A stretch of 64,000 nt of DNA from Blasia pusilla. Lineage: Eukaryota. Positions 1 to 64,000 of this stretch are shown here, piece after piece. Under the pieces are notes generated by a model. The model saw only the letters and a list, made by a program, of their open reading frames with translations. It did no database searches and had not been told where the DNA came from. Position numbers and translations under genes: made by a program. The stretch spans positions 18,848,001 to 18,912,000 of the forward strand of contig CM114271.1 in NCBI GenBank assembly GCA_050084515.1, read 5' to 3'. Position 1 is the first letter of the stretch. Each line of letters opens with the position of its first letter.

Positions 1-3000
1 GCTACTGCTCACATTTGCTATGACAAAGATCTTTTTTGTGAGTTTCATCCTGTGTCAAGTGCACAGTATGATGTTAAACAATGTCCTTTACGTACCAGAG
101 TTCACAAAGAACTTGGTATCTGTGCATCAGCTTACAGAGAAAGGCATTCTTGTATTATTCCTTGACAAAAGATGCATCCTTCAAAAGGGAGAAGAAGTTC
201 TCTGCCAGGGTGTGGCAGAAGACAAATTGTTTCGATTGGTGGAAACAACAAAAGTTGAAGCGATGGTGGCTGCTGATGCCATGGTAGCTGAAAACTCCAA
301 CAACATGAAACTGTGGCATCTTCGACTCGGCCATTTATCAGAGATCAACCTTCGTTCTCTACAGAAGATGGTGGAAGGGTTAAAACTACATGCTGATGGT
401 AGATTGGACTTTTGTAGAGCATGTGCTGAGGGTAAATCTCACAAATTGTCATTTCCCAAGAAATCTTTGAGTAGATCAACAGGCCTTCTAGATCTCATCC
501 ACTCAGATGTTTGGGGTTACATGACACAGAAGTCTCTAGGAGGAGCTGCTTGGTATGTGTCCTTTGTGGATGATTATAGCAGAAAAAGCTTTGTGTATCT
601 GATGAAACACAAAGGTGAGGTTCTTGATAAGTTCAAGAACTTTGTGGCAATGGTGGAGCTACAGACAGGAAGAAAAGTGAAGAAAATTCGCTCAGATGGA
701 GGCAAGGAGTACAGGAACAAAGAGTTCTCCTCCTTTTTGCAACAAAAGGATTTTGGCTGATGTCACAGCCAGAGACAGTCCCTCTCAGAATGGAGTAGCA
801 GAGAGACTAAACAGAACTCTGTCAGAGAAGGCGTTGAGCATGCTCCAGCATGCAAATCTCAGGAAAAGCTTTTGGGAGCTGCAATCAAGACTGCAAACTT
901 TCTGAGGAATGTAAGTCCTACTAGTGCTTTGAATGGGATGACTCCAGAAGAATGCTGGAGTGGTAAGAAGCCAGATATCTCCCACCTGAGAGTCTTTGGT
1001 TGTCCAGCTTACGTACATATCCCAAAGGAGCAAAGATCAAAATTCAGTAAGAAGGCTGAAAAGCTCATCTTTGTAGGATATGAGACTGGCTTGAAGGGAT
1101 ATGTTCTCTACAATCCAAAGACTGGACAGTGTGTCACAAGTAGAGATGTGCAGTTTGATGAAACCTGGGAAGGAGATCAGAAGAAAATTTCTGAAGTAGA
1201 GGGTGAATCATCATCACAACCGCAAATTACTTTTCATGCAGGAACTCCAACAACTGATCTAGAAAGAGATGCAGATCAAACCTCGAGACCATCTCGTGGA
1301 GAATTCCGTTCAGAAAATCTGAAGGTATATGTCAGGAGAAAGCAGAAAGTTGTCCAAACTGAGGAGAATCATCAGGAATCCAACTTTCAGCCTGCTGAAG
1401 TACCAGGTACCTCTGAAGATGCACAAACTGAAGAAGTGGCAGAGACATTGCCAAGGAGATCCGGAAGAACGAGAACACCTATTGACAGGTTGGGAGTTCA
1501 TCATGAGAAACAGGCTCACTCCTCAGTGGATGAAGAAGCTTGTCTTACTATGGATGGAGAGGATGAACCTCAAACACTTGCACAGGCTATGAGTAGACCT
1601 GATTGGAGCAAGTGGGAGATTGCCATTGATCAAGAGAAAAAGTCTCTTGCAAAGAATGGCACATGGGAGTGGACTGATCTTCCCAAAGAGAGGAGATCCA
1701 TTGGTTGCAAATGGGTTTTCAAGATCAAGAGAGGAGCTAACAATGAAGTGGTGAAGTACAAAGCTCGTCTTGTAGCAAAGGGTTTCAATCAGCAAGCTGA
1801 AGTTGATTATACAGAGACCTTTGCTCCTGTAGTACGGTATGGTTCCATAAGGTTGCTTTTAGCTCTAGCTGCTGAAGAAGATTGGGAGGTGGAGCAATTA
1901 GATGTGGAGACTGCTTTTCTGAATGGAGACCTGAAGGAAACCATCTACATGGATGTTCCAGATGGGTATGGTGGACATAGGGGCAATGCATGTTTGTTGA
2001 AGAAGGCATTGTATGGTCTTAAACAGGCTCCAAGAGCCTGGTATGAAAAGTTGGACTCTTACCTTAGGGAACAGGGGTTTTGTAGAGCTCATGCAGATTT
2101 GAGTGTTTACTGCAAAAATGGTACATTGTTTATTGCAGTTTATGTAGATGACCTCCTGTTGCTAGGCAAAAGTAAGAAAGAAATCCAGCAAGCAAAGGAC
2201 AATCTTTGCTCAGTCTTTGCTATGACTATCATAGGCCCAGTGAAGTTCATCCTTGGAACTAAAGTTGAGAGGAACAGAGCAGAAGGATGGATTAGACTCA
2301 GTCAGACTCACTACATTGATGCGATGCTGACAAGGTATAGAATGGCTGAGGCAAAGCCAGTTTCTACTCCACTGGATCCTGGGTGGAAACTTGCCAAAAC
2401 AGGTGCAGACAAACAGGAGGAGAATGAGAATGTTGAAAACCTTCAACATTTGTATCAGAGTGCTGTGGGTTCTCTGATGTTTGCCATGGTTTGCACAAGG
2501 CCAGATATCTCATATGCAGTGGTAGCACTGGCCAGGTACACGTCTAAACCTACTCTCACACATTGGAGATGTGTAAAGAGAGTCTTACGGTACTTGAAAG
2601 GTACCAAGAATGCGTATCTTGAATACAGGAAACAAGGATGTTTTCCTACCTTGACTGGCTTCACAGATGCTAGTTGGGGGGATGATCCTGACAACAGCAG
2701 GTCTACTGGTGGATATGTATTTACATTGAGTGGTGGTGCTATCAGTTGGCGCAGCAAGCAACAAACATCTGTTGCCTTGTCCACAACAGAAGCTGAGCTT
2801 ATGGCAGCTTCAAATGCTACTCAAGAAGTAGTTTGGCTGAGGAGATTGCTTGAGGAGGTTTGTTATAAGCAGAATGATGGAACTGTATTGTATTGTGATA
2901 ATACAGGAAGTATAAGTCTTCTCAAGAATCCTGTTCATCATCCTAGGACTAAGCATATAAATATTAGAAGAAGATTTATAGAGGAGAAAGAAAATGAGCA

Positions 3001-3124
3001 AATAGTCCAAGTAGAATATTTTCCTACAGAGGATATGACAGCTGATGTATTGACAAAGGCATTGTCAAGAGAAAAGCACAACAAATGTGCTCAGAAGATG
3101 GGTCTTATATTAAACTCCAGTTAA
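1..3124 (+). pseudogene. copia pol (PR-IN-RT-RH) with a deletion near nt 55-60 and two compensating frameshifts (~750 and ~875)
   Basis: ORFs 20..760 and 872..3124 are in the same frame; the integrase segment ILADVT...SFW lies in another frame (696..905). Confidence 0.9.
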
Positions 3125-3131
3125 GTGGGAG

Positions 3132-3797
3132 TGTTGTAAAACATAGTAACTTGGAGTTTACTATAGTGAAAAGTAACTGATAGAATTACTATAATAACTT
3201 AGTGTTTTACCACAGTAAATAGTAATTTCTTGTTACCATAGAGTTACCTCAGTAATTCTGAGAAATACTATGGGCGGCAGGCCCTAACCCTAAAAACCCT
3301 AAAACTTAGAAACTCATTCTCTTGGCTGTATATAACCCTCTGAGGGTGCCCTGCGAATTTACATTCTCTTACACCTTTCTGGACACAACTCTCTGAGCTG
3401 AGGAGCTGATTGAGAAGCACTGAGTGTGCTTTGCTTACCTGAGTGGATTGTGCTTCTCACCTTAGTAGTTCAGTGTGCTAAGCACTGAGTGTGCTGCTGC
3501 TTACAGACTGAGAGGTCTGCTGACTTGAGGAGTTCAGTGAGTCTTGTGATACAAGGTGTATAGTAGTACTAACCTGAGTGGTTGCTATTGAGATGTCTAC
3601 TGCTGCTAACCTGAGTGGTTGCTATTGCACTAAGTGTGCTTGAGAATGCAAGGTGATCTGGTGATGCAGGTTGTCTAGCTCTTTCCTCTACAATCTAACC
3701 TGAGTGGTTGCTATTGCACTAAGTGTGCTTGTAATAGCTAGGTTGTAGAGAAACTCTGATTCTAAAACATAGCATCCTTGTTACTGCCTTGTTGACA
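3132..3797 (+). repeat. 3' LTR of the copia element (right end approximate; alternative 3815)
   Basis: Starts TGTTG directly after the PPT; TATA-like TATATAA at ~3329; internal repeats AACCTGAGTGGTTGCTATTG x3; candidate end TTGACA. Confidence 0.7.
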
Positions 3798-4013
3798 ATC
3801 AGTTGAACTTTGACATCTAGTAAGTTGCCATTCAACTAATAAGAGTGAAAAAGAAAGTGCCCCAACCCAAAAGAACTCCTAAAGTAGAAGGAGCAAATTT
3901 GACCAAACCGAAGAACCCGAAGATTCTAATACTACACAGGTCTACTTCACAGAAACCTTTCATTCAGTGTTTAAGAAAAATTAAGACATTCAGGTTAGTA
4001 TCCACAAAATTAC

Positions 4014-4157
4014 CTCAAAAAAGCTGAGCAAAATTAACGCGCCAAGATTGAGATTCCAAAGAATGTCAAAGCGCGTGTAGATGAAGTAGAGCTTAGTTGC
4101 TAGTCTGGAATTCTCTTGTTCTAGCACCTCCGAAGGGATACCCTCTCCATCCTCAGC
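4014..4157 (-). CDS. TPC1: Two-pore cation channel TPC1, coding exon 2 (gene continues beyond the left edge)
   Basis: AG|...|GT-bounded 144-nt exon encoding AEDGEGIPSEVLEQENSRLATKLYFIYTRFDILWNLNLGALILLSFFE, matching plant TPC1 (AEDGxGLPxExL...YFIFTRxDxxWSLNYFALxxLNFFE); phase 0 join to exon 1. Confidence 0.93.
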
Positions 4158-4969
4158 CTGCCAGACAATTGCAAAGAGTACGATTATTTATGACTCGACT
4201 GGACCCATTCCACGACCACATTTCGGCTCATTCACGTGAGAGTTCAAATTTAGCGTGATTGCAAGGTAGTGAAACTCACTGTTCAGCGTCACCGTTGCTT
4301 TCACAAGACACTGTACGGAGTGTATGCCCAATCACAAGTAATTGCTCTAGAATTGGTTGCCCACATAGTCCAGCTCCGATGCTAAAATACTTTTTGTAAG
4401 AACACAGCTAGTAGCTTTGCTGACTGCCAGCGTCCTAACTCCCAGCAATCAACGTACACGTATTCAAATAGGAAACAAAGGTGCTAATCGTAACTCACGG
4501 CATGCGACCAGAAATCGGTGTTGCTGTCAGTAACTAGGCTAGCATGGACGTGAATTGCGTTCAGTTCAGTAGGGACAAGACTCTGTTCGAGTAAGGGTAC
4601 CTTTCAGAAGTCCGTGAGTATATATGAGCTACTTGATCAGCCAAAGGCCGTAATCCACATTCCTAACAGCTGCGAGTTCTTCTCCTTCAACAAGTTTGTT
4701 TTCGTCTGCTATTTACATGAGTCTAATACTCTGATTTCCTTGTGCTTGCATCATAAGTTGCAAATTACCAGCATAAAACGGCCTCCAAAAAGCAAGACCA
4801 AGGTTACCTGGTGGGAGAGGAGTACTGGCACCATTCCAGTCACTAGTGCGCATCCACATGATACGGACAGCCAGACTCCGTTTCGGGTATCAAACTAAAC
4901 TGAAACTCAAGAGCAGAGAGAGATTGGCATCAATTGCCAATAACTGACCAGGAAACTGAGATTTTTGCG

Positions 4970-5820
4970 CGGAGATTGGAACCAGTCTAAACTAACAGAA
5001 AACGGGGGAGAGAAGAAAAAGAAAAACATGATGAAATTCTCTGTGAATACTTCAATTTCCAACTCAATAACACACCAATTTGCACATGCATCGAGTCTCC
5101 TTCCTGGCGTTTATGGCTTACATCTACTTACTCGAGAGTTCCTTAAGAGATGAGTTTGGAACCATTCTAAACTAATAGAGGGGAAAAAAACTGCGGCGAT
5201 TCCTAATCACTTTCTCTGTAACCACTCAAATATCCAGCTCCGTAATTCTCCAGTTTGCATGCAACGAGTCTACTTTCTCACATTGATGAGCTACATTTCC
5301 TTACTCACCTGCTGCTTCGTGATTGGAATCAGTCTAAAGTAACAGAAAGGGGGAAAAGAACTCGTGCAGTTCACAATCAATTTTTCTGGGCGTACTTCAA
5401 TTTCCAGGTCCATAATACGCCGGTTTCCACATGCAGCCACTCTCCTTTCTCGCTGTTAAGCTCTACTCCTACTTGCCAAACGCAGACCTTAATTAAAAGT
5501 ATGCCCGGAAATTGGAACCAGTCTGATCTAAAAGAGAGGGGAAAAAATCCAGTAATTCATGATCCATTTCTGTGAGAGCGCCCAGATTCCCAGCTCCATA
5601 ATTCACCTTTAACCCATGCACTGAGATTGGAAACGTTGTAATCCAACAGAGACGAGAAAAATTACTTGAATTTTTTTTATTTTGATAGAAAAACTGAGGT
5701 AATACAAAATCGATTCGTCCGTAGGTACTTCAATTTCCAGCTCCTTCATTCACTAATTTATCACATGCATCGAGTCTCGTTTCTCGCTGTGATGCTCTGC
5801 ATCTACTTCCTCAGAGATGA
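4970..5820. repeat. Degenerate tandem array, ~5 units of ~115-190 bp, inside TPC1 intron 1
   Basis: Recurring GATTGGAACCAGTCTAAACTAACAGA-like (~4973, 5154, 5321, 5509, 5625) and ACTTCAATTTCCAGCTCCATAAT-like (~5049, 5224, 5394, 5585, 5727) motifs. Confidence 0.75.
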
Positions 5821-5878
5821 ATTAAACACAACTAATCCACAACTAGAACCCTCGTTGCACGTATGGGAAAATGAGTAC

Positions 5879-6013
5879 CAGATCCACCAGGGCAGCAGCT
5901 CTTTCGTAGATGTCGTCACTCGCTGCAGCTCCTACTCTTCCAAAAAGCGCCAATCCCCGAGTCCTACGCCAGTGCCCAGACTCCGGTCGCTCCACTATCA
6001 ACGGGTCCTCCAT
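5879..6013 (-). CDS. TPC1: Two-pore cation channel TPC1, first coding exon
   Basis: Encodes MEDPLIVERPESGHWRRTRGLALFGRVGAAASDDIYERAAALVDL, then a GT donor. MEDPLI and AAALVDL match the plant TPC1 N-terminus. Acceptor-like TTGCAG at 6027-6032 suggests a 5' UTR intron. Confidence 0.93.
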
Positions 6014-6649
6014 CCCGTCTATACTCCTGCAACAATTCAGAAAAACACGACTCCCAAAAGTCTTACCACCGCCGAAGCCAAAACGCCCAGTATCGATCAG
6101 GACTCGCTCAACCCGCCAAATCTCTCCATTCCCTCTGTCTGCAGATCATCCCGGCTGCTGCTGAAACCTCGCCTCGCAGTTTCGTTCCGCAGATGAATGC
6201 GTTGCTCGTCCTCCGAAGAGCGAGCGCCTGCAGGAGCTCGAAATCCGATAGCTGCGCCAAGCGACTAATGCCGTTCGCAGAATCGATAGATGAGCGTCGC
6301 AGAACTCCGTACAATGGATGGACGGATGCTTCGCGACAGAGGAGACAGTGGCAAAGTGCAGATTGACAGGGATCTCCTCTCATCCATTTTTCGCGGGGTC
6401 AAATACGGATCCAGACGAAGAGCCGGCCACAGAAACGTCCCTGTCCGACGCAGAAGAAGGCGAGTAGTACCGTAGCACCCACCCGCTGCTACGACGCATG
6501 GTAAGAATGATGAACCTCGATAAAAACGGGTGAAAGTACAAAAGACGGGGAGTGAAAAGACTAAACACAGCAACAACTCTTACAGACATATGATCACTAC
6601 TCTAACCTTGGCGTGAGCTTGCGGTTTGGGCATGCTCTAAAATTATGGA

Positions 6650-7910
6650 GCCTCATACATCTCTATGGGGGACGAATTAATGTTTATCGTGCAATCGACT
6701 ATAGATATGGGTCTTCTTCGTTGCCGTCGCCGCTCCTGGTAGTAATCTTCCTCGTTCCACCACTTGGGTTGGCACAGCCTATTGCATAGGATCCGTCAGT
6801 ACAACATTTGCCATCACCACCTTAGCCTCTTGTGTCATATAAAGTTTAGTACGAATGAGGCAATCTCGCATGGAGCAGTGCCGCTCTCTCTACACATAGA
6901 AACCACTCTCGCGAGCAATATTGAACATCATATCTAGCACCGCATCGTAAATGACTATCCTCTCACCTCCAACTGGACAGTTTGCCAAATGCACACCAAG
7001 TGGATCTAGACTCCAATGACATTCGCAATATGTTTCGATTGGGCATCTCGCACCGATGGTTCGAGATGCCCAATCGAAACGGCATCGGTGTGGTGTAGGT
7101 AAGTGGTGCGATACGGAAAGCCAATATGAGGGGGCGAGCCCCCAACCATGAGCTTGCCCCCTTTCCGGAGCAAGAGCGAATATACGAGCCCAAACCTCCA
7201 TGGGGGTATTCCCATTAGATATAATGCCTCTAAAAATTGCCTCTAAAAATTGCCTCTGAGTGGGCTTCCACCAAAGAAGATTAGAGCGTAGACTGACCGG
7301 AGGTAACTAAGGAGGTGAAAGTGGGGAGAACGGCTCTGGCCTTAATTAGAAGGGAATCTCTACAAGGTGTGAGTAAAGACTGAAGTGGGAAAAGGCCATC
7401 TTCTACATGGGAGACGTACTGTAGAAGGAGCGGTCTATCCCTAACTATAAATCAAGAGCAAAGAAAGGGTGTTGAAGTGACCCAACTCCCAAAAAAGCCG
7501 AGGGCGCCACTAAATTAGTCGAGAGAAGACCTACTCCACCAAAGGCAATCAGCCAAGAAGTCTTTCTATGAGCTAACTCCGCCATGGGGCACTCTAAGGG
7601 CCCGATTCCAAGGGCATGCTTGGAGGTCACGGGGACCTACTTTTTGGGTCCGAAAATATTATCCAACGGTTCATGAAGGAAAGACCCATTGATTTCAATT
7701 AATTTCTAACGGATTTCAGTTAAATGGGTCGCGAGGACGAATTCTGTGATCAAAAGTTTTGGGCGTAGAAAACTCGACGACGTTGTATCTCGCATGGAAA
7801 CCTAATCCTACTAGGTCCCCAAACACCTCCATGATCTTCCTATCAAAAGATCTACAAAGGGTAGAAGCGTGACTAGACGTCCAAACACATCTAATGAGAT
7901 GACAAAACAA
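6650..7910 (-). mobile_element. Truncated, decayed CRE-like non-LTR retrotransposon fragment with a ~190 bp insertion (~7608-7800)
   Basis: Peptides RSFDRKIMEVFGDL, SWLIAFGGVGL, SLDPLGVHLANCPVGGERI and IARESGF are colinear with the plus-strand element at 10.7-11.7 kb. Confidence 0.85.
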
Positions 7911-8623
7911 CAAGAGAGAATGCAGTAGCGACTTGAGGGTCACAATCGTCATAAAATCACCGACCAAGAAAAGATCCTCTAAATAAAAGTCGCCGTGACA
8001 AAACCGGATACAAAATCATGGATGTCGAATACGACTCCGAAGGAATTGGTAACGATTCGTTTGACCGGAAGATGCTCGTCGGAGCGGGGACAAGCGAGAG
8101 GAGGAGGGAACGAGTCACAAGTGTCCGCGCGGCTTGCAAGTTGCAACTTGCGGGCGCGGCGGCGCGGCCTCCACCGCGAGAGGACAGAGGAGAAGCGCCT
8201 CTATAATTAGCTCCCCGTCCTAAACCCGTGGTCGCGGAGCGCTTGAGCCGCGCGGCCAAATATAGACAGCATCCTAGTGGGCTCGTGTTCGTGTCGGATC
8301 CTCAGTGGCGGGATTGCGGCTCTCTTTCTGGTAGTTCTTTCTTTCTCCGCAGCACTGGCACCTCCCCCCATAACGCGCTGTCACCCGTCGTCGCAGTCCT
8401 CTCCACGCCGAGTCCGACCTGCCCTTGTGCTCCCGATGAGGCGGCCGCGCGTCGCATTTCTTCACTGTCGTGCATCTTTTCTTTCCTTTTCTGTGTCCCC
8501 GGCGAGCTACTCGCATCTGCCCGCTCTCGCTCCTCTTTCCACGTGTTTTTTTGACATTTGCTACTGCTCAGGTTGGTTTTAATTGGGCTAATATTCGGGA
8601 ACACGTGAAATTTTAGTGAAATT

Positions 8624-8675
8624 TATATTAATAAAAGAGGACGGGTTTGAGAACCCGTCCTCTTTTAATAATATA
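8624..8675. repeat. 24-bp-arm inverted repeat (1 mismatch, 4-nt loop); possible Helitron 5' terminus
   Basis: TATATTAATAAAAGAGGACGGGTT-tgag-AACCCGTCCTCTTTTAATAATATA. Confidence 0.85.
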
Positions 8676-11600
8676 TCTCTCCATTATTTGGGGAAGGGGT
8701 TGGATCATATGAGATAGGTGAAGATAATAGATGAGAGTTCATAATAGGGAGAGCATTTTCGTGGACGGGAAAAGAGTCGATTACCAGTAGGGCTAGTTCG
8801 AATGGGGGTTGTGGAGCGGATTTTGGTGGGGTTTGTCTTTCGAGTTTAACGGAGGGGGTCATGTTCTCTTCTTGGTGAGAGATGTCCATGTTTCGACCCG
8901 CATCGGCCCCTCGCGTAGGGGCTCGTGGGTCGTCTAGCCGGGATACGAAATATCCTTGTTGTTCCTAATTCTCCATTCGTTCAGGAATTCGGAACCATTT
9001 AGCTACTAAACATCATGACTTTGATAGATTCGGATGGGTGGTTCCTCCAGTCGATCATGGATGATCACCGGTGCTTCATGCATCATCGCCCCCTCCCGAG
9101 GCATGGGAGTGGTTGAGGTCCCACCTTGGCAGCATCACAGGTCTCTTTGAGACTCATTTTCCCTGCCCGAGGTTGTTTCATAGGATCCCCCATGCTATTC
9201 GGGATGAGCTTCGCTAGTCTTTCATCATTCCCTTATCTAGAATCGCACTTGATCCTATGGATGAACTCTCGTGGTATCTACTACTTCTCCTTCCACGATG
9301 GTGTCTTCGCTATACCCGAGGAGGGAAGGTTGGCCATAGAGAGGTTGTGGCCTGATTGGCGCTTCCGAGGAGGTGATTGGGAGTCTCTGCAGAGCGAGTT
9401 TGTGGCATATGCCAGAGGTAGTACTCCACGTGGTTTCCCAGCAGACGATCTTGTAGCTACCAGATTCCGACGATGTAGGAGACTTGGGCGAGCCGGGGAG
9501 TACTTGGGAGTGGCTTATGTGCTCCGCCCTATGGATATGGCTCCTCCTTCCATTGTTACCATCGACGCCCTCCGGAGGCAACACCCTCGTCCAGTGGTTG
9601 ACATCCCAACATTTGTACGTGACTTCCATCCAGACACGACCTTATGCCTAGACCTGTCCCTCTTTGCACGGACACTCGTGCGTTCCCCTAGGATAGTAGG
9701 TGGAGGGTTGTCCGGTATGATGTACGAACACCGTCGTGATTTCTTTCCCTCCGAGGACTCTGCTATCGGCTTTTCCGAGTTGCTTCAGGTTGCCTCTCAC
9801 CTAGCTCAAGGGAGAGTGCCAACAGCAGTAGCCCAGGTATTGGGGGCGGGGCGACTTTTGGCGCTATCGAAGGAGGGTGGAGGGATCCGTCCGATTGCCA
9901 TAGGGGAGGTGCTCTTGCGGTTGGTGAGTCGCACTATTGCTTTGCAGTTCCGTGAGGCTTTCCAGTCACATCTGAGTCCGCACCACTTCGGAGTTGCCAC
10001 GCCAGCTGGTTGTGAGGCTGTAGCCTCAGGTTTGAGGGCTTGTTTAGATATACATCCCGAGTTGGTGGTTCTCCAAGTTGATGTGGAGAACGCCTTTAAC
10101 TCAGTGTCTCGGGCAGCTATGAGCTGAGAGATGCAGGGGGTCCCATAGCGAGCCTGATTTCCTATGCATGTTTTTTATGGGGCCCCCTCGGCTCTCTATT
10201 TTCACCACGGTAGGTTCGAGGAGGAGGTCACGGTCTTGGAGTCTGCTACCGGGACGCGTCAGGGTGATCCCTTGGGTGGTGCATTGTTTGCTTTGGCTCA
10301 TTATCGAGCGGTTCTTTCTACGGTGGAGGCTTTTCCGGGTTGCATTTTCCCGTTGTTGGCAAATGATACTCACATTATCGGCCCTAGAGACTTGGTTATT
10401 CCTGCATTTCAGCACTTTTTAGCACAGTTGGCATACGTTGGCCTCGCGGTGAAGGTGGGAAAGTGCAAGGCTTGGTCTTTATTAGGCTTGTCAGCAGATA
10501 TTCATTTACCCGACGGTTTTTTGACACCTGCTGGAGGGCTTCGCGTCTTGGGAGTCCCACTCGGGAGCCAGGACTTTGTATCGAGTTTTGTGGCGTCGGC
10601 TCTTACCGAGGATCTTCTTCATGTCGACGATCTCACGAGGGTTGGTGACCCTCAAGTAGCTTATGGAATCCTCTCGTCATGTTTTGCCCGTAGCCTTGGT
10701 TATCTGTATAGAACCGTGTGGGCGACTAGCCATATTTCTTCCTTGTATAGATCCTTTGATAGAAAGATTATGCAAGCGTTTGGGGATCTTCTAGGACCTG
10801 GCTCATTAGAGTGCCCCGCGGGGGAGTCAGCTCGTAGACAGGCTTCTTGGCCGATTGCCTTTGGTGGAGTAGGTCTCACAGCGACTGCGTTAGTGGCGTC
10901 TTCAGCCTTTTTAGGGAGTTGGGCCACTGTAGCACCCCTCCTTTGCACCCAATTTTTGGTTAGGGATAGACCGCTACTTTTACAATACGTTTCCCACGTT
11001 GAGGATGGTCTTTTCCCACTTCAGTCTTCACTCACAGCTTGTAGAGACTCCCTTCTTGTTGAGGCTAGAGCAATTCTTCCCGCTTTTTCTTCCCTAGTTA
11101 CCTCTGGATAGTCTGGGCTCCAATCTTCTTTGATGGAAGCCCACTTTGATGCATTATTTAGAGCTGCTATGTCGGACGGGAATATCCCCATGGAGGTTCG
11201 GGCCTGTATTCGCTCTTGCTCCGGAAAGGGGGCAGGCTTATGGGTGGGGGCTCGTCCCCTCATCCCGGCTTTCCGTATTGCACCACTTACCTACACTACA
11301 GCGATGAGGTTCCGACTGGGCTTGCCCCAACCGACGGTGGTTGGTTCGACACATTGCCAGTGTCGCCGGAGTCTGGATCCACTTGGTGTGCATTTAGCAC
11401 GGTGTCCAGTTGGGGGTGAGAGGATAGCCACTCACGATGCAGTGCGGGATATTATGTTCTCTATTGCTCGGGAGAGTGGATTCCATGTACAAAGAGAGAG
11501 GCACTACTCCATGCGAGATTCCCTTATCCGTGCTGATCTCTACATGACGAGGGAGTCTGAGGTGGTGGTAACGGATGTTGTAGTGACGGATCCTACGCGG

Positions 11601-12153
11601 GGGGCGGTACGAGCCCAAGTGGTAGCACAAGGGAGATTGCTACAAGGAGCGGCAACGGCGGCGGCGGCGGTCAAGAAGACCCACATTTATAGTCGACTTC
11701 ATGACGGACATCGATTTATCCCCCTAGCCATTGAGATGTACGGGGCAATGGGGGAGAGGTTTGACTCATTCCTTACGGATTGCGCCCATCATCTCCACTC
11801 GAGAAATGGGTTGTCCTTAGCCACTACGATACTTTATTGTAGGCAACGGGTCTCCATAGCTTTGCAGCGCGCCCAGGAAAATGGGCTTCTGCGGCGGGCT
11901 CAGGCGGTTGGAGACGCCAATGTTAGAGGCCCAGTTAGTGGCAGTCATAGTTTTCTAGGTGTAGCTGATATTGTCTCTTCTGTTGGTGATTTTGGTCGTT
12001 AGGGGGGAGGGCCCCCGTCTTTCTCCTCGGAGCCGGTTCCGGCCTCTTGAGGTCTATTTTTTGGGTCTCCATGCCCCCTCTTTTGTATCGTGATGGGTTT
12101 CCCATCCTTTTTCTACATATATAATTTATTTTTCATTCACTTTTAATAATATA
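8676..12153 (+). mobile_element. CRE-like (RLE-type) non-LTR retrotransposon, inactive, with a 14-bp target-site duplication
   Basis: Single frame 9126-12002 broken by stops at 10125, 10146, 10155 and 11109. RT motifs GIRPIAIGEVLLRL, QVDVENAFNSVSR, GTRQGDPLG, LAND (for xADD). CCHC knuckle, HD, RADL/D/K and FIPLAIExxG endonuclease motifs. CTTTTAATAATATA at 8662-8675 and 12140-12153. Confidence 0.9.
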
Positions 12154-13009
12154 CACGACACGAAGTCATTTTCGGGTTACCACACGTGAGGGGAAGGGTA
12201 TTAAGTAGTGAGGCTTTAAGGGTAGGGAGGGGGCATTCAAGTAATGAACCTGTTTGTGTGAATTTTATCATTTTATCAGATGGGTAGAAATATTCCAATA
12301 GGAAAAATCATAAGGATTTGAGTAAAATAGAAAAATACTTTATTAAGTACTAATAATTTATTTAATATTATAATGGGGGATTATAAATATTAATAAAATG
12401 AAATCATTTGGATTAATAAAATTTAAAATTTGTGTCTTAATTCACATGTGATGGAAAGGGAAATTTTAATGGATAAGGAGTAGATCAAATTTCATGGAAG
12501 GTTGAAATTATTTAGAAGATTGGGATGTAATTTAAATTTGAATGGAGTATTGTAATTACTTAAAAGAGTGAAATTTTATTATTCTTCCTAGATTTTAGAA
12601 AATAATAGTAATATTTTAAATTTTAAATTCATGGTGTGCTTATTTTTATTAATTCACATGTGATATTTTGGGAAAGGAAAATAAATTTGAATGGAAAAAA
12701 AAATCATTTAATTAAATAAAATTAAGTAAGAATTATTTTAGTGAGTGTGATTTTGGTAAGAAGAGTGGAAGGGGAAGAATAATTTTTGTTGGAACTTTTA
12801 GGGAGGAATGTAATTATTTAGGGGAGGCGGATATTATCTAAAGGTGATTTTCTTACTCTTTTAAGATTTATAAGAGTGGAAATTACACCTTCAAATTTAA
12901 ATTAAATATATTTTAAAAATTTAAATATAATTTTTAAAAATAGCATCGACACTGTTTATAAGCCATTCTATTGAGGGAACTGTGCTAGGCGTGCATGGCA
13001 CGGGCAACA

Positions 13010-13234
13010 TCTACATTATTATGGGAGAGTGCCTTCTTGATTTGCAAACACCTCACCTCTCGGTTTGACACGTGGCAACTACGTAGCAAGAAAATATGTC
13101 TCCTTATGCAAGCAGCGATAAAAAAGATTTGAATTTTTGTGTTTCATCATTAATCTCTTCCCTTCACAAATTATACACTAAAAAAAAATTTCAAACACTT
13201 TTTATACTTGTGCATAGCACACGCACCTTACTAG
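13010..13234 (+). mobile_element. Short non-autonomous Helitron
   Basis: A|TC start, subterminal hairpin GTGCATAGCAC, CTAG|T end, no TSD. Confidence 0.6.
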
Positions 13235-13666
13235 TTATTATTATTGGAGAGTGCATTTATAGAGGGTGTCATGCCTCTTGTAAGACTTTGTCTTTTTGGG
13301 CTTATAGTCACTTGACACGGGTTGTGTTCGCCCTCTCAATTTTGAAAGGCATCCCACCTACTTAAGAATAAGAATTATTTGCCGTTACAAGAGGGCGGAT
13401 GAGGGTTCGGATGCCTTTCACCTATGCTGCGTACGGGTATGAGGTAGTATCTTGGATATGAACATGGTTTTCAAACGTCAAAATTGTTTTGAATTTTGAA
13501 TTTAGTTGGTAGAAGGTCTTTTACTTTTTTTATTGGTGCCCAATAGTAGCACTTAAGAACTCAAGTTCAAATTATGATTAGACGGAGTGGGAAAGTGGAT
13601 TTCATTAGTCTATTTATTGAGGATCTTTTTGGATGTTTCGTCTAGCCTGTCTTTTTTAATAATATA

Positions 13667-13694
13667 CTAGTGTATAACTTGTGCAATGCACGGG
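13667..13694 (-). mobile_element. Helitron 3' terminus (element extends rightward, 5' end not identified)
   Basis: Minus strand reads CCCGTGCATTGCACAAG-ttataca-CTAG|T: hairpin plus CTAG. Confidence 0.55.
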
Positions 13695-14043
13695 AGTGAA
13701 GGCACTAATCATGGTTTACAAAAATTCATAAGAGAGTAGTAGAGAGGTGCTTTGGTTGAGTAATCATTAAAGTATTCATTTTCAAAAATAGTTCTCAAAT
13801 TATGAGCATAAAAGTCTTATTTTTCAAAATATTTATCAAATCATGAACATAAAATTATTATTTTTCAAAAAAAATGAAATTAATTCATGAAGGTTTGCAT
13901 TCATAAAAAAATTACGATGATACTTTTAATATAGTTTCAATTAAATTATCTGAAAATATATCCTTTTTTTTATCATGGAAAGATTTGAAGATAAGCATTT
14001 TCCATGCAACGAACATAAAAAATTCTATACATGTCGTGTCTCC

Positions 14044-14424
14044 CTAGGTTGGACACGCACAAAGTGTGTATCCGTGGACATGTTCATGCAGGCCTGGCTA
14101 TCGACGATCTATACTCAAGCCCGCCCCGCCCACATAGACTCGGGCTCGACCAACCCACACCTAGCCTAGGAACCCGTGGCCTATTCTTACAACCCGTTTT
14201 ATAGCCCACATTGCCCCCCACCCCCATGTCTGCATTGGCCTGTAAAGAGCAGGCCTTGAGTGGGGTTAGGGCAGGATGGTATAGCCAATTCTTGTCCATC
14301 TCCCTTAATCTGAGCATGCACTTGTTCCAGTGGTCCTAAGCTTGTGCGAGCCATTGGGATAGTGAAAAAACCGGGGCATGGGATCCGTTAGGTCTATGGA
14401 CATATCCATTTCTGTGCAACCTTG
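14044..14424. mobile_element. hAT-type MITE (CAAGGTTGCAC TIR family), left TIR degraded
   Basis: CTAGGTTGGAC...GTGCAACCTTG with GGACATG subterminal motifs as in other copies; no TSD seen. Confidence 0.7.
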
Positions 14425-14709
14425 ACATTATCTCGAACTTACTTTTAATCTCAAAACTATCATATGGAAATCTTCTAAAAAATTTCTTATGCATTTTTCC
14501 ACCCAAATTTTCTCCCTACATTTTCAAAGAAATTAACAATTTTTTTCTAGATGAGATGGGGCATTAACTCCAAATTTTTATTGTTATCAAAGATAGAGAT
14601 TAAGGATGTCAAAGTCTCTATAATTGCCATTTAAAAAAATAAAATCCAAATTAAGTTATACAAAAGAAAATTTGTTAAAATTTTGAAAACTAATTGTGTG
14701 AGATTTTAT

Positions 14710-15200
14710 CGTGCGCATACACATCGCTACACAACATACATCGTTGTCATCAAACACACACACAAACACGCACGATCCCATGCTAACTCATGACATCCAA
14801 ACAACGAGACAAGAAGTACCAAAATATCTCTAATAAAATAAGATCCAATCTCTCTCACAACACCATAGTTCTCACATGTGTGCACTCTCACATGTCTCTC
14901 CCAATGTCAAACCAAATCCACTCTCCTAATGAGAGGCTTGGGTTACACACACAAGGCAAGCAAGACCATAGTTTTGTCGCCTCATGCCAAGAGGTTCAAC
15001 AAAAGAAGAGAACGAGCTCTCAAGCTTTCTCTCCTTGAGGTATACCCCTCCCCTCTCCCAAGCTCTCTCCATGGTAACCTATGCTCCCAAGTCACCTCCT
15101 TGGCACTTGACCTCATGTAGGGGGTTAAGGGCCACTTACCAAAAATAGAAATTCAATCATATACTCAAAATGGTACTTACCTAAAATAGCAATTTCCTCA
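14710..15200. repeat. Dispersed repeat, probably LTR-derived; similar to 40120-40245 and 39095-39960
   Basis: Shared blocks ATCGCTACACAACATACAT, GTACCAAAATATCTC and ATGCCAAGAGGTTC. Confidence 0.6.
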
Positions 15201-15204
15201 ATAA

Positions 15205-18103
15205 CCGATGTAGAGTCCTACGACGTCTTGGTTGGTGGAGCAGTATTGTACACGATGGGGTTTTCCCTTGATTAATGGGAGGAATCAGCGTCTTGAGGAC
15301 CAAGATGGCAGTTCGGTGATGGATGACTTTATTCATTACCCGTTTGATTCACATGTGTGCTGATCAAGCGACGGCTAGAAGAGATGGCGACCTTAGCAAC
15401 ATTTAGCAATGCCATCACTAGGCCTAGTGATTTGATTGAGAGACATGTCCATGCAAAGGACACTCCCGTTCCTGAAATTTCTATGGAGAGGAGTGTCATG
15501 GTAGTCGCATCCACCCATGGAGGAGAGTTGCCGATTTGGGGCTCGATTGAGGAGTTACGACACTTAGCCACTGAGCATGTGCAGACCGCGTGGAGCGAGA
15601 TGTTCACACCAAAGCGTGACGGGTCAGAGGAACCCGAGGTAGCCAAAGTGCTACTATGACCCCTTTGGACATCACCCCGATTGTGTGGTGCATTCTAGAG
15701 GAGGGTATTTGCGTGCTGGATCTCTTTGGAGGGATCAACACTGGTTTAGGGATCAACATTGTTGTTTTGCAGGCTGCAGTGCGCATGGAGCAATACCTGT
15801 ACGTGGAGGTTGATGATGTTGCGAGGCGCGCTTCACTTCACTATGTGGTGTAGTTACGCCTCTTATTTCCTGCCTTGTTGACAGCGTCCGCCGTCCAGGG
15901 ATACCAGAGTTCTCTACCGAGGGACACTTCATTGTTGGGGGCACAGGACTTGGAGAGGGCAAGGACCATAGATTTGGTCATTACAGGTTGGCCGTGTCAG
16001 GGCCAATCGAGTGTTGGACGAGGTAGCGGGTTAGTTGAATCTCGGTCCAGGTTGTTTTGGGGGATAATGCGGATCTTGTGACATTTGCAGAAGCATCGGT
16101 CACGTTCTCCAGTATACATTCTAGAGAATATGCCTATCTTAGGAGATTCGAGGCCAGGGTGGTGACGAGTGCACATCAAGTGCATGCATGGATCATCTCA
16201 GCAATGTTTTTGGATGGAGCGAGTGTAGGTTCTAGAGCACACCACCCCCGTCTTTGGTGGACCAACTTGTTGCCACACAAGGTGTTGTGGAGGGTATATG
16301 CACGAGTGGAGCGCCCCTCCCGATTGTTGGTGGATTCCATATTGGATCCGGGCCGTTGATCACAAGTAGTGAGGCATGAAGATCGACCTCCGTTGACTGT
16401 GGTCAACAAGATTGGCATGCCACGGGCAACCTTCCCCACCTCTGTGAGTTTTTTTTGCTTCCTATGCATTCAATGATGCCGAGCGTGGCTTGGTTTGGGA
16501 TGACCAGGTACAACGATTGGTGGAGCCCAATGCCGATGAGCAAGAGTGAGCGATGGGATTTCCCGAGGAGTGACGTCAGTACCGTCACTATCAGAGGCAT
16601 CACGACGTCATGTCTTGGGTCAGGAGATGGACCTAAACTTCTTGACATGGATTTTCAGCTTAGGAGTGGCTGAGCAGCATCGTTTGAGATTGCGACAGAT
16701 TACAACTGTTGCGTTGGTGAGCCCCATGCCTACTGAGATGGTTGAGGCAGTGGCTGGGGGCGAGACTCGAGAAGATTGACATACCAGGGATGATCGGGAG
16801 AGACGCCTTTGGACTTCTTGGGATGTTTTGCAAGTACACTAGGATATGATAGCCACAACATCAAGCATGGTTATGGGTACTGCACGTGGAGGAGATCCGA
16901 TTTTACAATTGATTGTAGGGGAGCATTCGAGTTATGTTGTTCGAGACGGGGTTGCACCATAGCAACCACCGACATCCACACTAGAGATTCCTACCGTAGT
17001 CACGATGGAGACTTAGGAGCCAGATATATATGGGCCCTAAGTTGATAGGAGGAGAGCGACGCCAGATATATCAGTTCTTGAGGAGTTATAGGAGCTATTG
17101 TGCATTTAGCATGCATGATTTGGGTATGCTAAATGGTCCAGGGATCCGCATAGAATTATCGAGCGACACGCCGATCTTTCGACGACCCTACAGGTACAGT
17201 GACATGGAGAGGGCTCTCATTTAGAGTAGGAGCTAGGACTTGGTTGGAGCAAGACTAATGGAGATGTCGCATGGAGGGTATGCATCTCCCATTGTCATGC
17301 CCGCCAAGAAGGATATGCATGGCAACTCGACGGATAGGCGGATGTCGAGGCGGACAATTGATGTCTTACCGACATATCAATCGACAAACAAAGTCCGATA
17401 GGTATGCCATGCCCACTCCTGAGGAGATCTTTGATGCTATTGGGCATGCAAAGATCTTCAATTTGCTAGATCTTTAAGCCAGATACTATCAGCAGCTTAT
17501 CAGATAGGAGGACAGGCAGAAGACGGCATTTTGGGCATCCATCCTCACGGGAAGGATTGTTTATACCAGTGGCGGTTCTTACCATGTGGATTAAAGAATG
17601 CCCTGATTGAGTTTCAGAGGGTCATGGATAGGATCTTGGCAGATCTGGATTTTGCTAGGTGTTATATTGATGACATCTTAGTCTTTAGCGTCATGGTTGA
17701 GGAGCATGAGTGACATCTAGAGGAGGTGTTTTGACGATTGCAGTTAGATGGGCTGAAGCTACATCCAGGCAAGTGCAAGTTCTTATACAACCAGATTGAG
17801 TACCTGGGTCATACGATATATCCAAGGGATCTTAGTGTGCAATAGACAAAGATAGAGGCTATTTTACGCATTCCACGCCCTACAGATATGAGTCGAGTTC
17901 GTTCATTCTTGGGATTAACAAGCTTCTATCGACGGTACGTCAAGGGTTTTAGTTCAATTGCGAAGCCGCTAACCTTGCTGACCAAGGTGGATCAAGACTG
18001 GCACTGGGGGGATGAGCAAGAGAGAACATTTCAAGTGCTCAAGGATAGATTGACATCCGCGCCCACATTGAGGAGACCAATCAGGGGGCGTCCTTTCCAT
18101 TAG
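15205..18103 (+). mobile_element. Ty3/gypsy pol fragment: protease tail - C5 DNA methyltransferase - RT - start of RNase H; many stops
   Basis: ESYDVLVGGAVL (retropepsin C-terminal motif); PIFRRPYRYS, YAMPTPEEIFD, LPCGLKNA, CYIDDILVFS, KCKF, RSFLGLTSFYRRYVKGFS; truncated after RPF. Confidence 0.92.
15656..16670 (+). pseudogene. Cytosine-C5 DNA methyltransferase domain within gypsy pol
   Basis: Motifs in canonical order: I VLDLFGGI, II YLYVE, IV IDLVITGWPCQG (PCQ 15992-16000), V RSRLFW, VI YILENM (ENM 16124-16132), VIII AHHPRLWWTN, IX EPNADEQE*AMGFP, X RRHVLGQEMD. Confidence 0.9.
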
Positions 18104-18780
18104 AAAACCATTCTAATGGAATGAGCGAGGAATTATATAGGATTCCAAGTGAAGTCAGTTTGAGATGATCGATCCGTGTCCTTTTGTCAATCTCAACTCT
18201 TGGTTTTCATAACTGATTGAGGAGTGGCTCGGATGATTTTGACATATGCAATTTTGATCTAATCCGCAATATCTTTTCCTGACACAGATCTTGAATCTGT
18301 GACGTCCAAATTTGAATTTTGAAATGGATGCGAGTATTAGGTTAAGTAACGTAGATGTGCTGACATGGATCTAATCTGGTTTGCTAGTCAAACATCAAGT
18401 TTGTCATGAATGACAAGTATAAGTAGCAACGTTTTATGAGATAATTTTTTTGCTATCGATCTCTCTACACCGGAGGTGCAAAGTGCTTGCTTTGCAAGTG
18501 AGGAAAGAATGTGAGCGCCCGGTTTTTGATCTTTTGTAGGTCGACGCAGAAATACAATCGTGAGGTTCTTTTTTCCTCTCCTTCCGAATGCACCACTTCT
18601 GTTGTTGTTGATATGGTCTACGGTGGAGCTCAATAGGAGTTCATTCTGATGTCAATTGCGGCAAGATAGAAAATGCCTCTAAGGGGGTTTCAGATACTAT
18701 GACTTCCAAGCCTAAAGGAAGATCGTTTGTCAAGGTTTAGGGTAGAGAACGACATCTTTACCATGCTTGATTCAAAGTGT

Positions 18781-18843
18781 ATTCGGCGCGCAACGCGCCG
18801 AATGCCTTGGCATTGTATCCTGATATTCGTAAAGGATACAATG
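18781..18843. repeat. Two adjacent perfect hairpins
   Basis: ATTCGGCGCG-caa-CGCGCCGAAT (18781-18803) and CATTGTATCCT-N11-AGGATACAATG (18811-18843). Confidence 0.85.
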
Positions 18844-19029
18844 AGGTTCTAAAAATAAAAGGAGGTTCTAACATTCCTATTTCTCAAGTCATATAACTGA
18901 TTTGAAAATCCAATGCACTTGGCATATGAAGCGCACATCCAAACTAGTATCATGCCCATCCAAATAGCTCCTTAGAGGTCTCGATGAGTTCATTTTGGAC
19001 TCCATTTACGAGAAGTAAGGTGTAGTTTC

Positions 19030-20880
19030 TCGTTCTCATTTCTAGCACTGGAGGGAACAGTTCCATCGGTTTGATTCAGAAACTTTAGTTCTAAATGCCC
19101 TCATTTAGGGCTCCCTTATCATTTATGGAACCAAAATGGTAGTTTCGATTGATCCTCCTTCTCATTTCAAGAACTGGATCTTTACTTCCAATGGTGGGCA
19201 GTAAGGAAAGAGGCCGGTGATTTGATTTGGGAACTACAATTCCAAATGCCCCCGTTCGGGCTTAGGGTTAGTGTCAAGAACTGGAACCTGAGTTCCGATT
19301 GATCCTCCTTTTCATTTCGAGAACTGGATCTCTATTCTAATAGCGAGGAATCCGAGAAGGAGGTCCACAATCTCATTTGGGAACTACAATTCCGAAAGCA
19401 GCCGTTCGGGCTCAGTTGTCGATCTGGAATGAAAACATGAGTTCCAATTCATCCTCCTTCTCATTTGGAGAATTGGAACTAGAGTTCCGATGGTGAGGTA
19501 GTAAAGAACAAGGCCAGAGATTTGATCTAGGAGTTCTGAAAGCCCTCGTTTAGATGGGGACTCCCGTCTCTACACCCAGAACCTGAGTTCCGATTGATCC
19601 TTCTTCTCACTTTGATGGTGAGGCAGTAAGGAAAGAGGCCGGAAATTTGATTTGGGAACTACAGTTCCAAGAACCCTGGTTGAGGTAGGGACTCGCGTCT
19701 CTGGAACCGGAACCTGAGTTCCGATTGATCCTCCTTCTCATTTCGAGAACTGGAACTAGAGTTCCGATGGTGAGGTAGTAAGGAAAGAGGACGGTGATTT
19801 GATTTGGGAACTAAAGTCTTGAGAGCCCTGGTTTAGGTAGGGACTCCCGTCTCTGGAACTAAAACTTGAGTTCCGATTACTCTTCCTTCTAATTTCGAGA
19901 ACTGGATATAGAGTTCTGATCATGAGGAAGCGGGGAAGGAGGACGGGGAACTCATTTGGGAACTTAAGAGATGGACTCTCGTCTATGGAACCAGAACTTG
20001 AATTCTGATTCATCCTCCTTCTCATTTTGAGAAGTGGATCTCTCCGATGGTGTGGAAATCGGGAAGGAGGCCCTCAATATCAACTTGTGAAGTACAGCTC
20101 CGAACGCGCCCGTTCGGGCTAAATTGTCGTATTAGGAGCCTAAGTTCTGATTGATCTTGCTTCTCATTTGGAGAATGGGATCTCTAGTGCCGATAACGAG
20201 AAATCTAATAAGGAGGCCCGTGATCTCATTTGGGAACTACATTTCCGAAAGAAGCCGTATCCTAAACCCTAAACCCTAAACCCGTTCGGGCACAATTGTC
20301 GAGGCTGGAACCGGAACTTGAGTTCCAATTCATCCTCCTTTTTTTGAGAAGTAGATCTAGAGTTCCAATGGTGAGGTAGCAAGGGAAGAGGTCAAAATTT
20401 TCATTTGGAAACTATTGTTCCAAAAGCAGCGATTTGGGCTCAGTTGTCCTCTCTAGAACCGGAACCTGAGTTCCGATTGATCCTCCTTCTCAATTCGAGA
20501 ATTGGAACTAGAGTTCCGATGGTGAGGTAGTAAGAAAGCGGTTGGAAATTTGATTCGGGAACTACACTTCCGAAAGCAGCGGTTCGGGCCGGATGTCCTC
20601 TCTGAAACCGGAACGTGAGTTCCAATTGATCCTCCTTCTCATTTCGAGAACTAGAACTAGAGTTTTGATGGTAAGGTAGTAAGGAAATTGGATGGCGATT
20701 TGATTTGGGAACTACAGTTCCGAAAGCCCTTATTTAGGTGGGTGCTCACGTCTCTGGAACCAAAACTTGAGTCCCGATTGATCATCCTTATGATTTTGAG
20801 AACTGGATGATTCTAGAGTTCCGATGGTGAGGTAGGAAGGAAAGAGGCCAGCGATTTGATTTGGGAACTACAATTCCCAA
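19030..20880. repeat. Tandem array, ~12 units of ~150 bp
   Basis: TTCCGATTGATCCTCCTTCTCATTT recurs at ~19143, 19293, 19442, 19588, 19719, 19871, 20003, 20145, 20323, 20471, 20621 and 20772; several GGAAC-N4-GTTCC palindromes per unit. Confidence 0.92.
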
Positions 20881-21079
20881 ATTCTGACGCTTGGGTTTCT
20901 TCCTGACAGTGTATTACTTTCATTAAAGGGATTGGCTCGTGCCGTTTGGATAACAGAAATAACGGTTAGTATGTTAAGATCTACACCTGGGAACCACACA
21001 GATTATGATCTCCCATGTTCATTCAAGTATGTACTCGAGATCCTATTGCAAGCCGTCAAAAGCCTAACTTGGTAATGGT

Positions 21080-21350
21080 TCGAACGTAGTATCCCTTCAA
21101 ATGCTGAAACGGTCCGTTCAGACGCGGTATATATCGTTTCTGACGTAGTATCCTTTCCGACCTGGTAAGGATCCAGACGTATTATCCTCTCTGACGTTAT
21201 ACTGCTCCAGCCTTGTAGCCCTTCAAGTTTGCAAACGTGACACACATAGTAGCCCTTCAGGCTTGGAAACCCTTTAGACTTGGTACCCCTTGAGAAGGTA
21301 TCACGGCTTCTGATGTCGTGGCGATTCCAACGTAGTACCCCTTTGGCCTT
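21080..21350. repeat. Short degenerate repeats (ACGTAGTAYCC / GTAGCCCTTCA)
   Basis: Motifs at ~21084, 21143, 21214, 21249 and 21330. Confidence 0.55.
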
Positions 21351-22131
21351 GTGCTAAGTTGTTCGTACTGCGGACAAAGAACCAATCATGAAGAAATGCT
21401 ACGGTTCACTACTTCGTGTTTTGACTGGTAGAGGTTTGGAGGGAGTAATTCTGAAACTGCCCTACAAATGTACTCTATTGTAGCCACGGGAGCCTACATA
21501 GTTTTGGCGGGCGAATGTACGCTAGTATCTAATATGGAAGCTTGATTGAACCGCGGGGGTAGATTGGAACGTATATTAGGGTAAGGAATCTTGTAACACA
21601 ATCAGGCTGCTGTCAAATTTCCTCCTCTTTCGGACAGTGAGTTTCTAACCAAGGTGGACATCATCCTTGTTGGGCTCTGTCGGGTGTTAGGAACGTCATC
21701 ATTGTAAGTTTTAGTATCAATTCCTAGATTTGCGAGAGAAACAGAAGGACGATAGCTCATACATTTTTTTAATGAGGAGTTCGGATTGAATCCGGTGGTG
21801 TCAGTGGACCCCCTGGTTTCAAAATCTTTAACTCATTGAATTCCACCGTAGACTAGAGCAACAACTGCCACAGAGACTGAGTTTTGAAATTCTTGAGGTT
21901 GTGCAGATCTCCACTTTCCAATTCACCAAGGTTAGTTCACGTTTACATATGTTCCCACTAAATGGATTTATGATGAGTACTATATTGGTTGATTCTTGCC
22001 TATTGTGCATTAAGAAAAGGGTTTTCTCTCTTGTGTTTAATGCATTGCTTACGGATTCTTGTGTTATAGTTAAGTTTTTCGGTCTACTATCATGGTTAAG
22101 AAGCAGATTCTTACCCGGACAAAGATTCTAG

Positions 22132-24875
22132 GCGCTTTGATCCGCAACCGAAGAGTACCTTTCAATTTGAATTCCGTAAAACCAATTGTTTGGGCTTATG
22201 GGATAAACTTTAGAATATTGGTTGCGCAAGGGGTGTCCGAAATAAGACTTAATGTCAAACTTGCAGGGAAGGAGAGCCCAAATTTGGGTGGAATGCGCTT
22301 GATTGGGTGTAGCATTGTTGCTAGTGATACATTCTTGGTGTTGCACCTTTTAGACGTGGATAATGAAGAGAACTATCATGTGGATGTTACTCAATCCGTC
22401 GTAAACCAAGCCCAACTAAATTTGTGAGTTCAAACTCTTACCTCTGATGTCCAGGAGCTAGTGATGAGAGGTCATGTTTCATCAGACATGCAGGACGTTG
22501 GAAAATTTTTGAGAGAAGTGATTCGGGTAGCTACCAGGGTTGCTACCCCCGAGTTTGCATTACCATTGATGGTACAAGAAGAAAAAAAGGTAGTGCGCAT
22601 TGGGTTGGGGAAAGAGACGCTAAGTGCTCGTCTAGCAAAGGCTGATTGGGGAAAGAGGCAACTTCGTTTTCCTCGACTATTACAATAGACCCAACAAAAT
22701 TTCCGAGCTTGATGCAAGGGCGACATAGGAACTCGTCGAGTGTGTGAGGCCGACACAAGAGAGATTGTGGGAGCAGTTTAAGGATCTTTATATTCCGAAC
22801 TCTACTCTGAAAATCTTTCGATTAGATGTCAATGATTTCAAACTTGCTCCGCTTGACATCAAAGCGAGAGAGCTTCATCAGGAGCGAGTAAATGCCCTGA
22901 TGCATAGTCTCTTGGGGACTAGAAATGTCATGGCGAAAAATATAAATATATCTATTGTTTTTCCTTGTACATACGATATTGCAAGAGCATCTCATGAATA
23001 TCAAGGGGACCATTTACTAGTTTCCCCCTTAGAAGAGGAGAAAGTCGATGGGTACCTACATGATGGTACAAAAATCTACCGGTGGGCAATTTCTCGTCAG
23101 CATACAGCAGTAGCCTTCTCTAAACTTCATGAGGCGACCGAGGACGATTTTTTCCAAAGTCTCCCGTGTACAGTAGTTTGGGGAGAAGATTGTCCCGAAA
23201 CCGTCTTTGGTATTGCAACCTCTCCTCACTTCACAATGAAGTGGACGCATATGCCAACAAAGTGGAGACTCCAATAAGAATATAGATTGCCACTTATGGG
23301 GCCCACATGAGCAATATTGAGTTGGCAGCGATCAAGAAGACCAAGAAGAGGAAGATTGGAGAAGTGGTGGATTTCCTTGCATTCAGGATCGCTAATGCAG
23401 TACCATTCGAATCAAAATTTGAATTTTGTATTAGAACTTGAATTCTAATAGAACATTGACTACACATGCCATCTCTGTCTTTAATCAGTTTGAGGTGTTA
23501 TCATTGGTATTCTAATCAAACTTAAGTTCCATGGTTCCTAAAGACCATGACGAAGAGGCTAAACGCCCATTTTGATTCCAACCACAAGGAGATAAACACC
23601 TTCATCTACAATTGCTCTCCCGCGACATGGAATATATGGCATGTTGTCATGGTTGCCTACAAGGAAGGTAAACTCATGGCACGAGATGGTCTCGCGTACT
23701 CCAAGTACTGGCTGAGACATAAAACGAGTGTTGAGAAGAGGAGGCTCAAGAAGACCGACTTGAAACCGCTCCAAGGGCTTGACGAGGAGAATGTGATGCG
23801 AATCGCACAAGAACTCCTATAATTGAGGGTGCAATTGCGGCCAACATCTACTCGAAAAATATGAAATGAAAACTTGATGGACTTGAAATCCTATCACGAC
23901 AAATTGAAACGCGAAAAAGTGAATGCAGACTCCATCTACAAGTTCTTTTTCTCGGAGAGGGAGATCTCTGTTGGGAGAAGTTGCCGAGATTGCCATGAGA
24001 AGCTTATTTCGGATAAGGAATTCTGCGTCGATGATGCACAGATTCTCCTCGACATTCTGCTTGAGGAGAAGGTGTATTTGAAGAAGCATCTCTCCTTTGG
24101 TACGCAAGCCAAATTCGGTGTTCCTCTTGATGAATTTTGTAGAACGTTGTGAGATTTAATGCGATTGCAGAGGACCAAATGCCCAACGACTGACTTTCTT
24201 GTATCTATCCACAAGGAAGTCATTAGAAGTTTTGATACAACCTCACCCGGATTCTTTTGGAATCTTGTAAATTGGGCAGTAGAAGATGATGAGTGGGGTG
24301 TACTTTTTGACATAGTATTTATAAATATGATTAGTGCTTCAAATAATTATGAGTGGCTCAATGTGGAAGAATTCGGAGAATATTTTGACGAGGGATCTCA
24401 TCTCAATGCAAGCAAAAGATTACTGGTGTTCTTCGTTGAGATCGAAATACTCGGGAATTTTATAGTTGCATGCCAGAGAGCCTCCAATCTCTAGTTTAGA
24501 GTAATTCCTTGTACAATGAGATTTCCGATGACAGATCAAAAGAGATAGAGGATTCTGAGTGGAGGATGTCTCATGGTTGTTATAGCGGTATTTTTCAATG
24601 GTTTTGATAAGTCCAATCTAGACAAACAACTTGCCCTTGTAAACAGAGTACGTGGCGGAAAATTTCTTCCCACCTCCCTCAACAACACAAGAGATATGAT
24701 CAACGAGGAGTATAGATTCCTTCTGATTCTCGGAGAGAACGAGTTTCGAATGGGGGACTTGGTGGAGATTTTCTCTGGCTTGTCAAAGGTTGGAGCGCGG
24801 AAGAATGCCATTGTGGTAAATCTAGGTTCTTACGTACTAGCGACTCTAGTGGTGAGTTTCTCTTTTGGAACCTAA
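22132..24875 (+). pseudogene. Decayed, intron-containing gene of unknown function with a ParB/Srx-like segment and a possible methyltransferase-like segment
   Basis: Chain of plus-strand ORFs with protein-like composition separated by single stops or frameshifts and GT-AG sites; ARELHQERVNALMHSL...WAISRQHTAVA...LPCTVV; FDIVFIN...LLVFFV...NAIVVNLGS. Confidence 0.55.
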
Positions 24876-26849
24876 GTTTCGATCATGATTACATGCATTC
24901 AACGTAAGTTCTTATTGAAGACATGTACTAACTCCCGAGCTGGTATCGTTACAAGTTTTCGGCATCAATTTCCAAGAAATTTTTCCGCGAGAGGATGGGG
25001 CAACATTGTCGGACTTTTGCCTGATCAATTTGTCAAGATCGATGCAAACCATAGTCTTGTAAAGACTACTCCTGTAGTGAAGTCCAAACCAGACCGGAAG
25101 GTGGCACCTTCCGAAGGCAAAAAACAAGCGGATGCCTGGAATTGCAAAGGAGCAAAGGACACGAACATGGAAGCGGAGTCACAAGATAGTAACAAATCAG
25201 AAGTAAGCTCCCAAGATTTTGTGCCTTGAATCATGCCAAGCATTTGTTTCTCTTCGCACTGCTATTTGATTCAAGCAAGCCCATTACTGATTTTGGTTGG
25301 TTTATGGCTCAGGACGATGGAGTTGCGGAGAGGGATGAGGGTGATGGATCGGCTCCCCCAACTTTTGAAAGGGTGACATCGCTTGATATGTTGAATCCTC
25401 AAATTATAACAAGGGAGACTAGTCCTCTAGCTACTCGTGGTTTGGCAAGATATTCCGCCAGAAACTATCCCGATACTGTTGGGAGAAAATATCGTAAGTT
25501 CAATTTAAGAAGCTCGTTATGAAAAAACCTTATGCTTTTGAGTGGGACGATGACTGTTACATTTGTAATTCTAATCTAGGTATCCATTTACAAAGCAACC
25601 ATCTTCGATTGGTGGAAAATCACTTGGACTATCGACGCTCATTCCCGAGGGAGAGAAGGATGACGAAGTGCTGGAGAGCAGATCCAAGTCGACGCCATTA
25701 TCGAAAACACCAACTGCCGTGAGAAAATGAAAGGGAGGGATTGCTTCGGATGGGGAAGGAGATTCCGATGTCATTGGGCTTTCCTACTCCGCTGAGCAAC
25801 CCAATTATTTTTTCCTATTCTGATTTCAGTTTCCTAACTTCTTCTTGCACTCATGTAGAACTTAAGTTCTCATTATGTGGAGCATTTTGCCACTACACAG
25901 GGAGAAGAGGAGAGAGAGGGACTGCTTGGGATGGAAAAGCAGTCACCACCGTAATTGGAATCTCCTTTTAAGGTGAGCAATCTAATTAATATTTCATATT
26001 ATGTTTTCACTTTCCCTGCCTCTTCTTGCACTGATGTAGAAGTTAAGTTCTCATTATGTCGAACATTTTGCACTACATAGGGAGACGAGGAGAGCAAGGG
26101 AGTGGAAAAGTAGACTCCACACAAAGAAAAAGGGATTGAGGGACTTGAGGGTACGGAAAAGCTCATTTTAAGGTTATCGGCTTCTCCAAATCAGGTGAGC
26201 AACTAAAGTAGTGATTAACTCATCTAAAGTTCTCATTGCATTTAGGGTCTCCACACTTTGAATTCAAAAAAGAAGACCTCATATTTTGGTTTCATGCAAA
26301 AGTCACACGATGGAACGCATAGTAGGTCGTCGTTTAAGTGTTCAGCGGTTGGTGACTTGCAACTTAGAAAAGTAGTAAATACTATCCTCGTGAATGACTT
26401 AGCCACATCACTCAAAATATTAGATTTTGACGATTCTAGACGCAATTTAAAAATCAAATGTGTAAATTCACAAAAAAATGATACGTCTCAAGTTCCACCT
26501 TGAGCTCCAATGTCTACAAAGCCTGCGACTTCGACAAGAAGTACATCGCCGAAGAAAGCTTCTAGGCCACAATATGAAGGGAGAACGAACACTGATATAT
26601 CCGGGACATGTAGAGTCATCGCGCCAAAGGCTTCTCTGGGAAATGTGGATTGAGAAAAACACACGAAATGGATCCCACGTAGAATAGTATCAACGACAGT
26701 TGGAGACTCTAGTAGTTTGGACGCTTCTCCGGAAATTGTAGCCGTGAAACCTTCAAAGAAAAATAAACATAATAACCCATCCTCAGCACATGGAACATCT
26801 CTAGATAGTATAGGCCCGGGGACCAACATCGACTAGGGGACCTCGTCCT

Positions 26850-29800
26850 TGGTATGCCTTCAAGATTTCTCTAGCATACTTTTGCTGAGAGAGAAAAATA
26901 GAATTTGACTGTTGCCAAATCTCCAGCCCTATAAAGTACAACAAAAGACCTAAATCTAATATTTCAACACTCCCTTCATTTCCTCTATTTTCTTACTGTG
27001 GTCTCTTATGATGATCAGATCATCCACATACATGACTATCAACATATACATCCCATCTTCGCAAAACACATACAAATTTGCTTCTGACGGACTCTTGATG
27101 AAACCAATCTCTCGGAAGAATGTATCTATTCGGTGATACCATACCTTTGGGGCTTGCTTCAACCCATACAATGCTTGATGAAGTAAACACACTTTCTCTT
27201 ATGATCCTGGTGTTTCAAAACCTGGTGGTTGAGATACATACACCTCCTCCTTGAGACTCCTATTCAGAAAGGCAGACTTCACATCGTATTGGTATGCAGG
27301 CCAATGTCTTGTTCCTGCCACCGCTAGAAAAATTTGAATGGTTGTCATCCTTGCAGTAGGAGCAAAAGTCTCATAGTAGTCAAAACCTTTGATTTGTGAA
27401 CACCCTTGTGCAACCAACCTCACTTTGAATTTATCCAATGTACCGTCCGGCTTGTACTTAGTGTTTTACACCCACTTGGTGCATATTATCTTCCTGTTCT
27501 TTGGCTTCTCAACCAAAGTCCAAGTTTCATTTCTCTGAATAGCGTCCATCTCCATCTGCATGGCCTCTCTCCATTAAGGATGAGCAAGGGCCTCATCCAA
27601 GCATGATGGTTGTTCCACCTTCAAGACCTCTATCATCAAGGCCATGTTGACGAGATGTATTGAAGCTCTATTGTGCTCCTGTAGTCTCTTGGATCTCCTT
27701 GGATGTGTAACAACTTCATCAGTTGCTGAATCCTTGCCATGCAAGAGCTTCTTTATCCACTTAGGGTATGATGACCGTAGTGGAAGAGCAGGCTCCTCTT
27801 TGTAATCATCACCAAATTCTTCTTCTTGATGATCTAGTGTAAACATTGGTGGTGTGCTCTGGTGGGTTATCTCTTCGTTTAATGATAATATGGACGGACC
27901 ATTGATATTCGCCACTTGACGAGGTTGTTCTTGGAACACCACATCACGACTCACAAGCATCTTCTTTGCCTCACGACACCATAGACGATAAGCTTTAGAC
28001 TCATCACTATATCCCATAAAGATGCACTTCCTGCTCTTGGACTCTAGCTTGGTCCTGGATGCTTCAGGAATATGTACAAAGCACTCACTACCAAAAGTCT
28101 CAAAATGTTGGACTGATGGTACCTTACCTCAGTATGATTGATGAGGAGTCATGCCTTGCACTAACTTGGTAGCACTTCTATTTAGAATGTAAACGGTAGT
28201 ATTAACAGCTTCAGCCCAAAATCCTTCTATCAAACCTTTTGCTTTCATCATACATCTTGCCATCTCCACCACTAAATGGTTTCGATGCTTAACAACTCCA
28301 TTTTGTTATGGTGTATGTGCCGTGGTTAACTGTCGCTTGATTCCATGCTCCCCCAAATATTTGTTGAATTTTGTTAATAAAAATTCTCCTCCTCGATCGG
28401 TGCGAAGCTTCTATACCTTCTTTCCTATCTCATTCTCAACCAGCTTATGCCATACTTGAAATTTTCCAAGAGCACTTGCCTTATCACGAAGGAAATACAC
28501 CCACATCTTCCTACTATAATCGTCGACAACTAAAAAGAAGTACGAAGAACCACCTAATGCCACTGTTCTCATTTTACCATAGAGGTTAGCATGAATCAGC
28601 TCTAGAGGAGCCTTTGCTCTATTGCTGGACTCTTGTGGAAATGGTTGTCGGTGTTGCTTGCCCATCATACAAGCTTCACATGTATCTGACACTCCAAAAA
28701 TTGTTGTTAAATCAACAACCATGCCAGATTTATGCATATGACTTAGTAAGGGAAAGCTTAGGTGACCAAATCTTTCATGTCACAACTTATTGCTACTAAG
28801 ATCTATACCTACACTTGTCGTGAAAGCATACAACTTGTAGATATTTCCACGTCGTATATCTTCCGCCGACTACTTTTCCATTGACATCCTCAATGACTGC
28901 TCTAGTTTTCTTGAAACGAACTTCTAGGTCACGATCACATAATACTGAAATTGAAATCAAATTCCACTCTGGTACGTATAGTACATCAGTTAACTTCTTT
29001 TCATCTCCTTTTTTTGAGACTAAAGAAATTGTGCCTTTTCCTTCTATAGGGCACTTTGCATTCTTCCCAAAAATAACAATGATGGGCTCCTGTAGAGGTT
29101 GTAAGGAGCTATACCAATCCTTATGATTGGTCATATGCCTAGATGCTCCACTATCGAGCACCCATGCATCTTCACTCTTTGACTTAGTGGAATGATCTGC
29201 CTGTGTGCAAAACTCTTTGATTGCTATCCAAGCATCTACTTCATGTTCTCCTAGTTCTACAGAATTTACAGACTCCTTCTTAGATCTTAAACAACCGTTC
29301 TTCTCATCATGACTCCTCTTTCTACAATCTTTGATAAGATGACCTAGCTTACCACACTAAAAGCATTTGAAGCCTTTCCTTGGAAATTTCTTCATGACAT
29401 TTGAATTTTAATCCTGATTTCTACCTCTCTGTATGCTGGCAATAAATGCTACATCACTTCCCTCTCTTACTTTGAAGCGCATTTCCTCTTCTACCAACAT
29501 TGCACTAAATTGCTCAAAAGTAAGCAGCGTGGGTCTTACTTGAGTATTCAATGCAGTGACCAAACTGTCATACCTTGGAGGAAAAATCCTTATGCACCGA
29601 TGTGCCAAATCTTTGCTAGAGTTTGAAATTCCTACAGACACCATCTGATCTTGAAGATTCTTGATCCTTGTCAAAAATTGCTCCGCCCTTTCTCCTTCTG
29701 AAAATTTCTCGGACTTAAGTAGATTCTCCAGTCAGGGTAAAGACTCGGATTCAGAATCTCCTTAAGTCCGAGAATCTGAATCCGAGTCTCATTCCTCGTT

Positions 29801-30625
29801 TCAAACTCATTCTTCAAAATATTCCACGCCTCAACAGAAGTGGTCAATTGTTGAAAGAGAGTCATGACAAAATCAATTACATTTGTGACAATCGCACATA
29901 GACCATCAGCCTTTTTGCGTTTCCATGCCACCAATACAACAGGATCGATATCACCAGATGAAGATGAACATGCAGAACTCAAAGTAGCTTGTGGATTTGA
30001 ATCGACCCTTGTGGCCGTCTGCCAGATCTCAAATGATTCGAGGACACTTCTCATTTTGAACTTCTACAATATATAGTTAGACCCATCTAACTTCCCTTCA
30101 CCCAGTGGAGGAGGCGAGCTCGAACATCTCTCGAGATTTTGTGCAAACATACTAGATCGCCAAATACAAAATATTGGAACACCTACTGCTCTGATACCAT
30201 GTGAGAAAACAGAAAGTGAAAAAATCACTGAAATCTTTACAAAACTTAGAGATACAAAGTGGCCTAGTCCGTCAGTGGGCTCACAGAATAGCTTTGATGG
30301 AACCAAAACATGGAGATAACTCGACATATGAGAATACGCTACCGCTACGGCTCCCGACTATTTCACTTCTCAAAAAACTAGGATTTTTAACCTATTTTTC
30401 TTTTTTCTATCATTAGAAAAGCTATGCTAAGACCCCAAACCCCCGCGTCATCTTGGCATACCAGAGGTTGCGCCCCTGGACCCCCGCGATGTATCAGGGT
30501 GTCTTGCACCCTGATGCAATATAGGATTAGATAATCCTAGTAACGCCACCCCAGAAACCACCTATGTTATATTACTATGACTCTTTCGACGTCTAAGTCG
30601 GAACCATCAATCTAGGCTTCTCTCA
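26850..30625 (-). mobile_element. Ty1/copia element, decayed; 5' LTR 30200-30625, truncated inside RT (no RNase H or 3' LTR)
   Basis: PBS TGGTATCAGAGC (30188-30199, tRNA-Met type); gag, LDSGASRHM, CEACMMGKQHR, VDDYSRK, FKVRLVAQG, MYVDDLI, DLGLLLYFIGLEI. Confidence 0.92.
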
Positions 30626-31688
30626 TACAAGGGGGCCGATCATATTAATGGTGCTCAGAGAAGTGGATGTTGAGAATCCAACATGCAATAGTTAATGTAA
30701 TGTTACCAGTCCAAGAGTTGAGGACTTCTATTTTCATGTTGTGTTTCATTTTATCCAAAACCTTGCATCGCCTTTGTATTTCTGTATGATTCTTTGGATT
30801 TTGATGAAAGAAATGTCTAATGTAGACTCGTCCCAGATGTGGTAAAATCATGCTACTTTTTTAACCACATGAGGTCCTGCTTTTCTGCCTTGCTTATCGA
30901 AACTGTGGAAACTTGAAAAGTATTAGCATCAAACCAAGATATGGAAATTTTCTACACAACCAGTGATTACTTTGCTTTGAGCTTATGGACATGTAAGAAT
31001 GAAGATAGTTTGGCCAGAATGGAGGCTATAATTTTGGATCACTTACAAGAGAGGAATCTTCCCCCGATTGGGTTCACTTTGGTTTGTGCAAATGACAGTT
31101 CGCGTGGAGGTTAAGCGGCTCCATTCAAACTACTAAACTATTTTGACGAGGCAACAAGACGTTGGCTGGATTTGGACAGCCAGCAACAGATTTTGTCTTT
31201 TGACGTGGTCGGAAAGGAGAACCACCAAGATAGTATACAACATTTTTTTAAAGAGCCAAAATGGAAGGCATCATCGTCAAAAGATAGTTTTCTCATGACA
31301 GCGTTGACACGTTATGTCAAACTCTTGCGGCTCAGCATATCCAATGGCCACTTCTAGACTCCGTGGGAGTTCATCCGACAATGCAATTTGCCATCTTATT
31401 TTAGGAAGGTAATATGAATTTCTACCCATTGTGAACCAGTCTTAACCAATCTTACACTTGTAAATTTGGGATTGTTCATAATATTGAAGTGTTTCCCGCA
31501 GCCTGGTGATTACCGACACTACTATGAACCAAAGGAGCGTGCTACGAGTCAAATGTTGGACATCGACCTTCAAGCAGAAAGGTAAGCACTAGCACTGAGA
31601 TAGTTCAGAGAATGAATATTGCCTGATGGAACTATAGTTCTAATTCCCTCTTTGAGAGGCTAATATCTTGCATTGGTTGGTGGATAGG

Positions 31689-32246
31689 TGAAATCCCTTA
31701 GGCCTCTTCTTATCCTCAAAATCGACGGAATTATTTTCCGAATTGTGGACAGGGTTAGCAAACCGTATCCCCTTGGTCTTAGGGGAAAAAATGCCTTCAA
31801 GTTGGGAAGATGGACGGGTTATATTTTTCCTCCCCTACGTCAGAATACTAACTGACATGATAGAGAGAGAATATGATTATGGGTTTTGGACCACGATGAA
31901 TAAGGAAGATGCACTTGAAATGCTTGAGAGGCTAGCAGATTCATGCTATTTGTCTAAATCTTTCGTCAAGAAGGCCAATTTTTTTTGGTCTGTGCGGGAC
32001 TGCTATGTTCGAAAGGGGACAAAGGGTCTCTTGAAGTATGTGAAAGATCTACGGTTATTTTACGTTGTTAGAGAGTTTAGAAACTTGTCCTGCCTAAAGA
32101 ATACATTCTTGGTGGACATTGGGATTAATTCCCTCCTTTTGAATGATCCAAAGAGTGTTACAGCCCTTCCAAAATTTAATATACTTCTAGGACCCCAAGA
32201 CAAAAAAAACATTGCAAGGCCGGTACTATTCTCTCTTACCTTTTGA
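31689..32246 (+). pseudogene. FCP1/NIF (HAD-fold) phosphatase-like domain with degenerate catalytic motif
   Basis: After a TAG acceptor: RPLLILKIDGIIF (DxD position), frameshift, then FFLPYV, YDYGFWTT, FFWSVRDC, VKDLR, NTFLVD, NDP...LPKF. Confidence 0.65.
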
Positions 32247-32398
32247 TAATGAAAGAGAGTTTCCTAGATGGAATGAGTATTAGTCATTTTATTAATACTA
32301 GGCGGATTGGTTTTCCAAAGCCACATTCTACTGGCGGTAATGGTAAATGTCTTCTCCATGCAATCCAGGAAAAGATAAAGGCCTTGGTATTATTCTAG

Positions 32399-33454
32399 AA
32401 TATACCTGGACAGCTGATTTGCATAGTATGCAAGGAATGTCCAAGACTGGAGATCACCGCGGATGTCGTCTTCGGTGGCGTGGATCAGAATTCAGTGGAA
32501 GCTGCGAGGCCACTATACAATATCAATGCCTTGCTTACTTCCAAGTGGTGTTTGGAGTCTCCGATAGAGAAATACCTCCTAGCTAGAGTTCTCGACGGCA
32601 TCGTGAAGTTGGGGGCTCGCTTATACGTGAAGTGGGAGAATCAGTCTGGTTTTAAGGACGTCATTGATAAAAGCGGCTTCTTAGACCTGGAGTCCGTAGC
32701 AAGGTGGAGTCAGAAGGGTGGACCGTCATTCGGTGTCTATATTGATACCAACATGAGCTTTGTGGGTTATGTCTCCCTCCCTTATATTTATGACGTTTTC
32801 CCTTATAGTGTCATGCCAAATGAGAGCATGAACACTGTGTAGAATGAAGTGGTGCAGTACGAGGGAACGGAGAAGGTGTTTATCGTCACTCTACATGGCC
32901 ATCACTTTGTGCTAAGGGTTGCAGCCAAGTCGATCATCATTGTAGATATTCTAGGTTCTTGCCTGGACCGGGAATGTAGGAAGGCAAACCAAATCTTCTT
33001 TGACTCCAAGGTGTCTACTGTGGTGGATAACGTATTCGACTATTCCATCGAAGGGAATGATCCCCAACAACCACCGGAACTGTGCTTGTTGGTGAGCGGG
33101 CAAGAAGTTGCCCATTTTTTCCTTGACGAGTATGGCCTACACAAAATGAAGCATCGTCTTTTCGGCTACATCATTGCAAAGGCTAAGGACTAGGATGTGG
33201 ACCTACGTAGTTTGGACGAGGAGTATCATAAGAAGAATTATGATAAGTTCCAAGCTATCTACCAGACCTTGAAGGAAGATCTCCAAATTGATTTCACGAG
33301 GATTTTTGTGACTCCGAGGGAGGGAAGGTTTTGTTGGAGTAACTTTGCCGATGGACTCAAACAGTATATCTGTGAGGTTCAAGAGGAGATTACCGACCTT
33401 GCCACAGATGAGACACTCTTGCGATTGAGGAGGAATAGACCTCACCAAGGGTAA
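32399..33454 (+). pseudogene. Domain resembling the C-terminal (predicted papain-like) region of plant NT-C2 domain proteins
   Basis: One frame with stops at 32840 and 33191: VVFGGVDQNSVEAA, LDGIVKLGA, FLDLESV, SFVGYV, FIVTLHGHHFVLRV, IIVDILGSCLDRECRKANQIFFD. These parallel the recalled family motifs VFFASIDQRSERAA, HFDLETV, YIVSWNDHFFVLKV and IIDTLGERL. Confidence 0.6.
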
Positions 33455-33939
33455 TAGGTAGCTGAAATGATACTCTATTTTGATGCCATTGGGTACGTTT
33501 GTGATTAGAATGTGAAATGTAGCATATTGAAGCGGATAGATTAAGGAAGTATGTTGCCCAGGTTTGAGCGCGTCGATGTCACAGATATAGCAACGGATGA
33601 GAATCTCCTCCAATTGGAAATGTATTGTCATCAGTTGTAAATTCTCTGGTACTAGATATTTGTAGTCATGTGCAATAGGAATTATAACCTATTGTAAAGA
33701 ATGGAAGCTAAGATTGCAAGAACTGTAACATATTGCAGAAAGTGGAAGCTAAAGATTGTGAAGCCATGTGATTGTCGAGCATATTTTTTAATCAACCCGA
33801 ATTGGAACTTGAGTTCCAAATCTTATATATTCAATGATTATATTTACTGTCAGCTAATGATCATGCGATGGCCTTGTTAAGTGATATGTGTGTCAAGTTT
33901 CTTATTGTAGAGCTTGTATCCTCAACGTTGCCATCCTTT

Positions 33940-35420
33940 GGATCAATTGGAACTGTAGTTCCAATAAGCTTGCTCCTGAGATCCCTTCATCAGGAACAAT
34001 TGTAGAATCAAACCTTTGATCCTGATTGTGTCCCAAAATTCCGTGCCCGCTGAAAGTCATTTGGAGCCAAACTTGGACTCAGTCCAATTGGATCCTAAGA
34101 TCCAATTTTGGCCGCAAAAGGCGCGTGTTAAAGGGGAATCCCCATCCTTGATTGGAATTGTAGTTCCAAATGGCTTGCTCCTTGCATCCTAATAGGTTGG
34201 CAACAAGTGTAGAATCAGTACCTTAGTTCTGATTGTATCCAAGATTGCCGCGCCTCTTGAAGGTCATTTGGAGCCAAACTTAGTCGAAGTCCAATTGGAT
34301 CTTAAGATCCAATTTCGGCCACTGAAGGCATCCGGTAAAAGAAGATCCCCATCCTCTATTGGAACTGTAGTTCCCAATGGTCTGCTCCTTGCATCCCAAT
34401 AGTTCAGCAATAAGTGGGGAATCACAACCTTAATTCTGATTGTGTCCTACACTATCGCGCCTGTTGAAGGTCATTTGGAGCCAAACTTAGTCGGAGTCCA
34501 ATTGGATCCTAAGATCCAATTTCGGCCGCTAAAGGCGTCCGGTAAAAGAAAAATCCCCATCCTCTATTTGAACTGTAGTTTTGAATGGCTTGCTCCTTAC
34601 CTCCCAATAGGTAGGCGGATATTAGAGAATCGGAACCTTAGTTTTGATTGTGTCCCAGACTGCCGCGCCCGTTGAAGGTCATTTAGAGCGAAACTTAGTT
34701 GGAGTCCAATTGGATCCTAAGATCCCATTTCGGCTGTTGAAGGCGTCCGGTAAAAGAAAATCCCCATCCTTGATTGGAACTGAGTTCCGAATGGCTTGCT
34801 CCTTACCTCCCAATAGGTAGGCAAACATTGGAGAATTGGAACCTTAGTTCTGATTGTGTCCCAAATTGTCGCGCCCGCTGAAGGTCATTTGGAGCCAAAC
34901 TTAGTCGGAGTCCAAATTGGATCTTAAGATCCAATTCCGGGTGCACAAGGCGTCCGATAAAGAAAAATCCCAATCCTCGATTGGAAGTGTAGTTCCGAAT
35001 TGCCTGCTCCTTGCATCCCAATAGATTGGAAACAAATGTAGAAGCGGAACGTAAGTTCTGGTTGTCCAATTGGAATCGAAGATCCAATTCTTGCCCTAGA
35101 AGGCATCCGGTAATATTTAACCCCAATTTTCAATTCGAACTGTGGGTCCGAATGACCCGCTCCTTACATCCCAATAGATCGGCAACAAGTATAGAATCGG
35201 AACCATAGTTCTGATTGTGTCTTAAACTTCCGCGACCGCTGAATGTCATTTGGAGCCAAACTTAGTCTGAGTCAAATTGGATTTTAATATCCAATTCCGG
35301 CCGTAGAAGGCGTCCAATAAAGGGCAATCCCCATCCTTGGTTGGAATTGTACTTCCAGATGGCATGCTCCCAAGATCCCAATGGGTCGGCAACAAATGTA
35401 GTTCCAAGCTCATTTGGAAC
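33940..35420. repeat. Tandem array, ~7 units of ~207 bp
   Basis: CATTTGGAGCCAAACTT-like motif at ~34058, 34265, 34473, 34680, 34886 and 35247; contains GGAACTGTAGTTCC palindromes. Confidence 0.92.
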
Positions 35421-36196
35421 TAGAGTTATGATTTATTTTTCTTGGCACTCGGTGGGAGCTTCCTCGGGGCCGAACCAACACATTACACTATCAACTTCAG
35501 GGCTATCTCGATCGATAGAAATCAAATACTTCCGAGTTCATTTGGAACTAGAGTTCCAAACGCCATTCAATAACCTTCCCATGGAACAATAGTTCCAAAT
35601 ATCGTAGAAATTTCAGTAGGATGTATTCCAAAGCCCGAACAACTCCTTCAGCGGGAAGTAGTAGATCTATCAACAGTAGGACTTTACAGATTCTTGCCAA
35701 CTCGAGAGAAGTGGGTTTGGGGCGGAGGGTGGATGAGGCCAAGATTATTTGTTTCTATACTTGAGAATGCTTTGGAATTGTATCTTAAGCTCCGATTTGG
35801 CTTATGAACTCACAAACCTTGGCAAAGTCTGTATTCAATCGTCCGCCACCTCCTTTACTATGAAGTCGCGAAATAAATTAGTTTATGTTACAAATATTTC
35901 TTTGACGGGTGTACGAAAACATTAACCATATCACACGCTAGCCTTCGCTCTCCCAAGATGTCCAAAGAAACGAACAAAATAAACATTGTCAACATCATTC
36001 TCAACGTTTTAACTTCAAGATCATACTATATAGGTTGTCGACGACTAAAAGAGACTTGATTGATTGCAAAAGAACTTGAATATATGGTCATATTTAAATG
36101 GACTTAAGTCCTTATTTTACTTGTAAGCATGACTTCAAGAAAGTCGAAAACCGAGAAATATTTTAATTCACTAGGAATTCCAAAATTGGTATTATG

Positions 36197-36527
36197 CAAG
36201 GTTGCACGGAAACGGACATGCCCGACTTGCACCCGCACCCGAACCTGCCTTGGAGCCCGCTACCTAGACTCAGGCTGACTCCCGCACCCATTGCGTGGCC
36301 TGCAGGGCGGGTAGGCGCGAGCTTGGGGCGGGCTAGGCGTGCAGGAGTGGGCTCTAGGTTGATTGGGCACAGGCTCCGGGCGGATAGGCGCAGGCCTAGG
36401 GTGGGCCTTGAGCCCGCACCTAGGGCATGCCCCAGGCCGGGCTGCAGGCCACGCGAGCTCGAGTGCAAGCCCGCATGGACATGTCCGTCCATAGGACGGA
36501 CACAGACTTTGTTTGTGTGCAACCTTG
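36197..36527. mobile_element. hAT-type MITE
   Basis: Perfect 11-bp TIR CAAGGTTGCAC/GTGCAACCTTG; 8-bp flanks GTATTATG/CTAATATG (6 of 8 match). Confidence 0.85.
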
Positions 36528-37335
36528 CTAATATGCATAGGTGACAACCTCACGTCTTTGCTAAATGAACATTTCTTATTAGAAAGATTGTAAAACTGCC
36601 AACCTTTAGAACTTACACCAAAGTTTTAAATGCACACACTAGTTCGAAGAAAAAAGCTAAGAATAAGAGGGTATATCACTCATAATGACTATTACTAACT
36701 CACCAAGGAAGGATTATGTCTAATTATCTTCATCTCCAAATATTTCTTCCAAGTTTTAATGAGGAAATTTTTATATTTTGAGAATATTTTCACAGCAAGC
36801 AAGTGAGGCCTAAAGGATGGAAAAAATTCCTTGCCCATTTCTTATGAGGTTCCAACTAATTTTCTCAATCATGAGAATAATGCAATAAAGGAAAATGATA
36901 TAATTGTACATTCGCATGGGAAACAAATATTTCAGAAAGGCATACATTCTCTCTTATTTTCTTTGTTATATTTTTTTGAGTTGTAAGATGTCATATTACA
37001 CTGGCTAATCTCTTAAACACTAATCTTGTGTATCACTAAAGCTTATGTTCAACATATCATATCCTCTTCATTGATTTGCATTCAAACATACTTATATTAG
37101 CCATGTTTTTGGTCAATTGGCCTTGCATCTCTGGAGTGTGAGTCTCCAATCACCCCTTAAGCTTAACAATTATAAATAGGATTAGATACCAATCCAACCC
37201 TTCATTCCCCAACACACACAAGTCATTTAAGACTTGGGGACAAACTTCCTTGATAGTATAGGGATATAAAATGGGGTTAGTACATTTGATGGTCCTAAGT
37301 GCCTAATGGACTCAAACGAGTCTCTAAACCAAACT

Positions 37336-37337
<2 letters not shown>

Positions 37338-37394
<57 letters not shown>
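37338..37394. repeat. (AT)n microsatellite
   Basis: Seen directly. Confidence 0.98.
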
Positions 37395-37398
<4 letters not shown>

Positions 37399-37400
37399 AT

Positions 37401-37947
37401 TGAGGTTGCACAAAAATAGACAAGTTAATCAATGCATGGGAGAAACATATCCAGACAAGTCTCGACATGTCAAACAAGTTTCCCGCCCAGATTTTTGGCA
37501 TCTCAGTGGCCCGTGCGGGCTCGGGAAGCGAGAACGAGTGCGAGCTTATCAGGGCAAGATCAAACGGGTGTGTGGGATATGAGCCCTTGCTTGGCCCTCA
37601 TTGGGTGGGCTTAGGAGCCCACCCTATCCGACCCTTAGCCTACCTACCCGAACTTGAGCTTGGGCCTATCCTATCCAAGCTTGAGCCCTCCATGCGGGCT
37701 CTATTCAAGCCTAGCCACTAGTTTTGAGTCCACCCAACAGCGGCCCAACCCGCCCTAGGGACTGTTGCGGGTCATGTGCGTGCTTAATGCGGGCTACAAA
37801 ACGGCTACATATTGACCAAACCCCGGTCTACGCTACAAGCAAGGCGGGCATGGGGGCGGGCTGCGGGTACCCAAGCCCGCATGGACATGTTTGTTCTAGG
37901 GACAGATATAAGTCTACGGACACGGACTTTGTCCATGTGCAACATTG
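37401..37947. mobile_element. hAT-type MITE, degraded TIRs
   Basis: TGAGGTTGCAC...GTGCAACATTG; flanks TAGTGAAT/CCTTGAAT. Confidence 0.75.
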
Positions 37948-39240
37948 CCTTGAATCAAGGTCTAAGGCTGTGATCCAAAATTTGATTAATCGGACTTGGA
38001 TTGATTTCAAACCCTAACACCAACCTCAGAACCCTGCCCTTGCTTCAATTGCCTTGGTTCCTAAGGTGGGATTCAGGTTCCAAATGCACTTGGAGATCCT
38101 CACCCTTATATATAGTTATAGAAATACTTGACCCCATGTTCTTAAAAAATATCCCTCTTAGGCCGCTCCTAGCTTTATGGCCCATAATCCAAATTATACT
38201 TTTGATAGCCTTAAGCATATTTCAAGAGGTATTCTTGTGTATTTCTCTAGATCAATTAAGCGATGCACTTGACTCATCACAAGCTTTCCCACGCCACCTT
38301 TCTTATCATAAATACATCTTGGTTCTACTTACCATGACTTCAAATATCAAGAACCTCCAAACATTCAATCATGTTCCAAGATAGGTTGTAGCCTCCTTAG
38401 GGACCAACTCTTGTGGGACTTTAACTCTTCTCAAGTTCCATACTATTTTTCGTCATGCCCTTTGGACCACAACCATTATCATTTGAGATGCCCATTAAGG
38501 CTCTCCTCTTGCTTCTATAACTCATCCCTTATTCATAAGACTCCAATGCGTTTCCATCATAGTATGAACCCACTAAATTTGTGATATTGTGTGTTAGCAC
38601 GTGTTTGATTATGAGTGTTGCACCACAATATAACATCAACTAGGAATAATTTTTATGATCAATTTGATCCTAGTATATGTATTTGAAGATATTTATATGT
38701 TGAATTTACTTCATACTATTTTTAGAATGAGAAAAAAGGCCATATATGGTGAATATATATATGGAATTCTTCACATCATGAAAATTTATTTTCCAAATAT
38801 TTTTCGAAGAAGAAAAAGAGATAAATCTCTCTTTTAAAGGAGAAAAAAAGATTTTCTCAATATACTTAAATTATTAAAAAAACTTCTTTGTATGAATAAA
38901 AAAAACTTATTTCTTTCATTTTTATATGCGAAGATGAGTGTTATTAATTGTGACTTCTTAGATAATTGAATCATGTTTATGGTGCAACCACATATGCACA
39001 AAGAAGAAAAATATGATATATTTCATGATTTGGATTGGTAAGGTATGAATGACAAATCAGATTACCATATACATCTTAGTACCAAGATGATCATGTACCA
39101 AAATATCTCCAAAATATCATAAGAGATAAGAGATAAGATATAAGAGACTTGGGATACTCTTAAGACCAGAAGGACCATATTATATCATCTGATGCCAAGA
39201 GGTTCTACAAAGAGAGGAGCTCCAAAGCTCAATCTCTCTA

Positions 39241-39279
<39 letters not shown>

Positions 39280-39648
39280 TACATATCAAGCGGTAGGTGA
39301 TCAAGAGGTTAGCTAAACAAACATAAGGTCCTCTTGAAGAGGTCTTGGGTTCAACTCTCCCCTTGGACAATCGGGGGCGGTCTCAACCCCAAGGCAACGG
39401 TGTCCCCTACCTAGGGCATGGATGGTCCATGTTCGAGAGAGAGAACGCCTTGTGTGCCTTAACTATACTCCCGCATTGAAATCCTAGATAAAATTCCAAG
39501 CCTTCACAAAGAAAAACTAAAAACAAAAACCAAATCTCCTCAGTGAGAACCCCAAATGTAGATGTGAAGGTGTCCGTCGGATGGGATGTCAATTTCACAT
39601 ATGTGGAAGGGGTCCCATAAGCCATATTGGCTTCCCGTGGACTAAAAA

Positions 39649-39803
<155 letters not shown>

Positions 39804-40245
39804 GGTATCTCCTTTTCTTCTTCCAAGCTCTCTACACGATAACTCATGCTTGCAGATTATCTCCTTGGATCTTGATCTGACATAGGGGATCAAGGGGCAC
39901 CTTCCAAAGTAAAAAAGTAAACTATGCTCAAAGTAAGAACTTACTCAAAAAAGTAAGTTTTTAAATATAGCTCTAATTGAGCTAAAAAAATGCAAAACTT
40001 GCTCTCTTAGATTATCCAAGGCCTCAAAAAGTCATCCTCAACCTCTTGAGGTTGTTCTTTGATCTTTTCAAAGTCATCATATGCATACTCATCAATCCAT
40101 TCTAAAAGACGTGATACTTATCATCCGTATAGATATCGCTACACAACATACATTACTGTCACTAACTACAAACATAAACATAAGATAACATACTCACTCA
40201 TGACATCTTAATAATGAGATGATTGTGTAGTACCAAAGTATCTCC

Positions 40246-43200
40246 AATTGTCCCACTAGGTGGTGGCATAATTAGGTTCCTCTAACCCCATATAGTCATA
40301 TATTCCTACATTCCATGGCACACATCTCTAAGATGCTAATAGCAAAAAGATCGAGGGGTCATATGGTCCCATTGTTCGTTGCCTTCTTATCATCCACGTC
40401 ACTAATGCAAATTTAGATCTATGACTTCATAATAACTATTGTATGTATATATGGGCACCAGATGTTCATTGAGTAATTACTAGAGGACACCTCTCACTAT
40501 TTTCCTTGAGGATTTATAGTAACAAGTGGCATCATACATGTCCTATGCCATCCTCTTGAATATCCATAATAGACTAGTATAGTAGATGCATCGTAGATAG
40601 ATCCATACAATATACAATATAAGCTTGTAGGAACTTGCTAAGCTCAGATCAAATATACCATCAATGTTAGGAAAGCAACATAGCGCACAGTTAGGCATAT
40701 GATCCTTCCAAACCGTACCATTACGTCCCTCCAATGAGAGAACATACGATGATAAAAACTCACGCACTCTCAAGATAGTGCGTCATTTGTAGCATCCAAT
40801 ATCATAAGTGTTGTGTGGTGCAAGTAGACATAATCTCCTTGATTCAACCTTTGAATAGTCAATCCATAACCACCTCCTCACATAGTCACATATCTTAATG
40901 TATCCCAATGTTGTACAATAGCAAAGTTCTCAAACATCATGGGCATAACTCTCTAAACAAACTCAGCCCTATGAGAGCATGCTTGCATCTTTATATACAT
41001 AAAGATCATCGAGGTTCAACACCTCATCAATATCATAACAAATGGTTGTAGTAAATTAGACTCTTGACTATTAAGCAGCAAATAAGATGAGAAGGAATCT
41101 AAGGATGTCTACTTGTTGAATATGTATTGCATCATCAACCATGGAAATTGTAGGTCCCAATCTCCTAGGTGACCTCTCAACAAGTCATACTTGCGTAAAT
41201 CACTCTTCCCTATTTGGACAACTCTCTCCATTGGTCCATCCCAATTTTGCATGTGGACAAAGTTTGTGTTTGCGGACATGTCCATGTTTGTTGACTTATA
41301 TCTATCATATGGAAGGACTTGTTCGTATAAGCCCCATCTTCCCCTTCTTTCGCATCCCCCTTACTTGCCTCCATATTTTGCACTTTCCCGTTTCTTCCTT
41401 CCTCCACCTCCACTCCCTTCCTCTTATTGCTCGACGGTCCCTACCTTACTTCCGCCATAAGCTATAAGTATAGGCCCTTGCCATCCATGTCCATGGACAT
41501 GTCCATATTTTTCCGTCCATGTTCATCTTAGGGACAACCATGGTCCATCCATCTTAGAATGATCTTGCGAAGTAAAGTAGTGGCTAATCAACGCTTGATC
41601 AAAAAAGGCTTGGAACTCCCCATGAAAATCTATACCCTAGTTTTTCAACACCTCTTTTGGAGCGCCATAGAGATTCATTACTTGAGATAGGAATGCAAAA
41701 GCTACTACCTCACTTGCTTTGTTAGACGATGCAACCAACTCTATCCACTTTGAGAAGTACTCGACCATCACCAAAACGTAACAACCATGATGCTCTATCA
41801 AAGGTAAAGGCCTTGCAAAATCCAAACTCTAGCTATAGTCTAAACCCATAATTAGTAGTGGATGCAAGTGTGAAGTCAAAGCAATGAACAACTCAATCAT
41901 ACATCTGACAACAAACTTCTCTACATCATTCTGCATTCCTTGCCATCAATATTGTATCTAGAGCAAGATGTATGTTTGCTTCACTCCATAGTGTATTAGT
42001 GTCCCAACTCCTTGTGTACATATTGCACCAATCATGATCTCTACAAGGGATGAGGAACTACTCATACTCCACCATCCTTCCAAACTCATAAAATGTGTGT
42101 CCCCTCGCATTGAAAAGAGTCTACCTCATTGTAGGGTCTGATCCTCCTATCTAGCACCCACTATGCTAGCAACATTGCCAATACGTACATTCTCCAAGAC
42201 TACCTCGTCTTATTGGATATCTTGACCATATGTCACCTTCTCACCAGTTTTTGGATCTAAGGATCTCCATCAAACCTTGCCATTGAAGTAACACCCTCTG
42301 GCTCTCCTTAGTTGACAAACCCAAACATGTTGATGCGTGCCAATCAAGAACCATCTCCTCATCACTCTCTCCATCCTAATAAGATCCACTTGCATCTCAA
42401 TAGCTTGAGCATGGATTACGACTCAACACGTATGTATCATGATTGAGCATCTCAACTTGATGTACCAACCATAAATCATATATACTCCTAAAACAAGAAA
42501 GCCCACCTAGCAAACTTCCATGTAATCTTGTCAAACTTCTTCAACCACTTCAATGGTTGACGATCAATAATGATGGTAAGAAGGTTGCCAAATAAGTAAT
42601 TCCTGAAATGCGCAATAATCCACACTGAAAGAAATTAAGAAATCAACCTTATACAAGCTATAATTTGTCTCTACAATTTCATTTGAATGACCAACAAAAG
42701 CCATCACAAACTGTGAATCCTCATCATCACACTAGGTGAGCACCACTCCAAGCCCAACCTACTCCAACATATATATAAGTTGAAATGAGTCCCCTTGATT
42801 GATATTCTTAGTATAGATGTAGACATCAATCTATCCTTATGCGATTGAAATGCTCTTTCCTACTCATTCCCCTAGTGCCACTCATGATCCATCTTGATCA
42901 GCAAGGTTAGGAGCTAGACAGTCAAATTGAAACCCTAGACATATCGTCAATAGAAATTTTCCAAAACCATGAATGCAAAATGAACTCATATTTGTAGGGC
43001 ATGGAATGCATGAAATAGCCTCTACCTTTGTTAGTTGAATACCAAGGCTATTTGGATATATTGTATGATCGAAGTACTCAATCTGGTCATAGAAGAATTT
43101 GCACTTGCCTGAATGTAGCTTCAGCCCATGTAACTGCAATCCTCGAAAAATCTCCTCAATATCTCACTCATGCTCCTAAATTGCGGTATTGAAGACTACA

Positions 43201-43490
43201 ATATCATCAATGTAAAACCTACCACAATCCATACTTTCCAAGATCCTATCCATAACCATATGAAACTCATTAGTACGTTCTTCAACCCAAATGGTAAGGA
43301 TTGCCACAAGTAAAAAAAATCCTTCCCGTAAGGATTAATTCCCAAACATGCCATCTTCTACCTATCCTCTAGTTTGATAGGCAATTGATGGTATCACTTG
43401 AAGATCTAAAGAATTGAAGACATTTGCGTATCCTATAGCTGACATCAAATATCTCCTCAAAAGCGGGTATGGCATATCTATCAAACTTCA
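40246..43490 (-). mobile_element. Heavily decayed Ty3/gypsy RT-RH-IN-PHD, related to the 15-18 kb element; hAT MITE in the integrase (~41226-41550)
   Basis: GLKLHSGKCKFFYDQIEY..HTIYP parallels GLKLHPGKCKFLYNQIEYLGHTIYP of copy 1; integrase DFARPLP...EYFSKWIE; QGDYVYL...ILRV...LEG...KDH..NCA; PHD remnant at 40485-40616. Confidence 0.85.
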
Positions 43491-43529
43491 TGTATGGCGA
43501 TAAATATGCCCCTTTATTGGTTTATGACC

Positions 43530-45555
43530 ATCACATTCTCTGAACAGAGCAATAGTTCCATTTGGCAAACCTGCATATAAAAATTCTTCGTCTTCTATCT
43601 AAAAATCGTGATTGGCCATAATAGTCTCAATCTCTCGTGTCTCCTTCCTTTACCTTGTATCCCTCCTATTGAAATACTCTCTAAAATCATTTGTAACAAC
43701 TATGGCATGGAATCCCTCCTTCAATTCTAAGACACGTCCCAATATTAAAAAATTTGTTGCTTAGTGTTCGTGTATTAGTAGGAAGCAATAATCATCTCTT
43801 CATTGGGTTGGTTTCCATGAATTTTACCATCATCCAAGTTCCTATCTTCACAAATACTACCATCTCATGACCTTGTGTGAAATTCCTATCCACCTCATGC
43901 CACTTGTGACTTATCCCATAGTTCGTATAGGAAATCAAGAGAATGTGATACACATTCACTCCAAAGTATGTCAGGAAATTTTGCTTTAATAATTTTCCCT
44001 ATTGCTGGCTCATTGCTAGCATTTTTTGTCACAAGTTGCACCATATTCTTTGGACCTATTTGCATGATAGTCCTTCCTATGTGGCCTACCAACCATTGAG
44101 CCATTTGGGATTCCTCCTTCTTATCTACAAATTTTATTATAACCTCACCTTGAGGATATGAGACTATAATGTTCACTAAAGACTCACTCCTCACATTGGT
44201 CCAAGCATCCATGATGATCATGGCCCCCAAATAAAAATTATCCAATACGGCATCAACCATTTCCCTCACCTTCCCTATATGTTTCATAAGTAGATCAGTA
44301 CGCAACGCATTGTAACCAGGACTTGAATAACACTTTACCTTTGTTGTTGCCAATATTTTTTCTTGAAAGAATCTTGCCGTAATACGTTGAATGATATCCC
44401 ATATTAGTAGAAATACTTTGCCCAAGTATCATTTGAAACTTCTATTTCTTGGAAGTTGAAAGAATCCCTCACATCAACTTGCTTCTTTTAGGCGCTACTA
44501 GTCGTCTCACTTGGCTTAACTATCCCTCAATATTGGTCAAGACTGTCACTCGGTGTCATATCCGCAACCCTATCAACATTGGATAAAAAAAAACACTTTT
44601 TATTTTCTCCTCAGAACCCGATTGGAATGGTATTATCTCCTCCACTTCACTGAAGGGTCTCTCTTCCCTTCTCTATCCATTCGGAGATCCCATTGCACAA
44701 TAGAAGGGACCTTCACACATAATTTGGCATGATGGCCATCTTAACTCCTCTCCTTTTTCTTTTGTTCCTCTCGTGTAAAATGCTCCAGCATCTGCCTACT
44801 ATGATATGTTTTCATTGATTAAGAAAAATACTTACACTACTATTTGTTTGATGTTCCATCTTCTACATGTACTTCTTTCCAATGTTCCTTCACAATCTGT
44901 TGGAGTTCTCTAGCTTTGGTTATGACTACAAGTGAATACCCTTCCCACCCAAAAAATATTTGGTCACTTTGCAACAATTTTACACGCACAAGAATTAGAT
45001 ATCTTGACCTACGAAATAAATGAAAATTACACCATATAGTGTCCATTAATGCCTATAGCAACCTTAGAACACTCACTATAAACAAGAAAGGCCGATATGC
45101 TAGCCTAGATAATTGAGATAACTTAAATCATCAAGGTTATCTAATTGTAAAATATATTCTCACTTATCAAGTTCACCTAGACAAAAGAGTAGAGAGAGGG
45201 AGACATGGAGAGACACTCACCTAGACAGCATGGCCCAAGCCTACGCTTGCAACGAGGCCGTATGTCTCGAGGCTAGGCTTGCTCCTTAGCCCAGGTAGGC
45301 CTAGGGTTTGAGCTTAGGCCTACATCTAGCGTGCATGGCCCACACGTAAGCATGCCTTGTTCGTGCTTAAGCATGTATCCTACCCGCAATAGGGCGCGGG
45401 TCCACACCCTACAGGCGGGGTTTTGTGGTTGGCATGCACTAGGCCCACATGGGCAAGGAGCCTATCTTGGGCCCATATCCCGCACGCATGTTGCTCCCTA
45501 TCCTGCACCCTTCATCGGATCACACACTCATTCTCGCATCTAGAGCCTACGCGGG
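43530..45555 (-). mobile_element. hAT transposase relic (BED-finger remnant and DUF659-like core) with GC-rich subterminal region
   Basis: IIMDAWTN...LVNII...VQLVTKNASN...WSECVSHSLD (43895..44425); W...CKY...LEHF...C at ~44715-44885. Confidence 0.8.
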
Positions 45556-45559
45556 CAAC

Positions 45560-46300
45560 TCAAACACCAAAAAGACCCAGCTTGAAGCACCATTCTTCAT
45601 CAGAGGAGTCGAATTCCTCTCTGCCTTTCCAGATCCTACAAAGGGGAAGCATTGGTTTTTTAGTAGATGCTCTTCTACCTTATGCAAAGATGCACTCTTC
45701 TGACCCTTACAAAGATTACAAGGACACCTTACACAAATTTGCCTATCCCTCCTTGCCGTGGCCTGCTCTCGATGCCATAGCTTAAGGTCATGTCTTGCAA
45801 CTCTCTCAACATTGTTGAGGGGTTGTCTAACCTTGTGGTTTGGATGGCTCATTATGGTTTCTCCTGAATATGGAAAATTTGATGTCATAAAGCCTAACAC
45901 GACACCAATTCAGAGTTCAGATCTTTCCCATTCATCTCTCAGCTAACACATAACTAAAACACCATAACTTAATCAATATTTTCATACTTGCACATAATGC
46001 TTCAATTGTAAGAGCACCCGCATGATTAGTCTTCTTCTTGTTGAAACAATGTATATCTTCAACGCTCTTTTACAACAAGCCACTTATAGAGCAGCATGTC
46101 AACATCTTTCCTAACCAATTCATATCTCAAAAGCAACATATGGTACAATTTCTAACTCTATCCATGCATGATCCTATTCACCATCCCATTCAACTCTCAA
46201 ATATAGTGCAGTGGTGACTTGTTGCATTAAGCATTCAAACAATAGAACTTGTTTGAATTCTTTCTATATATATCTATCCAAATTGAATGTGATAATGCAG
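45560..46300 (-). mobile_element. CACTA/EnSpm transposase N-terminal fragment
   Basis: VRCPCNLCKG...KVEEHLLKN matches the CPCxxC...HL transposase-associated domain pattern; extent approximate. Confidence 0.6.
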
Positions 46301-46775
46301 AATAGAGGGTCTCTGTGATCTATACATTTCATTTCTAAACTGGATTTTTGCTTTTGAATGCGAGAGAATTTGCAGACATTGCACAGATTGAAGTATCATG
46401 AGTAAGGCTAGAATACTCTTTGCCACAACTGATGCTCATCCTCAACAATGTCATACCTAGACAGAATGAATCAAAAGCATTAGGATTGCATTGGCGAGAG
46501 CCAGAGAGACTGTAATCATTAAGTAGCATGTTGAATTTCCTACTTCCCACTCAAGTCTGATTCTCTACTCCAACCAGATATTCAATAAATGCAAAAATGT
46601 GAGGAACTGGTTTCTTACCGACGTCACTTCACTGGTAAGACTTGCCTCACCCTCAACAATTTCATACCTAGACACAGTGAGTCATGAGGGTTAGGATTGC
46701 ATTGGCGAGAGCCAGAGGGACTCTAATCTTTCTATATCAACAAATGCAAAATTTAATATGATAATGCAAGGTTCT

Positions 46776-47082
<307 letters not shown>

Positions 47083-48129
47083 CAAATGAGGTTGCTCGAG
47101 CACTCGTATCTTAATATTCCAGTTCTATGTCAGAGGTGAAATTTGATCTTGGATTTTATATCCCTACCCATAGCATTGAGAACTTCATGATAGGAAAGCA
47201 GCAGATTACCAGGGTGTTGTGCGTGTGGCTAAGTTGAGTCCTCTAGAATCCACTCATGGAGATGACTTGTCAATACCAACAACATACTTACCATCTGGTC
47301 AGAGCAGGGTACACTACACAAAGTGTAGTGAATATCAGAGGATAGGAAGAGCTTGAAGGCTTCAACTTGCACACTACTTTGCAAGAGGCTCGCGGAAGTA
47401 GGGAAAACCATCTGCCAATGACTCTAGCAAGGAAAGTTCAAAGTTGAAGAGTGAGTGGAAACTAGACAATAGAAGTTTGAAAGATATGGACATGGAGACA
47501 AGAAACTCTTCATCACACCATCTACTTCACTTGATTGGAAATCCCAAATAGACATTACTTACCAGTGCAAAAACTCTTGCAACTTGAATAAGGCTATTGA
47601 ATGTGTCGGAACAATTGTGCTATTGACATCCCACACTGTTGTCCCATATTCCAGCAAGGCATAAATGGTATGCTAAATAATAGAGCGCCTTACTTCTAAT
47701 GTGATGTGTGAGTTTTGATATGCCGAGCTATTTATGGGGCATAGTGAGTTACTACTTAATAATATAAGTAGGTTTTAAAACTGATTTATGGGGTTGAGTC
47801 TTGTATGGCATTCAAAAATCAGTGGAGACTCAGTTTTGCATGTTCTACTTCCAATTGTACATGCAAAACTTCAAGTTGTTATCCTTACTGCCTAGAATCA
47901 TGCACGTGGGAGTTAAGGTGGTTATCAAATTGGTTCTAGATGCTATAAAGTTTTCAATCCTAATACAAACTCAAAAAACTCTGAACCGATAACTGTTCCT
48001 AAAGCAGCAAGAAAACTCCACTTTAGGCCACTATTTTTAAATAGTGGGTGGCTTCCAATCAGACATTGTATCATCCCCAAATCTTGAAAGAGTGGCAGAT
48101 CCTTTAGATAAAGCAAGTCTTATTGCTTT

Positions 48130-50980
48130 AGATCAGCCCCAGACATTCATGCTTGCTATGGAAGCTAAAATTTCCTCTCTTCATGAAAATAAAACCTGGA
48201 TCCGCGTACCCAATCCTAAAGAGCTTAAGTCATCCACACATACTAACAACATAGTCTCTTGTAAATGTGTATTCAAGATCAAATGGTCTTCTTTAGAAAG
48301 AAGGAATTGATTACAAATAAACATATTCTCCTCTCATACATATCATTTCTCTCACCACGGTTCTTTCCATTGTTGTTGTTTGCAACGTTGAATTACATCA
48401 AATGGACACCAAACTGCTTTTCTTCAGGGTGGTCTACAAGAAATCATATACAGGCATGAGCCTCTAGGTTTTGAGGTAACTGATCAAGGTCCAACTGGTA
48501 TGTCTTTTGTGTCTGTGGCTCTTTATGGAATAAAGCAATCCTCCTCAGCTTGGGATCAAAAGATGGATGGATACTCAACCAGTGCACGTTTTCTCAAAAG
48601 TACTCGTGATCCTTTTTTGTATCACAAATAGTCTTCTACATATCAATTACTCATAGTTGCTATATATGTAGATGGTCTTGCTATTCTAGCAGATAATCTC
48701 ATTCAGCTACAACAATTCAAAACTCATGTTCAATCTAAATTTAAAATGATTGATATGGGAGAGCTTCATTACTTGTTAGGGCTTCAGGTGGTAAGAGACC
48801 GGGCATGTCACAAGATTTCTTTGCATCAACAAAGATATATATGTGAACAACTTGTACAATTAAGTATGGTAGATTGTCATACAGTCTCTACCCCTTCTGT
48901 GCCTGGGACAACAATGTCCAAGTCCACATCTGCTCCTACTAGTGATGATCTTGCTCATTTTCAGCAATATCCACATGCCAGATAGTTGGAAGTCTTATGT
49001 ATGCTTCAACCATGACTTGCCTTGACATCTCTTTCAGTGTGGGCCAGTTATGTAAATACATGTCCAACTATTCCATTGAGCATTGCCAAGTTGCAATGCA
49101 TGTGCTCAGGTATTTGAAGGGAACTTCCAATACGGGCTAGATCTTTGATGGTTCCACCCATGATTTTGCTCTTCAGGGTTTGTTCTTTTCATGGCAGGAG
49201 GTGCCGTACATTGGGCCTCGAGGAAGCAGACAATCAGTACACAGTCTACTACAGAAGAAGAATATGTAGCCCTCAATGCGGCTACCAAAGAATACTTTGG
49301 ATTCAACATTTACTTGTTGAGATTGGTTTTCCACAACTAACTCCAACAATTTTCTCTATGAAGACAATCAATCTGCAATTCAACTATTAAATCATTTTTG
49401 CTCAAATTCCAAAATCCGACATTTGGAGCTAAAATTATTCTTTATATCTGAACACATTCAACAAAAAAGTATTCGTCTATAGGAATATAGATCCTCAATT
49501 CAAGCTGTTGATGTTTAACTAAAACTCTATCTAAAGACCAACATTATTCTTTACTCCCAATATCAGGATGTAGGAAATATAACTAAGTGGGAGATACGAC
49601 ACTTTTTAAGTAGAAAATTGCATGTTTTTCCAACCAGATCATCCTAGCTTAGTGGGAGTGTTAGATAAATACATTTTAGATAAAGGTATCACGATTAAAA
49701 CCATTCAGTCCTAAAGGAGCTATCTATTGCTGGTACTCTTACTGGTCCTTCATCTAACTAAGACACTTGGCCACTTGACTAAAAGATCCACTTGGCCACT
49801 TGGCAGTGTATCTCACGTCCTACCTTTAGTGGTTCCCCACCTAGTCACTTGGCCACTTGGCTAAAAGAGAGAAGAGAGATACTGTACTCATTAAGTAGTG
49901 TCTGTCATAGCCTTGCGACTATAGACCCCCCGCCCTAGTTGGACAGTGCTTGAGATAGGATGGGTGTAGAGAGCATGGTTGCACAAAAATGGGCAAGTCC
50001 TTCCTTAGGACGGACATGGACGGACAAGTCTGGACATGGGTTCCAAGAGGTGGGACCTACACTTTTAGTCCATGATGGAAGGCAAGGGAATGATGAGAGG
50101 AGCAATGAGGGAGGAGGGAGTGGAGGTGGAGGGAGGTAAAAAATGGGGAAGTATGGAACACAAAGGCAAGTAAGGGGTATGAGAAAGAAGGGAAAGGCGG
50201 GGCCCATACGGACAAGTCCTTCCATAGGACGGACATAAGTCCACGGACACGGACTTTGTCCACATGTAACCTTGGTAGAGAGAGGAACAAGTGAAGAAGA
50301 TACCATATGAGAGGAGGGAGACACTCTGATATAGTGTGAGTGTTGACCAAACAACGTGTTGGTGCAAAGCTTCCACGTGTCAACCAAGAAACGCTTCACC
50401 ACACCATCTGCTTTACCTCATTGGGATCCCCAATAGACATTACTGACTAGTGCATCAGCTTTGGCAAATGAATCAAGGCTACCTATTATGTTGAACAATT
50501 CTGGTGTTACTAGCTTAGCAATATCAACATACGCTCATGGCTCTATGTGTTGTGAATTTTGCGCAGGAGACCAAGTAATGAAAAGTCTTTCAGAGAGAGA
50601 GAGACTGTACTCATTAAGCAGTGCCTATCGTAGCCTTGCGACCATAGACCTTGCACCCTGGTTGGACGGTGCTTGAGACTAGGATGGGTGTAGATAGAGG
50701 AGCAAGTGAAGAAGGTACCATATGAGAGGAGGGAGACACTCTCATATAGTGTGAGTGTTGACCAAACAATATGTTCGTGCGGAACTTCTAGGAGTCAACC
50801 AATAATCTAGTTCACTTGATTGGGATCCCCAATAGACATTACTTACCAATGCAACAGCTTTGGGCAATGAATCAAGGCTACTGAATGTGTTGAAAAAATT
50901 TGGTGTTACCAACTTAGCAATATCAACATATGCTCATGGCTCTATGTGTTATGAATTTTGTGCATGAGACCAAGTAAGGA
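48130..50980 (+). mobile_element. Old copia RT-RH relic; PPT at 49651-49658, LTR-like region from 49659 with a ~390-bp tandem duplication (right end uncertain)
   Basis: AMEAKISSLHENKTW, CKCVFKIK, IYVDGL, MIDMGELHYLLGLQV; AGTGGGAG|TGTTAGA; 49866-50578 duplicated at 50593-50978. Confidence 0.75.
49974..50274. mobile_element. hAT-type MITE with a perfect 8-bp TSD
   Basis: CATGGTTGCAC...ATGTAACCTTG flanked by GTAGAGAG at 49966-49973 and 50275-50282; empty site in the duplicate at ~50690. Confidence 0.92.
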
Positions 50981-51494
50981 CTAGAGGTTTGATCCCCATC
51001 ATCACACAAGGCGCAAGAGTTTAGTTGTGTTCCCATCCTGCTTTTCTTATGGTTTGAGAGGATTATCCCCGTCCTATACTTGAACTTGATTTGAGTTCCC
51101 AAGCAAGGGGTTCCCCACAGATAGTTCTTCAGTTCTACCTTCTCCGGATATACTTCAAGAGAGAGAGGTCACACATTTTCATGGCTTCCTATGTGTTGTT
51201 CTCTTGTGAGCGATTGCACATTGCTTTGGTAATGGTATCCACAAATGATTTCTCATCTTGCTCCCACAATTCAGGCCCTATTGGGAGCTCGGTTGCTTGC
51301 ACAATCTCTTGAGCTTTTTTCTTCCAAGATTTAGCCTACTTTACGGGTCTTCTTTGCGTCCAAGTTTTCCCCATCAGCTCTTTAGGATAGCAATAGGGGT
51401 CCATTTTCTCCAATTGCCTCCGCCATTTCAACTTGGAAATGTCACATCTACTCCAGCGGTTCCACTCTTCTCATCTCACACCAACTCTAGCTGA

Positions 51495-51678
<184 letters not shown>

Positions 51679-52289
51679 CATTTTTGAATCTAAGAGCTGC
51701 ACTTCATTCTAGTGCGTGTGCACCACCGAAGGTGAGTGTAGAGGAGATGAAAAGGTACAACACAGAATGGTTAGAAATTATCCTTCCAATGAATTAATTA
51801 TAAGCATGAGAGGTGAGGAGAGCTGGTAGTAACTTACAATGTGAACAGGGATTGCAGCGTCCAAGCATGACGATGCTACTTGGAATATGGAACCTATAGC
51901 AGAATACACAATTGCACAAAATAAGAAAAACTCTTCTCAAACTTTAAAACACAATAATCCAACTAGAGAGATGCTATTGACTCACCATATTTGTAGCAAA
52001 GAATGTGACTGGTATTTTTTATCTAAAAGTTTTCACCGAACTGCCATTCATGCAAGCTAAAACTGAAAATCCACACCTTCACTCAACCCAAAAATGCATC
52101 ACTCATCTAGTGTCCCAACATTGTCTCACACTCCTATAGTATATGTTCTAGCAGCATTGATCACAAAAACATCACGCACGGACCCACAGGGCTTGGAGGA
52201 CTTAGCTCAAATTTCCCAAATTTCCACTAGTTAGGTGAGTAAGGACGCGAAGGGCTTGGAGCATGTATTATTTATCTAATAATTATGAT

Positions 52290-52533
52290 AATAAAAAGTG
52301 CCACATCAACATGTCTACATGTCAAACATTTCATGACTCAAAGTGAGACATTTCTGATTTTCAAATTCTTATGACTCGTGAGTCATACTGTGTCAATAGC
52401 TTGTGACTCACTATGACTACAAATCCACATGAAGACTAAGTGAGTCATTTTTTGTTTATGAGTCATCATCTAGTCACGTAAATGTATAAGACAAGCAAGC
52501 TTGTGTCATAGAAATGTTGTTTATCTTCTAGTG
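52290..52533. mobile_element. Candidate CACTA terminus
   Basis: Ends TTCTAGTG and is preceded by multiple TGACTC/GAGTCA subterminal motifs in both orientations; partner end not found. Confidence 0.55.
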
Positions 52534-52704
52534 CAGGCAGGCACTCGGTTTGACATGTCTATCCCATGGACAAACTTATCTCTTTTCATACAACATTTCC
52601 TTTGCGTGTAGGTATATTCCAAAACCCAAAACTAGATGGTGGGGAGGGAGAAGTACGTGGATTTCCACCTAGATTGGAACCAATCAAGAGATGCCACATG
52701 ACAC

Positions 52705-53915
52705 CAAGTTGCACAAAAATGGTCAAGCCTAGATATGTCCACGGCTGCTTGGGTACATGCGGCCCGCCCTTGAGCCTCTTGAGCACATAGTGTAGACCTA
52801 GGATGACCAAGCCCACACTGGTTTTGTGATCCACGCTATTCCGACCCTCATAACCAAACAAACGCTTAGCATAACATTAGAACTTTAGCGCAGAGATAAA
52901 ATGCGTGAATAGAGTTTATGCATTTCATGCGTTTATGGTCGCAAATAGGAAATCTCGACCAAACATGAACCAAGACTTGAGATGAGTCGAGCCCAAGAAG
53001 GTTGGTTGCCAAAGACGTGAGAACCTGATTTGGAACTCGACTAGCGTTTGAGATTTTGATTGTGTTTCACACCGTAACTTTTAGTCTCAAGATTTTTTTG
53101 GAGAAAATTAAGGTGTTGTTGGAAAGCTTCTGCAAAGCCAATTTCAGCGCACTAATGATCTTAGCAAACGCATAAGGAAACGCTTAGATATTGGCTGAAA
53201 ATTACAATCTTGGGAGTTGGGTTGAGGGCCAAAATGAGGGGCCTGACTGTCTTTTCCCTAAAGCTAGGGGAAGGGCGGTGATCCCTAGAAGTACTAGAAA
53301 GGGTGAGTGTCTCCAAGGATGCTTGGGACCCAAACCCCACCTTGGCACACCAAAGGGCGGCTCAAAGGCATAGAATGGAACGGGAGTCTCGTGGTGGGAC
53401 TCAAAACCCAAATCTGATCCAAGGGAGTGGATTTCGAAAGCCACACTTGGATTCCAACCCGCAACTCATTTTAGTGAGTCAAGGTTAGGGGCTTATTGAA
53501 GGTCCATCGGACAACTACGACCGCTAGGCATGCAAACGCCATTTGAGGTTCTTAAACCGACCACAAAGTCTATCCCAAGTCTTGAGAGACTCACCTATGT
53601 TGTAAAGCGAGAAACTAAGAAGGTTGAGTTTGATGTGAGGCTGAGTCAAGGGCTCAGTAAGTTAGAGCGTTGATTGACCCACACCCGACTAACGTAAGAG
53701 CATGTTTGGGTGCAGATCAGGAATGAGAGTGTGTCTTACTGAACGCAAGCTTCCAAGACACTAAATATTTACGTTCAAGGAGAGTAGGCCCATAACACAT
53801 GCGCAATCCGCACCAAGCTTGGCTAAGGGGTGGGCTCGAATGTAGGTCGTGGATACATGGGTTCGCACCAACATGGGCATGTCTAGGGACACGGGTTTGT
53901 CCATGTGCAACCTTG
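52705..53915. mobile_element. Longer non-autonomous hAT element; a further right TIR ends at 54318
   Basis: CAAGTTGCAC...GTGCAACCTTG; flanks CATGACAC/CGTGGCAG (5 of 8 match). Confidence 0.6.
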
Positions 53916-56900
53916 CGTGGCAGTGGGGGGTTTGCCAAGACACAAGCCAAATGTGATCTATCATCCAAGTACCGGATGTATTGGTGAATCCCAAACGACC
54001 GTAAGGGATCTTGGAATTTGAAGAGAGAAAGCAAGGCTTTGGATCCCTGCGGGCCATTAGCGAGTTGGAGATTGCCAATGGTGACAATCCGACACGGAAG
54101 GGAAAGCTGGTTCCAACATGGGGTCACTCGTCTCAACACAAGCTACAAATCAGGTCCCAAACATGGGCATCGGGTTGTTCAGCCGAGATGTGGACTCGCC
54201 GAGCTTGGGTGTACTATGTGGGCAAGGTAGGCTTTGGGCACCCGACCGTGTACGAACATATCCGTCGTTGGTAAGGTCATAAGTCCGCGGGCACAAACTT
54301 TGTCCGCATGCAACCTTGGTCCTTTAATATGATGAGAAAGAATGAAAAGAAACTAACGATATCAATCACACTATTTTTTATGATAGCTCTTTTTGAAAAG
54401 CTGCGTATGAATGGCACGCATGAAGCATGTCAAATCACTTGAATTTCTTTTCAATTTTCCCTTATACTAAGCATAAATTACTAAAAAGGGTTTTAGTAAT
54501 TGTGTTAAATTATTTATTCATTTCTTGGATCAAAATGAGGAGGGAGAATTGAAGAATGATAGGACAAGAATTGTTGTTGGGAACATGAGAGTGATTTTAT
54601 TTTTGAAAGGGAGATATAGGAGTTGGAAAAGGGGAATTTCCTTTTTCCCAAATCAATGAGGATTTTTATGTAATGTTCCTAAGATATCCTCCTATTCCTT
54701 TTTCACCCTTTTAAAAAATAATTTATTGATTCAAAGTTTTAGGCATAAAGAAGGTTAAAATTTTTAATTTCCAAGTTTGGTTCCAAGGGAAAGCCAAATA
54801 ATCTTTCAGGAAATAAAACAGGAAAGAAAATAATATAATAATGTGAAAATAATTACCTTTGGAACTTTGTAATGGTAGGGTAAGTGTTAAAGAATTGGGA
54901 AACACCGGGATTTGAAAAATATCACACGAACTAACGTCGACAAATTATCATTTTTTCGAAGGCGGCTCCGTCTGGCAAGAAAGTTCAAATTAAAGAGAAT
55001 GATTTTGTTTTCTTAATTGAGAGGGGTTGGCAAAGGAAAGGATAGCTTTTTTTTTTTCTCGGATTTATAACAAAGAAGATCTTTAGGGGATGAATATTTT
55101 TTAAAATCTAAATTAGAGTTTCATTACCATTAATATTCAACGGAATATAAATAATCAAATTTTTGCAGGTTAAACTCTACATGTTCAATTATGATTCTTC
55201 ACATGTGAGGCCTCACATTAGAATTCTCCATTTGTCAATGACGACGTAAATTTTTATTTTTTTCATTGGGTCTTTGTTCATTTTGAGGTAGATGACCTAC
55301 ATAAAAGCATGAGTAAGGAAGGGAAAAGGTATCATTATGCAGGAAAAGGTTTCAACTCGAGTTTAGAATCTGCCATGGTGCAGATTGGCTACACAAGTGG
55401 TCCATGATGGAATCCATGCATTGAAAAGTACTTTGATTTTCCTTAGAAGGCTCAAGAAATATCTACACTCATACTTCACATTTCGCATTGTAGTTGAGGA
55501 TCATCCTTCCTACATGTGCATATTGTAGGTAAGCCCACAATATGCACATGTCAAAGCAATGGAGGCTCAAGAAAAGGTGCGTCGATCGTCTACACTCGCT
55601 GCCAGCTTTTCCCGCTTGAGCTATGGTATTGATCCATAACTGAAACGGGGTATATGGTCGACTGTAGGAACTGCATATGGTCCACTTTTTCACACTTTCC
55701 ATCAACCTCACCAATCCCAACCAACAACTTCACAAGAGAAAGGGATTGATCTACACTCGCTCTAACCTTTGGAAAAGTGTTGTCCTTCAATGCGACCAAA
55801 CCCATCCACATCACTCTCTCTCTCTCAACTTTTGACGTTTCCTCATTTCCACGAGATACTTGAAGTGATGGTTCCGGTAATTAAAGTGCATAGCTGAGGA
55901 GTCGATTCCAAGTCCACGAGAAGCAAGGATCCATCCACACCAATTCTCACCTTTTCACCGTTTGTACCGTGTGGTGTGTGTCATGCTTCCAAGTCCACGG
56001 GAGACCACTAACTCTTCGTGGCCAACTCCATGCGGATCCAGACACGTCGTCTAGTAGTCATAAGGTAGACAGCATATGTGAGCAGCAATAATGCTATCCA
56101 ACGACTAAATTCTTATTTTGCTCTCAGACAGTAGTGACAGGAACAACCGTAGGCGAGTTGTGAGTTTCAAAGTCATCCAGTACTCACAGACGCCCGAACT
56201 GCAGTGGACATAAGTTTTCACTATTTTGGGGACACTGGTTTCTGCAGGACTCTTCACGAGAACCGCGAACTTTCTGTTCACCATCCGATTGTGGACGGTT
56301 TTCGTTTTCTCTTCCGCCAAGTCCGATAGCGTTTGTTAATAGTGGTTTTTGTCAACTTGGGAACGCCGCCTTTCATGCAAGAGCTTTAAAGTCGTATATG
56401 CACAGCAGAAACGTGAGCGGATTTTAGATGCTGAATCTCGGGTCTTCATGAGTTTGGATCTGCGTACGTGTGGTGGAGACAGAGTGTCGGAGAAAGGGTC
56501 AATTGTTAGATTGCTGCATACGGAGTAGTTCGAAATGATGTGTCCTCACTCAGTGCCCACAGAGCACAGAGGCAAACAATGCCGGTGGATTTGACTTGTC
56601 GTTTGGCCATACATTGTGGTGAAAGTGTGTGTGCATTTCCCTTGTGATCTCCAGAGAGGAGCGCTAGATTTGGTGCCTGCACGCGAACTGCTTATTCTAT
56701 TTGTCGGTGGCTCTAATTATGGTTGGTTTCGAGAACGAGGAAGAAGTGAGTTCTTATCACCGATTTGTGAACTGGAGACGAGGACTTCTTGAGGTGAGGT
56801 GAGGTGGGAAGTTGTTAATCCTGCGTGAGACAAATTCAGGTGGACTTCACAGGCTCTCAGGAGGAGAGAAGGCACTGTCTGGTTTTGGGCCAGTGAGGAG

Positions 56901-57637
56901 ATGGCAGTAGAGGTGAGAACAGAGAACACACAAAACTCTGGGCACCTTTGCAAAATCAAGGCTCAGGGAAGAGCCCAATGCAACTGACGCATCCAAGAAT
57001 ATGATGTGAGTTCGTTCAACTATTTTCACGTGCTTCCATCGCCGTTGGGACAGAGAGCAAATGCCCACAAAGCATTGAGTGAAGGATAGGAGAGAAGAGT
57101 CTTAAGAGCCAAGAACAGTCTCAGGAGGGTGTAGTTAAAGATGGGAATGGAGTGGAAATGATCAATCGCATGAAATTCAGTTCAGCTTTGTTCAAATAAG
57201 AGCTCTGCAGTAGATATGATCGTTGCTGCACCGTGGCCATCATGGGTTGTGGCGTCGGCGCAGCAAAAAATTTGAAGTCATAAGAGACTATTTCAACAGG
57301 ACAAATTGGGAGTGAGAGCAGATGGTGGTCACTGGAGTTGCCCAGCAAAGCACCCACCCAAGCTTCCACGTAATACACTTTACACGCCCAAAGTTTGCAC
57401 AATGGGCAAATATCAAGGGCTTCTAAAGGGGTGCTCATGAACCCCGAGATCCCTCAAAATTTCTGTATCACATCATCAGTATAACCGCCACCACAGATAC
57501 GTGTTCCTTCCCTAAACAACACTCTCAAGTCTACCTTCAGAATCCTACTTATTTTCCACAACAATGATCACCGATCCCTGTACGTCCACACCGTGCTAGC
57601 AACAGGTAGATAACCTTGAGCGAGTGCGTTTGTGTCC

Positions 57638-60600
57638 TCACAGACGCGATATTTGAAGAGGAGTGTAGTCTGACTGCTCCTCGGCCATGACGGGCTGCTG
57701 GAACAGCTCCAAGTCTCGATTTTGCTCGAAAAACCGTCTACAACACTCCTCTGCTGCCATCACTCCAGTCGCGAAAGCTCCATGCACGGTACCGGGGAAT
57801 CTTTGACTCGTGGCCTCACCTGCCCAGAAAAGGTTGTCCACAGGAGTACGCAGTCGCTCATAGAGATCATGAGGCTTTCCAACAGCATCGTAGCTGTAAC
57901 AGCCTAACGAGCTAGGATCCGTGCCCCAATGTGAGACTAGGTAATGAATCTGCAAACCACGGTCACCCACGTTCCAAAGGCGGTCAGCATCGGATTGTTG
58001 ACTTTCCACGTTCTGAGTTGTTATGGTCGGCCTACTACTTCTTCTACTGACGCCATACTTGTGTTCATTTTTTCTTGTTGGAGGGAAACTACTTCTGTGA
58101 AAATACTGCAGTCCGACAAAGCAAAGACCTTTTATGTCGGAGATCTATCCGGAAGAGCCCAATTAAGATATAATGTTGACTTTGACGGTCCCTTTCATTA
58201 TTGCGGTGCATTTGAGAAAATTATCTGCACACCCATCTTTTTACTCACTATTTTCACTCGAATGGTCCTTGCCTTGTTCTTCACAACCCCTCGCTTCAAA
58301 GATGCGCCACATATGGAATGTATGTAAGAGATGTCTTGGATAGTCTACAAATATGCAACTTGGAGAATAGTTAACTGCAGCACACGTCTTAAGCCGTCAA
58401 GAAGGATCCCTTTCGAAGGAGCTTTCACGAGTCTTTCACTAGAGAGCGACTCGCAAAACAGTTCGGTTGTGAAGGTGTGAAAGGCTCGAAAGAATCTCTC
58501 CAGAGAAGCCTTTCCTTCTTTTCCTTTTTTGGAGGGGGGGAAGGGGGAAGAATCCAGACAGGTCGAGACAAGGCGGCTCGTCTTGGAGAAGTGAGTCCGA
58601 TGAGACAACATACCGGTTCGGCTGCGTTGGGAAGTATCCTCTTGAGCTGCATCACAGCGAAGCTAGCAGCTGCTTCATCCGAGAGTTTCTCGATGTCATT
58701 CGCAAGTCGCCCTGCCGGCATATATACAAGGACAGGGTGACCTGTAGCCTTGCGCAGGTTCAAGAAATAACTGCAGCCGTAGGACGTAGGAGCAACGACT
58801 CCTAAGAACTCCACGTTTGGCCAACACACTCTGTCAAAGAACAAAGCGATCTTGTTCTCGTTCCCGAAGCCCAAATCTCGTATGGATGTTTCTTTCCAGT
58901 CTGGGAGTCGCGGCTCGAACCGGATTATGTCAGCTTTGAGAACCCCCAATGGCACAGCCATAACTGCTGCGTCAGCGTCAAAAACGCTTCCGTCCTCCGT
59001 GATAGCTCTTACACCTTGAACCCGTCTCATGACTTTCCGTACCCTGTCCAATACGTACAATATAATACCAGTCAGAACAGAACGAGGGAGAGATAAAAGG
59101 TAATTACTCAATAGTCTGAGTACCACTACTCTTCGTGGGTACAATTGATGTTCGCCACAGAACCGGTGGAAGATACCTTGCACCCAAGTAGCTGACCGTG
59201 GTTTTCTGAACCATTTACCAGGAAGGAAACGGGGTTATTCTAGAAGATTCACCTCGTATTCAGACGGATGTCGAGACCTTCAGATAGAGCAACTATCACA
59301 GGCTCGTAGCCTCTCACCATCAATCCATGACCACCTTGCAGTACTTCTTCCTGGAAAACCGAACCGACATTCTAACATTAGGAATCCTAAGGGTTGGATA
59401 TAGGAAATCCTGCACTAGATAGTTTCCTTCGATTATACTGGCGCAATTTGATTAAGACTCGAGCTTTCTGGTTCCGCAATGCTCGATGATGCAAACGTAG
59501 ATTCTGAGACTGGAAACAACCAACAATAACTCTCATACCTCATCCCAGCTTTGAACCGAGATATTGTCGGCGTCGGCTGCAAACCATCCTTCCATTCTGC
59601 ATAGGTACCACTGCAAAACCTTATGCCGTAGTCCCTCTTGCCTGAAAAAGGATGTGAAAGTTTAGCTTTCAGAGTGAAGAATAATTTTACGTTTCTGGTG
59701 ACACCCAACTCTGATAAATCTGACAAGCCCACAGACAGAAACCACATCTCACCTCAAGTCTGGTCTTCTCTCCAGAACTGCAGAAAAGGCTTTCAACACT
59801 GATATATCAGATGAGATCTCGTCTCGAATTTTCTTCGTCTGTAGGCATCAAATAAGAGACTTGATTAACGCCAACGAAACTAACATGGGACACGAGCTAT
59901 ATTGGGAAAGAATGCAAGTTACTTTTCCAAAAACTCGTTGCAAGCCATTTTCCACGAAACCGTAAGCAACAGAGATCAGAACACAACCCTCCTGACATTA
60001 TGTCACTAACGAGCGAATGATTTTTTGGTACAATTTCAAACGCTGCCCTATTATATCTCTTCTGAATTAGTAATTGGAGGTTGCATGCTGACACGCAACA
60101 GTGCGCGGGGGCACGGACAGCTCGGACTCGGAGTCATAAGGGGTGGTTGAGTTTGGGAAAATCAACTCACTTCCTCGAGTAGGGCCTCAAACGCTAGTCC
60201 GACTTCGGTGACCAAATGTTGTGGTACTTTATTGCCTTCCATATCAAACAGCGCGTAACTGCATACATGTGTTGCACCAACAAATGAGCACGGGCACAAC
60301 GTGACAAACGAGCTCAGACTAGCCCGATTCACTTCGTGTTCAGGGTCTGACATAGAACAGAAAATGCAGAGACGATCCTGTTGCCGTGAAGCTTCACGAT
60401 ACGCAAGCTTCGGATGAGTCTATCATTTTACCACAAGTGTCGGCGTGTGAACACCCCATCGAGGTAGGGGCCCAGCTCTGCAGCACGAAATCGTGTCCTT
60501 ACAGCGGGAACAGACACGAGCCAGTCATCCGCTATCATCTCACAGCAATCGAAGAGTCTCCGACATCAGATCACAAAAGTCTTCTTCGTTACAGGAGGTT

Positions 60601-62913
60601 TCTACTCTCCGCTCGCTAAGAGTGGAAAGCATTATCTCAAAGCATCACCCGTCACGTTACTCTGGACAGTGCAGCTCAGTTCTGCAATCCCGGATTCTTG
60701 CTATCTGGCAACTGGCCGGCCACAAGGCCACCATCTATCATGAAGCCTCGAGGCTACCGAGAGATCATACCAACCCACCACGGCTTCACTTTTTGGTGAA
60801 ACCTCATGAAGTGGAGAGAGGCCTACATAACATGGAACGACAGGGAATGGCAATCAAACCGAGCTTGAGACGTAACGAGGCGGCAGGAGTATATCAGACG
60901 TGACATTTACCTTTCCAAGTCATGGTCGTACAGAACAGAGTTGTCTCCACTGGTCCGGTAAAGAGGCAATCTTAACCGCCCAACCAATTGTGCCAGCGGA
61001 TTGCTTTTGCAAAGTCCATGCAACCTGCAATGACGCAAGCACTCGTCAGATGGCTCATCGTAGTCTCCTACCTACTGCTGCCCTCTCTAGCCATACCATA
61101 CCGCAAGAAGAATCTTAGTAGATGGGCTTGGGAAATCCATGCGACCGACTCCAGAGTAGGGAAAGGTATACACACAGGTCAACATTAAATTCGACGACAA
61201 CCATGTACTATTATTATTACCTCCGAGTCACCCCGACTTACACCGAGGCATAGGGAAAAACCTACTATTGTTTCAAGCTTGTACGGGACCCGATGGCGAG
61301 TCCTGCAACTGACTGACATCGGCTACGCATCCAGATTTCGTGCAAAATGTGAATCAGTAACTAGCGTTGGAAGCATGGTCTATGGACGCCTAATTCAAGG
61401 ACGCGCGTGGGTCGGTAGAGACTCTGAGAGCATGCACTACCCGTCACAAGGCAAGAACTCACTGATAAGCAGGGTGGTACGGAGCACGACTGACGAAAAG
61501 AGACTCTGTGGGGAATGCTTTAATAATTCAGTCGGAGCTGCTAGAGTATGGGCTAATGACCCTAAGCTGGGTTCGCCAAACGCCGGGCAAACATAGCCGA
61601 CATGCGGGTGTTTCCCAATGTAAACAAGAACTACCATGAAAATCACAAGGAAAGATATCGTGGGTTGACATGCATAGATAAATCGAAGGAAACAATGAAG
61701 ACTTTTCTTTGGCAAGAGACTTCACCATGAGGCACCCATGTCCACAGGGACGCCGAAGGAGTGATCTGTGTAGACGCGACCCCCAACCCGATCCCTCGAC
61801 TCTAATACAACAACCTGCGCCATAACATTCATGTGAAAGGAGTAAATACGCTTTCATCGACTGCGAAGGAGATCAACCGAGTGTCAAACAACCGTACGCG
61901 TGATAACTCAGCACACGTTGTGCATTTCCTGCAGCTTTCTCCAATGCAGGTGGCACGAGAAATACGCGCGGCGATGCCATGAACATTTCTGGAAACTGGT
62001 GAAGCTCAGAATAACTACACGCCTACGAGACACAAGGAGAACTCAGGCGACACGCGTTCGCAAGAACCCTTGCAGACAAGTCTAATAGCAAGACACTCGG
62101 TCCAAACCGAAACTACTCGACCAAGTGAGAGGTCGCACGATTTGAACGCCTGCAACCGAAGCAAGTATCTTTCAAAATCGGGGGCTTACTAATAGCCTCT
62201 AGGAACTTCCGTCATCAATGAGGAGTCGAGCCTCCAGACACAAACTGTAAGACTGCAGACAAATCCAGAAGATAACTCAAATTCCTAGCAAGTGAGATAA
62301 GCGACAAAATTGAGGAGTGGGGACATTCCACGGTACGAAGAGCTCTGAATCTGCGTATCTGACCTTGCAGTTGGCCGCCTGAAGCACGCGAGCTGCCGCC
62401 AGACCTGCCACTCCGGCTCCAATCACGAGCACCGTCGGTTGTTTCGACCGTGCTCCATGTTTCAAGTGACTTGAGGCTGCAAAGAACTCAATCAGTGAGC
62501 CAATGAATACAAAAGCTGCAGCTACGGTATTTCCAATTGGCGGCAAGTCCCTAGAGAACCGGGTAGAATGTTCTCCACAACCAGAAAGTCACCTACGCCA
62601 GCATCGAATGCAGCTTTCTCAAAACCGCATAAACACTAGGCTTCCAAAACTGGGGGGGCAACAGAGAGACTGAACTTGGAAGCGGTCTACTGGGCACCAC
62701 AGACATTGCATTAAGCAAATAAATGCAATATAATTTCGCATCCTGCTGAGCTCGAGGTCTGGTTAGCCTCAGGACCTTCGCTTCTCCAGAAGAAAGAGAC
62801 ACGGCTTGACTTCGGCCAGCCAGCGTTTCGGCAAACAGTGCATAGACCTTAACTCCTGTGCAGGATACCGTTTGGGCTAGAGGATACCTATCCCCCATAC
62901 CAAATGTACGCAT
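57638..62913 (-). CDS. PAO: Polyamine oxidase (flavin amine oxidase, PAO2/3/4 type), ~481 aa, peroxisomal PTS1 SRL; first exon uncertain
   Basis: GT-AG exons with consistent phases: 62913-62901(?), 62476-62364 ([14 protein letters not shown]), 61814-61726 ([10 protein letters not shown]...DMGASW), 61024-60911, 60258-60171, 59838-59753, 59641-59539, 59350-59253, 59043-58614, 57949-57638 (AGEAT...GTVHGA...LQISRL*). Total 1446 nt. Confidence 0.93.
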
Positions 62914-62926
62914 TCTACTGCTCTGA

Positions 62927-63144
62927 TTAGCCTCGGATTCTATACAAATCTGGCTGCACTTTGAGCTTCTTCAGTCGCTTGGCTAGCACAATTCTCATCG
63001 CACCGTCTACGAATTCTCACTCAAGCTCGATTGCTGCTCTAGTGTAATGAGCCTACACGAAACCAGCTGAAGCTCGGGCAAAGGAAAGTATGTATTGGAG
63101 AGAAACGTACTCAAATCTCTCGACAGTTGATCCGTGGGCGCCAT
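62927..63144 (-). promoter_or_regulatory. Two candidate uORFs in the PAO leader (63144-63007, 45 aa; 62998-62927, 23 aa)
   Basis: ATG-initiated MAPTDQLSRDLSTFLSN...SENS* and MRIVLAKRLKKLKVQPDLYRIRG*, directly upstream of the candidate main ATG. Confidence 0.45.
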
Positions 63145-64000
63145 AAATGGCGCTGTGTGCGCTGTATAACGCCTTCCAGTGGTGAGATTAGGTCTCGCGC
63201 GAGTGAATCGAGAGCGTACAGGAGTGCACGGGTAGATGCCGTATAATGATGTTGACAAGAAGTCTAGAGGAGAAGAACGAAGACAGGTCGGTACGCAAGA
63301 GCGTGAACCAAATTACTAGCCACAAACGATATTAAACGGTAGTATCGTTGAAAACCAGGGAGGACTAAGAAATGCAATGGATGGAGGCCAAAACAATCCC
63401 GCCCGGGTCCGATAAAGTCGAATGACTAGAAAGAAAAACGGACGGACCGACATACAGAGAAGGATTCAGACGGATGGGGGAAACTAGCCAATCAGGCACT
63501 TCGGACCGGCGTACAGCGATGGATTGCAACCGGGCAAACAAGCGATGCTCTCACCCACACAGACACTCTCTGTGTCTCTGTCTTCGTCTTTCCACCGCAC
63601 TCCCCAAGAGACGTCGTGAGTGGTGCGCTATTCGGCGACGATATCGGATGCGCGCACGAGAGGAAGCTCTCAATGAGAGACCTACGCCGCTGTGCTAGAC
63701 AGCAATTTGACCGCTAGAGGAAGAAGAGAGCGCCGAATTTCAAGATTGCGACGCAATCCTGGCGGAGAGGGAGGGAGGGCGGACGGACGGAGAGGAGAGG
63801 AGAAACTGCGCTGGATAGATATCCCCACGGGAATCGAACGAATAATCGGTGGCCGCCTCAGGCGATAATCACAGCAAGGCAGCGAAAGAGCGAAACGGAA
63901 GCCCCGCGAGCGATTGCGACCGCGCAGGGGGCAGGCAGAGAGACACTGATAAACCGTGCAGTGTACGCAACGACGGCAGCAGCAGACGAGTCGAATTCCG

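What the first reader, a model, noticed from the sequence alone, without database searches (positions are those of the whole stretch)
15205..18103. Gypsy retrotransposon with a cytosine DNA methyltransferase built into Pol
Seen: C5-MTase motifs I, II, IV (PCQ intact), V, VI (EN), VIII, IX and X lie in order on the same strand, between the protease tail (YDVLVG) and the RT. No intron, TSD or separate promoter is evident, so the domain looks like part of the polyprotein. Known: DNMT-bearing retrotransposons have been reported in dinoflagellates and a charophyte alga, but are not a standard feature of land-plant gypsy elements. Inference: this family methylated its own cDNA or insertion sites. 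This copy is dead (stops, frameshifts).
Basis: partly seen in the sequence, partly recalled or inferred. Interest (0 to 1): 0.9.

Follow-up and report, generated by a model that had tools for sequence, protein, structure and literature searches.

The report
Gypsy retrotransposon carrying a DNA methyltransferase
This is a broken copy of a plant jumping gene whose own coding region includes a DNA-methylating enzyme; that arrangement was described in print only for one green alga and some dinoflagellates, and here it turns out to be abundant and transcribed in a liverwort and present in other bryophytes.

Summary
Window 15201-18100 (+) reads, in collinear order, protease tail, linker, a complete C5 cytosine methyltransferase domain (motifs I-X, PCQ and EN kept), tail and reverse transcriptase. 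Pfam hits pass the curated cut-offs.

The methyltransferase is not a local accident. Public data hold uninterrupted ORFs with gag-PR-DNMT and gag-PR-DNMT-RT-RH-IN. Of 43 metagenome loci of 6 kb or more, 32 show PR, DNMT and RT in that order. In the organism's own WGS reads the DNMT part is covered about 300-fold or more above the flanks, like the RT part. Stranded RNA reads cover the whole fragment.

The domain is DNMT3-like by sequence profile and by fold. Its dN/dS equals that of RT.

A host gene in the window is 96% identical to Marchantia polymorpha, so the host is a liverwort. Annotated relatives exist in Marchantia, Riccia, Calypogeia, Sphagnum and Closterium.

The family also has DIRS-like A-coding-B-A-B repeats, a PHD finger behind the integrase and, in two of three subfamilies, a conserved in-frame stop between DNMT and RT.

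It is best filed with the Gypsy-DNMT3 elements of Klebsormidium (de Mendoza 2018), here extended to land plants. The window copy is dead. Self-methylation remains an inference.

The parts
15201..15260 (+). C-terminal tail of the aspartic protease (ITDVESYDVLVGGAVLYTMGF..). The element is cut off 5' of it at 15203/15207.
   Evidence: tblastn to P0165 761-780 and P0182 771-790. In the WGS run, 1121 reads continue upstream of 15207 into other sequence.
15261..15655 (+). Linker between PR and DNMT, with 4-5 premature stops. No Pfam family.
   Evidence: Aligned to P0165 781-916. No Pfam hit on 15348-15659.
15656..16680 (+). DNMT3-like C5 cytosine methyltransferase domain, motifs I-X in order, spread over frames 2, 1, 2, 1, with 4 premature stops.
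   Evidence: PF00145 hit. Alignment to P0165 917-1260. Motif alignment. 641 relatives at E<=1e-3. Sits in a 99* clade with gag-PR-DNMT proteins.
16681..16959 (+). Tail of the gag-PR-DNMT reading frame, with two premature stops.
   Evidence: Aligned to P0165 1261-1323.
16960..16962 (+). TAG followed by CAA CCA. This is the family's own in-frame stop between DNMT and RT, in a context like known leaky stops.
   Evidence: Same place as TAG/TAA CAA CCC in 28 loci and TAG CAG TTA in L042 and L044. Window letters read.
17006..18100 (+). Reverse transcriptase (YIDD box kept) up to the start of RNase H, with about 8 stops and frame slips. The element ends near 18100-18220.
   Evidence: RVT_1 hit. 48% identity to L042 ORF2 26-380. 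WGS depth falls from about 2500 to about 40 after 18222.
14605..15207 (.). Unrelated repeat of still higher copy number that forms the 5' break of the element. Its RNA reads run the other way.
   Evidence: Depth 2900-4100 and loose ends at 15203.
40503..43559 (-). Second, decayed copy of the same kind of element: RT-RH-IN and a remnant of the PHD finger. It is cut 5' inside RT, next to a hAT-like ORF (43898-44428), so it says nothing about DNMT.
   Evidence: 75.6% nucleotide identity to 17373-18097. Collinear with L042 ORF2 residues 125-1027. ORFs.

Best explanation
Window 15201-18100 is a dead fragment, truncated at both ends, of a Ty3/gypsy-type retrotransposon family. The family's coding region carries a DNMT3-like cytosine-5 DNA methyltransferase between protease and reverse transcriptase.

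Shown. The full family plan, read from intact relatives, is: repeat A, gag (CCHC), PR, linker, DNMT3-like domain, then RT, RNase H, DDE integrase, PHD finger, then repeats B-A-B. In two of three subfamilies an in-frame stop lies between the DNMT and RT. The DNMT is inherited with the element, is as abundant in the host genome as RT, evolves under the same constraint as RT, and keeps the catalytic Cys, the ENV glutamate and the AdoMet loop. The host is a liverwort close to Marchantia. The family lies on about 0.3% of the WGS letters read for this 3-kb part alone, and it is transcribed on one strand.

Inferred, about 0.5. The enzyme is made with Gag and PR, in excess over RT-IN where the stop is read through only now and then. 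It travels in the particle and methylates the new cDNA or the fresh insertion de novo. The PHD finger behind the integrase reads histone tails to choose or mark the target. Self-imposed methylation would damp the element's own expression, or make the copy look like resident heterochromatin, and so lower its cost to the host.

The confidence given is for the identity and anatomy, not for this mechanism.
For: Domains: Pfam hits. Collinear alignment to P0165, P0182, P0189 and L042.

Intact relatives: P0182 and P0165 (1331 and 1329 aa) are gag-PR-DNMT in one ORF. P0189 (2138 aa) carries zf-CCHC, protease, DNA_methylase, RVT_1, RNase H and integrase in one ORF. L042 has ORFs of 1369 and 1047 aa in one frame, parted by one stop.

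Family-wide order: of 43 loci of 6 kb or more, PR lies upstream of DNMT in 37, RT downstream in 38, and both in 32. 7 of the 11 others end at a contig end.

The organism's own WGS reads at >=80% likeness: summed depth is 1180-2550 over the DNMT bins and 2110-2850 over the RT bins. The flanks give 0-4 (13801-14604) and 32-41 (18223-19026).

RNA: three RNA runs cover 15208-18222 at depth 17-127, at least 10:1 on one strand. Most of these reads are under 90% alike, so they come from other copies.

DNMT3 class: the profile search of PDB gives DNMT3A/3C/3B at E about 1e-18, DRM at 2e-9, M.HhaI at 1e-5 and no DNMT1 at E<=0.01. The model of P0158 (pLDDT 78.6, pTM 0.82) best matches DNMT3A (8te1_B, E 4e-18, TM 0.80).

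Constraint: median dN/dS is 0.56 for DNMT and 0.48 for RT in subfamily 1, and 0.33 and 0.38 in subfamily 3. It falls with dS to 0.10.

Trees: the window's DNMT lies in a starred clade (99) with P0182 and Sphagnum proteins.

Repeats: A-coding-B-A-B repeats in L055, L058 and L073, as the legend of Fig. 4c of PMC5890265 says for KnitGypsy-Dnmt3.

Host and range: a polyamine oxidase exon is 96% identical to Marchantia polymorpha. Named relatives come from Marchantia, Riccia, Calypogeia, Sphagnum and Closterium.
Against: - No methylation was measured, so the mechanism rests on motif conservation and on experiments with other elements in PMC5890265.
- The window copy itself can do nothing.
- Depth over the first half of DNMT (about 1200) is about half that over RT. 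Some copies may lack the domain, be more diverged there, or belong to a sister family that shares RT.
- Most relatives are decayed. Only 1 of 80 loci has ORFs of 900 aa or more. Only 2 of 34 and 1 of 23 DNMT stretches are free of stops.
- The RNA strand is read by library convention, not calibrated on a host gene. The RNA may be read-through from neighbours.
- The WGS run's library line also carries the word cDNA, though the tool files it as DNA and both orientations are equal.
- No Klebsormidium sequence could be compared, and Fig. 4c and the supplements of PMC5890265 were not visible. Sameness of lineage and of domain order with KnitGypsy-Dnmt3 is therefore not shown.
- Read-through of the stop is inferred from context only. 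No supported RNA structure lies behind it.
Confidence: 0.85

Rival explanations
1. The family keeps the DNMT for something other than methylating its own cDNA. It might serve as a DNA- or chromatin-binding tether that steers integration, together with the PHD finger. Or it might methylate host DNA around the insertion.
For: A PHD finger follows the integrase in 24 of 80 loci and in L042 ORF2, where chromoviruses carry a targeting chromodomain (recalled). In many lineages motif IV reads ECQ instead of PCQ. PMC5890265 itself calls the role unclear (passages).
Against: The catalytic Cys, the ENV glutamate, the R-x-R of motif VIII and the AdoMet loop are kept across Closterium, bryophyte and type-A lineages. 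A mere tether would not need them. dN/dS equals that of RT.
Confidence: 0.3
2. Bryophyte elements captured a host DNMT3 on their own. They are only convergent with the Klebsormidium Gypsy-DNMT3.
For: DNMT capture by retroelements has happened several times (PMC5890265; preprint 10.64898/2026.05.21.726589; passages). No Klebsormidium protein was identified among the 30 clusters I looked up. My DNMT trees hold no host DNMT3 and are unrooted.
Against: The same PR-DNMT-RT order occurs in Closterium (Zygnematophyceae), Sphagnum and liverworts. The same unusual A-coding-B-A-B repeats are reported for the Klebsormidium element. The DNMT is DNMT3-like in both.
Confidence: 0.15
3. The domain methylates RNA (m5C on the genomic RNA) rather than DNA.
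For: PMC5890265 raises this for LINE-borne DNMTs (passage).
Against: The best sequence and fold matches are DNMT3 DNA enzymes. DNMT2/tRNA enzymes score twelve orders of magnitude worse (3e-6 against 1e-18).
Confidence: 0.05
4. The DNMT lies between PR and RT by accident in this one copy: a nested insertion, or a host pseudogene beside TE fragments.
For: This copy is heavily rearranged at its ends.
Against: The alignment to single ORFs elsewhere is collinear and gap-free. 32 of 43 long loci share the order. Genomic depth is continuous and high across the PR tail, DNMT and RT.
Confidence: 0.01

Closest known systems
KnitGypsy-Dnmt3 of Klebsormidium nitens (de Mendoza et al. 2018, PMC5890265; passages read)
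   Same: Gypsy-type domains with an unpermuted DNMT3-related domain inside the Pol reading frame. No introns. Conserved catalytic residues. Purifying selection on the DNMT. Repeats arranged as in DIRS elements (A-coding-B-A-B).
   Different: The host is a land plant (liverwort), with relatives in mosses and Closterium. Copy number is high (about 0.3% of WGS letters on 3 kb), whereas the paper stresses few copies in K. nitens. The stop between DNMT and RT and the PHD finger behind IN are not mentioned in the passages I read. The position of the DNMT in the algal element could not be seen (figure and supplements not held).
SymbioDIRS-Dnmt3 and SymbioLINE-Dnmt of Symbiodinium (same paper)
   Same: Retroelement-borne DNMT, DNMT3-like in the DIRS case. 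A-coding-B-A-B repeats.
   Different: Those use a tyrosine recombinase or an endonuclease. This family has a protease and a DDE integrase with an H2C2 finger.
Catalytic domain of animal DNMT3A/3B/3C
   Same: Best profile match (E about 1e-18) and best fold match (TM 0.80, about 22% identity). Motif order I-X.
   Different: No PWWP or ADD domain in the same protein. The domain is embedded in a gag-PR fusion. Motif X reads LGQAMD rather than GN. The target recognition region is modelled with low confidence (pLDDT under 60 around residues 270-300).
RT-RH-DNMT-IN-PHD elements in public metagenome proteins (type A here; possibly akin to the EpiLTRs of preprint 10.64898/2026.05.21.726589)
   Same: Gypsy-type element with a related DNMT and a PHD finger behind the integrase.
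   Different: The DNMT sits between RNase H and integrase. All 28 type-A DNMTs form one starred clade that excludes the window's. Their organisms are unknown to me.
Leaky stop codons of retroviruses and plant viruses (murine leukaemia virus gag-pol; tobamovirus UAG-CAR-YYA context; both recalled, from no call)
   Same: One in-frame UAG between an upstream structural ORF and the polymerase. It is followed by CAA CCA (window), CAG UUA (L042, L044) or CAA CCC (28 loci).
   Different: The boundary lies behind PR and DNMT, not behind gag. Read-through is untested, and no supported downstream structure was found.

Membership tests
C5 cytosine DNA methyltransferase (Pfam PF00145) | Profile match above the curated cut-off | tested here: met
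   29.1 bits against a cut-off of 22 on window 15854-16081. Relatives score 34-51 bits.
C5 cytosine DNA methyltransferase (Pfam PF00145) | Motifs I, IV (catalytic Cys), VI (ENV), VIII, IX and X, in this order | tested here: met
   Alignments. The motif names are recalled. The Cys of motif IV and the Glu of motif VI are invariant in the 13 relatives aligned.
DNMT3 class | Closer to DNMT3 than to DNMT1, DRM, DNMT2 or bacterial enzymes | tested here: met
   PDB profile search: DNMT3A/B/C 1e-18, DRM 2e-9, DNMT2 3e-6, M.HhaI 1e-5, DNMT1 not listed. The top 49 Foldseek rows shown are all DNMT3.
DNMT3 class | Falls inside the eukaryotic DNMT3 clade in a tree with host DNMT3, DRM, CMT and MET1 | not tested
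   No host plant DNMT sequences could be brought in without typing from memory.
Ty3/gypsy LTR retrotransposon | Order PR-RT-RH-IN with DDE integrase, and gag with a zinc knuckle | tested here: met
   In the relatives P0189 and L042 and in 32 of 43 loci. The window fragment itself holds only the PR tail and RT. RH-IN is seen in the second copy at 40503-43559.
Ty3/gypsy LTR retrotransposon | Two identical long terminal repeats flanking the coding region | tested here: not met
   Relatives show A-coding-B-A-B instead. The long-range repeat is in 5 of 16 loci examined, the short pair around the 3' copy in 7 of 16, and both in 3 of 16. No repeats are left around either window copy.
Gypsy-DNMT3 (KnitGypsy-Dnmt3) | DNMT3-related domain inside the Pol ORF of a Gypsy-type element, without introns | tested here: met
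Gypsy-DNMT3 (KnitGypsy-Dnmt3) | DIRS-like arrangement of the repeats | tested here: met
   L055, L058 and L073 against the legend of Fig. 4c. Met in relatives only, not in the window copy.
Gypsy-DNMT3 (KnitGypsy-Dnmt3) | Sequence kinship of RT and DNMT with the Klebsormidium copies | not testable with these tools
   No Klebsormidium sequence was identified among the hits whose sources I could look up. The supplements are closed.
Gypsy-DNMT3 (KnitGypsy-Dnmt3) | Purifying selection on the DNMT | tested here: met
   dN/dS is 0.33-0.56, equal to RT, and falls with divergence. This is weaker than the <0.2 of the paper, because most copies compared are decayed.

The most novel reading that the evidence does not exclude
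A single ancient lineage of gypsy-type elements carries its own epigenetic kit: a DNMT3-like writer made with Gag, and a PHD reader on the integrase. On this reading it has been passed down in streptophytes since before land plants arose. It is still one of the more abundant, transcribed repeat families in liverworts, including relatives of the model Marchantia. There it lays down de novo methylation on its own new copies, and so shapes part of the host methylome independently of the host's RdDM and DNMT3 pathways.
Probability: 0.3. Interest if true: 0.8.

Novelty: new member of a known kind. Interest (0 to 1): 0.6.

Why it matters
What transposon-borne DNA methyltransferases are for is an open question. 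So far they have been described in organisms that are hard to manipulate (Symbiodinium, Klebsormidium).

Here the same kind of element is shown to be abundant and transcribed in a liverwort. It also has annotated but undescribed relatives in Marchantia polymorpha, Riccia, Calypogeia and Sphagnum. That moves the question into a group with a tractable genetic model and good methylome data.

Three further points follow:
- 'DNMT3-like' gene models in bryophyte annotations can be transposon parts.
- Surveys of host DNMT repertoires in these plants need to filter them.
- The anatomy gives concrete hypotheses about dosage and targeting that can be tested. DNMT lies in the Gag-PR frame, ahead of an in-frame stop in two of three subfamilies, and a PHD finger sits on the integrase.

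Tried and rejected
- Whole-genome search: no genome is held for this window.
The Atlas was then used only on an unaltered LINE ORF, which gave 'Eukaryota, commonest Streptophyta' and nothing more.
- Run index: no RNA holder is listed, and the DNA holders share only 0.06-0.16 of the words. Raw reads were laid instead.
- Second gypsy copy in the window (40.5-43.6 kb, minus strand): it is cut inside RT, so it cannot say whether its family had a DNMT. No terminal repeats were found around it.
- First dN/dS run with stop-free stretches only: 5 and 8 loci, too few. It was replaced, which skips stop codons.
- RNA structure behind the stop. In the window the fold has z -1.4, and 17 of 200 shuffles fold as well. 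In 15 moss loci the covariation term is -0.39 and 5 of 30 pairs show double changes among close relatives. This gives no support for a read-through structure. A hairpin about 50 nt downstream is present in both, but it overlaps conserved coding sequence.
- Type A against type B: whether the PR-DNMT-RT elements are one clade is unresolved. 18 of 19 lie on one side of a weak branch. They are paraphyletic or unresolved.
- Literature: seven searches and passages of four papers gave no description of a DNMT-bearing retrotransposon in a land plant. Subscription journals and supplements were not searched.
- RT lineage within Ty3/gypsy (chromovirus, Tat, Athila and so on): not placed, because no reference set was at hand.
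Full report
WHAT IS THERE

On the + strand, window 15201-18100 can be read in shifting frames as follows:
- the end of an aspartic protease (SYDVLVGGAVLYTMGF);
- a linker of about 130 residues;
- a complete cytosine-5 methyltransferase domain;
- a tail of about 90 residues;
- a reverse transcriptase, up to the point where RNase H should begin.

Pfam supports the two enzymes above its curated cut-offs. DNA_methylase scores 29.1 bits on 15854-16081 and RVT_1 scores 36.1 bits on 17435-17713. The other 8 of the 10 ORF pieces gave nothing.

The methyltransferase motifs stand in the unpermuted order:
- I: VLDLFGGINTG
- IV: GWPCQG
- VI: ILENMP
- VIII: GSRAHHPRLWWTN
- IX: EPNADEQE*AMGF
- X: LGQEMDLNFLTW

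The copy is dead. It has at least five frame changes and roughly 15-20 premature stops. It is also a fragment, as the reads laid show:
- At 15203/15207 there is a sharp junction with a different, even more abundant repeat (14605-15207). In the WGS run, 1121 reads of the family run on upstream of 15207 into other sequence.
- Depth collapses after about 18220.
- No gag, RNase H or integrase of this copy lies elsewhere in the window.

IS THE METHYLTRANSFERASE PART OF THE ELEMENT?

Yes, on four independent lines.

1. Intact relatives.
- A HMMER scan of 1.84 billion representative proteins with the read-through N-terminal half (stops as X) found 641 relatives at E<=1e-3.
- Among the long ones, local domain probes show two plans. 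One is RT-RH-DNMT-IN-PHD (type A). The other is PR-DNMT-RT (type B).
- The closest proteins (52-58% identity) are type B. P0182 and P0165 (1331 and 1329 aa) are gag(CCHC)-PR-DNMT in one ORF, and their protease tail matches the window's almost letter for letter.
- P0189 (2138 aa) carries zinc knuckle, protease, DNA_methylase, RVT_1, RNase H and integrase in one ORF.

2. Many loci.
- A scan of metagenome contigs gave 586 pattern matches, of which 367 were confirmed and 80 were kept as loci.
- Of the 43 loci of 6 kb or more, PR lies just upstream of the DNMT in 37, RT just downstream in 38, and both in 32.
- Of the 11 without both, 7 lack the missing part because the contig ends.
- Three subfamilies (58-77%, 49% and 38-43% identity to P0158) share the plan.

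3. The organism's own reads.
- In a WGS run of the species label that holds the window, read at >=80% likeness, the summed depth is 1180-2550 over the DNMT bins and 2110-2850 over the RT bins.
- The flanks give 0-4 (13801-14604) and 32-41 (18223-19026).
- By my arithmetic from that table, about 5.8 of 1966 million letters read (0.3%) lie on this 3-kb fragment. That is roughly one copy-equivalent per megabase.
- The first half of the DNMT has about half the depth of RT. Some copies may therefore lack it, differ more there, or belong to a sister family.

4. Constraint.
- Between copies within a subfamily, dN/dS of the DNMT equals that of RT: 0.56 against 0.48 in subfamily 1, and 0.33 against 0.38 in subfamily 3.
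- It falls as dS rises, down to 0.10. This is what is expected if old splits happened while the domain was under selection and young differences are decay.
- Across Closterium, bryophyte and type-A lineages the catalytic Cys, the Glu of motif VI, the arginines of motif VIII and the glycine loop of motif I are kept.

WHICH METHYLTRANSFERASE?

- A profile of 14 relatives searched against all PDB sequences finds DNMT3A/3C/3B at E about 1e-18. Plant DRM scores 2e-9, DNMT2 3e-6, M.HhaI 1e-5, and DNMT1 is absent at E<=0.01.
- An AlphaFold model of the nearest intact domain (P0158; pLDDT 78.6, pTM 0.82) matches DNMT3A/3B/3C catalytic domains best (8te1_B, E 4e-18, TM 0.80).
- The motif order is not the rearranged one of DRM.
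- A tree with host plant DNMTs was not made.

WHOSE GENOME?

- The last exon of a polyamine oxidase gene at 57641-58144 (minus strand) is 96% identical to the Marchantia polymorpha protein. The next best are 81% (the moss Ceratodon) and 80% (the liverwort Calypogeia). The host is therefore a liverwort close to, but probably not, M. polymorpha.
- Named members of the element family are 'unnamed' or 'hypothetical' proteins of these hosts:
  - Sphagnum jensenii, S. troendelagicum and S. tenellum;
  - Calypogeia fissa;
  - Riccia sorocarpa;
  - Marchantia polymorpha;
  - several Closterium strains.
- Single gene models of Marchantia (P0403) and Riccia (P0394) span DNMT and RT when laid on the window.
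- In DNMT trees the window sits in a starred clade with P0182 and Sphagnum proteins. The Closterium proteins form other type-B clades. All type-A proteins form one starred clade.

FURTHER ANATOMY OF THE FAMILY

1. Repeats.
- Where the contigs reach far enough, the repeats are A-coding-B-A-B, not plain LTRs.
- The long-range repeat is present in 5 of 16 loci examined, the short pair around its 3' copy in 7 of 16, and both in 3 (L055, L058, L073).
- The legend of Fig. 4c of de Mendoza et al. 2018 says the same of the Klebsormidium element.

2. PHD finger.
- A PHD finger follows the integrase in L042 ORF2 (Pfam) and in 24 of 80 loci.
- A decayed remnant lies at 40503-40634 in the window's second copy. 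That copy is collinear with RT-RH-IN-PHD.

3. In-frame stop.
- In subfamilies 1 and 2 a single in-frame stop separates the gag-PR-DNMT frame from RT-RH-IN at a fixed place.
- In 30 of 80 loci it reads TAG or TAA followed by CAA CCC (or a variant), or TAG CAG TTA.
- P0165 and P0182 end there.
- The window has TAG CAA CCA at the same place (16960-16962).
- Subfamily 3 and P0189 run through without a stop.
- These contexts resemble known leaky stops (recalled), but read-through is untested and no RNA structure behind the stop is supported.

EXPRESSION

- Three RNA runs of the same species label cover 15208-18222 at depth 17-127. At least ten reads in eleven have the first mate on the minus strand.
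- In the usual stranded libraries that means sense RNA. I could not calibrate this on a host gene.
- Most reads are under 90% like the window, so they come from other copies.

HOW IT LIKELY WORKS

Shown: the anatomy, the abundance, the constraint and the DNMT3 kinship.

Inferred:
- The enzyme is translated with Gag and PR, in excess over RT-IN where the stop is leaky.
- It is carried in the particle and methylates new cDNA or the fresh insertion de novo.
- The PHD finger guides or marks the target.

De Mendoza et al. showed de novo CG methylation by retrotransposon DNMTs and proposed self-methylation (abstract and passages). Nothing here tests it.

Rivals are a non-catalytic tethering role, action on host DNA, or RNA methylation. 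A separate question is whether bryophyte and Klebsormidium elements are one lineage. The shared order in Closterium and the shared odd repeats favour that, but no algal sequence could be compared.

COMPARISON AND NOVELTY

- The thing is a member of the kind described as KnitGypsy-Dnmt3, called 'streptophytes (Gypsy-DNMT3)' in the 2026 preprint 10.64898/2026.05.21.726589.
- In seven searches of the held library and in the passages read, I found no description of such elements in a land plant. Nor did I find the stop or the PHD finger mentioned.
- Supplements and figures were not visible and may bear on both points.
- I therefore file it as a new member of a known kind, with a host range and abundance that were not in print.

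Noticed in passing
window 16960-16962; L001-L055 (positions): A conserved in-frame stop lies between DNMT and RT in two of three subfamilies. It reads TAG/TAA CAA CCC in 28 loci, TAG CAG TTA in 2 loci and TAG CAA CCA in the window, and is absent in subfamily 3 and P0189. This looks like a read-through boundary placed behind PR-DNMT rather than behind gag.
   Followed up: partly
L042:8011-8226; 24 of 80 loci; window 40503-40634 (-): A PHD finger sits at the C-terminal end of the integrase, both in PR-DNMT-RT elements and in RT-RH-DNMT-IN-PHD elements, where chromoviruses carry a chromodomain. Some type-A proteins add a Tudor domain (P0023, P0048).
   Followed up: partly
proteins P0015, P0036, P0044, P0051, P0056 and others: A large second class of gypsy-type polyproteins in metagenome data has the DNMT between RNase H and integrase (28 of 90 rows in the tree). 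It forms one starred DNMT clade. Their organisms are unknown to me.
   Followed up: partly
P0107, P0311 (Closterium sp. NIES-54/-53): A gene model combines a type-B-like DNMT with Copia-type domains (SH3_retrovirus, RVT_2). It is either a chimeric annotation across two elements or a Copia with a DNMT. The 2025 MBE paper PMC12344493 speaks of 'LTR Copia' DNMT3 elements in streptophytes.
   Followed up: no
window 14605-15207: A repeat of very high copy number (WGS depth 2900-4100) abuts the element. Its RNA reads are on the opposite strand to those of the element, and a 63-base skip (15072-15136) is seen only in RNA.
   Followed up: no
window 57641-59234 (-): Exons of a host polyamine oxidase gene. 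The last exon is 96% identical to Marchantia polymorpha. It is the only clear host gene I saw in the window.
   Followed up: partly
window 2-3121 (+), 27577-30063 (-), 9117-12002 (+), 43898-44428 (-): Other mobile elements: two Ty1/copia-like stretches, a LINE with a long RT ORF (also a related piece at 6893-7306, minus strand), and a hAT-like transposase ORF that interrupts the second gypsy copy.
   Followed up: no
window 46740-47110 and 39650-39940: Long (CA)n/(GT)n and (GA)n/(CT)n microsatellites.
   Followed up: no
P0343: A 455-aa relative on a 2.4-kb contig is labelled as a cyanobacterial-like MAG protein (Candidatus Obscuribacterales). It is 49% identical to P0158 and 39% to the window. 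Most likely it is plant DNA binned into a MAG.
   Followed up: no
window 17017-17060 and L-loci about 50 nt behind the stop: A hairpin (CUUGGGAGCC..GGGCCCAAG in moss loci, CUUAGGAGCC..GGGCCCUAAG in the window) is predicted in both, with the G-C pair replaced by A-U. It overlaps the conserved coding sequence WEPLIGPKL, so it may mean nothing.
   Followed up: partly

Follow-up and report, generated by a model that had tools for sequence, protein, structure and literature searches.

What does an interval of ~18 kb represent in which two tandem arrays of different units carry the same short palindromes and enclose broken plus-strand reading frames? The interval lies in a window of 64 kb, the whole stretch of DNA that was analysed. 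Our reading, to which we give a probability of about 0.4, is that the interval holds the greater part of an old, decayed copy of one middle-repetitive element of plant type. With the same tentativeness, we consider this element to be unclassified but probably class II, with a CACTA-like architecture and with array sites that may bind a candidate dimeric protein encoded by the element. The element would cover at least 18.1-36.5 kb, or ~14.7 kb without the nested copia. Its parts, in order along the window, are as follows.

18100-19125, no strand: left flank with the same depth as the element, starting at the gypsy break at 18099/18100
19126-20900, plus strand: left array, 12 units of ~150 bp each (unit anchoring)
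20261-20283, plus strand: telomere-like insertion, plant-type (CCCTAAA) x3, in 1 of the 12 left-array units only (unit alignment)
21832-25522, plus strand: coding-relic region A, at least 1100 codons, broken by stops and frameshifts (stop depletion, translations)
25721-26104, plus strand: internal tandem duplication, two ~181-bp copies with 77% identity, palindrome-free (self-BLAST)
26961-30683, minus strand: nested, truncated Ty1/copia (Pfam, tblastn against the window's other copia, depth, loose ends)
31115-33454, plus strand: coding-relic region B, ~600 codons or more, frames 2/0/2
32843-33193, plus strand: 116-codon frame with His..Asp..Gln..Cys in the order of a CE-clan cysteine protease (Ulp1/adenain-like), by eye
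33802-33819, no strand: outlying perfect palindrome TTGGAACTTGAGTTCCAA, upstream of the right array
33946-35470, plus strand: right array, 7-8 units of 207 bp
35541-35597, no strand: two outlying palindromes (35541-35560 and 35582-35597), downstream of the right array
35598-36197, no strand: right flank of similar depth (83 and 36.5 in the last two bins)
36198-36528: MITE insertion, up to which the right flank runs

Two arrays with shared palindromic sites

TRF reported the left array in three rows (19141-19477, 19614-19968 and 20305-20881; periods 149-152), and anchoring of the units gave 12 of them. The right array was reported in one row (33946-35065; period 207, 5.4 copies), which degenerate units extend to ~35470, giving 7-8 units. 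These results agree with the ~12 x 150 bp and ~7 x 207 bp of the first-pass annotation. The length of the left array is variable, as contig joints jump 277-1509 bp within it.

Each left-array unit contains three sites of the GGAAC-N4-GTTCC type, with the spacers CTGA, TAGA and TACA. Each right-array unit contains three palindromes of 20-22 bp with the form AATNGGAWC-N4-GWTCCNATT, including the perfect AATTGGATCYTAAGATCCAATT, and the arms reach 9 bp. In the third palindrome, TTGGATC/GATCCAA, both arms carry a matching change relative to TTGGAAC/GTTCCAA, so that the symmetry itself is kept. Conservation of the palindrome columns does not significantly exceed that of the other unit columns (p = 0.23 left, p = 0.08 right). 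As single-stranded DNA, the right array folds with z = -5.85 (0 of 100 shuffles fold equally well), and for the left array the fold is not significant (z = -1.44).

The core palindrome GGAACNNNNGTTCC (GGAAC-N4-GTTCC) has 15 exact matches, ten in 19283-20721, five in 33804-35596 and none elsewhere in the 64 kb. Only 0.05 are expected, and none of 100 shuffles got to 15. The enrichment of both arrays in this motif, as originally described, is therefore clear, with all 15 exact sites in or beside the arrays. When one mismatch is allowed, 30 matches are found against 1.8 expected: 17 in the left array, ten in or beside the right array, two in the frames between them and one outside (54101). The previously noted pair was also confirmed, GGAACTACAGTTCC (19655, 20708) being the reverse complement of GGAACTGTAGTTCC (33949, 34361).

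The two arrays have specific palindromic sites of 17-24 bp in common, beyond the 14-bp core. Comparison of the consensus units revealed a direct 24-bp match (21/24, score 33) and an inverted 17-bp match (16/17, score 29), while the best score among 200 shuffles was 26. There are seven TACA-spacer sites on the left and four sites with the complement, TGTA, on the right, so that this site is inverted between the arrays. The site formed by the palindrome followed by GATTG has the direct orientation on both sides. Thus, the inverted relation that had been proposed for the arrays applies to one site type but not to the other, and the overall orientation is mixed.

Coding relics and the nested copia

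Stop codons are depleted in plus-strand frames between the arrays. In region A, frame 0 of 23500-25300 has 8 stops in ~600 codons, compared with 16-42 in the other five frames, and in region B, frame 2 of 32500-33100 has 1 stop, compared with 8-13 in the other frames. The T of a stop codon at 22425 in region A is G in 55 of 58 family reads; the family consensus therefore removes this stop. The first-pass annotation had called these relics intron-containing. Their coding nature is upheld, whereas introns are only plausible, the candidate being a 126-nt, in-frame, AT-rich GT..AG stretch at ~23400-23525 that was picked by eye.

Region A has no relevant domain in Pfam, PHROGs or NCBIfam and no homologue in protein searches or among PDB sequences. 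Region B has no known domain in Pfam and no homologue in the PDB or a further protein search, and phmmer against 1.84 billion representatives returned one match only, to a low-complexity repeat protein. Taken over all frames, Pfam, PHROGs, NCBIfam, PDB sequences and large protein databases gave neither a domain nor a homologue. A DDE transposase, Rep/helicase or tyrosine recombinase had not been visible at first reading, and Pfam likewise gave no relevant transposase, Rep/helicase or recombinase match in 14 + 15 + 112 reading frames (141 in all). In Pfam, the window's decayed relics of copia, gypsy and hAT still score 1e-9 to 1e-30, so a standard transposase in the element's frames would probably have shown up.

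The frame at 32843-33193 is a weak lead only, as a candidate CE-clan cysteine protease. Its Atlas feature matches (0.79-0.84) are to giant-virus hypothetical proteins and to Herpes_teg_N, Peptidase_C48 (0.79) and Peptidase_C5 clusters; all of them are below the reliability level of 0.9 and in a range attained by shuffled proteins about a third of the time. The frame has no Pfam match even at E <= 10, and its AF2 model has a pLDDT of 32.8.

A copia had been reported to interrupt the relics, and minus-strand Pfam matches to gag, Pol_BBD, integrase, SH3 and RVT_2 bear this out. It lacks its 3' LTR, the RNase H and the remainder of the RT. Its protein homology stops at 26965, corresponding to residue 482 of 786 in the window's other copia, and loose ends of reads and contigs lie at 26961 and at 30683, the outer end of the copia LTR. 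The breakpoint is therefore at 26960/26961 and not at ~26850 as first placed. The truncation implies that a deletion did occur, and it is possible that a mobility gene was lost in it. The copia itself is outside the repeat family.

In an RNA run (X14), the depth was at most 0.62 over all 22 element bins, compared with 91 over the gypsy RT, giving no sign of current activity in this sample. The copy itself is dead: decayed, interrupted and essentially unexpressed in this one run.

Abundance, divergence and extent

Raw whole-genome reads with the same species label (run X11; about 1 in 100 read, likeness >=80%) gave a summed depth of 36-108 in all 22 bins outside the copia and gypsy, including the arrays, the frames and both flanks. 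The copia has a depth of ~320-710 and the neighbouring gypsy RT one of 2331. The depth is 36-108 in the left array, 62-83 in the right array and 37-68 in the frame bins. The depth of the arrays exceeds that of the frames by a factor of 2.4 at most; independent satellite DNA was therefore rejected as an explanation. Contig sets X1 and X2 revealed the same abundance pattern. An independent occurrence of the arrays and frames, the refuting case named in the first-pass annotation, is thus argued against by their equal abundance in three read and contig sets. This equal depth is indirect evidence; among the listed pieces of at most 450 nt, no read or contig joins an array to a frame.

Of the 32,942 placed reads, only 86 reach a likeness of 99%, and 19,104 stay below 90%; the commonest differences are C>T and G>A. 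The low likeness and the excess of these changes look like an old, methylated multi-copy family, and our estimate for this single old family is some 60 copy equivalents or more (identity >=80%). A large mobile element had been proposed for the interval. A diverged multi-copy family is what such an element would leave, but its arrays were not found at demonstrable ends. Ends at 18780 and 35600 are not consistent with the data, as the depth is unchanged to 18134 and 36500 and a contig of another copy (set X2) covers 18556-18920. Sequence of the same depth continues for at least 0.6-1 kb beyond each array.

The left flank has a depth of 40-55 (bins 18134-19401), compared with 2331 in 17500-18133. 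The RT/RNase H frame of the neighbouring gypsy breaks off at 18099/18100, and 1079 gypsy reads continue with unlike sequence after 18099. No TIR, LTR, TSD or empty site was found around the interval, and there is no inverted match between 18090-19130 and the right side. The left flank contains a GC-rich hairpin (18783-18806). A Helitron, marked by a RepHel protein and by 5'-TC and 3'-CTRR ends with a hairpin 10-12 nt before the 3' end, was considered and rejected: no CTRR follows this hairpin, which is internal to another copy that runs across it, and Helitron_like_N and PIF1 have no match.

The window is a dense mosaic of transposable elements. It also contains a Transpos_assoc match (45550-45909, minus strand) ~10 kb off, beside different repeats of its own that lack GGAAC palindromes.

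Alternative explanations and known systems

According to our preferred reading, the element would once have encoded at least two long plus-strand proteins of unknown family, and the non-coding regions flanking its genes would have grown by tandem duplication into two unrelated arrays. Two kinds of palindromic site of 17-24 bp, with the core TTGGAAC-N4-GTTCCAA, recur in both arrays. We infer that a putative dimeric protein encoded by the element may bind these sites, in the way that TNPA acts in CACTA (En/Spm) elements on subterminal repeats that are reiterated and form stem-loops, or VANC in VANDAL elements on arrays of motifs. In that case we would be dealing with a class II transposon, and its catalytic gene would either be absent from the present copy or belong to an unrecognised type.

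The alternative that survives best, though we think it unlikely, is that an ordinary CACTA (En/Spm) family has here a non-autonomous member shortened by deletion. Its asymmetric subterminal repeat regions would then be the arrays and its TnpA-like/ORF2-like genes the frames, with Tnp2 lost beside the copia truncated at 26960/61. The direct and inverted stem-loop-forming motifs, unequal between the sides, are compatible with this, as are the size, in the range of the 20.5-kb Tgmt*, and the poor conservation of CACTA DNA-binding proteins, both taken from passages of PMC2613891. However, reading of the sequence revealed no CACTA...TAGTG termini near either array (the true element ends are not located), and Transposase_21, DUF4218 and Transposase_24 have no match in the 141 frames. 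Region A is also far bigger than a TnpA-like exon set, same-depth sequence runs 0.6-1 kb outside the arrays, and the sole Transpos_assoc match is the distant one with its own repeats.

A mosaic of separate old repeats, i.e., two satellite-like arrays and decayed orphan genes or TE pieces of similar abundance, or part of a segmentally duplicated block, is distinctly unlikely. It would suit a window so dense in transposable elements, the lack of a piece joining array to frame, and the threefold spread of depth between bins; the similar depth of the flanks could also mean that everything locally is moderately repeated. Nevertheless, all 22 bins stay within 36-108 while neighbouring TEs differ 10-60 fold, the arrays hardly exceed the frames in depth, and the 17-24-bp sites common to both arrays are found nowhere else in the window.

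To the same low degree, we consider an undescribed lineage of large plant DNA elements without a recognisable transposase, Rep or recombinase. The coding part of such elements would comprise genes for two or more long orphan proteins, of which one may be a CE-clan cysteine protease, and the cis signals would be the arrays of 20-22-bp palindromes, read as symmetric duplex sites or hairpins.

There is a slim chance of a TIR-less VANDAL-type MULE with VANC-like anti-silencing targets in the arrays, a VANB-like Ulp1-protease protein in one frame and a deleted MURA-like transposase. VANDAL MULEs are not known to have terminal inverted repeats, VANB-type proteins carry a Ulp1 domain, and some MULE/VANDAL lineages have a Ulp1 (Peptidase_C48) accessory protein. 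The absence of a detected TIR and the weak protease lead at 32843-33193 point in this direction, but the lead is under the Atlas reliability level, and no MULE, SWIM zinc finger, DUF1985 or Peptidase_C48 match was found by Pfam in the element's frames. According to passages of PMC5735166, VANC motifs accumulate in introns and upstream of genes, where they form dynamic tandem repeats, as the arrays might have done.

A slimmer chance is left for class I, the interval then being internal to a large non-autonomous LTR retroelement or to another element of that class, with arrays in untranslated regions, extra orphan frames and LTRs outside the interval. Extra frames and arrays in UTRs can occur in large retroelements of plants, and weak direct repeats of ~73% identity bracket the interval (14706-15180 against 39085-39960/40118-40248). 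These repeats, however, are too diverged and non-collinear, and no other bracketing direct repeat was found. Neither an RT nor an integrase, gag or protease belongs to the element itself, RT and integrase being confined to the nested copia and the flanking gypsy, whose RT is ~50-fold deeper and stops at 18099; possible introns would also be unusual in a retroelement. A multi-copy endogenous viral element, giant-virus-like or Polinton-like, is very improbable: the frames are orphans and the best Atlas matches of 32843-33193 include giant-virus proteins and Polinton-group Ulp1/C5 protease clusters, but these scores are within the range of shuffled proteins, Pfam found no polymerase, integrase, capsid or ATPase domain in the element's frames, and viral-contig scans gave nothing or a 17-residue match judged to be chance.

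If the family is a single mobile unit, it would be a plant element of the 15-kb class with unusually clear cis signals and with proteins for which ~2-6 billion searched sequences contain no match. It would then be a tractable case in which to look for a novel protein of transposition or anti-silencing and for the site that it binds. If full copies prove to be an ordinary CACTA or MULE, its value would be limited to that of a good example of binding-site arrays evolving via tandem duplication.

Non-autonomous Helitron/Helentron elements carry satellite-like arrays and, like our preferred element, are dispersed elements with internal tandem arrays and palindromic hairpins; here, in contrast, there is no RepHel gene, and long orphan frames are present. 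VANDAL elements, which are not known to have TIRs, resemble it in this respect, none having been found here. They differ in that no MURA-like transposase or VAN-gene domain was detected here and in that the present motifs are 17-22-bp palindromes instead of short asymmetric words. With VANDAL21 and VANC of Arabidopsis, as covered by passages of PMC5735166, it would share motifs multiplied as fast-changing tandem repeats in non-coding gene flanks, their role as protein targets being putative here.

The soybean CACTA element Tgmt* has asymmetric subterminal repeats, four on the left and 24 on the right, which form 2 and 12 stem-loops, and its DNA-binding protein is poorly conserved (passages of PMC2613891). 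In contrast to CACTA elements, no CACTA TIRs, 3-bp TSD or Tnp2 transposase were detected here, the repeats are long regular arrays of 150-bp and 207-bp units over 1.5-1.8 kb, and the arrays lie at least 0.6-1 kb inside same-depth sequence and do not abut a TIR. The likeness, as far as those passages go (PMC2613891), consists of the large size, short motifs reiterated in direct and inverted orientation to form palindromes or stem-loops, repeat regions that are unequal on the two sides, a poorly conserved element-specific binding protein, which is putative here, and introns in the genes, which are plausible here.

Palindrome arrays and coding relics

The best-supported reading of the interval at approximately 18.1-36.5 kb is that of one old, middle-repetitive element carrying orphan genes, with the following parts (array units anchored on a conserved word).

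19126-20900: left array, 12 units (TRF: three rows between 19141 and 20881, periods 149-152)
21832-25522 (+): coding relic, region A
26961-30683 (-): copia
31115-33454 (+): coding relic, region B
33946 to ~35470: right array, 7-8 units (TRF: one row, 33946-35065, period 207, 5.4 copies)

The first-pass annotation described two arrays that were both rich in a GGAAC-N4-GTTCC palindrome, and this was borne out: all 15 exact matches of GGAACNNNNGTTCC in the window lie in or beside the arrays, against a chance expectation of 0.05, as do 27 of the 30 matches found when one mismatch is permitted. Each left-array unit carries three sites, with the spacers CTGA, TAGA and TACA, and each right-array unit carries three longer palindromes, AATNGGAWC-N4-GWTCCNATT, with perfect arms of up to 9 bp. 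In the third right-unit palindrome (TTGGATC...GATCCAA), the change relative to the core TTGGAAC...GTTCCAA is matched in both arms. Within the present copy, conservation was not significantly higher in the palindrome columns than in the other columns of the unit. When folded as single-stranded DNA, a pair of right units did far better than shuffled sequences (z = -5.85, 0/100), and a pair of left units did not (z = -1.44). A plant-type telomere word, (CCCTAAA) x3, is inserted at 20261-20283 in only one left-array unit. Five array motif strings were absent from the literature searched, and a 19-nt array word gave four metagenomic loci that have only 21-23 nt in common with the window, as expected by chance.

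The consensus units of the two arrays are unrelated outside the palindromes and have two site types in common, both of which outscored 200 of 200 shuffles. The first is a 24-bp stretch (21/24) in direct orientation, in which the site is followed by GATTG; the second is an inverted 17-bp stretch (16/17) whose spacer reads TACA in the left array and TGTA in the right array. A left-array sequence had been described as the reverse complement of a right-array one, and a count of motif orientation on each side had been proposed. The claim is correct and describes the second site type; the first is direct. Overall mirror symmetry between the arrays, as terminal inverted structures would show, is absent.

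The plus-strand coding relics previously proposed between the arrays are genuine, with at least 1100 codons in region A and ~600 codons in region B. Stops are depleted in plus-strand frame 0 at 23.5-25.3 kb (8 in ~600 codons, versus 16-42 in the other frames) and in frame 2 at 32.5-33.1 kb (1 versus 8-13), and the translations of adjacent frames connect once single stops and frameshifts are passed over. In the stop codon that ends at 22427, the window has T and 55 of 58 reads of the family have G, and therefore the ancestral sequence of the family read through there. Introns, read by eye, are plausible in these relics. A tblastx comparison found no second copy of the frames elsewhere in the window.

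The minus-strand copia, with its outer LTR edge at 30683, splits the coding relics. Its protein homology ends at 26965, corresponding to residue 482 of 786 of the other copia in the window, and copia reads and contigs turn unlike at 26961, which is among the best-supported loose ends listed. The copia is thus truncated, as the first reading had it, with the breakpoint at 26961 and not at ~26850. Just left of this junction, inside the element, are two tandem ~181-bp copies (77%; 25721-26104) from which the palindrome is absent.

Searches for protein identity

No relevant Pfam domain was found in 14 + 15 + 112 element frames on both strands, in agreement with the earlier statement that no DDE transposase, Rep/helicase or tyrosine recombinase is visible. 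Because the decayed copia, gypsy and hAT relics in the window still score 1e-9 to 1e-30 against Pfam, a transposase, RepHel or integrase of an ordinary kind would probably have shown up as well. No homologue emerged among 5.8 billion proteins in word-indexed searches with a 182-aa frame against longer proteins and with regions A and B read through with X. Frame 31692-32246 had no genuine homologue among 1.84 billion representatives in a phmmer search; one match, a bacterial-looking tandem-repeat protein sharing 'YDxGFWTTM', was judged spurious. PDB sequence searches with element frames gave nothing meaningful, PHROGs and NCBIfam gave noise only (E ~0.02-0.05), and two AF2 single-sequence models were unusable (pLDDT 32.8 and 32.2). 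Across the whole window, Rfam and tRNA scans returned 0 matches. That the interval is an endogenous virus has lower odds than a single element with orphan genes; scans of viral contigs gave one 17-residue match, attributable to chance, and otherwise none.

Frame 22729-23277 appeared ParB-like by eye, a reading without support from Pfam or PDB, and the Atlas (a protein-cluster feature comparison) gave unnamed clusters only. The sole clue to protein identity is a putative CE-clan protease in frame 32843-33193, where His, Asp, Gln and Cys are ordered by eye as in these proteases. The nearest Atlas clusters of this frame, at 0.79-0.84 (below the reliability level of 0.9), include Herpes_teg_N, Peptidase_C48 and Peptidase_C5, and Pfam gave no support for a protease even at E <= 10.

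Abundance, ends and surroundings of the element

Sequence data of the same species were placed on 17500-36500 at a threshold of at least 80% likeness: whole-genome raw reads (X11, ~2 Gb, ~1 in 100 of the run), a single RNA run and two contig sets of low coverage. The summed depth of the whole-genome reads was 2331 over the gypsy RT fragment, 320-710 over the copia and 36-108 in all other 22 bins, and the contig sets had the same depth shape.

Summed depth of whole-genome reads by part of the element
Left flank: 40
Left array: 36-108
Region A: 38-57
Region B: 37-68
Right array: 62-83
Right flank: 83, 37

From this equal depth, and not from physical linkage, we infer that the arrays match the frames in abundance and are not satellites in their own right. 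The like depths of arrays and frames speak against their occurring apart, an outcome that the first-pass annotation had set against its own reading; a mosaic of separate repeats has lower odds than a single element. Only 86 of 32,942 reads were at least 99% alike, 19,104 were under 90%, and C>T and G>A dominated the differences between reads and window. To judge from these reads, the interval appears to be one diverged copy in a family that is old and methylated. This family would amount to ~60 or more copy equivalents if all reads of at least 99% came from the present locus (unit coverage at most ~0.7-0.8). RNA depth was at most 0.62 over all 22 element bins versus 91 over the gypsy RT, and a sequencing-run search for the element returned no RNA run among the matches listed.

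The boundaries originally placed at 18780 and 35600 had to be abandoned, as depth runs on past both and the contig of another copy spans 18556-18920. A gypsy RT/RNase H frame stops exactly at 18099, where 1079 reads continue with the RNase H sequence of the gypsy family. Given this stop and that contig, the left end of the element either lies at 18100-18556 or disappeared in a rearrangement; on the right, the end falls past 36197 or is undefined. Self-comparisons within the window gave no TIR, LTR or second copy, the sequence around the arrays showed no CACTA...TAGTG termini, and the best-supported loose ends and joints listed include no end signals of the family itself. The hairpin at 18783-18806 is not taken as that of a Helitron, as no CTRR follows it and it is internal to another copy. 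A 31-nt inverted repeat (84%; 18604-18634 / 21835-21865) has one arm on each side of the left array with its flanks; it was rejected as a nested TE, no matching TSD being seen by eye.

That the interval is part of an LTR element likewise has lower odds. A direct, rearranged repeat of ~72-74% identity flanks the element on both sides (14706-15180 versus 39085-39960 and 40118-40248); its divergence is too high for the LTRs of the element, and it is probably another dispersed repeat.

The window looks like part of a large, TE-dense, plant-type genome: its GC content is ~0.31-0.53, and it holds copia, gypsy and hAT-like relics, MITEs, very long microsatellites and one plant-type telomere word. Neighbouring features are listed below.

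6650-7597 versus 11746-10806: inverted duplication, ~950 bp (77%)
9117-11999 (+): three long frames beside this duplication, which by eye look like a LINE-type reverse transcriptase
15620-16300 (+): cytosine-5 DNA methyltransferase relic
17373-18099 (+): gypsy RT fragment
43898-45909 (-): hAT-like transposase relic
36196-36530, 37403-37950, 14040-14425, ~45240-45540, ~41230-41540: GC-rich MITE-like element in several copies, its termini having the form GCAAGGTTGCAC...GTGCAACCTTGC
46777-47081, 39653-39800, 51493-51677, 37338-37394: dinucleotide microsatellites, almost perfect and of unusual length, (GT)152, (CT)74, (GA)92 and (AT)28, respectively

The methyltransferase relic has motifs I (LDLFGG), IV (GWPCQG) and VI (ILENM) and a later GFPEE in one frame (Pfam DNA_methylase 8.9e-7; PDB 3g7u 0.0055), and the gypsy RT fragment lies ~1.1 kb downstream on the same strand. 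The relic could derive from a host gene that was captured or pseudogenised, or from a retroelement-borne methyltransferase; the latter is not known outside algae. The hAT-like relic (DUF659 5e-24, a DAWTN motif and an upstream Transpos_assoc match of 9e-5) is broken by a gypsy copy (RT 42782-43508, integrase 41640-41828) and a GC-rich MITE. It lacks GGAAC palindromes and carries 86-bp direct repeats of its own (46435-46520 / 46646-46731), so it is distinct from the element with the arrays.

Comparison with known systems

In the flanking non-coding regions of the element, copies of the same palindromic sites would have accumulated through tandem duplication. By analogy, the element may work like the CACTA and VANDAL21 systems, and nothing beyond this, a reading to which we give an overall probability of about 0.4. 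Only this likeness is claimed because membership in CACTA or VANDAL fails on every testable defining feature (TIRs, transposase). The closest described architecture is that of CACTA: the 20.5-kb soybean element Tgmt* has subterminal regions with 4 and 24 reiterated motifs, forming 2 and 12 stem-loops, to which an element protein of poor conservation is believed to bind (PMC2613891). VANDAL21 offers a second, functional parallel to the site arrays, since the target motifs of its anti-silencing protein VANC accumulate as fast-changing tandem repeats beside and within element genes (PMC5735166).

Follow-up and report, generated by a model that had tools for sequence, protein, structure and literature searches.

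The 64,000-nucleotide stretch of Blasia pusilla DNA analysed here (the window) retains a fossil PHD finger at the end of an integrase, left by a member of a green-lineage gypsy clade whose family architecture was most likely PR-DNMT-RT-RH-IN-PHD, with a proposed reader-writer mechanism in the live element. We give this reading a probability of about three in four. Two fragments carry the argument, a DNMT-bearing one on the plus strand (copy 1) and a PHD-bearing one on the minus strand (copy 2). Pfam and profile searches uphold the remark of the first-pass annotation that neither shows both domains: each keeps one of the two. Both copies are dead and without function today, riddled with stops, frameshifts and changes of the transition type.

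Results

The PHD-bearing fragment and its finger

Copy 2 displays the pol order of Ty3/gypsy elements on the minus strand, with RT at 43456-42636, RNase H continuing to 42482 and integrase at 41999-41544. The RT is truncated at its 5' end; together with RNase H it occupies 42482..43508 (78.7 and 47.1 bits against an RT-RH profile), and likeness to copy 1 stops at 43508. The zinc-binding (H2C2) and catalytic core domains of the integrase span 41544..41999 at 122 bits with the family profile (E 6e-39), and Pfam recovers them as PF17921 (E 9.6e-5) and PF00665 (E 2.6e-5), both under the Pfam cut-offs. An unrelated short repeat is inserted in the integrase at 41271..41518; it shows as an insertion in the family profile alignment and has a second copy at 50008-50264 (blastn, 72.6% over 259 nt). 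The C-terminal region of the integrase, which includes GDYVYL and is broken by stops, follows on the minus strand at 40794..41240, as judged from tblastn and the family profile; residues 812-1060 of the relative P0001 align to 41240-40500 with 35% identity (tblastn, E 4e-29). The last integrase block before the finger (..ILRVREF..NCALCCFPNIDG.., minus strand, 40633..40791) matches profile positions 201-253 at 21.3 bits (E 4.5e-8) in a frame that differs from that of the finger. No direct repeat pair flanks 40480-43560 as LTRs would, copy 2 being 5' truncated, and the segment 40118-40248 was rejected as its LTR on account of the wrong relative orientation of its match at 14706-14834.

A search for a chromodomain (PF00385) in the three minus-strand frames between 39001 and 46000, extended to E 1, gave no match; its place is occupied by the PHD remnant. 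Read directly, the minus strand from 40616 to 40500 gives CILYGS...GWHRTC...PQGK, in full C I L Y G S I Y D A S T I L V Y Y G Y S R G W H R T C M M P L V T I N P Q G K, and two stops come after it (40499-40497 and 40496-40494). This reproduces exactly the reading first proposed, in which a stretch with PHD spacing follows the integrase tail and three ligands have become Tyr. On the C4HC3 pattern the decayed finger (40494..40616), recognized by direct reading and family profiles, keeps three of eight zinc ligands: the first (Cys, 40616-40614), the fifth (His, 40547-40545) and the sixth (Cys, 40538-40536). Ligands 2, 3 and 4 read Tyr (TAT, at 40607-40605, 40571-40569 and 40562-40560), and ligands 7 and 8, lost behind the pair of stops at and beyond the Trp position, are not readable in frame. 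A Cys-Pro at 40489-40484 is found only in the next frame, and may or may not represent ligand 7, since the interval behind the Trp position exceeds the norm by 4 nt. The eight ligands of a Cys4-His-Cys3 finger at standard spacing are therefore not present in 40494-40616, which is a remnant and a non-working finger. A weak GRAM match on the same piece (E 0.04-0.07) was taken as chance.

The assembly at this place is reproduced by one contig (record 17) of the public DNA run X3, which spans 40402-40571 with one difference; it may derive from the assembly's own sample, so its independence is not assured. Run X1 holds 7407 contigs of at least 80% likeness to copy 2, mostly over RT and integrase. 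The bin 40411-40521, unlike RT and integrase, is almost without contig cover.

Descent of the remnant from the family finger

The identity of the remnant is supported by its alignment as part of a longer unit. A family profile of length 307, built from 123 relatives and covering the C-terminal half of the integrase together with the PHD, matches 41699-40503 at 107 bits (E 3.4e-34) from profile position 2 to position 297, extending through the finger. In a phmmer search of 1.84 billion proteins the top match is P0001, with its integrase C-terminus and PHD aligned to query residues 707-955; P0001 carries PF00628 at E 2e-9. A word-indexed protein search with the integrase C-terminus and finger against longer proteins returned 186 candidates, none of them at E <= 0.001, the query being too decayed to share words.

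Could the likeness nevertheless be due to chance, or to a host PHD gene fragment adjoining the element? Such an explanation would account for the failure of PF00628, which matches relatives at E 1e-5 to 4e-13, to match the decayed piece in a Pfam search even at E up to 10. It would also fit the small number of surviving ligands and the weakness of the match (1.7 bits, E 0.086) in a six-frame scan of the window with the PHD-only family profile. The piece is, however, the top match of that scan, and with all others below 0 bits the profile does not match unrelated places of the window equally well. In isolation, the 45-residue piece scores 13.5 bits against the PHD profile of the 123 relatives, a value that none of 2000 composition-preserving shuffles reached (maximum 7.4). 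Residues typical of the family that are not ligands (GWH..C, P..G) are preserved as well, and the piece lies at the family's own spacing after the integrase within one continuous alignment. We regard this alternative as extremely improbable. The remnant holds the same position as the intact fingers of relatives and is colinear with them, and at the level of sequence the descent of 40494-40616 from a PHD finger that closed a Ty3/gypsy integrase at its C-terminus is confirmed.

Architecture of the relatives

The clade spans the green lineage, comprising green algae, at least one liverwort and the present genome; the named relatives from chlorophytes are Haematococcus, Tetrabaena, Parachlorella and a EukProt entry labelled Tetstr1. 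As a rule its members have a predicted PHD finger some 190 residues beyond the integrase core, and many of them also carry a predicted DNMT3-like cytosine methyltransferase inside pol. A consensus devoid of the Cys/His ligands, named beforehand as evidence against the finger, is not what we observe. PF00628 lies after the integrase in 19 of the 21 relatives scanned, with the ligands all present in intact relatives, and the family PHD profile finds a finger after the integrase in 112 of the best 150 matches. Among these same 150, a DNMT is detected in 68 and both domains in 59. Some members may have a third module, a SAM-methyltransferase-like tail, after the finger. Exceptions also occur: P0154, P0155 and P0015, of the same sub-group as the window copies, and the Closterium protein P0368 are without the finger, and P0153 has a PHD variant only. 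Several intact relatives are present in near-identical multiple copies.

The complete order that had been guessed from the two fragments, PR-DNMT-RT-RH-IN-PHD, is supported by P0152, where a single open frame contains PR (663-711), DNMT (953-1137), RT, RH, IN and PHD (2300-2344); in 16 cluster representatives DNMT, RT-RH, IN and PHD are ordered likewise. Relatives in which the DNMT lies after RNase H and before integrase are many more than those with the DNMT before RT-RH. In metagenomes, 10 of 21 loci read RT-RH, DNMT, IN and PHD in one open frame, and all DNMT-bearing loci found with P0001 are of this RNase H-DNMT-integrase type, P0001's own contig not being among them. The DNMT versions from the two places in pol resemble each other far more than either resembles DNMT3A, which suggests that the module may have moved within the clade.

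The DNMT-bearing fragment and the kinship of the two copies

Copy 1 contains a C5 cytosine methyltransferase domain inside pol (15827..16671, plus strand), in one frame with many stops and with motif IV preserved as GWPCQGQS. PF00145 recognizes it at 26.5 bits (E 5e-6, cut-off 22), and the family DNMT profile at 70.8 and 92.6 bits. Decayed as it is, the closest structure match of this domain is only a bacterial enzyme, 3g7u (E 0.0034). RT and the start of RNase H follow at 17030..18109 (plus strand; PF00078 E 5e-18, family profile 215 bits); copy 1 breaks off near 18109, and a satellite of about 150 nt comes next. A profile from five relatives found no protease upstream of the DNMT, or elsewhere in the window, at E <= 0.01.

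The two copies share a stretch of RT in which 556 of 717 aligned nucleotides are identical (77.5%), a value that is borderline for one family. The close parallel between the two RTs noted in the first-pass annotation is borne out by the RT tree, where they are sisters (SH-aLRT 94) within a 10-row group that includes P0152, P0153 and P0154 (SH-aLRT 92); these supports come from quick searches and fall below the starring threshold of 95, and copy 2 has a long branch (1.78) and an unusual composition. The two fragments fall together; separate RT clades, the outcome singled out beforehand as damaging to the proposed pairing, were not observed. Neither fragment belongs to the clade in which the DNMT follows RNase H (100% support). 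The integrase tree gives copy 2 the neighbours that it has in the RT tree, grouping it with P0002, P0153, P0152 and P0001 (support 93), although the resolution of this tree is poor (6 of 38 branches starred). It appears, with moderate confidence, that both copies belong to the PHD-gypsy sub-group with the DNMT upstream of RT, the P0152 type. Copy 2 in any case does not belong to the type whose DNMT follows RNase H and precedes integrase, because its gap between these two domains measures 483 nt and contains no DNMT profile match.

The placement of both copies in a sub-group with the methyltransferase upstream of RT is what makes PR-DNMT-RT-RH-IN-PHD the most likely architecture of the family here. 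One may instead suppose that copy 2 comes from a PHD-only sister family, which never had a methyltransferase or lost it, and that the pairing does not apply to this genome. Copy 2 itself offers no protection against this supposition: it is cut in RT at about 43508, so that the expected place of an upstream DNMT is missing and that part is unreadable, and its identity to copy 1 is modest. Moreover, its nearest matches P0001 and P0002 begin just before RT and show no DNMT within that portion, and a PHD without a detected DNMT is found in 53 of the best 150 matches, many of which are N-terminally cut gene models. On the other hand, the N-terminal part is known for six members of the 10-row group (P0152, P0153, P0015, P0020, P0154 and P0155), and each of them has a DNMT upstream of RT; P0002, moreover, is sister to the DNMT-bearing P0153 with 100% support in the RT tree. 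The two copies differ at 161 positions, and 102 of these differences are transitions, chiefly C>T and G>A in the direction of copy 2, a pattern that resembles decay after insertion. We judge a separate PHD-only family unlikely, and favour a common family of which one element in this genome presumably once had both domains.

Discussion

What would such a finger read? Intact relatives offer a view of the domain before its decay. The PHD of P0001 is nearest in PDB to CHD4 PHD2 (E 8e-16) and to the PHD of ATXR5 (E 1.3e-15), with PHF12, WSTF, PHF21A, DPF3, KAT6A, AIRE, KDM5 and UHRF1 as further matches. Several proteins of this kind, namely PHF21A, AIRE, CHD4 through PHD2, KDM5A through PHD1, and UHRF1, read unmodified H3 tails. 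The aromatic residue stands directly before the His and not two before, an arrangement that we take to be that of the unmodified-H3 class. ATXR5 PHD is selective for unmethylated H3K4 (PMC5499861). Judged by this likeness in sequence, the mark read by the element is most likely H3 unmethylated at K4.

PHD fingers vary in what they read, however, and the finger might recognize another mark (H3K4me3 or H3K9me), a protein or DNA, or might serve the methyltransferase and have no part in target choice. The matches of the P0001 finger also include ORC1b of plants, and PYGO-type PHDs of cnidarian retrotransposons are described as recognizing H3K4me (bioRxiv 10.1101/2021.11.30.470311). Considering the presence of an established reader of unmethylated H3K4 among the top structural matches, and the agreement with the unmodified-H3 class outlined above, we find a different ligand or role rather improbable, though slightly likelier than the PHD-only family. 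Unmethylated H3K4 is thus retained as the preferred target.

The writer is likewise best seen in an intact relative: the DNMT of P0154 is nearest to DNMT3A (E 3e-7), followed by DRM2 (E 8e-7), and de novo CG methylation by retrotransposon DNMTs is reported (PMC5890265). We hypothesize that in the live element the finger would hold the integrase-cDNA complex on nucleosomes via the histone H3 tail, steering insertion away from active promoters, which is the job of the chromodomain in chromoviruses, and that the DNMT3-like domain could then methylate the new copy or its surroundings. A broader proposition extends this logic to the whole clade: a green-lineage gypsy lineage would combine in one polyprotein a DNMT3-like writer, which would have moved within the clade, and a PHD reader of the unmethylated-H3K4 class carried by the integrase, following the logic of the host DNMT3-ADD module and of ATXR5. 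We advance it tentatively, with somewhat more doubt than belief.

Retrotransposons equipped with their own chromatin tools inform us of how mobile DNA exploits host silencing, or hides in it. Integrase chromodomains are the textbook case of targeted insertion, and retrotransposon DNMTs are a recent finding. If true, the union of a DNMT3-like writer with a PHD reader of absent H3K4 methylation would copy the host rule for the placement of DNA methylation, and would lead to a testable model of insertion where H3K4 is unmethylated and methylation afterwards. The intact relatives are natural proteins for tests of this reader-writer model.

The novelty originally assumed for the combination holds in part. 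Gypsy elements with DNMT3 (PMC5890265) and gypsy elements with PHD fingers (PMC9940879, PMC8557442) are each published already, so the components are known; the pairing of PHD with DNMT, and its presence in this genome, appear to be new, the latter to the extent that a single copy here presumably united the two. Our literature search found no paper describing the pairing in gypsy elements.

Comparison with known systems

REM1, attributed to Perez-Alegre and colleagues (2005), is reportedly a PHD-bearing retrotransposon of Chlamydomonas. Another, Gypsy-7a_cRei, is named in a figure legend of PMC9940879, and PMC8557442 calls the PHD 'a common accessory domain' of Chlamydomonas retrotransposons. 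The elements share with ours a green-lineage gypsy background and a PHD finger in pol; they differ in that the portions of these sources available describe them with no mention of a DNMT, and in that the abbreviations of the Gypsy-7a_cRei legend place the PHD between RH and INT, so that its position may differ.

Chromoviruses are those Ty3/gypsy elements whose integrase carries a C-terminal chromodomain (Gao et al. 2008, as cited in PMC6673714 and bioRxiv 10.1101/2021.11.30.470311). The likeness lies in a gypsy integrase with a histone-tail reader attached at its C-terminus and in the presumed tethering to a chromatin state; unlike theirs, the reader here is a PHD finger and not a chromodomain, and the likely mark is unmethylated H3K4 and not H3K9me. 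P0181 and P0170, chromodomain-listed or neighbouring rows, fall outside the PHD clade in the RT tree.

KnitGypsy-Dnmt3 of Klebsormidium nitens, from the 'Gypsy-DNMT3 of streptophytes' (de Mendoza et al. 2018, PMC5890265), is likewise a gypsy LTR element of the streptophyte lineage with a DNMT3-related methyltransferase in the pol ORF, to be set beside the affinity of our relatives' DNMT to DNMT3A and DRM2. The term 'PHD' is absent from the main text and one supplementary file of that paper, and the comparison is one of published descriptions. EpiLTRs (bioRxiv 10.64898/2026.05.21.726589), LTR elements in which a chromodomain is accompanied by an adenine methyltransferase and a DNMT, resemble the family in placing several epigenetic modules, writers together with a reader, in one LTR element. 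Their reader is a chromodomain, and their DNMT, sister to DNMT4, stands at the 3' end of pol or with the DAM, in contrast to the PHD and DNMT3-like domain here; their text contains no PHD domain, the single 'PHD' in it being a PhD fellowship acknowledgement.

A functional parallel may also be found in the host itself. The ADD domain of DNMT3A/3L and the PHD-SET arrangement of ATXR5 (PMC5499861) couple a PHD-type reader of unmethylated H3K4 to a silencing-type methyltransferase, as is proposed for the element. The host proteins, however, keep reader and writer together in a single mature chain, where the reader controls catalysis; in the element RT, RNase H and integrase stand between the two, and the protease may cut them apart.

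A decayed PHD finger at the integrase C-terminus

The minus strand at 40616-40500 reads CILYGSIYDASTILVYYGYSRGWHRTCMMPLVTINPQGK and is followed by two stops (40499-40497 and 40496-40494), with a Cys-Pro after them at 40489-40484 in the next frame only. The first-pass annotation had taken this piece for a PHD remnant with C4HC3 spacing and three Cys-to-Tyr changes, and its reading proved exact, the same residues appearing on re-reading. Three ligands survive: 1 (Cys, 40616-40614), 5 (His, 40547-40545) and 6 (Cys, 40538-40536). Those numbered 2, 3 and 4 (40607-40605, 40571-40569 and 40562-40560) are all Tyr, and 7 and 8 are unreadable in frame. With the C-terminal pattern of the printed relatives (..CAPCHLPN.D.., C..C, spacer, LLCD.C..GWH..CL.PPL...P.G.W.CP.C) the piece agrees residue for residue, lost ligands excepted, and the original observation is confirmed.

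Relatives were sought with phmmer among 1.84 billion representative proteins; the query was 43361-40470 read through in a single frame, X standing for stops. The search returned 12,854 matches at E <= 0.001, of which 63 had E <= 1e-30, with the protein P0001 at the top (E 8e-81); its integrase C-terminus and final PHD align with query residues 707-955, the piece included, and its last 50 residues match PF00628 (E 2e-9). This general Pfam model of the PHD finger does not match the piece itself, even at E values up to 10. From 123 relatives a profile was built that spans the C-terminal half of the integrase and the PHD; its positions 2-297 of 307 align with 41699-40503 (107 bits, E 3.4e-34), and its positions 201-253 match 40791-40633 in another frame (21 bits). 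Scored against a PHD-only profile of the relatives, the 45-residue piece reaches 13.5 bits, which none of 2000 shuffles attained (maximum 7.4), and it is the top match, a weak one (E 0.086), of that profile in a six-frame scan of the window. By the family-profile matches, the P0001 alignment and the shuffle test, the piece is a PHD finger that has decayed at its ancestral position, not a chance pattern or a stray host exon.

Two dead gypsy fragments

The finger closes a minus-strand Ty3/gypsy fragment (copy 2), in which Pfam recognizes reverse transcriptase (RT; 43070-43262, PF00078), RNase H (42481-42625, PF17917) and the zinc-binding domain (41897-41996) and core (41567-41789) of the integrase, all of them stronger with the relatives' profiles (78.7 and 47.1 bits for RT-RNase H, 122 bits for the integrase). 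The integrase tail (41240-40633, minus strand) has stops and two frame changes, and an unrelated short repeat, with other copies at 37875-37947 and 50008-50274, is inserted in the integrase at ~41271-41518. At its 5' end copy 2 is cut within the RT at ~43508; directly beyond lies a hAT-type transposase fragment (43895-44428, minus strand, DUF659, E 8e-22), and a weak match to a Transposase-associated domain, below the cut-off, occurs at ~45650-45750 on the same strand (E 0.003). No flanking LTR pair was found around copy 2. The 483-nt gap between its RNase H and integrase has no match to a C5 cytosine methyltransferase (DNMT) domain and is too short for an arrangement with a DNMT at that place.

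Copy 1 lies on the plus strand, where a single frame interrupted by many stops covers a DNMT, RT and the beginning of RNase H. The family DNMT profile matches at 15827-16671, where PF00145 scores 26.5 bits against a cut-off of 22 and motif IV reads GWPCQGQS; among solved structures this decayed domain finds a bacterial enzyme only (E 0.0034). The RT matches PF00078 (E 5e-18), and the copy breaks off near 18109 with a ~150-nt satellite beyond. The tandem arrays of this repeat (19141-20881, plus strand; 2.3 to 3.8 copies each, 77-82% matches) start ~1 kb past the break. It had been noted that neither copy bears both domains, which holds: no integrase or PHD finger was found after copy 1, and the family DNMT profile has no match on copy 2. 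Of the proposed protease-DNMT-RT start of the element, copy 1 retains DNMT and RT, and a profile of five relatives detected no protease upstream.

The copies overlap in the RT only, where blastn aligns 735 nt at 75.6% identity (E 2e-142) and a gapped alignment finds 556 identical of 717 nt (77.5%). Transitions make up 102 of the 161 differences, the commonest being C>T (39) and G>A (30) towards copy 2, a pattern expected of deamination after insertion. In an RT-RNase H tree (45 rows, 399 columns; IQ-TREE, LG+C20, quick search) the copies are sisters with SH-aLRT 94, within a 10-row group (SH-aLRT 92) that also holds the relatives P0152, P0153, P0001, P0002 and a clade of P0015, P0020, P0154 and P0155; both supports fall short of the threshold of 95, and copy 2 is a long branch of odd composition. 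A FastTree phylogeny of 173 rows again pairs them (96); in both trees the PHD- and DNMT-bearing copies fall together. DNMT lies upstream of the RT in all six group members whose N-terminal part is known, a count that leaves aside P0001 and P0002, whose sequences start just before the RT. Rows with DNMT downstream of RNase H form a clade of their own (100%), and all PHD or DNMT rows form one clade (98%). The integrase tree (41 rows, 189 columns), poorly resolved overall, places copy 2 with P0002, P0153, P0152 and P0001 (93). Within the RT group P0153 has a variant finger only, and P0154, P0155 and P0015 have none, which shows that the finger can be lost there.

Across four public DNA sequencing runs of one organism (X1-X4), thousands of contigs fall on copy 2 at a likeness of at least 80% (7407 in X1), mostly on RT and integrase, and a few are near-exact to the locus, such as record 17 of X3 (40402-40571, one difference). 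Among the differences listed, contig letters are mostly T>C and A>G relative to copy 2, meaning that T or A in copy 2 corresponds to C or G in other copies; cover at 40411-40521 is almost nil, and the differences listed include no ligand codons. Both copies are dead fragments, and the gypsy family to which they belong has a high copy number. In X4, contig depth is very high at 41299-41520, the short repeat within the integrase, and G>A occurs at 239 places of 40300-43600 against 38-50 in the other three runs, which would be in keeping with a library converted by a bisulfite-type or other treatment.

Other elements in the window

The window (43.4% G+C, zero N) is plant-like and dense with transposon remains. 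A Ty1/copia element at 1-3121 (plus strand; open frames of 252 and 787 aa with GAG-pre-integrase, rve, SH3_retrovirus and RVT_2, the last at E 2e-74) runs past the window start, and another lies in pieces at 27577-29356 (minus strand). At 9117-11999 (plus strand) three open frames follow one another (336, 317 and 296 aa), the first with a weak RVT_1 match below the cut-off (E 1e-5); by their content they look like a non-LTR (LINE) element, and a related fragment lies at 6893-7306 (minus strand). Two minus-strand open frames at 57641-59234 match flavin amine oxidase (PF01593, E 8e-28 and 5e-18) and probably represent a pair of exons from a host amine oxidase gene, the sole likely host gene noticed. 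Long dinucleotide microsatellites occupy 39650-39830 (CT/GA), 46780-47080 (CA/TG) and 51493-51680 (GA).

Architecture of the relatives

When retrieved proteins were classed by DNMT, RT-RNase H, integrase and PHD profiles, the best 150 of the 12,854 matches included 112 with a PHD after the integrase, 68 with a DNMT and 59 with both. The DNMT occupies two positions in the clade. The commoner is between RNase H and integrase, as in P0008 (RT 79-242, RNase H 332-436, DNMT 644-747, integrase 977-1143, PHD 1363-1407), and among 21 metagenome loci retrieved with P0001, 10 have this order in one open frame. In the other, as in copy 1, DNMT precedes the RT: the relative P0152 (protease 663-711, DNMT 953-1137, RT 1443-1596, RNase H, integrase 1925-2090, PHD 2300-2344) has exactly the protease-DNMT-RT-RNase H-integrase-PHD order predicted at first pass, and 16 cluster representatives show DNMT, RT-RNase H, integrase and PHD in this succession. 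In the cluster of P0275, six full-length proteins of 2703-2706 residues, encoded on ~10-11 kb contigs, are nearly identical, which suggests recent activity of such copies.

Clade members with a named source come from Haematococcus lacustris, Tetrabaena socialis, Parachlorella kessleri, the EukProt entry Tetstr1 and Closterium sp., the last with DNMT before RT and no finger. The Marchantia polymorpha protein Mp_6g11220 (P0159) matches copy 1 over 15201-17344 at 42-70% identity. This 1333-aa liverwort "hypothetical protein" (P0159/P0388; Mp_6g11220, MARPO_0016s0162) is a gene model over a relative of copy 1, with no Pfam domains and a match to the family DNMT profile. Three relatives, P0157 (after residue 1466), P0109 (after 327) and P0086 (after 381), extend ~250-300 residues beyond the PHD; Pfam found nothing in these tails, which by eye have the look of SAM-dependent methyltransferases (DPW.G.G early, SPW/APDP later). 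The pol of P0157 would then combine DNMT, PHD and a third, methyltransferase-like module; the adenine methyltransferases of bioRxiv 10.64898/2026.05.21.726589 offer a comparison.

Proposed reader and writer modules

Among solved structures (98 distinct sequences matched at E <= 0.01), the PHD of P0001 comes closest to those of CHD4 (PHD2, E 8e-16) and ATXR5 (E 1.3e-15), followed by PHF12, WSTF, PHF21A, DPF3, KAT6A, AIRE, BAZ2A, KDM5 and UHRF1. Several of these proteins besides ATXR5 read the unmodified H3 tail. The ATXR5 PHD selectively targets unmethylated H3K4 (PMC5499861). For P0154, an intact relative, the nearest matches of the DNMT are DNMT3A (E 3e-7) and then plant DRM2 (E 8e-7). Between the two arrangements, DNMT comparisons reach a median of 137-161 bits; with DNMT3A the score is 33 bits. 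This argues for a module common to the clade that changed place in pol or was exchanged.

The family of the two copies is part of a clade in the green lineage that has a PHD finger borne by the integrase together with a DNMT3-like domain, and the interpretation as a writer-plus-reader family is supported, with the caveats given for each copy and tree. In a live element, the PHD at the integrase end would hold the integration complex on nucleosomes with H3 tails unmethylated at K4 and might steer insertion away from active promoters, much as chromodomains guide chromoviruses towards chromatin methylated at H3K9 (as cited in PMC6673714 and bioRxiv 10.1101/2021.11.30.470311). Methylation of the newly inserted copy, or of the DNA around it, could fall to the DNMT3-like domain; de novo CG methylation by retrotransposon DNMTs has been described (PMC5890265).

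Relation to known elements

Gypsy elements bearing DNMT3 have been described from Klebsormidium nitens (PMC5890265), and such elements have been named streptophyte Gypsy-DNMT3 (bioRxiv 10.64898/2026.05.21.726589). The term PHD is absent from the text and one supplement of PMC5890265. Retrotransposon PHD fingers are known, those of Chlamydomonas gypsy elements included (PMC6673714, PMC8557442, PMC9940879), and PHD-transposon fusions have been catalogued (bioRxiv 10.1101/2021.11.30.470311). EpiLTRs differ in that these LTR elements carry a chromodomain and two methyltransferases (bioRxiv 10.64898/2026.05.21.726589). A literature search for PHD and DNMT paired in a gypsy element found no description. 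For study, the intact relatives are better material than the dead window copies. Gypsy-DNMT3 and gypsy-PHD elements are each known already, and the pairing of both modules is a variation on them.
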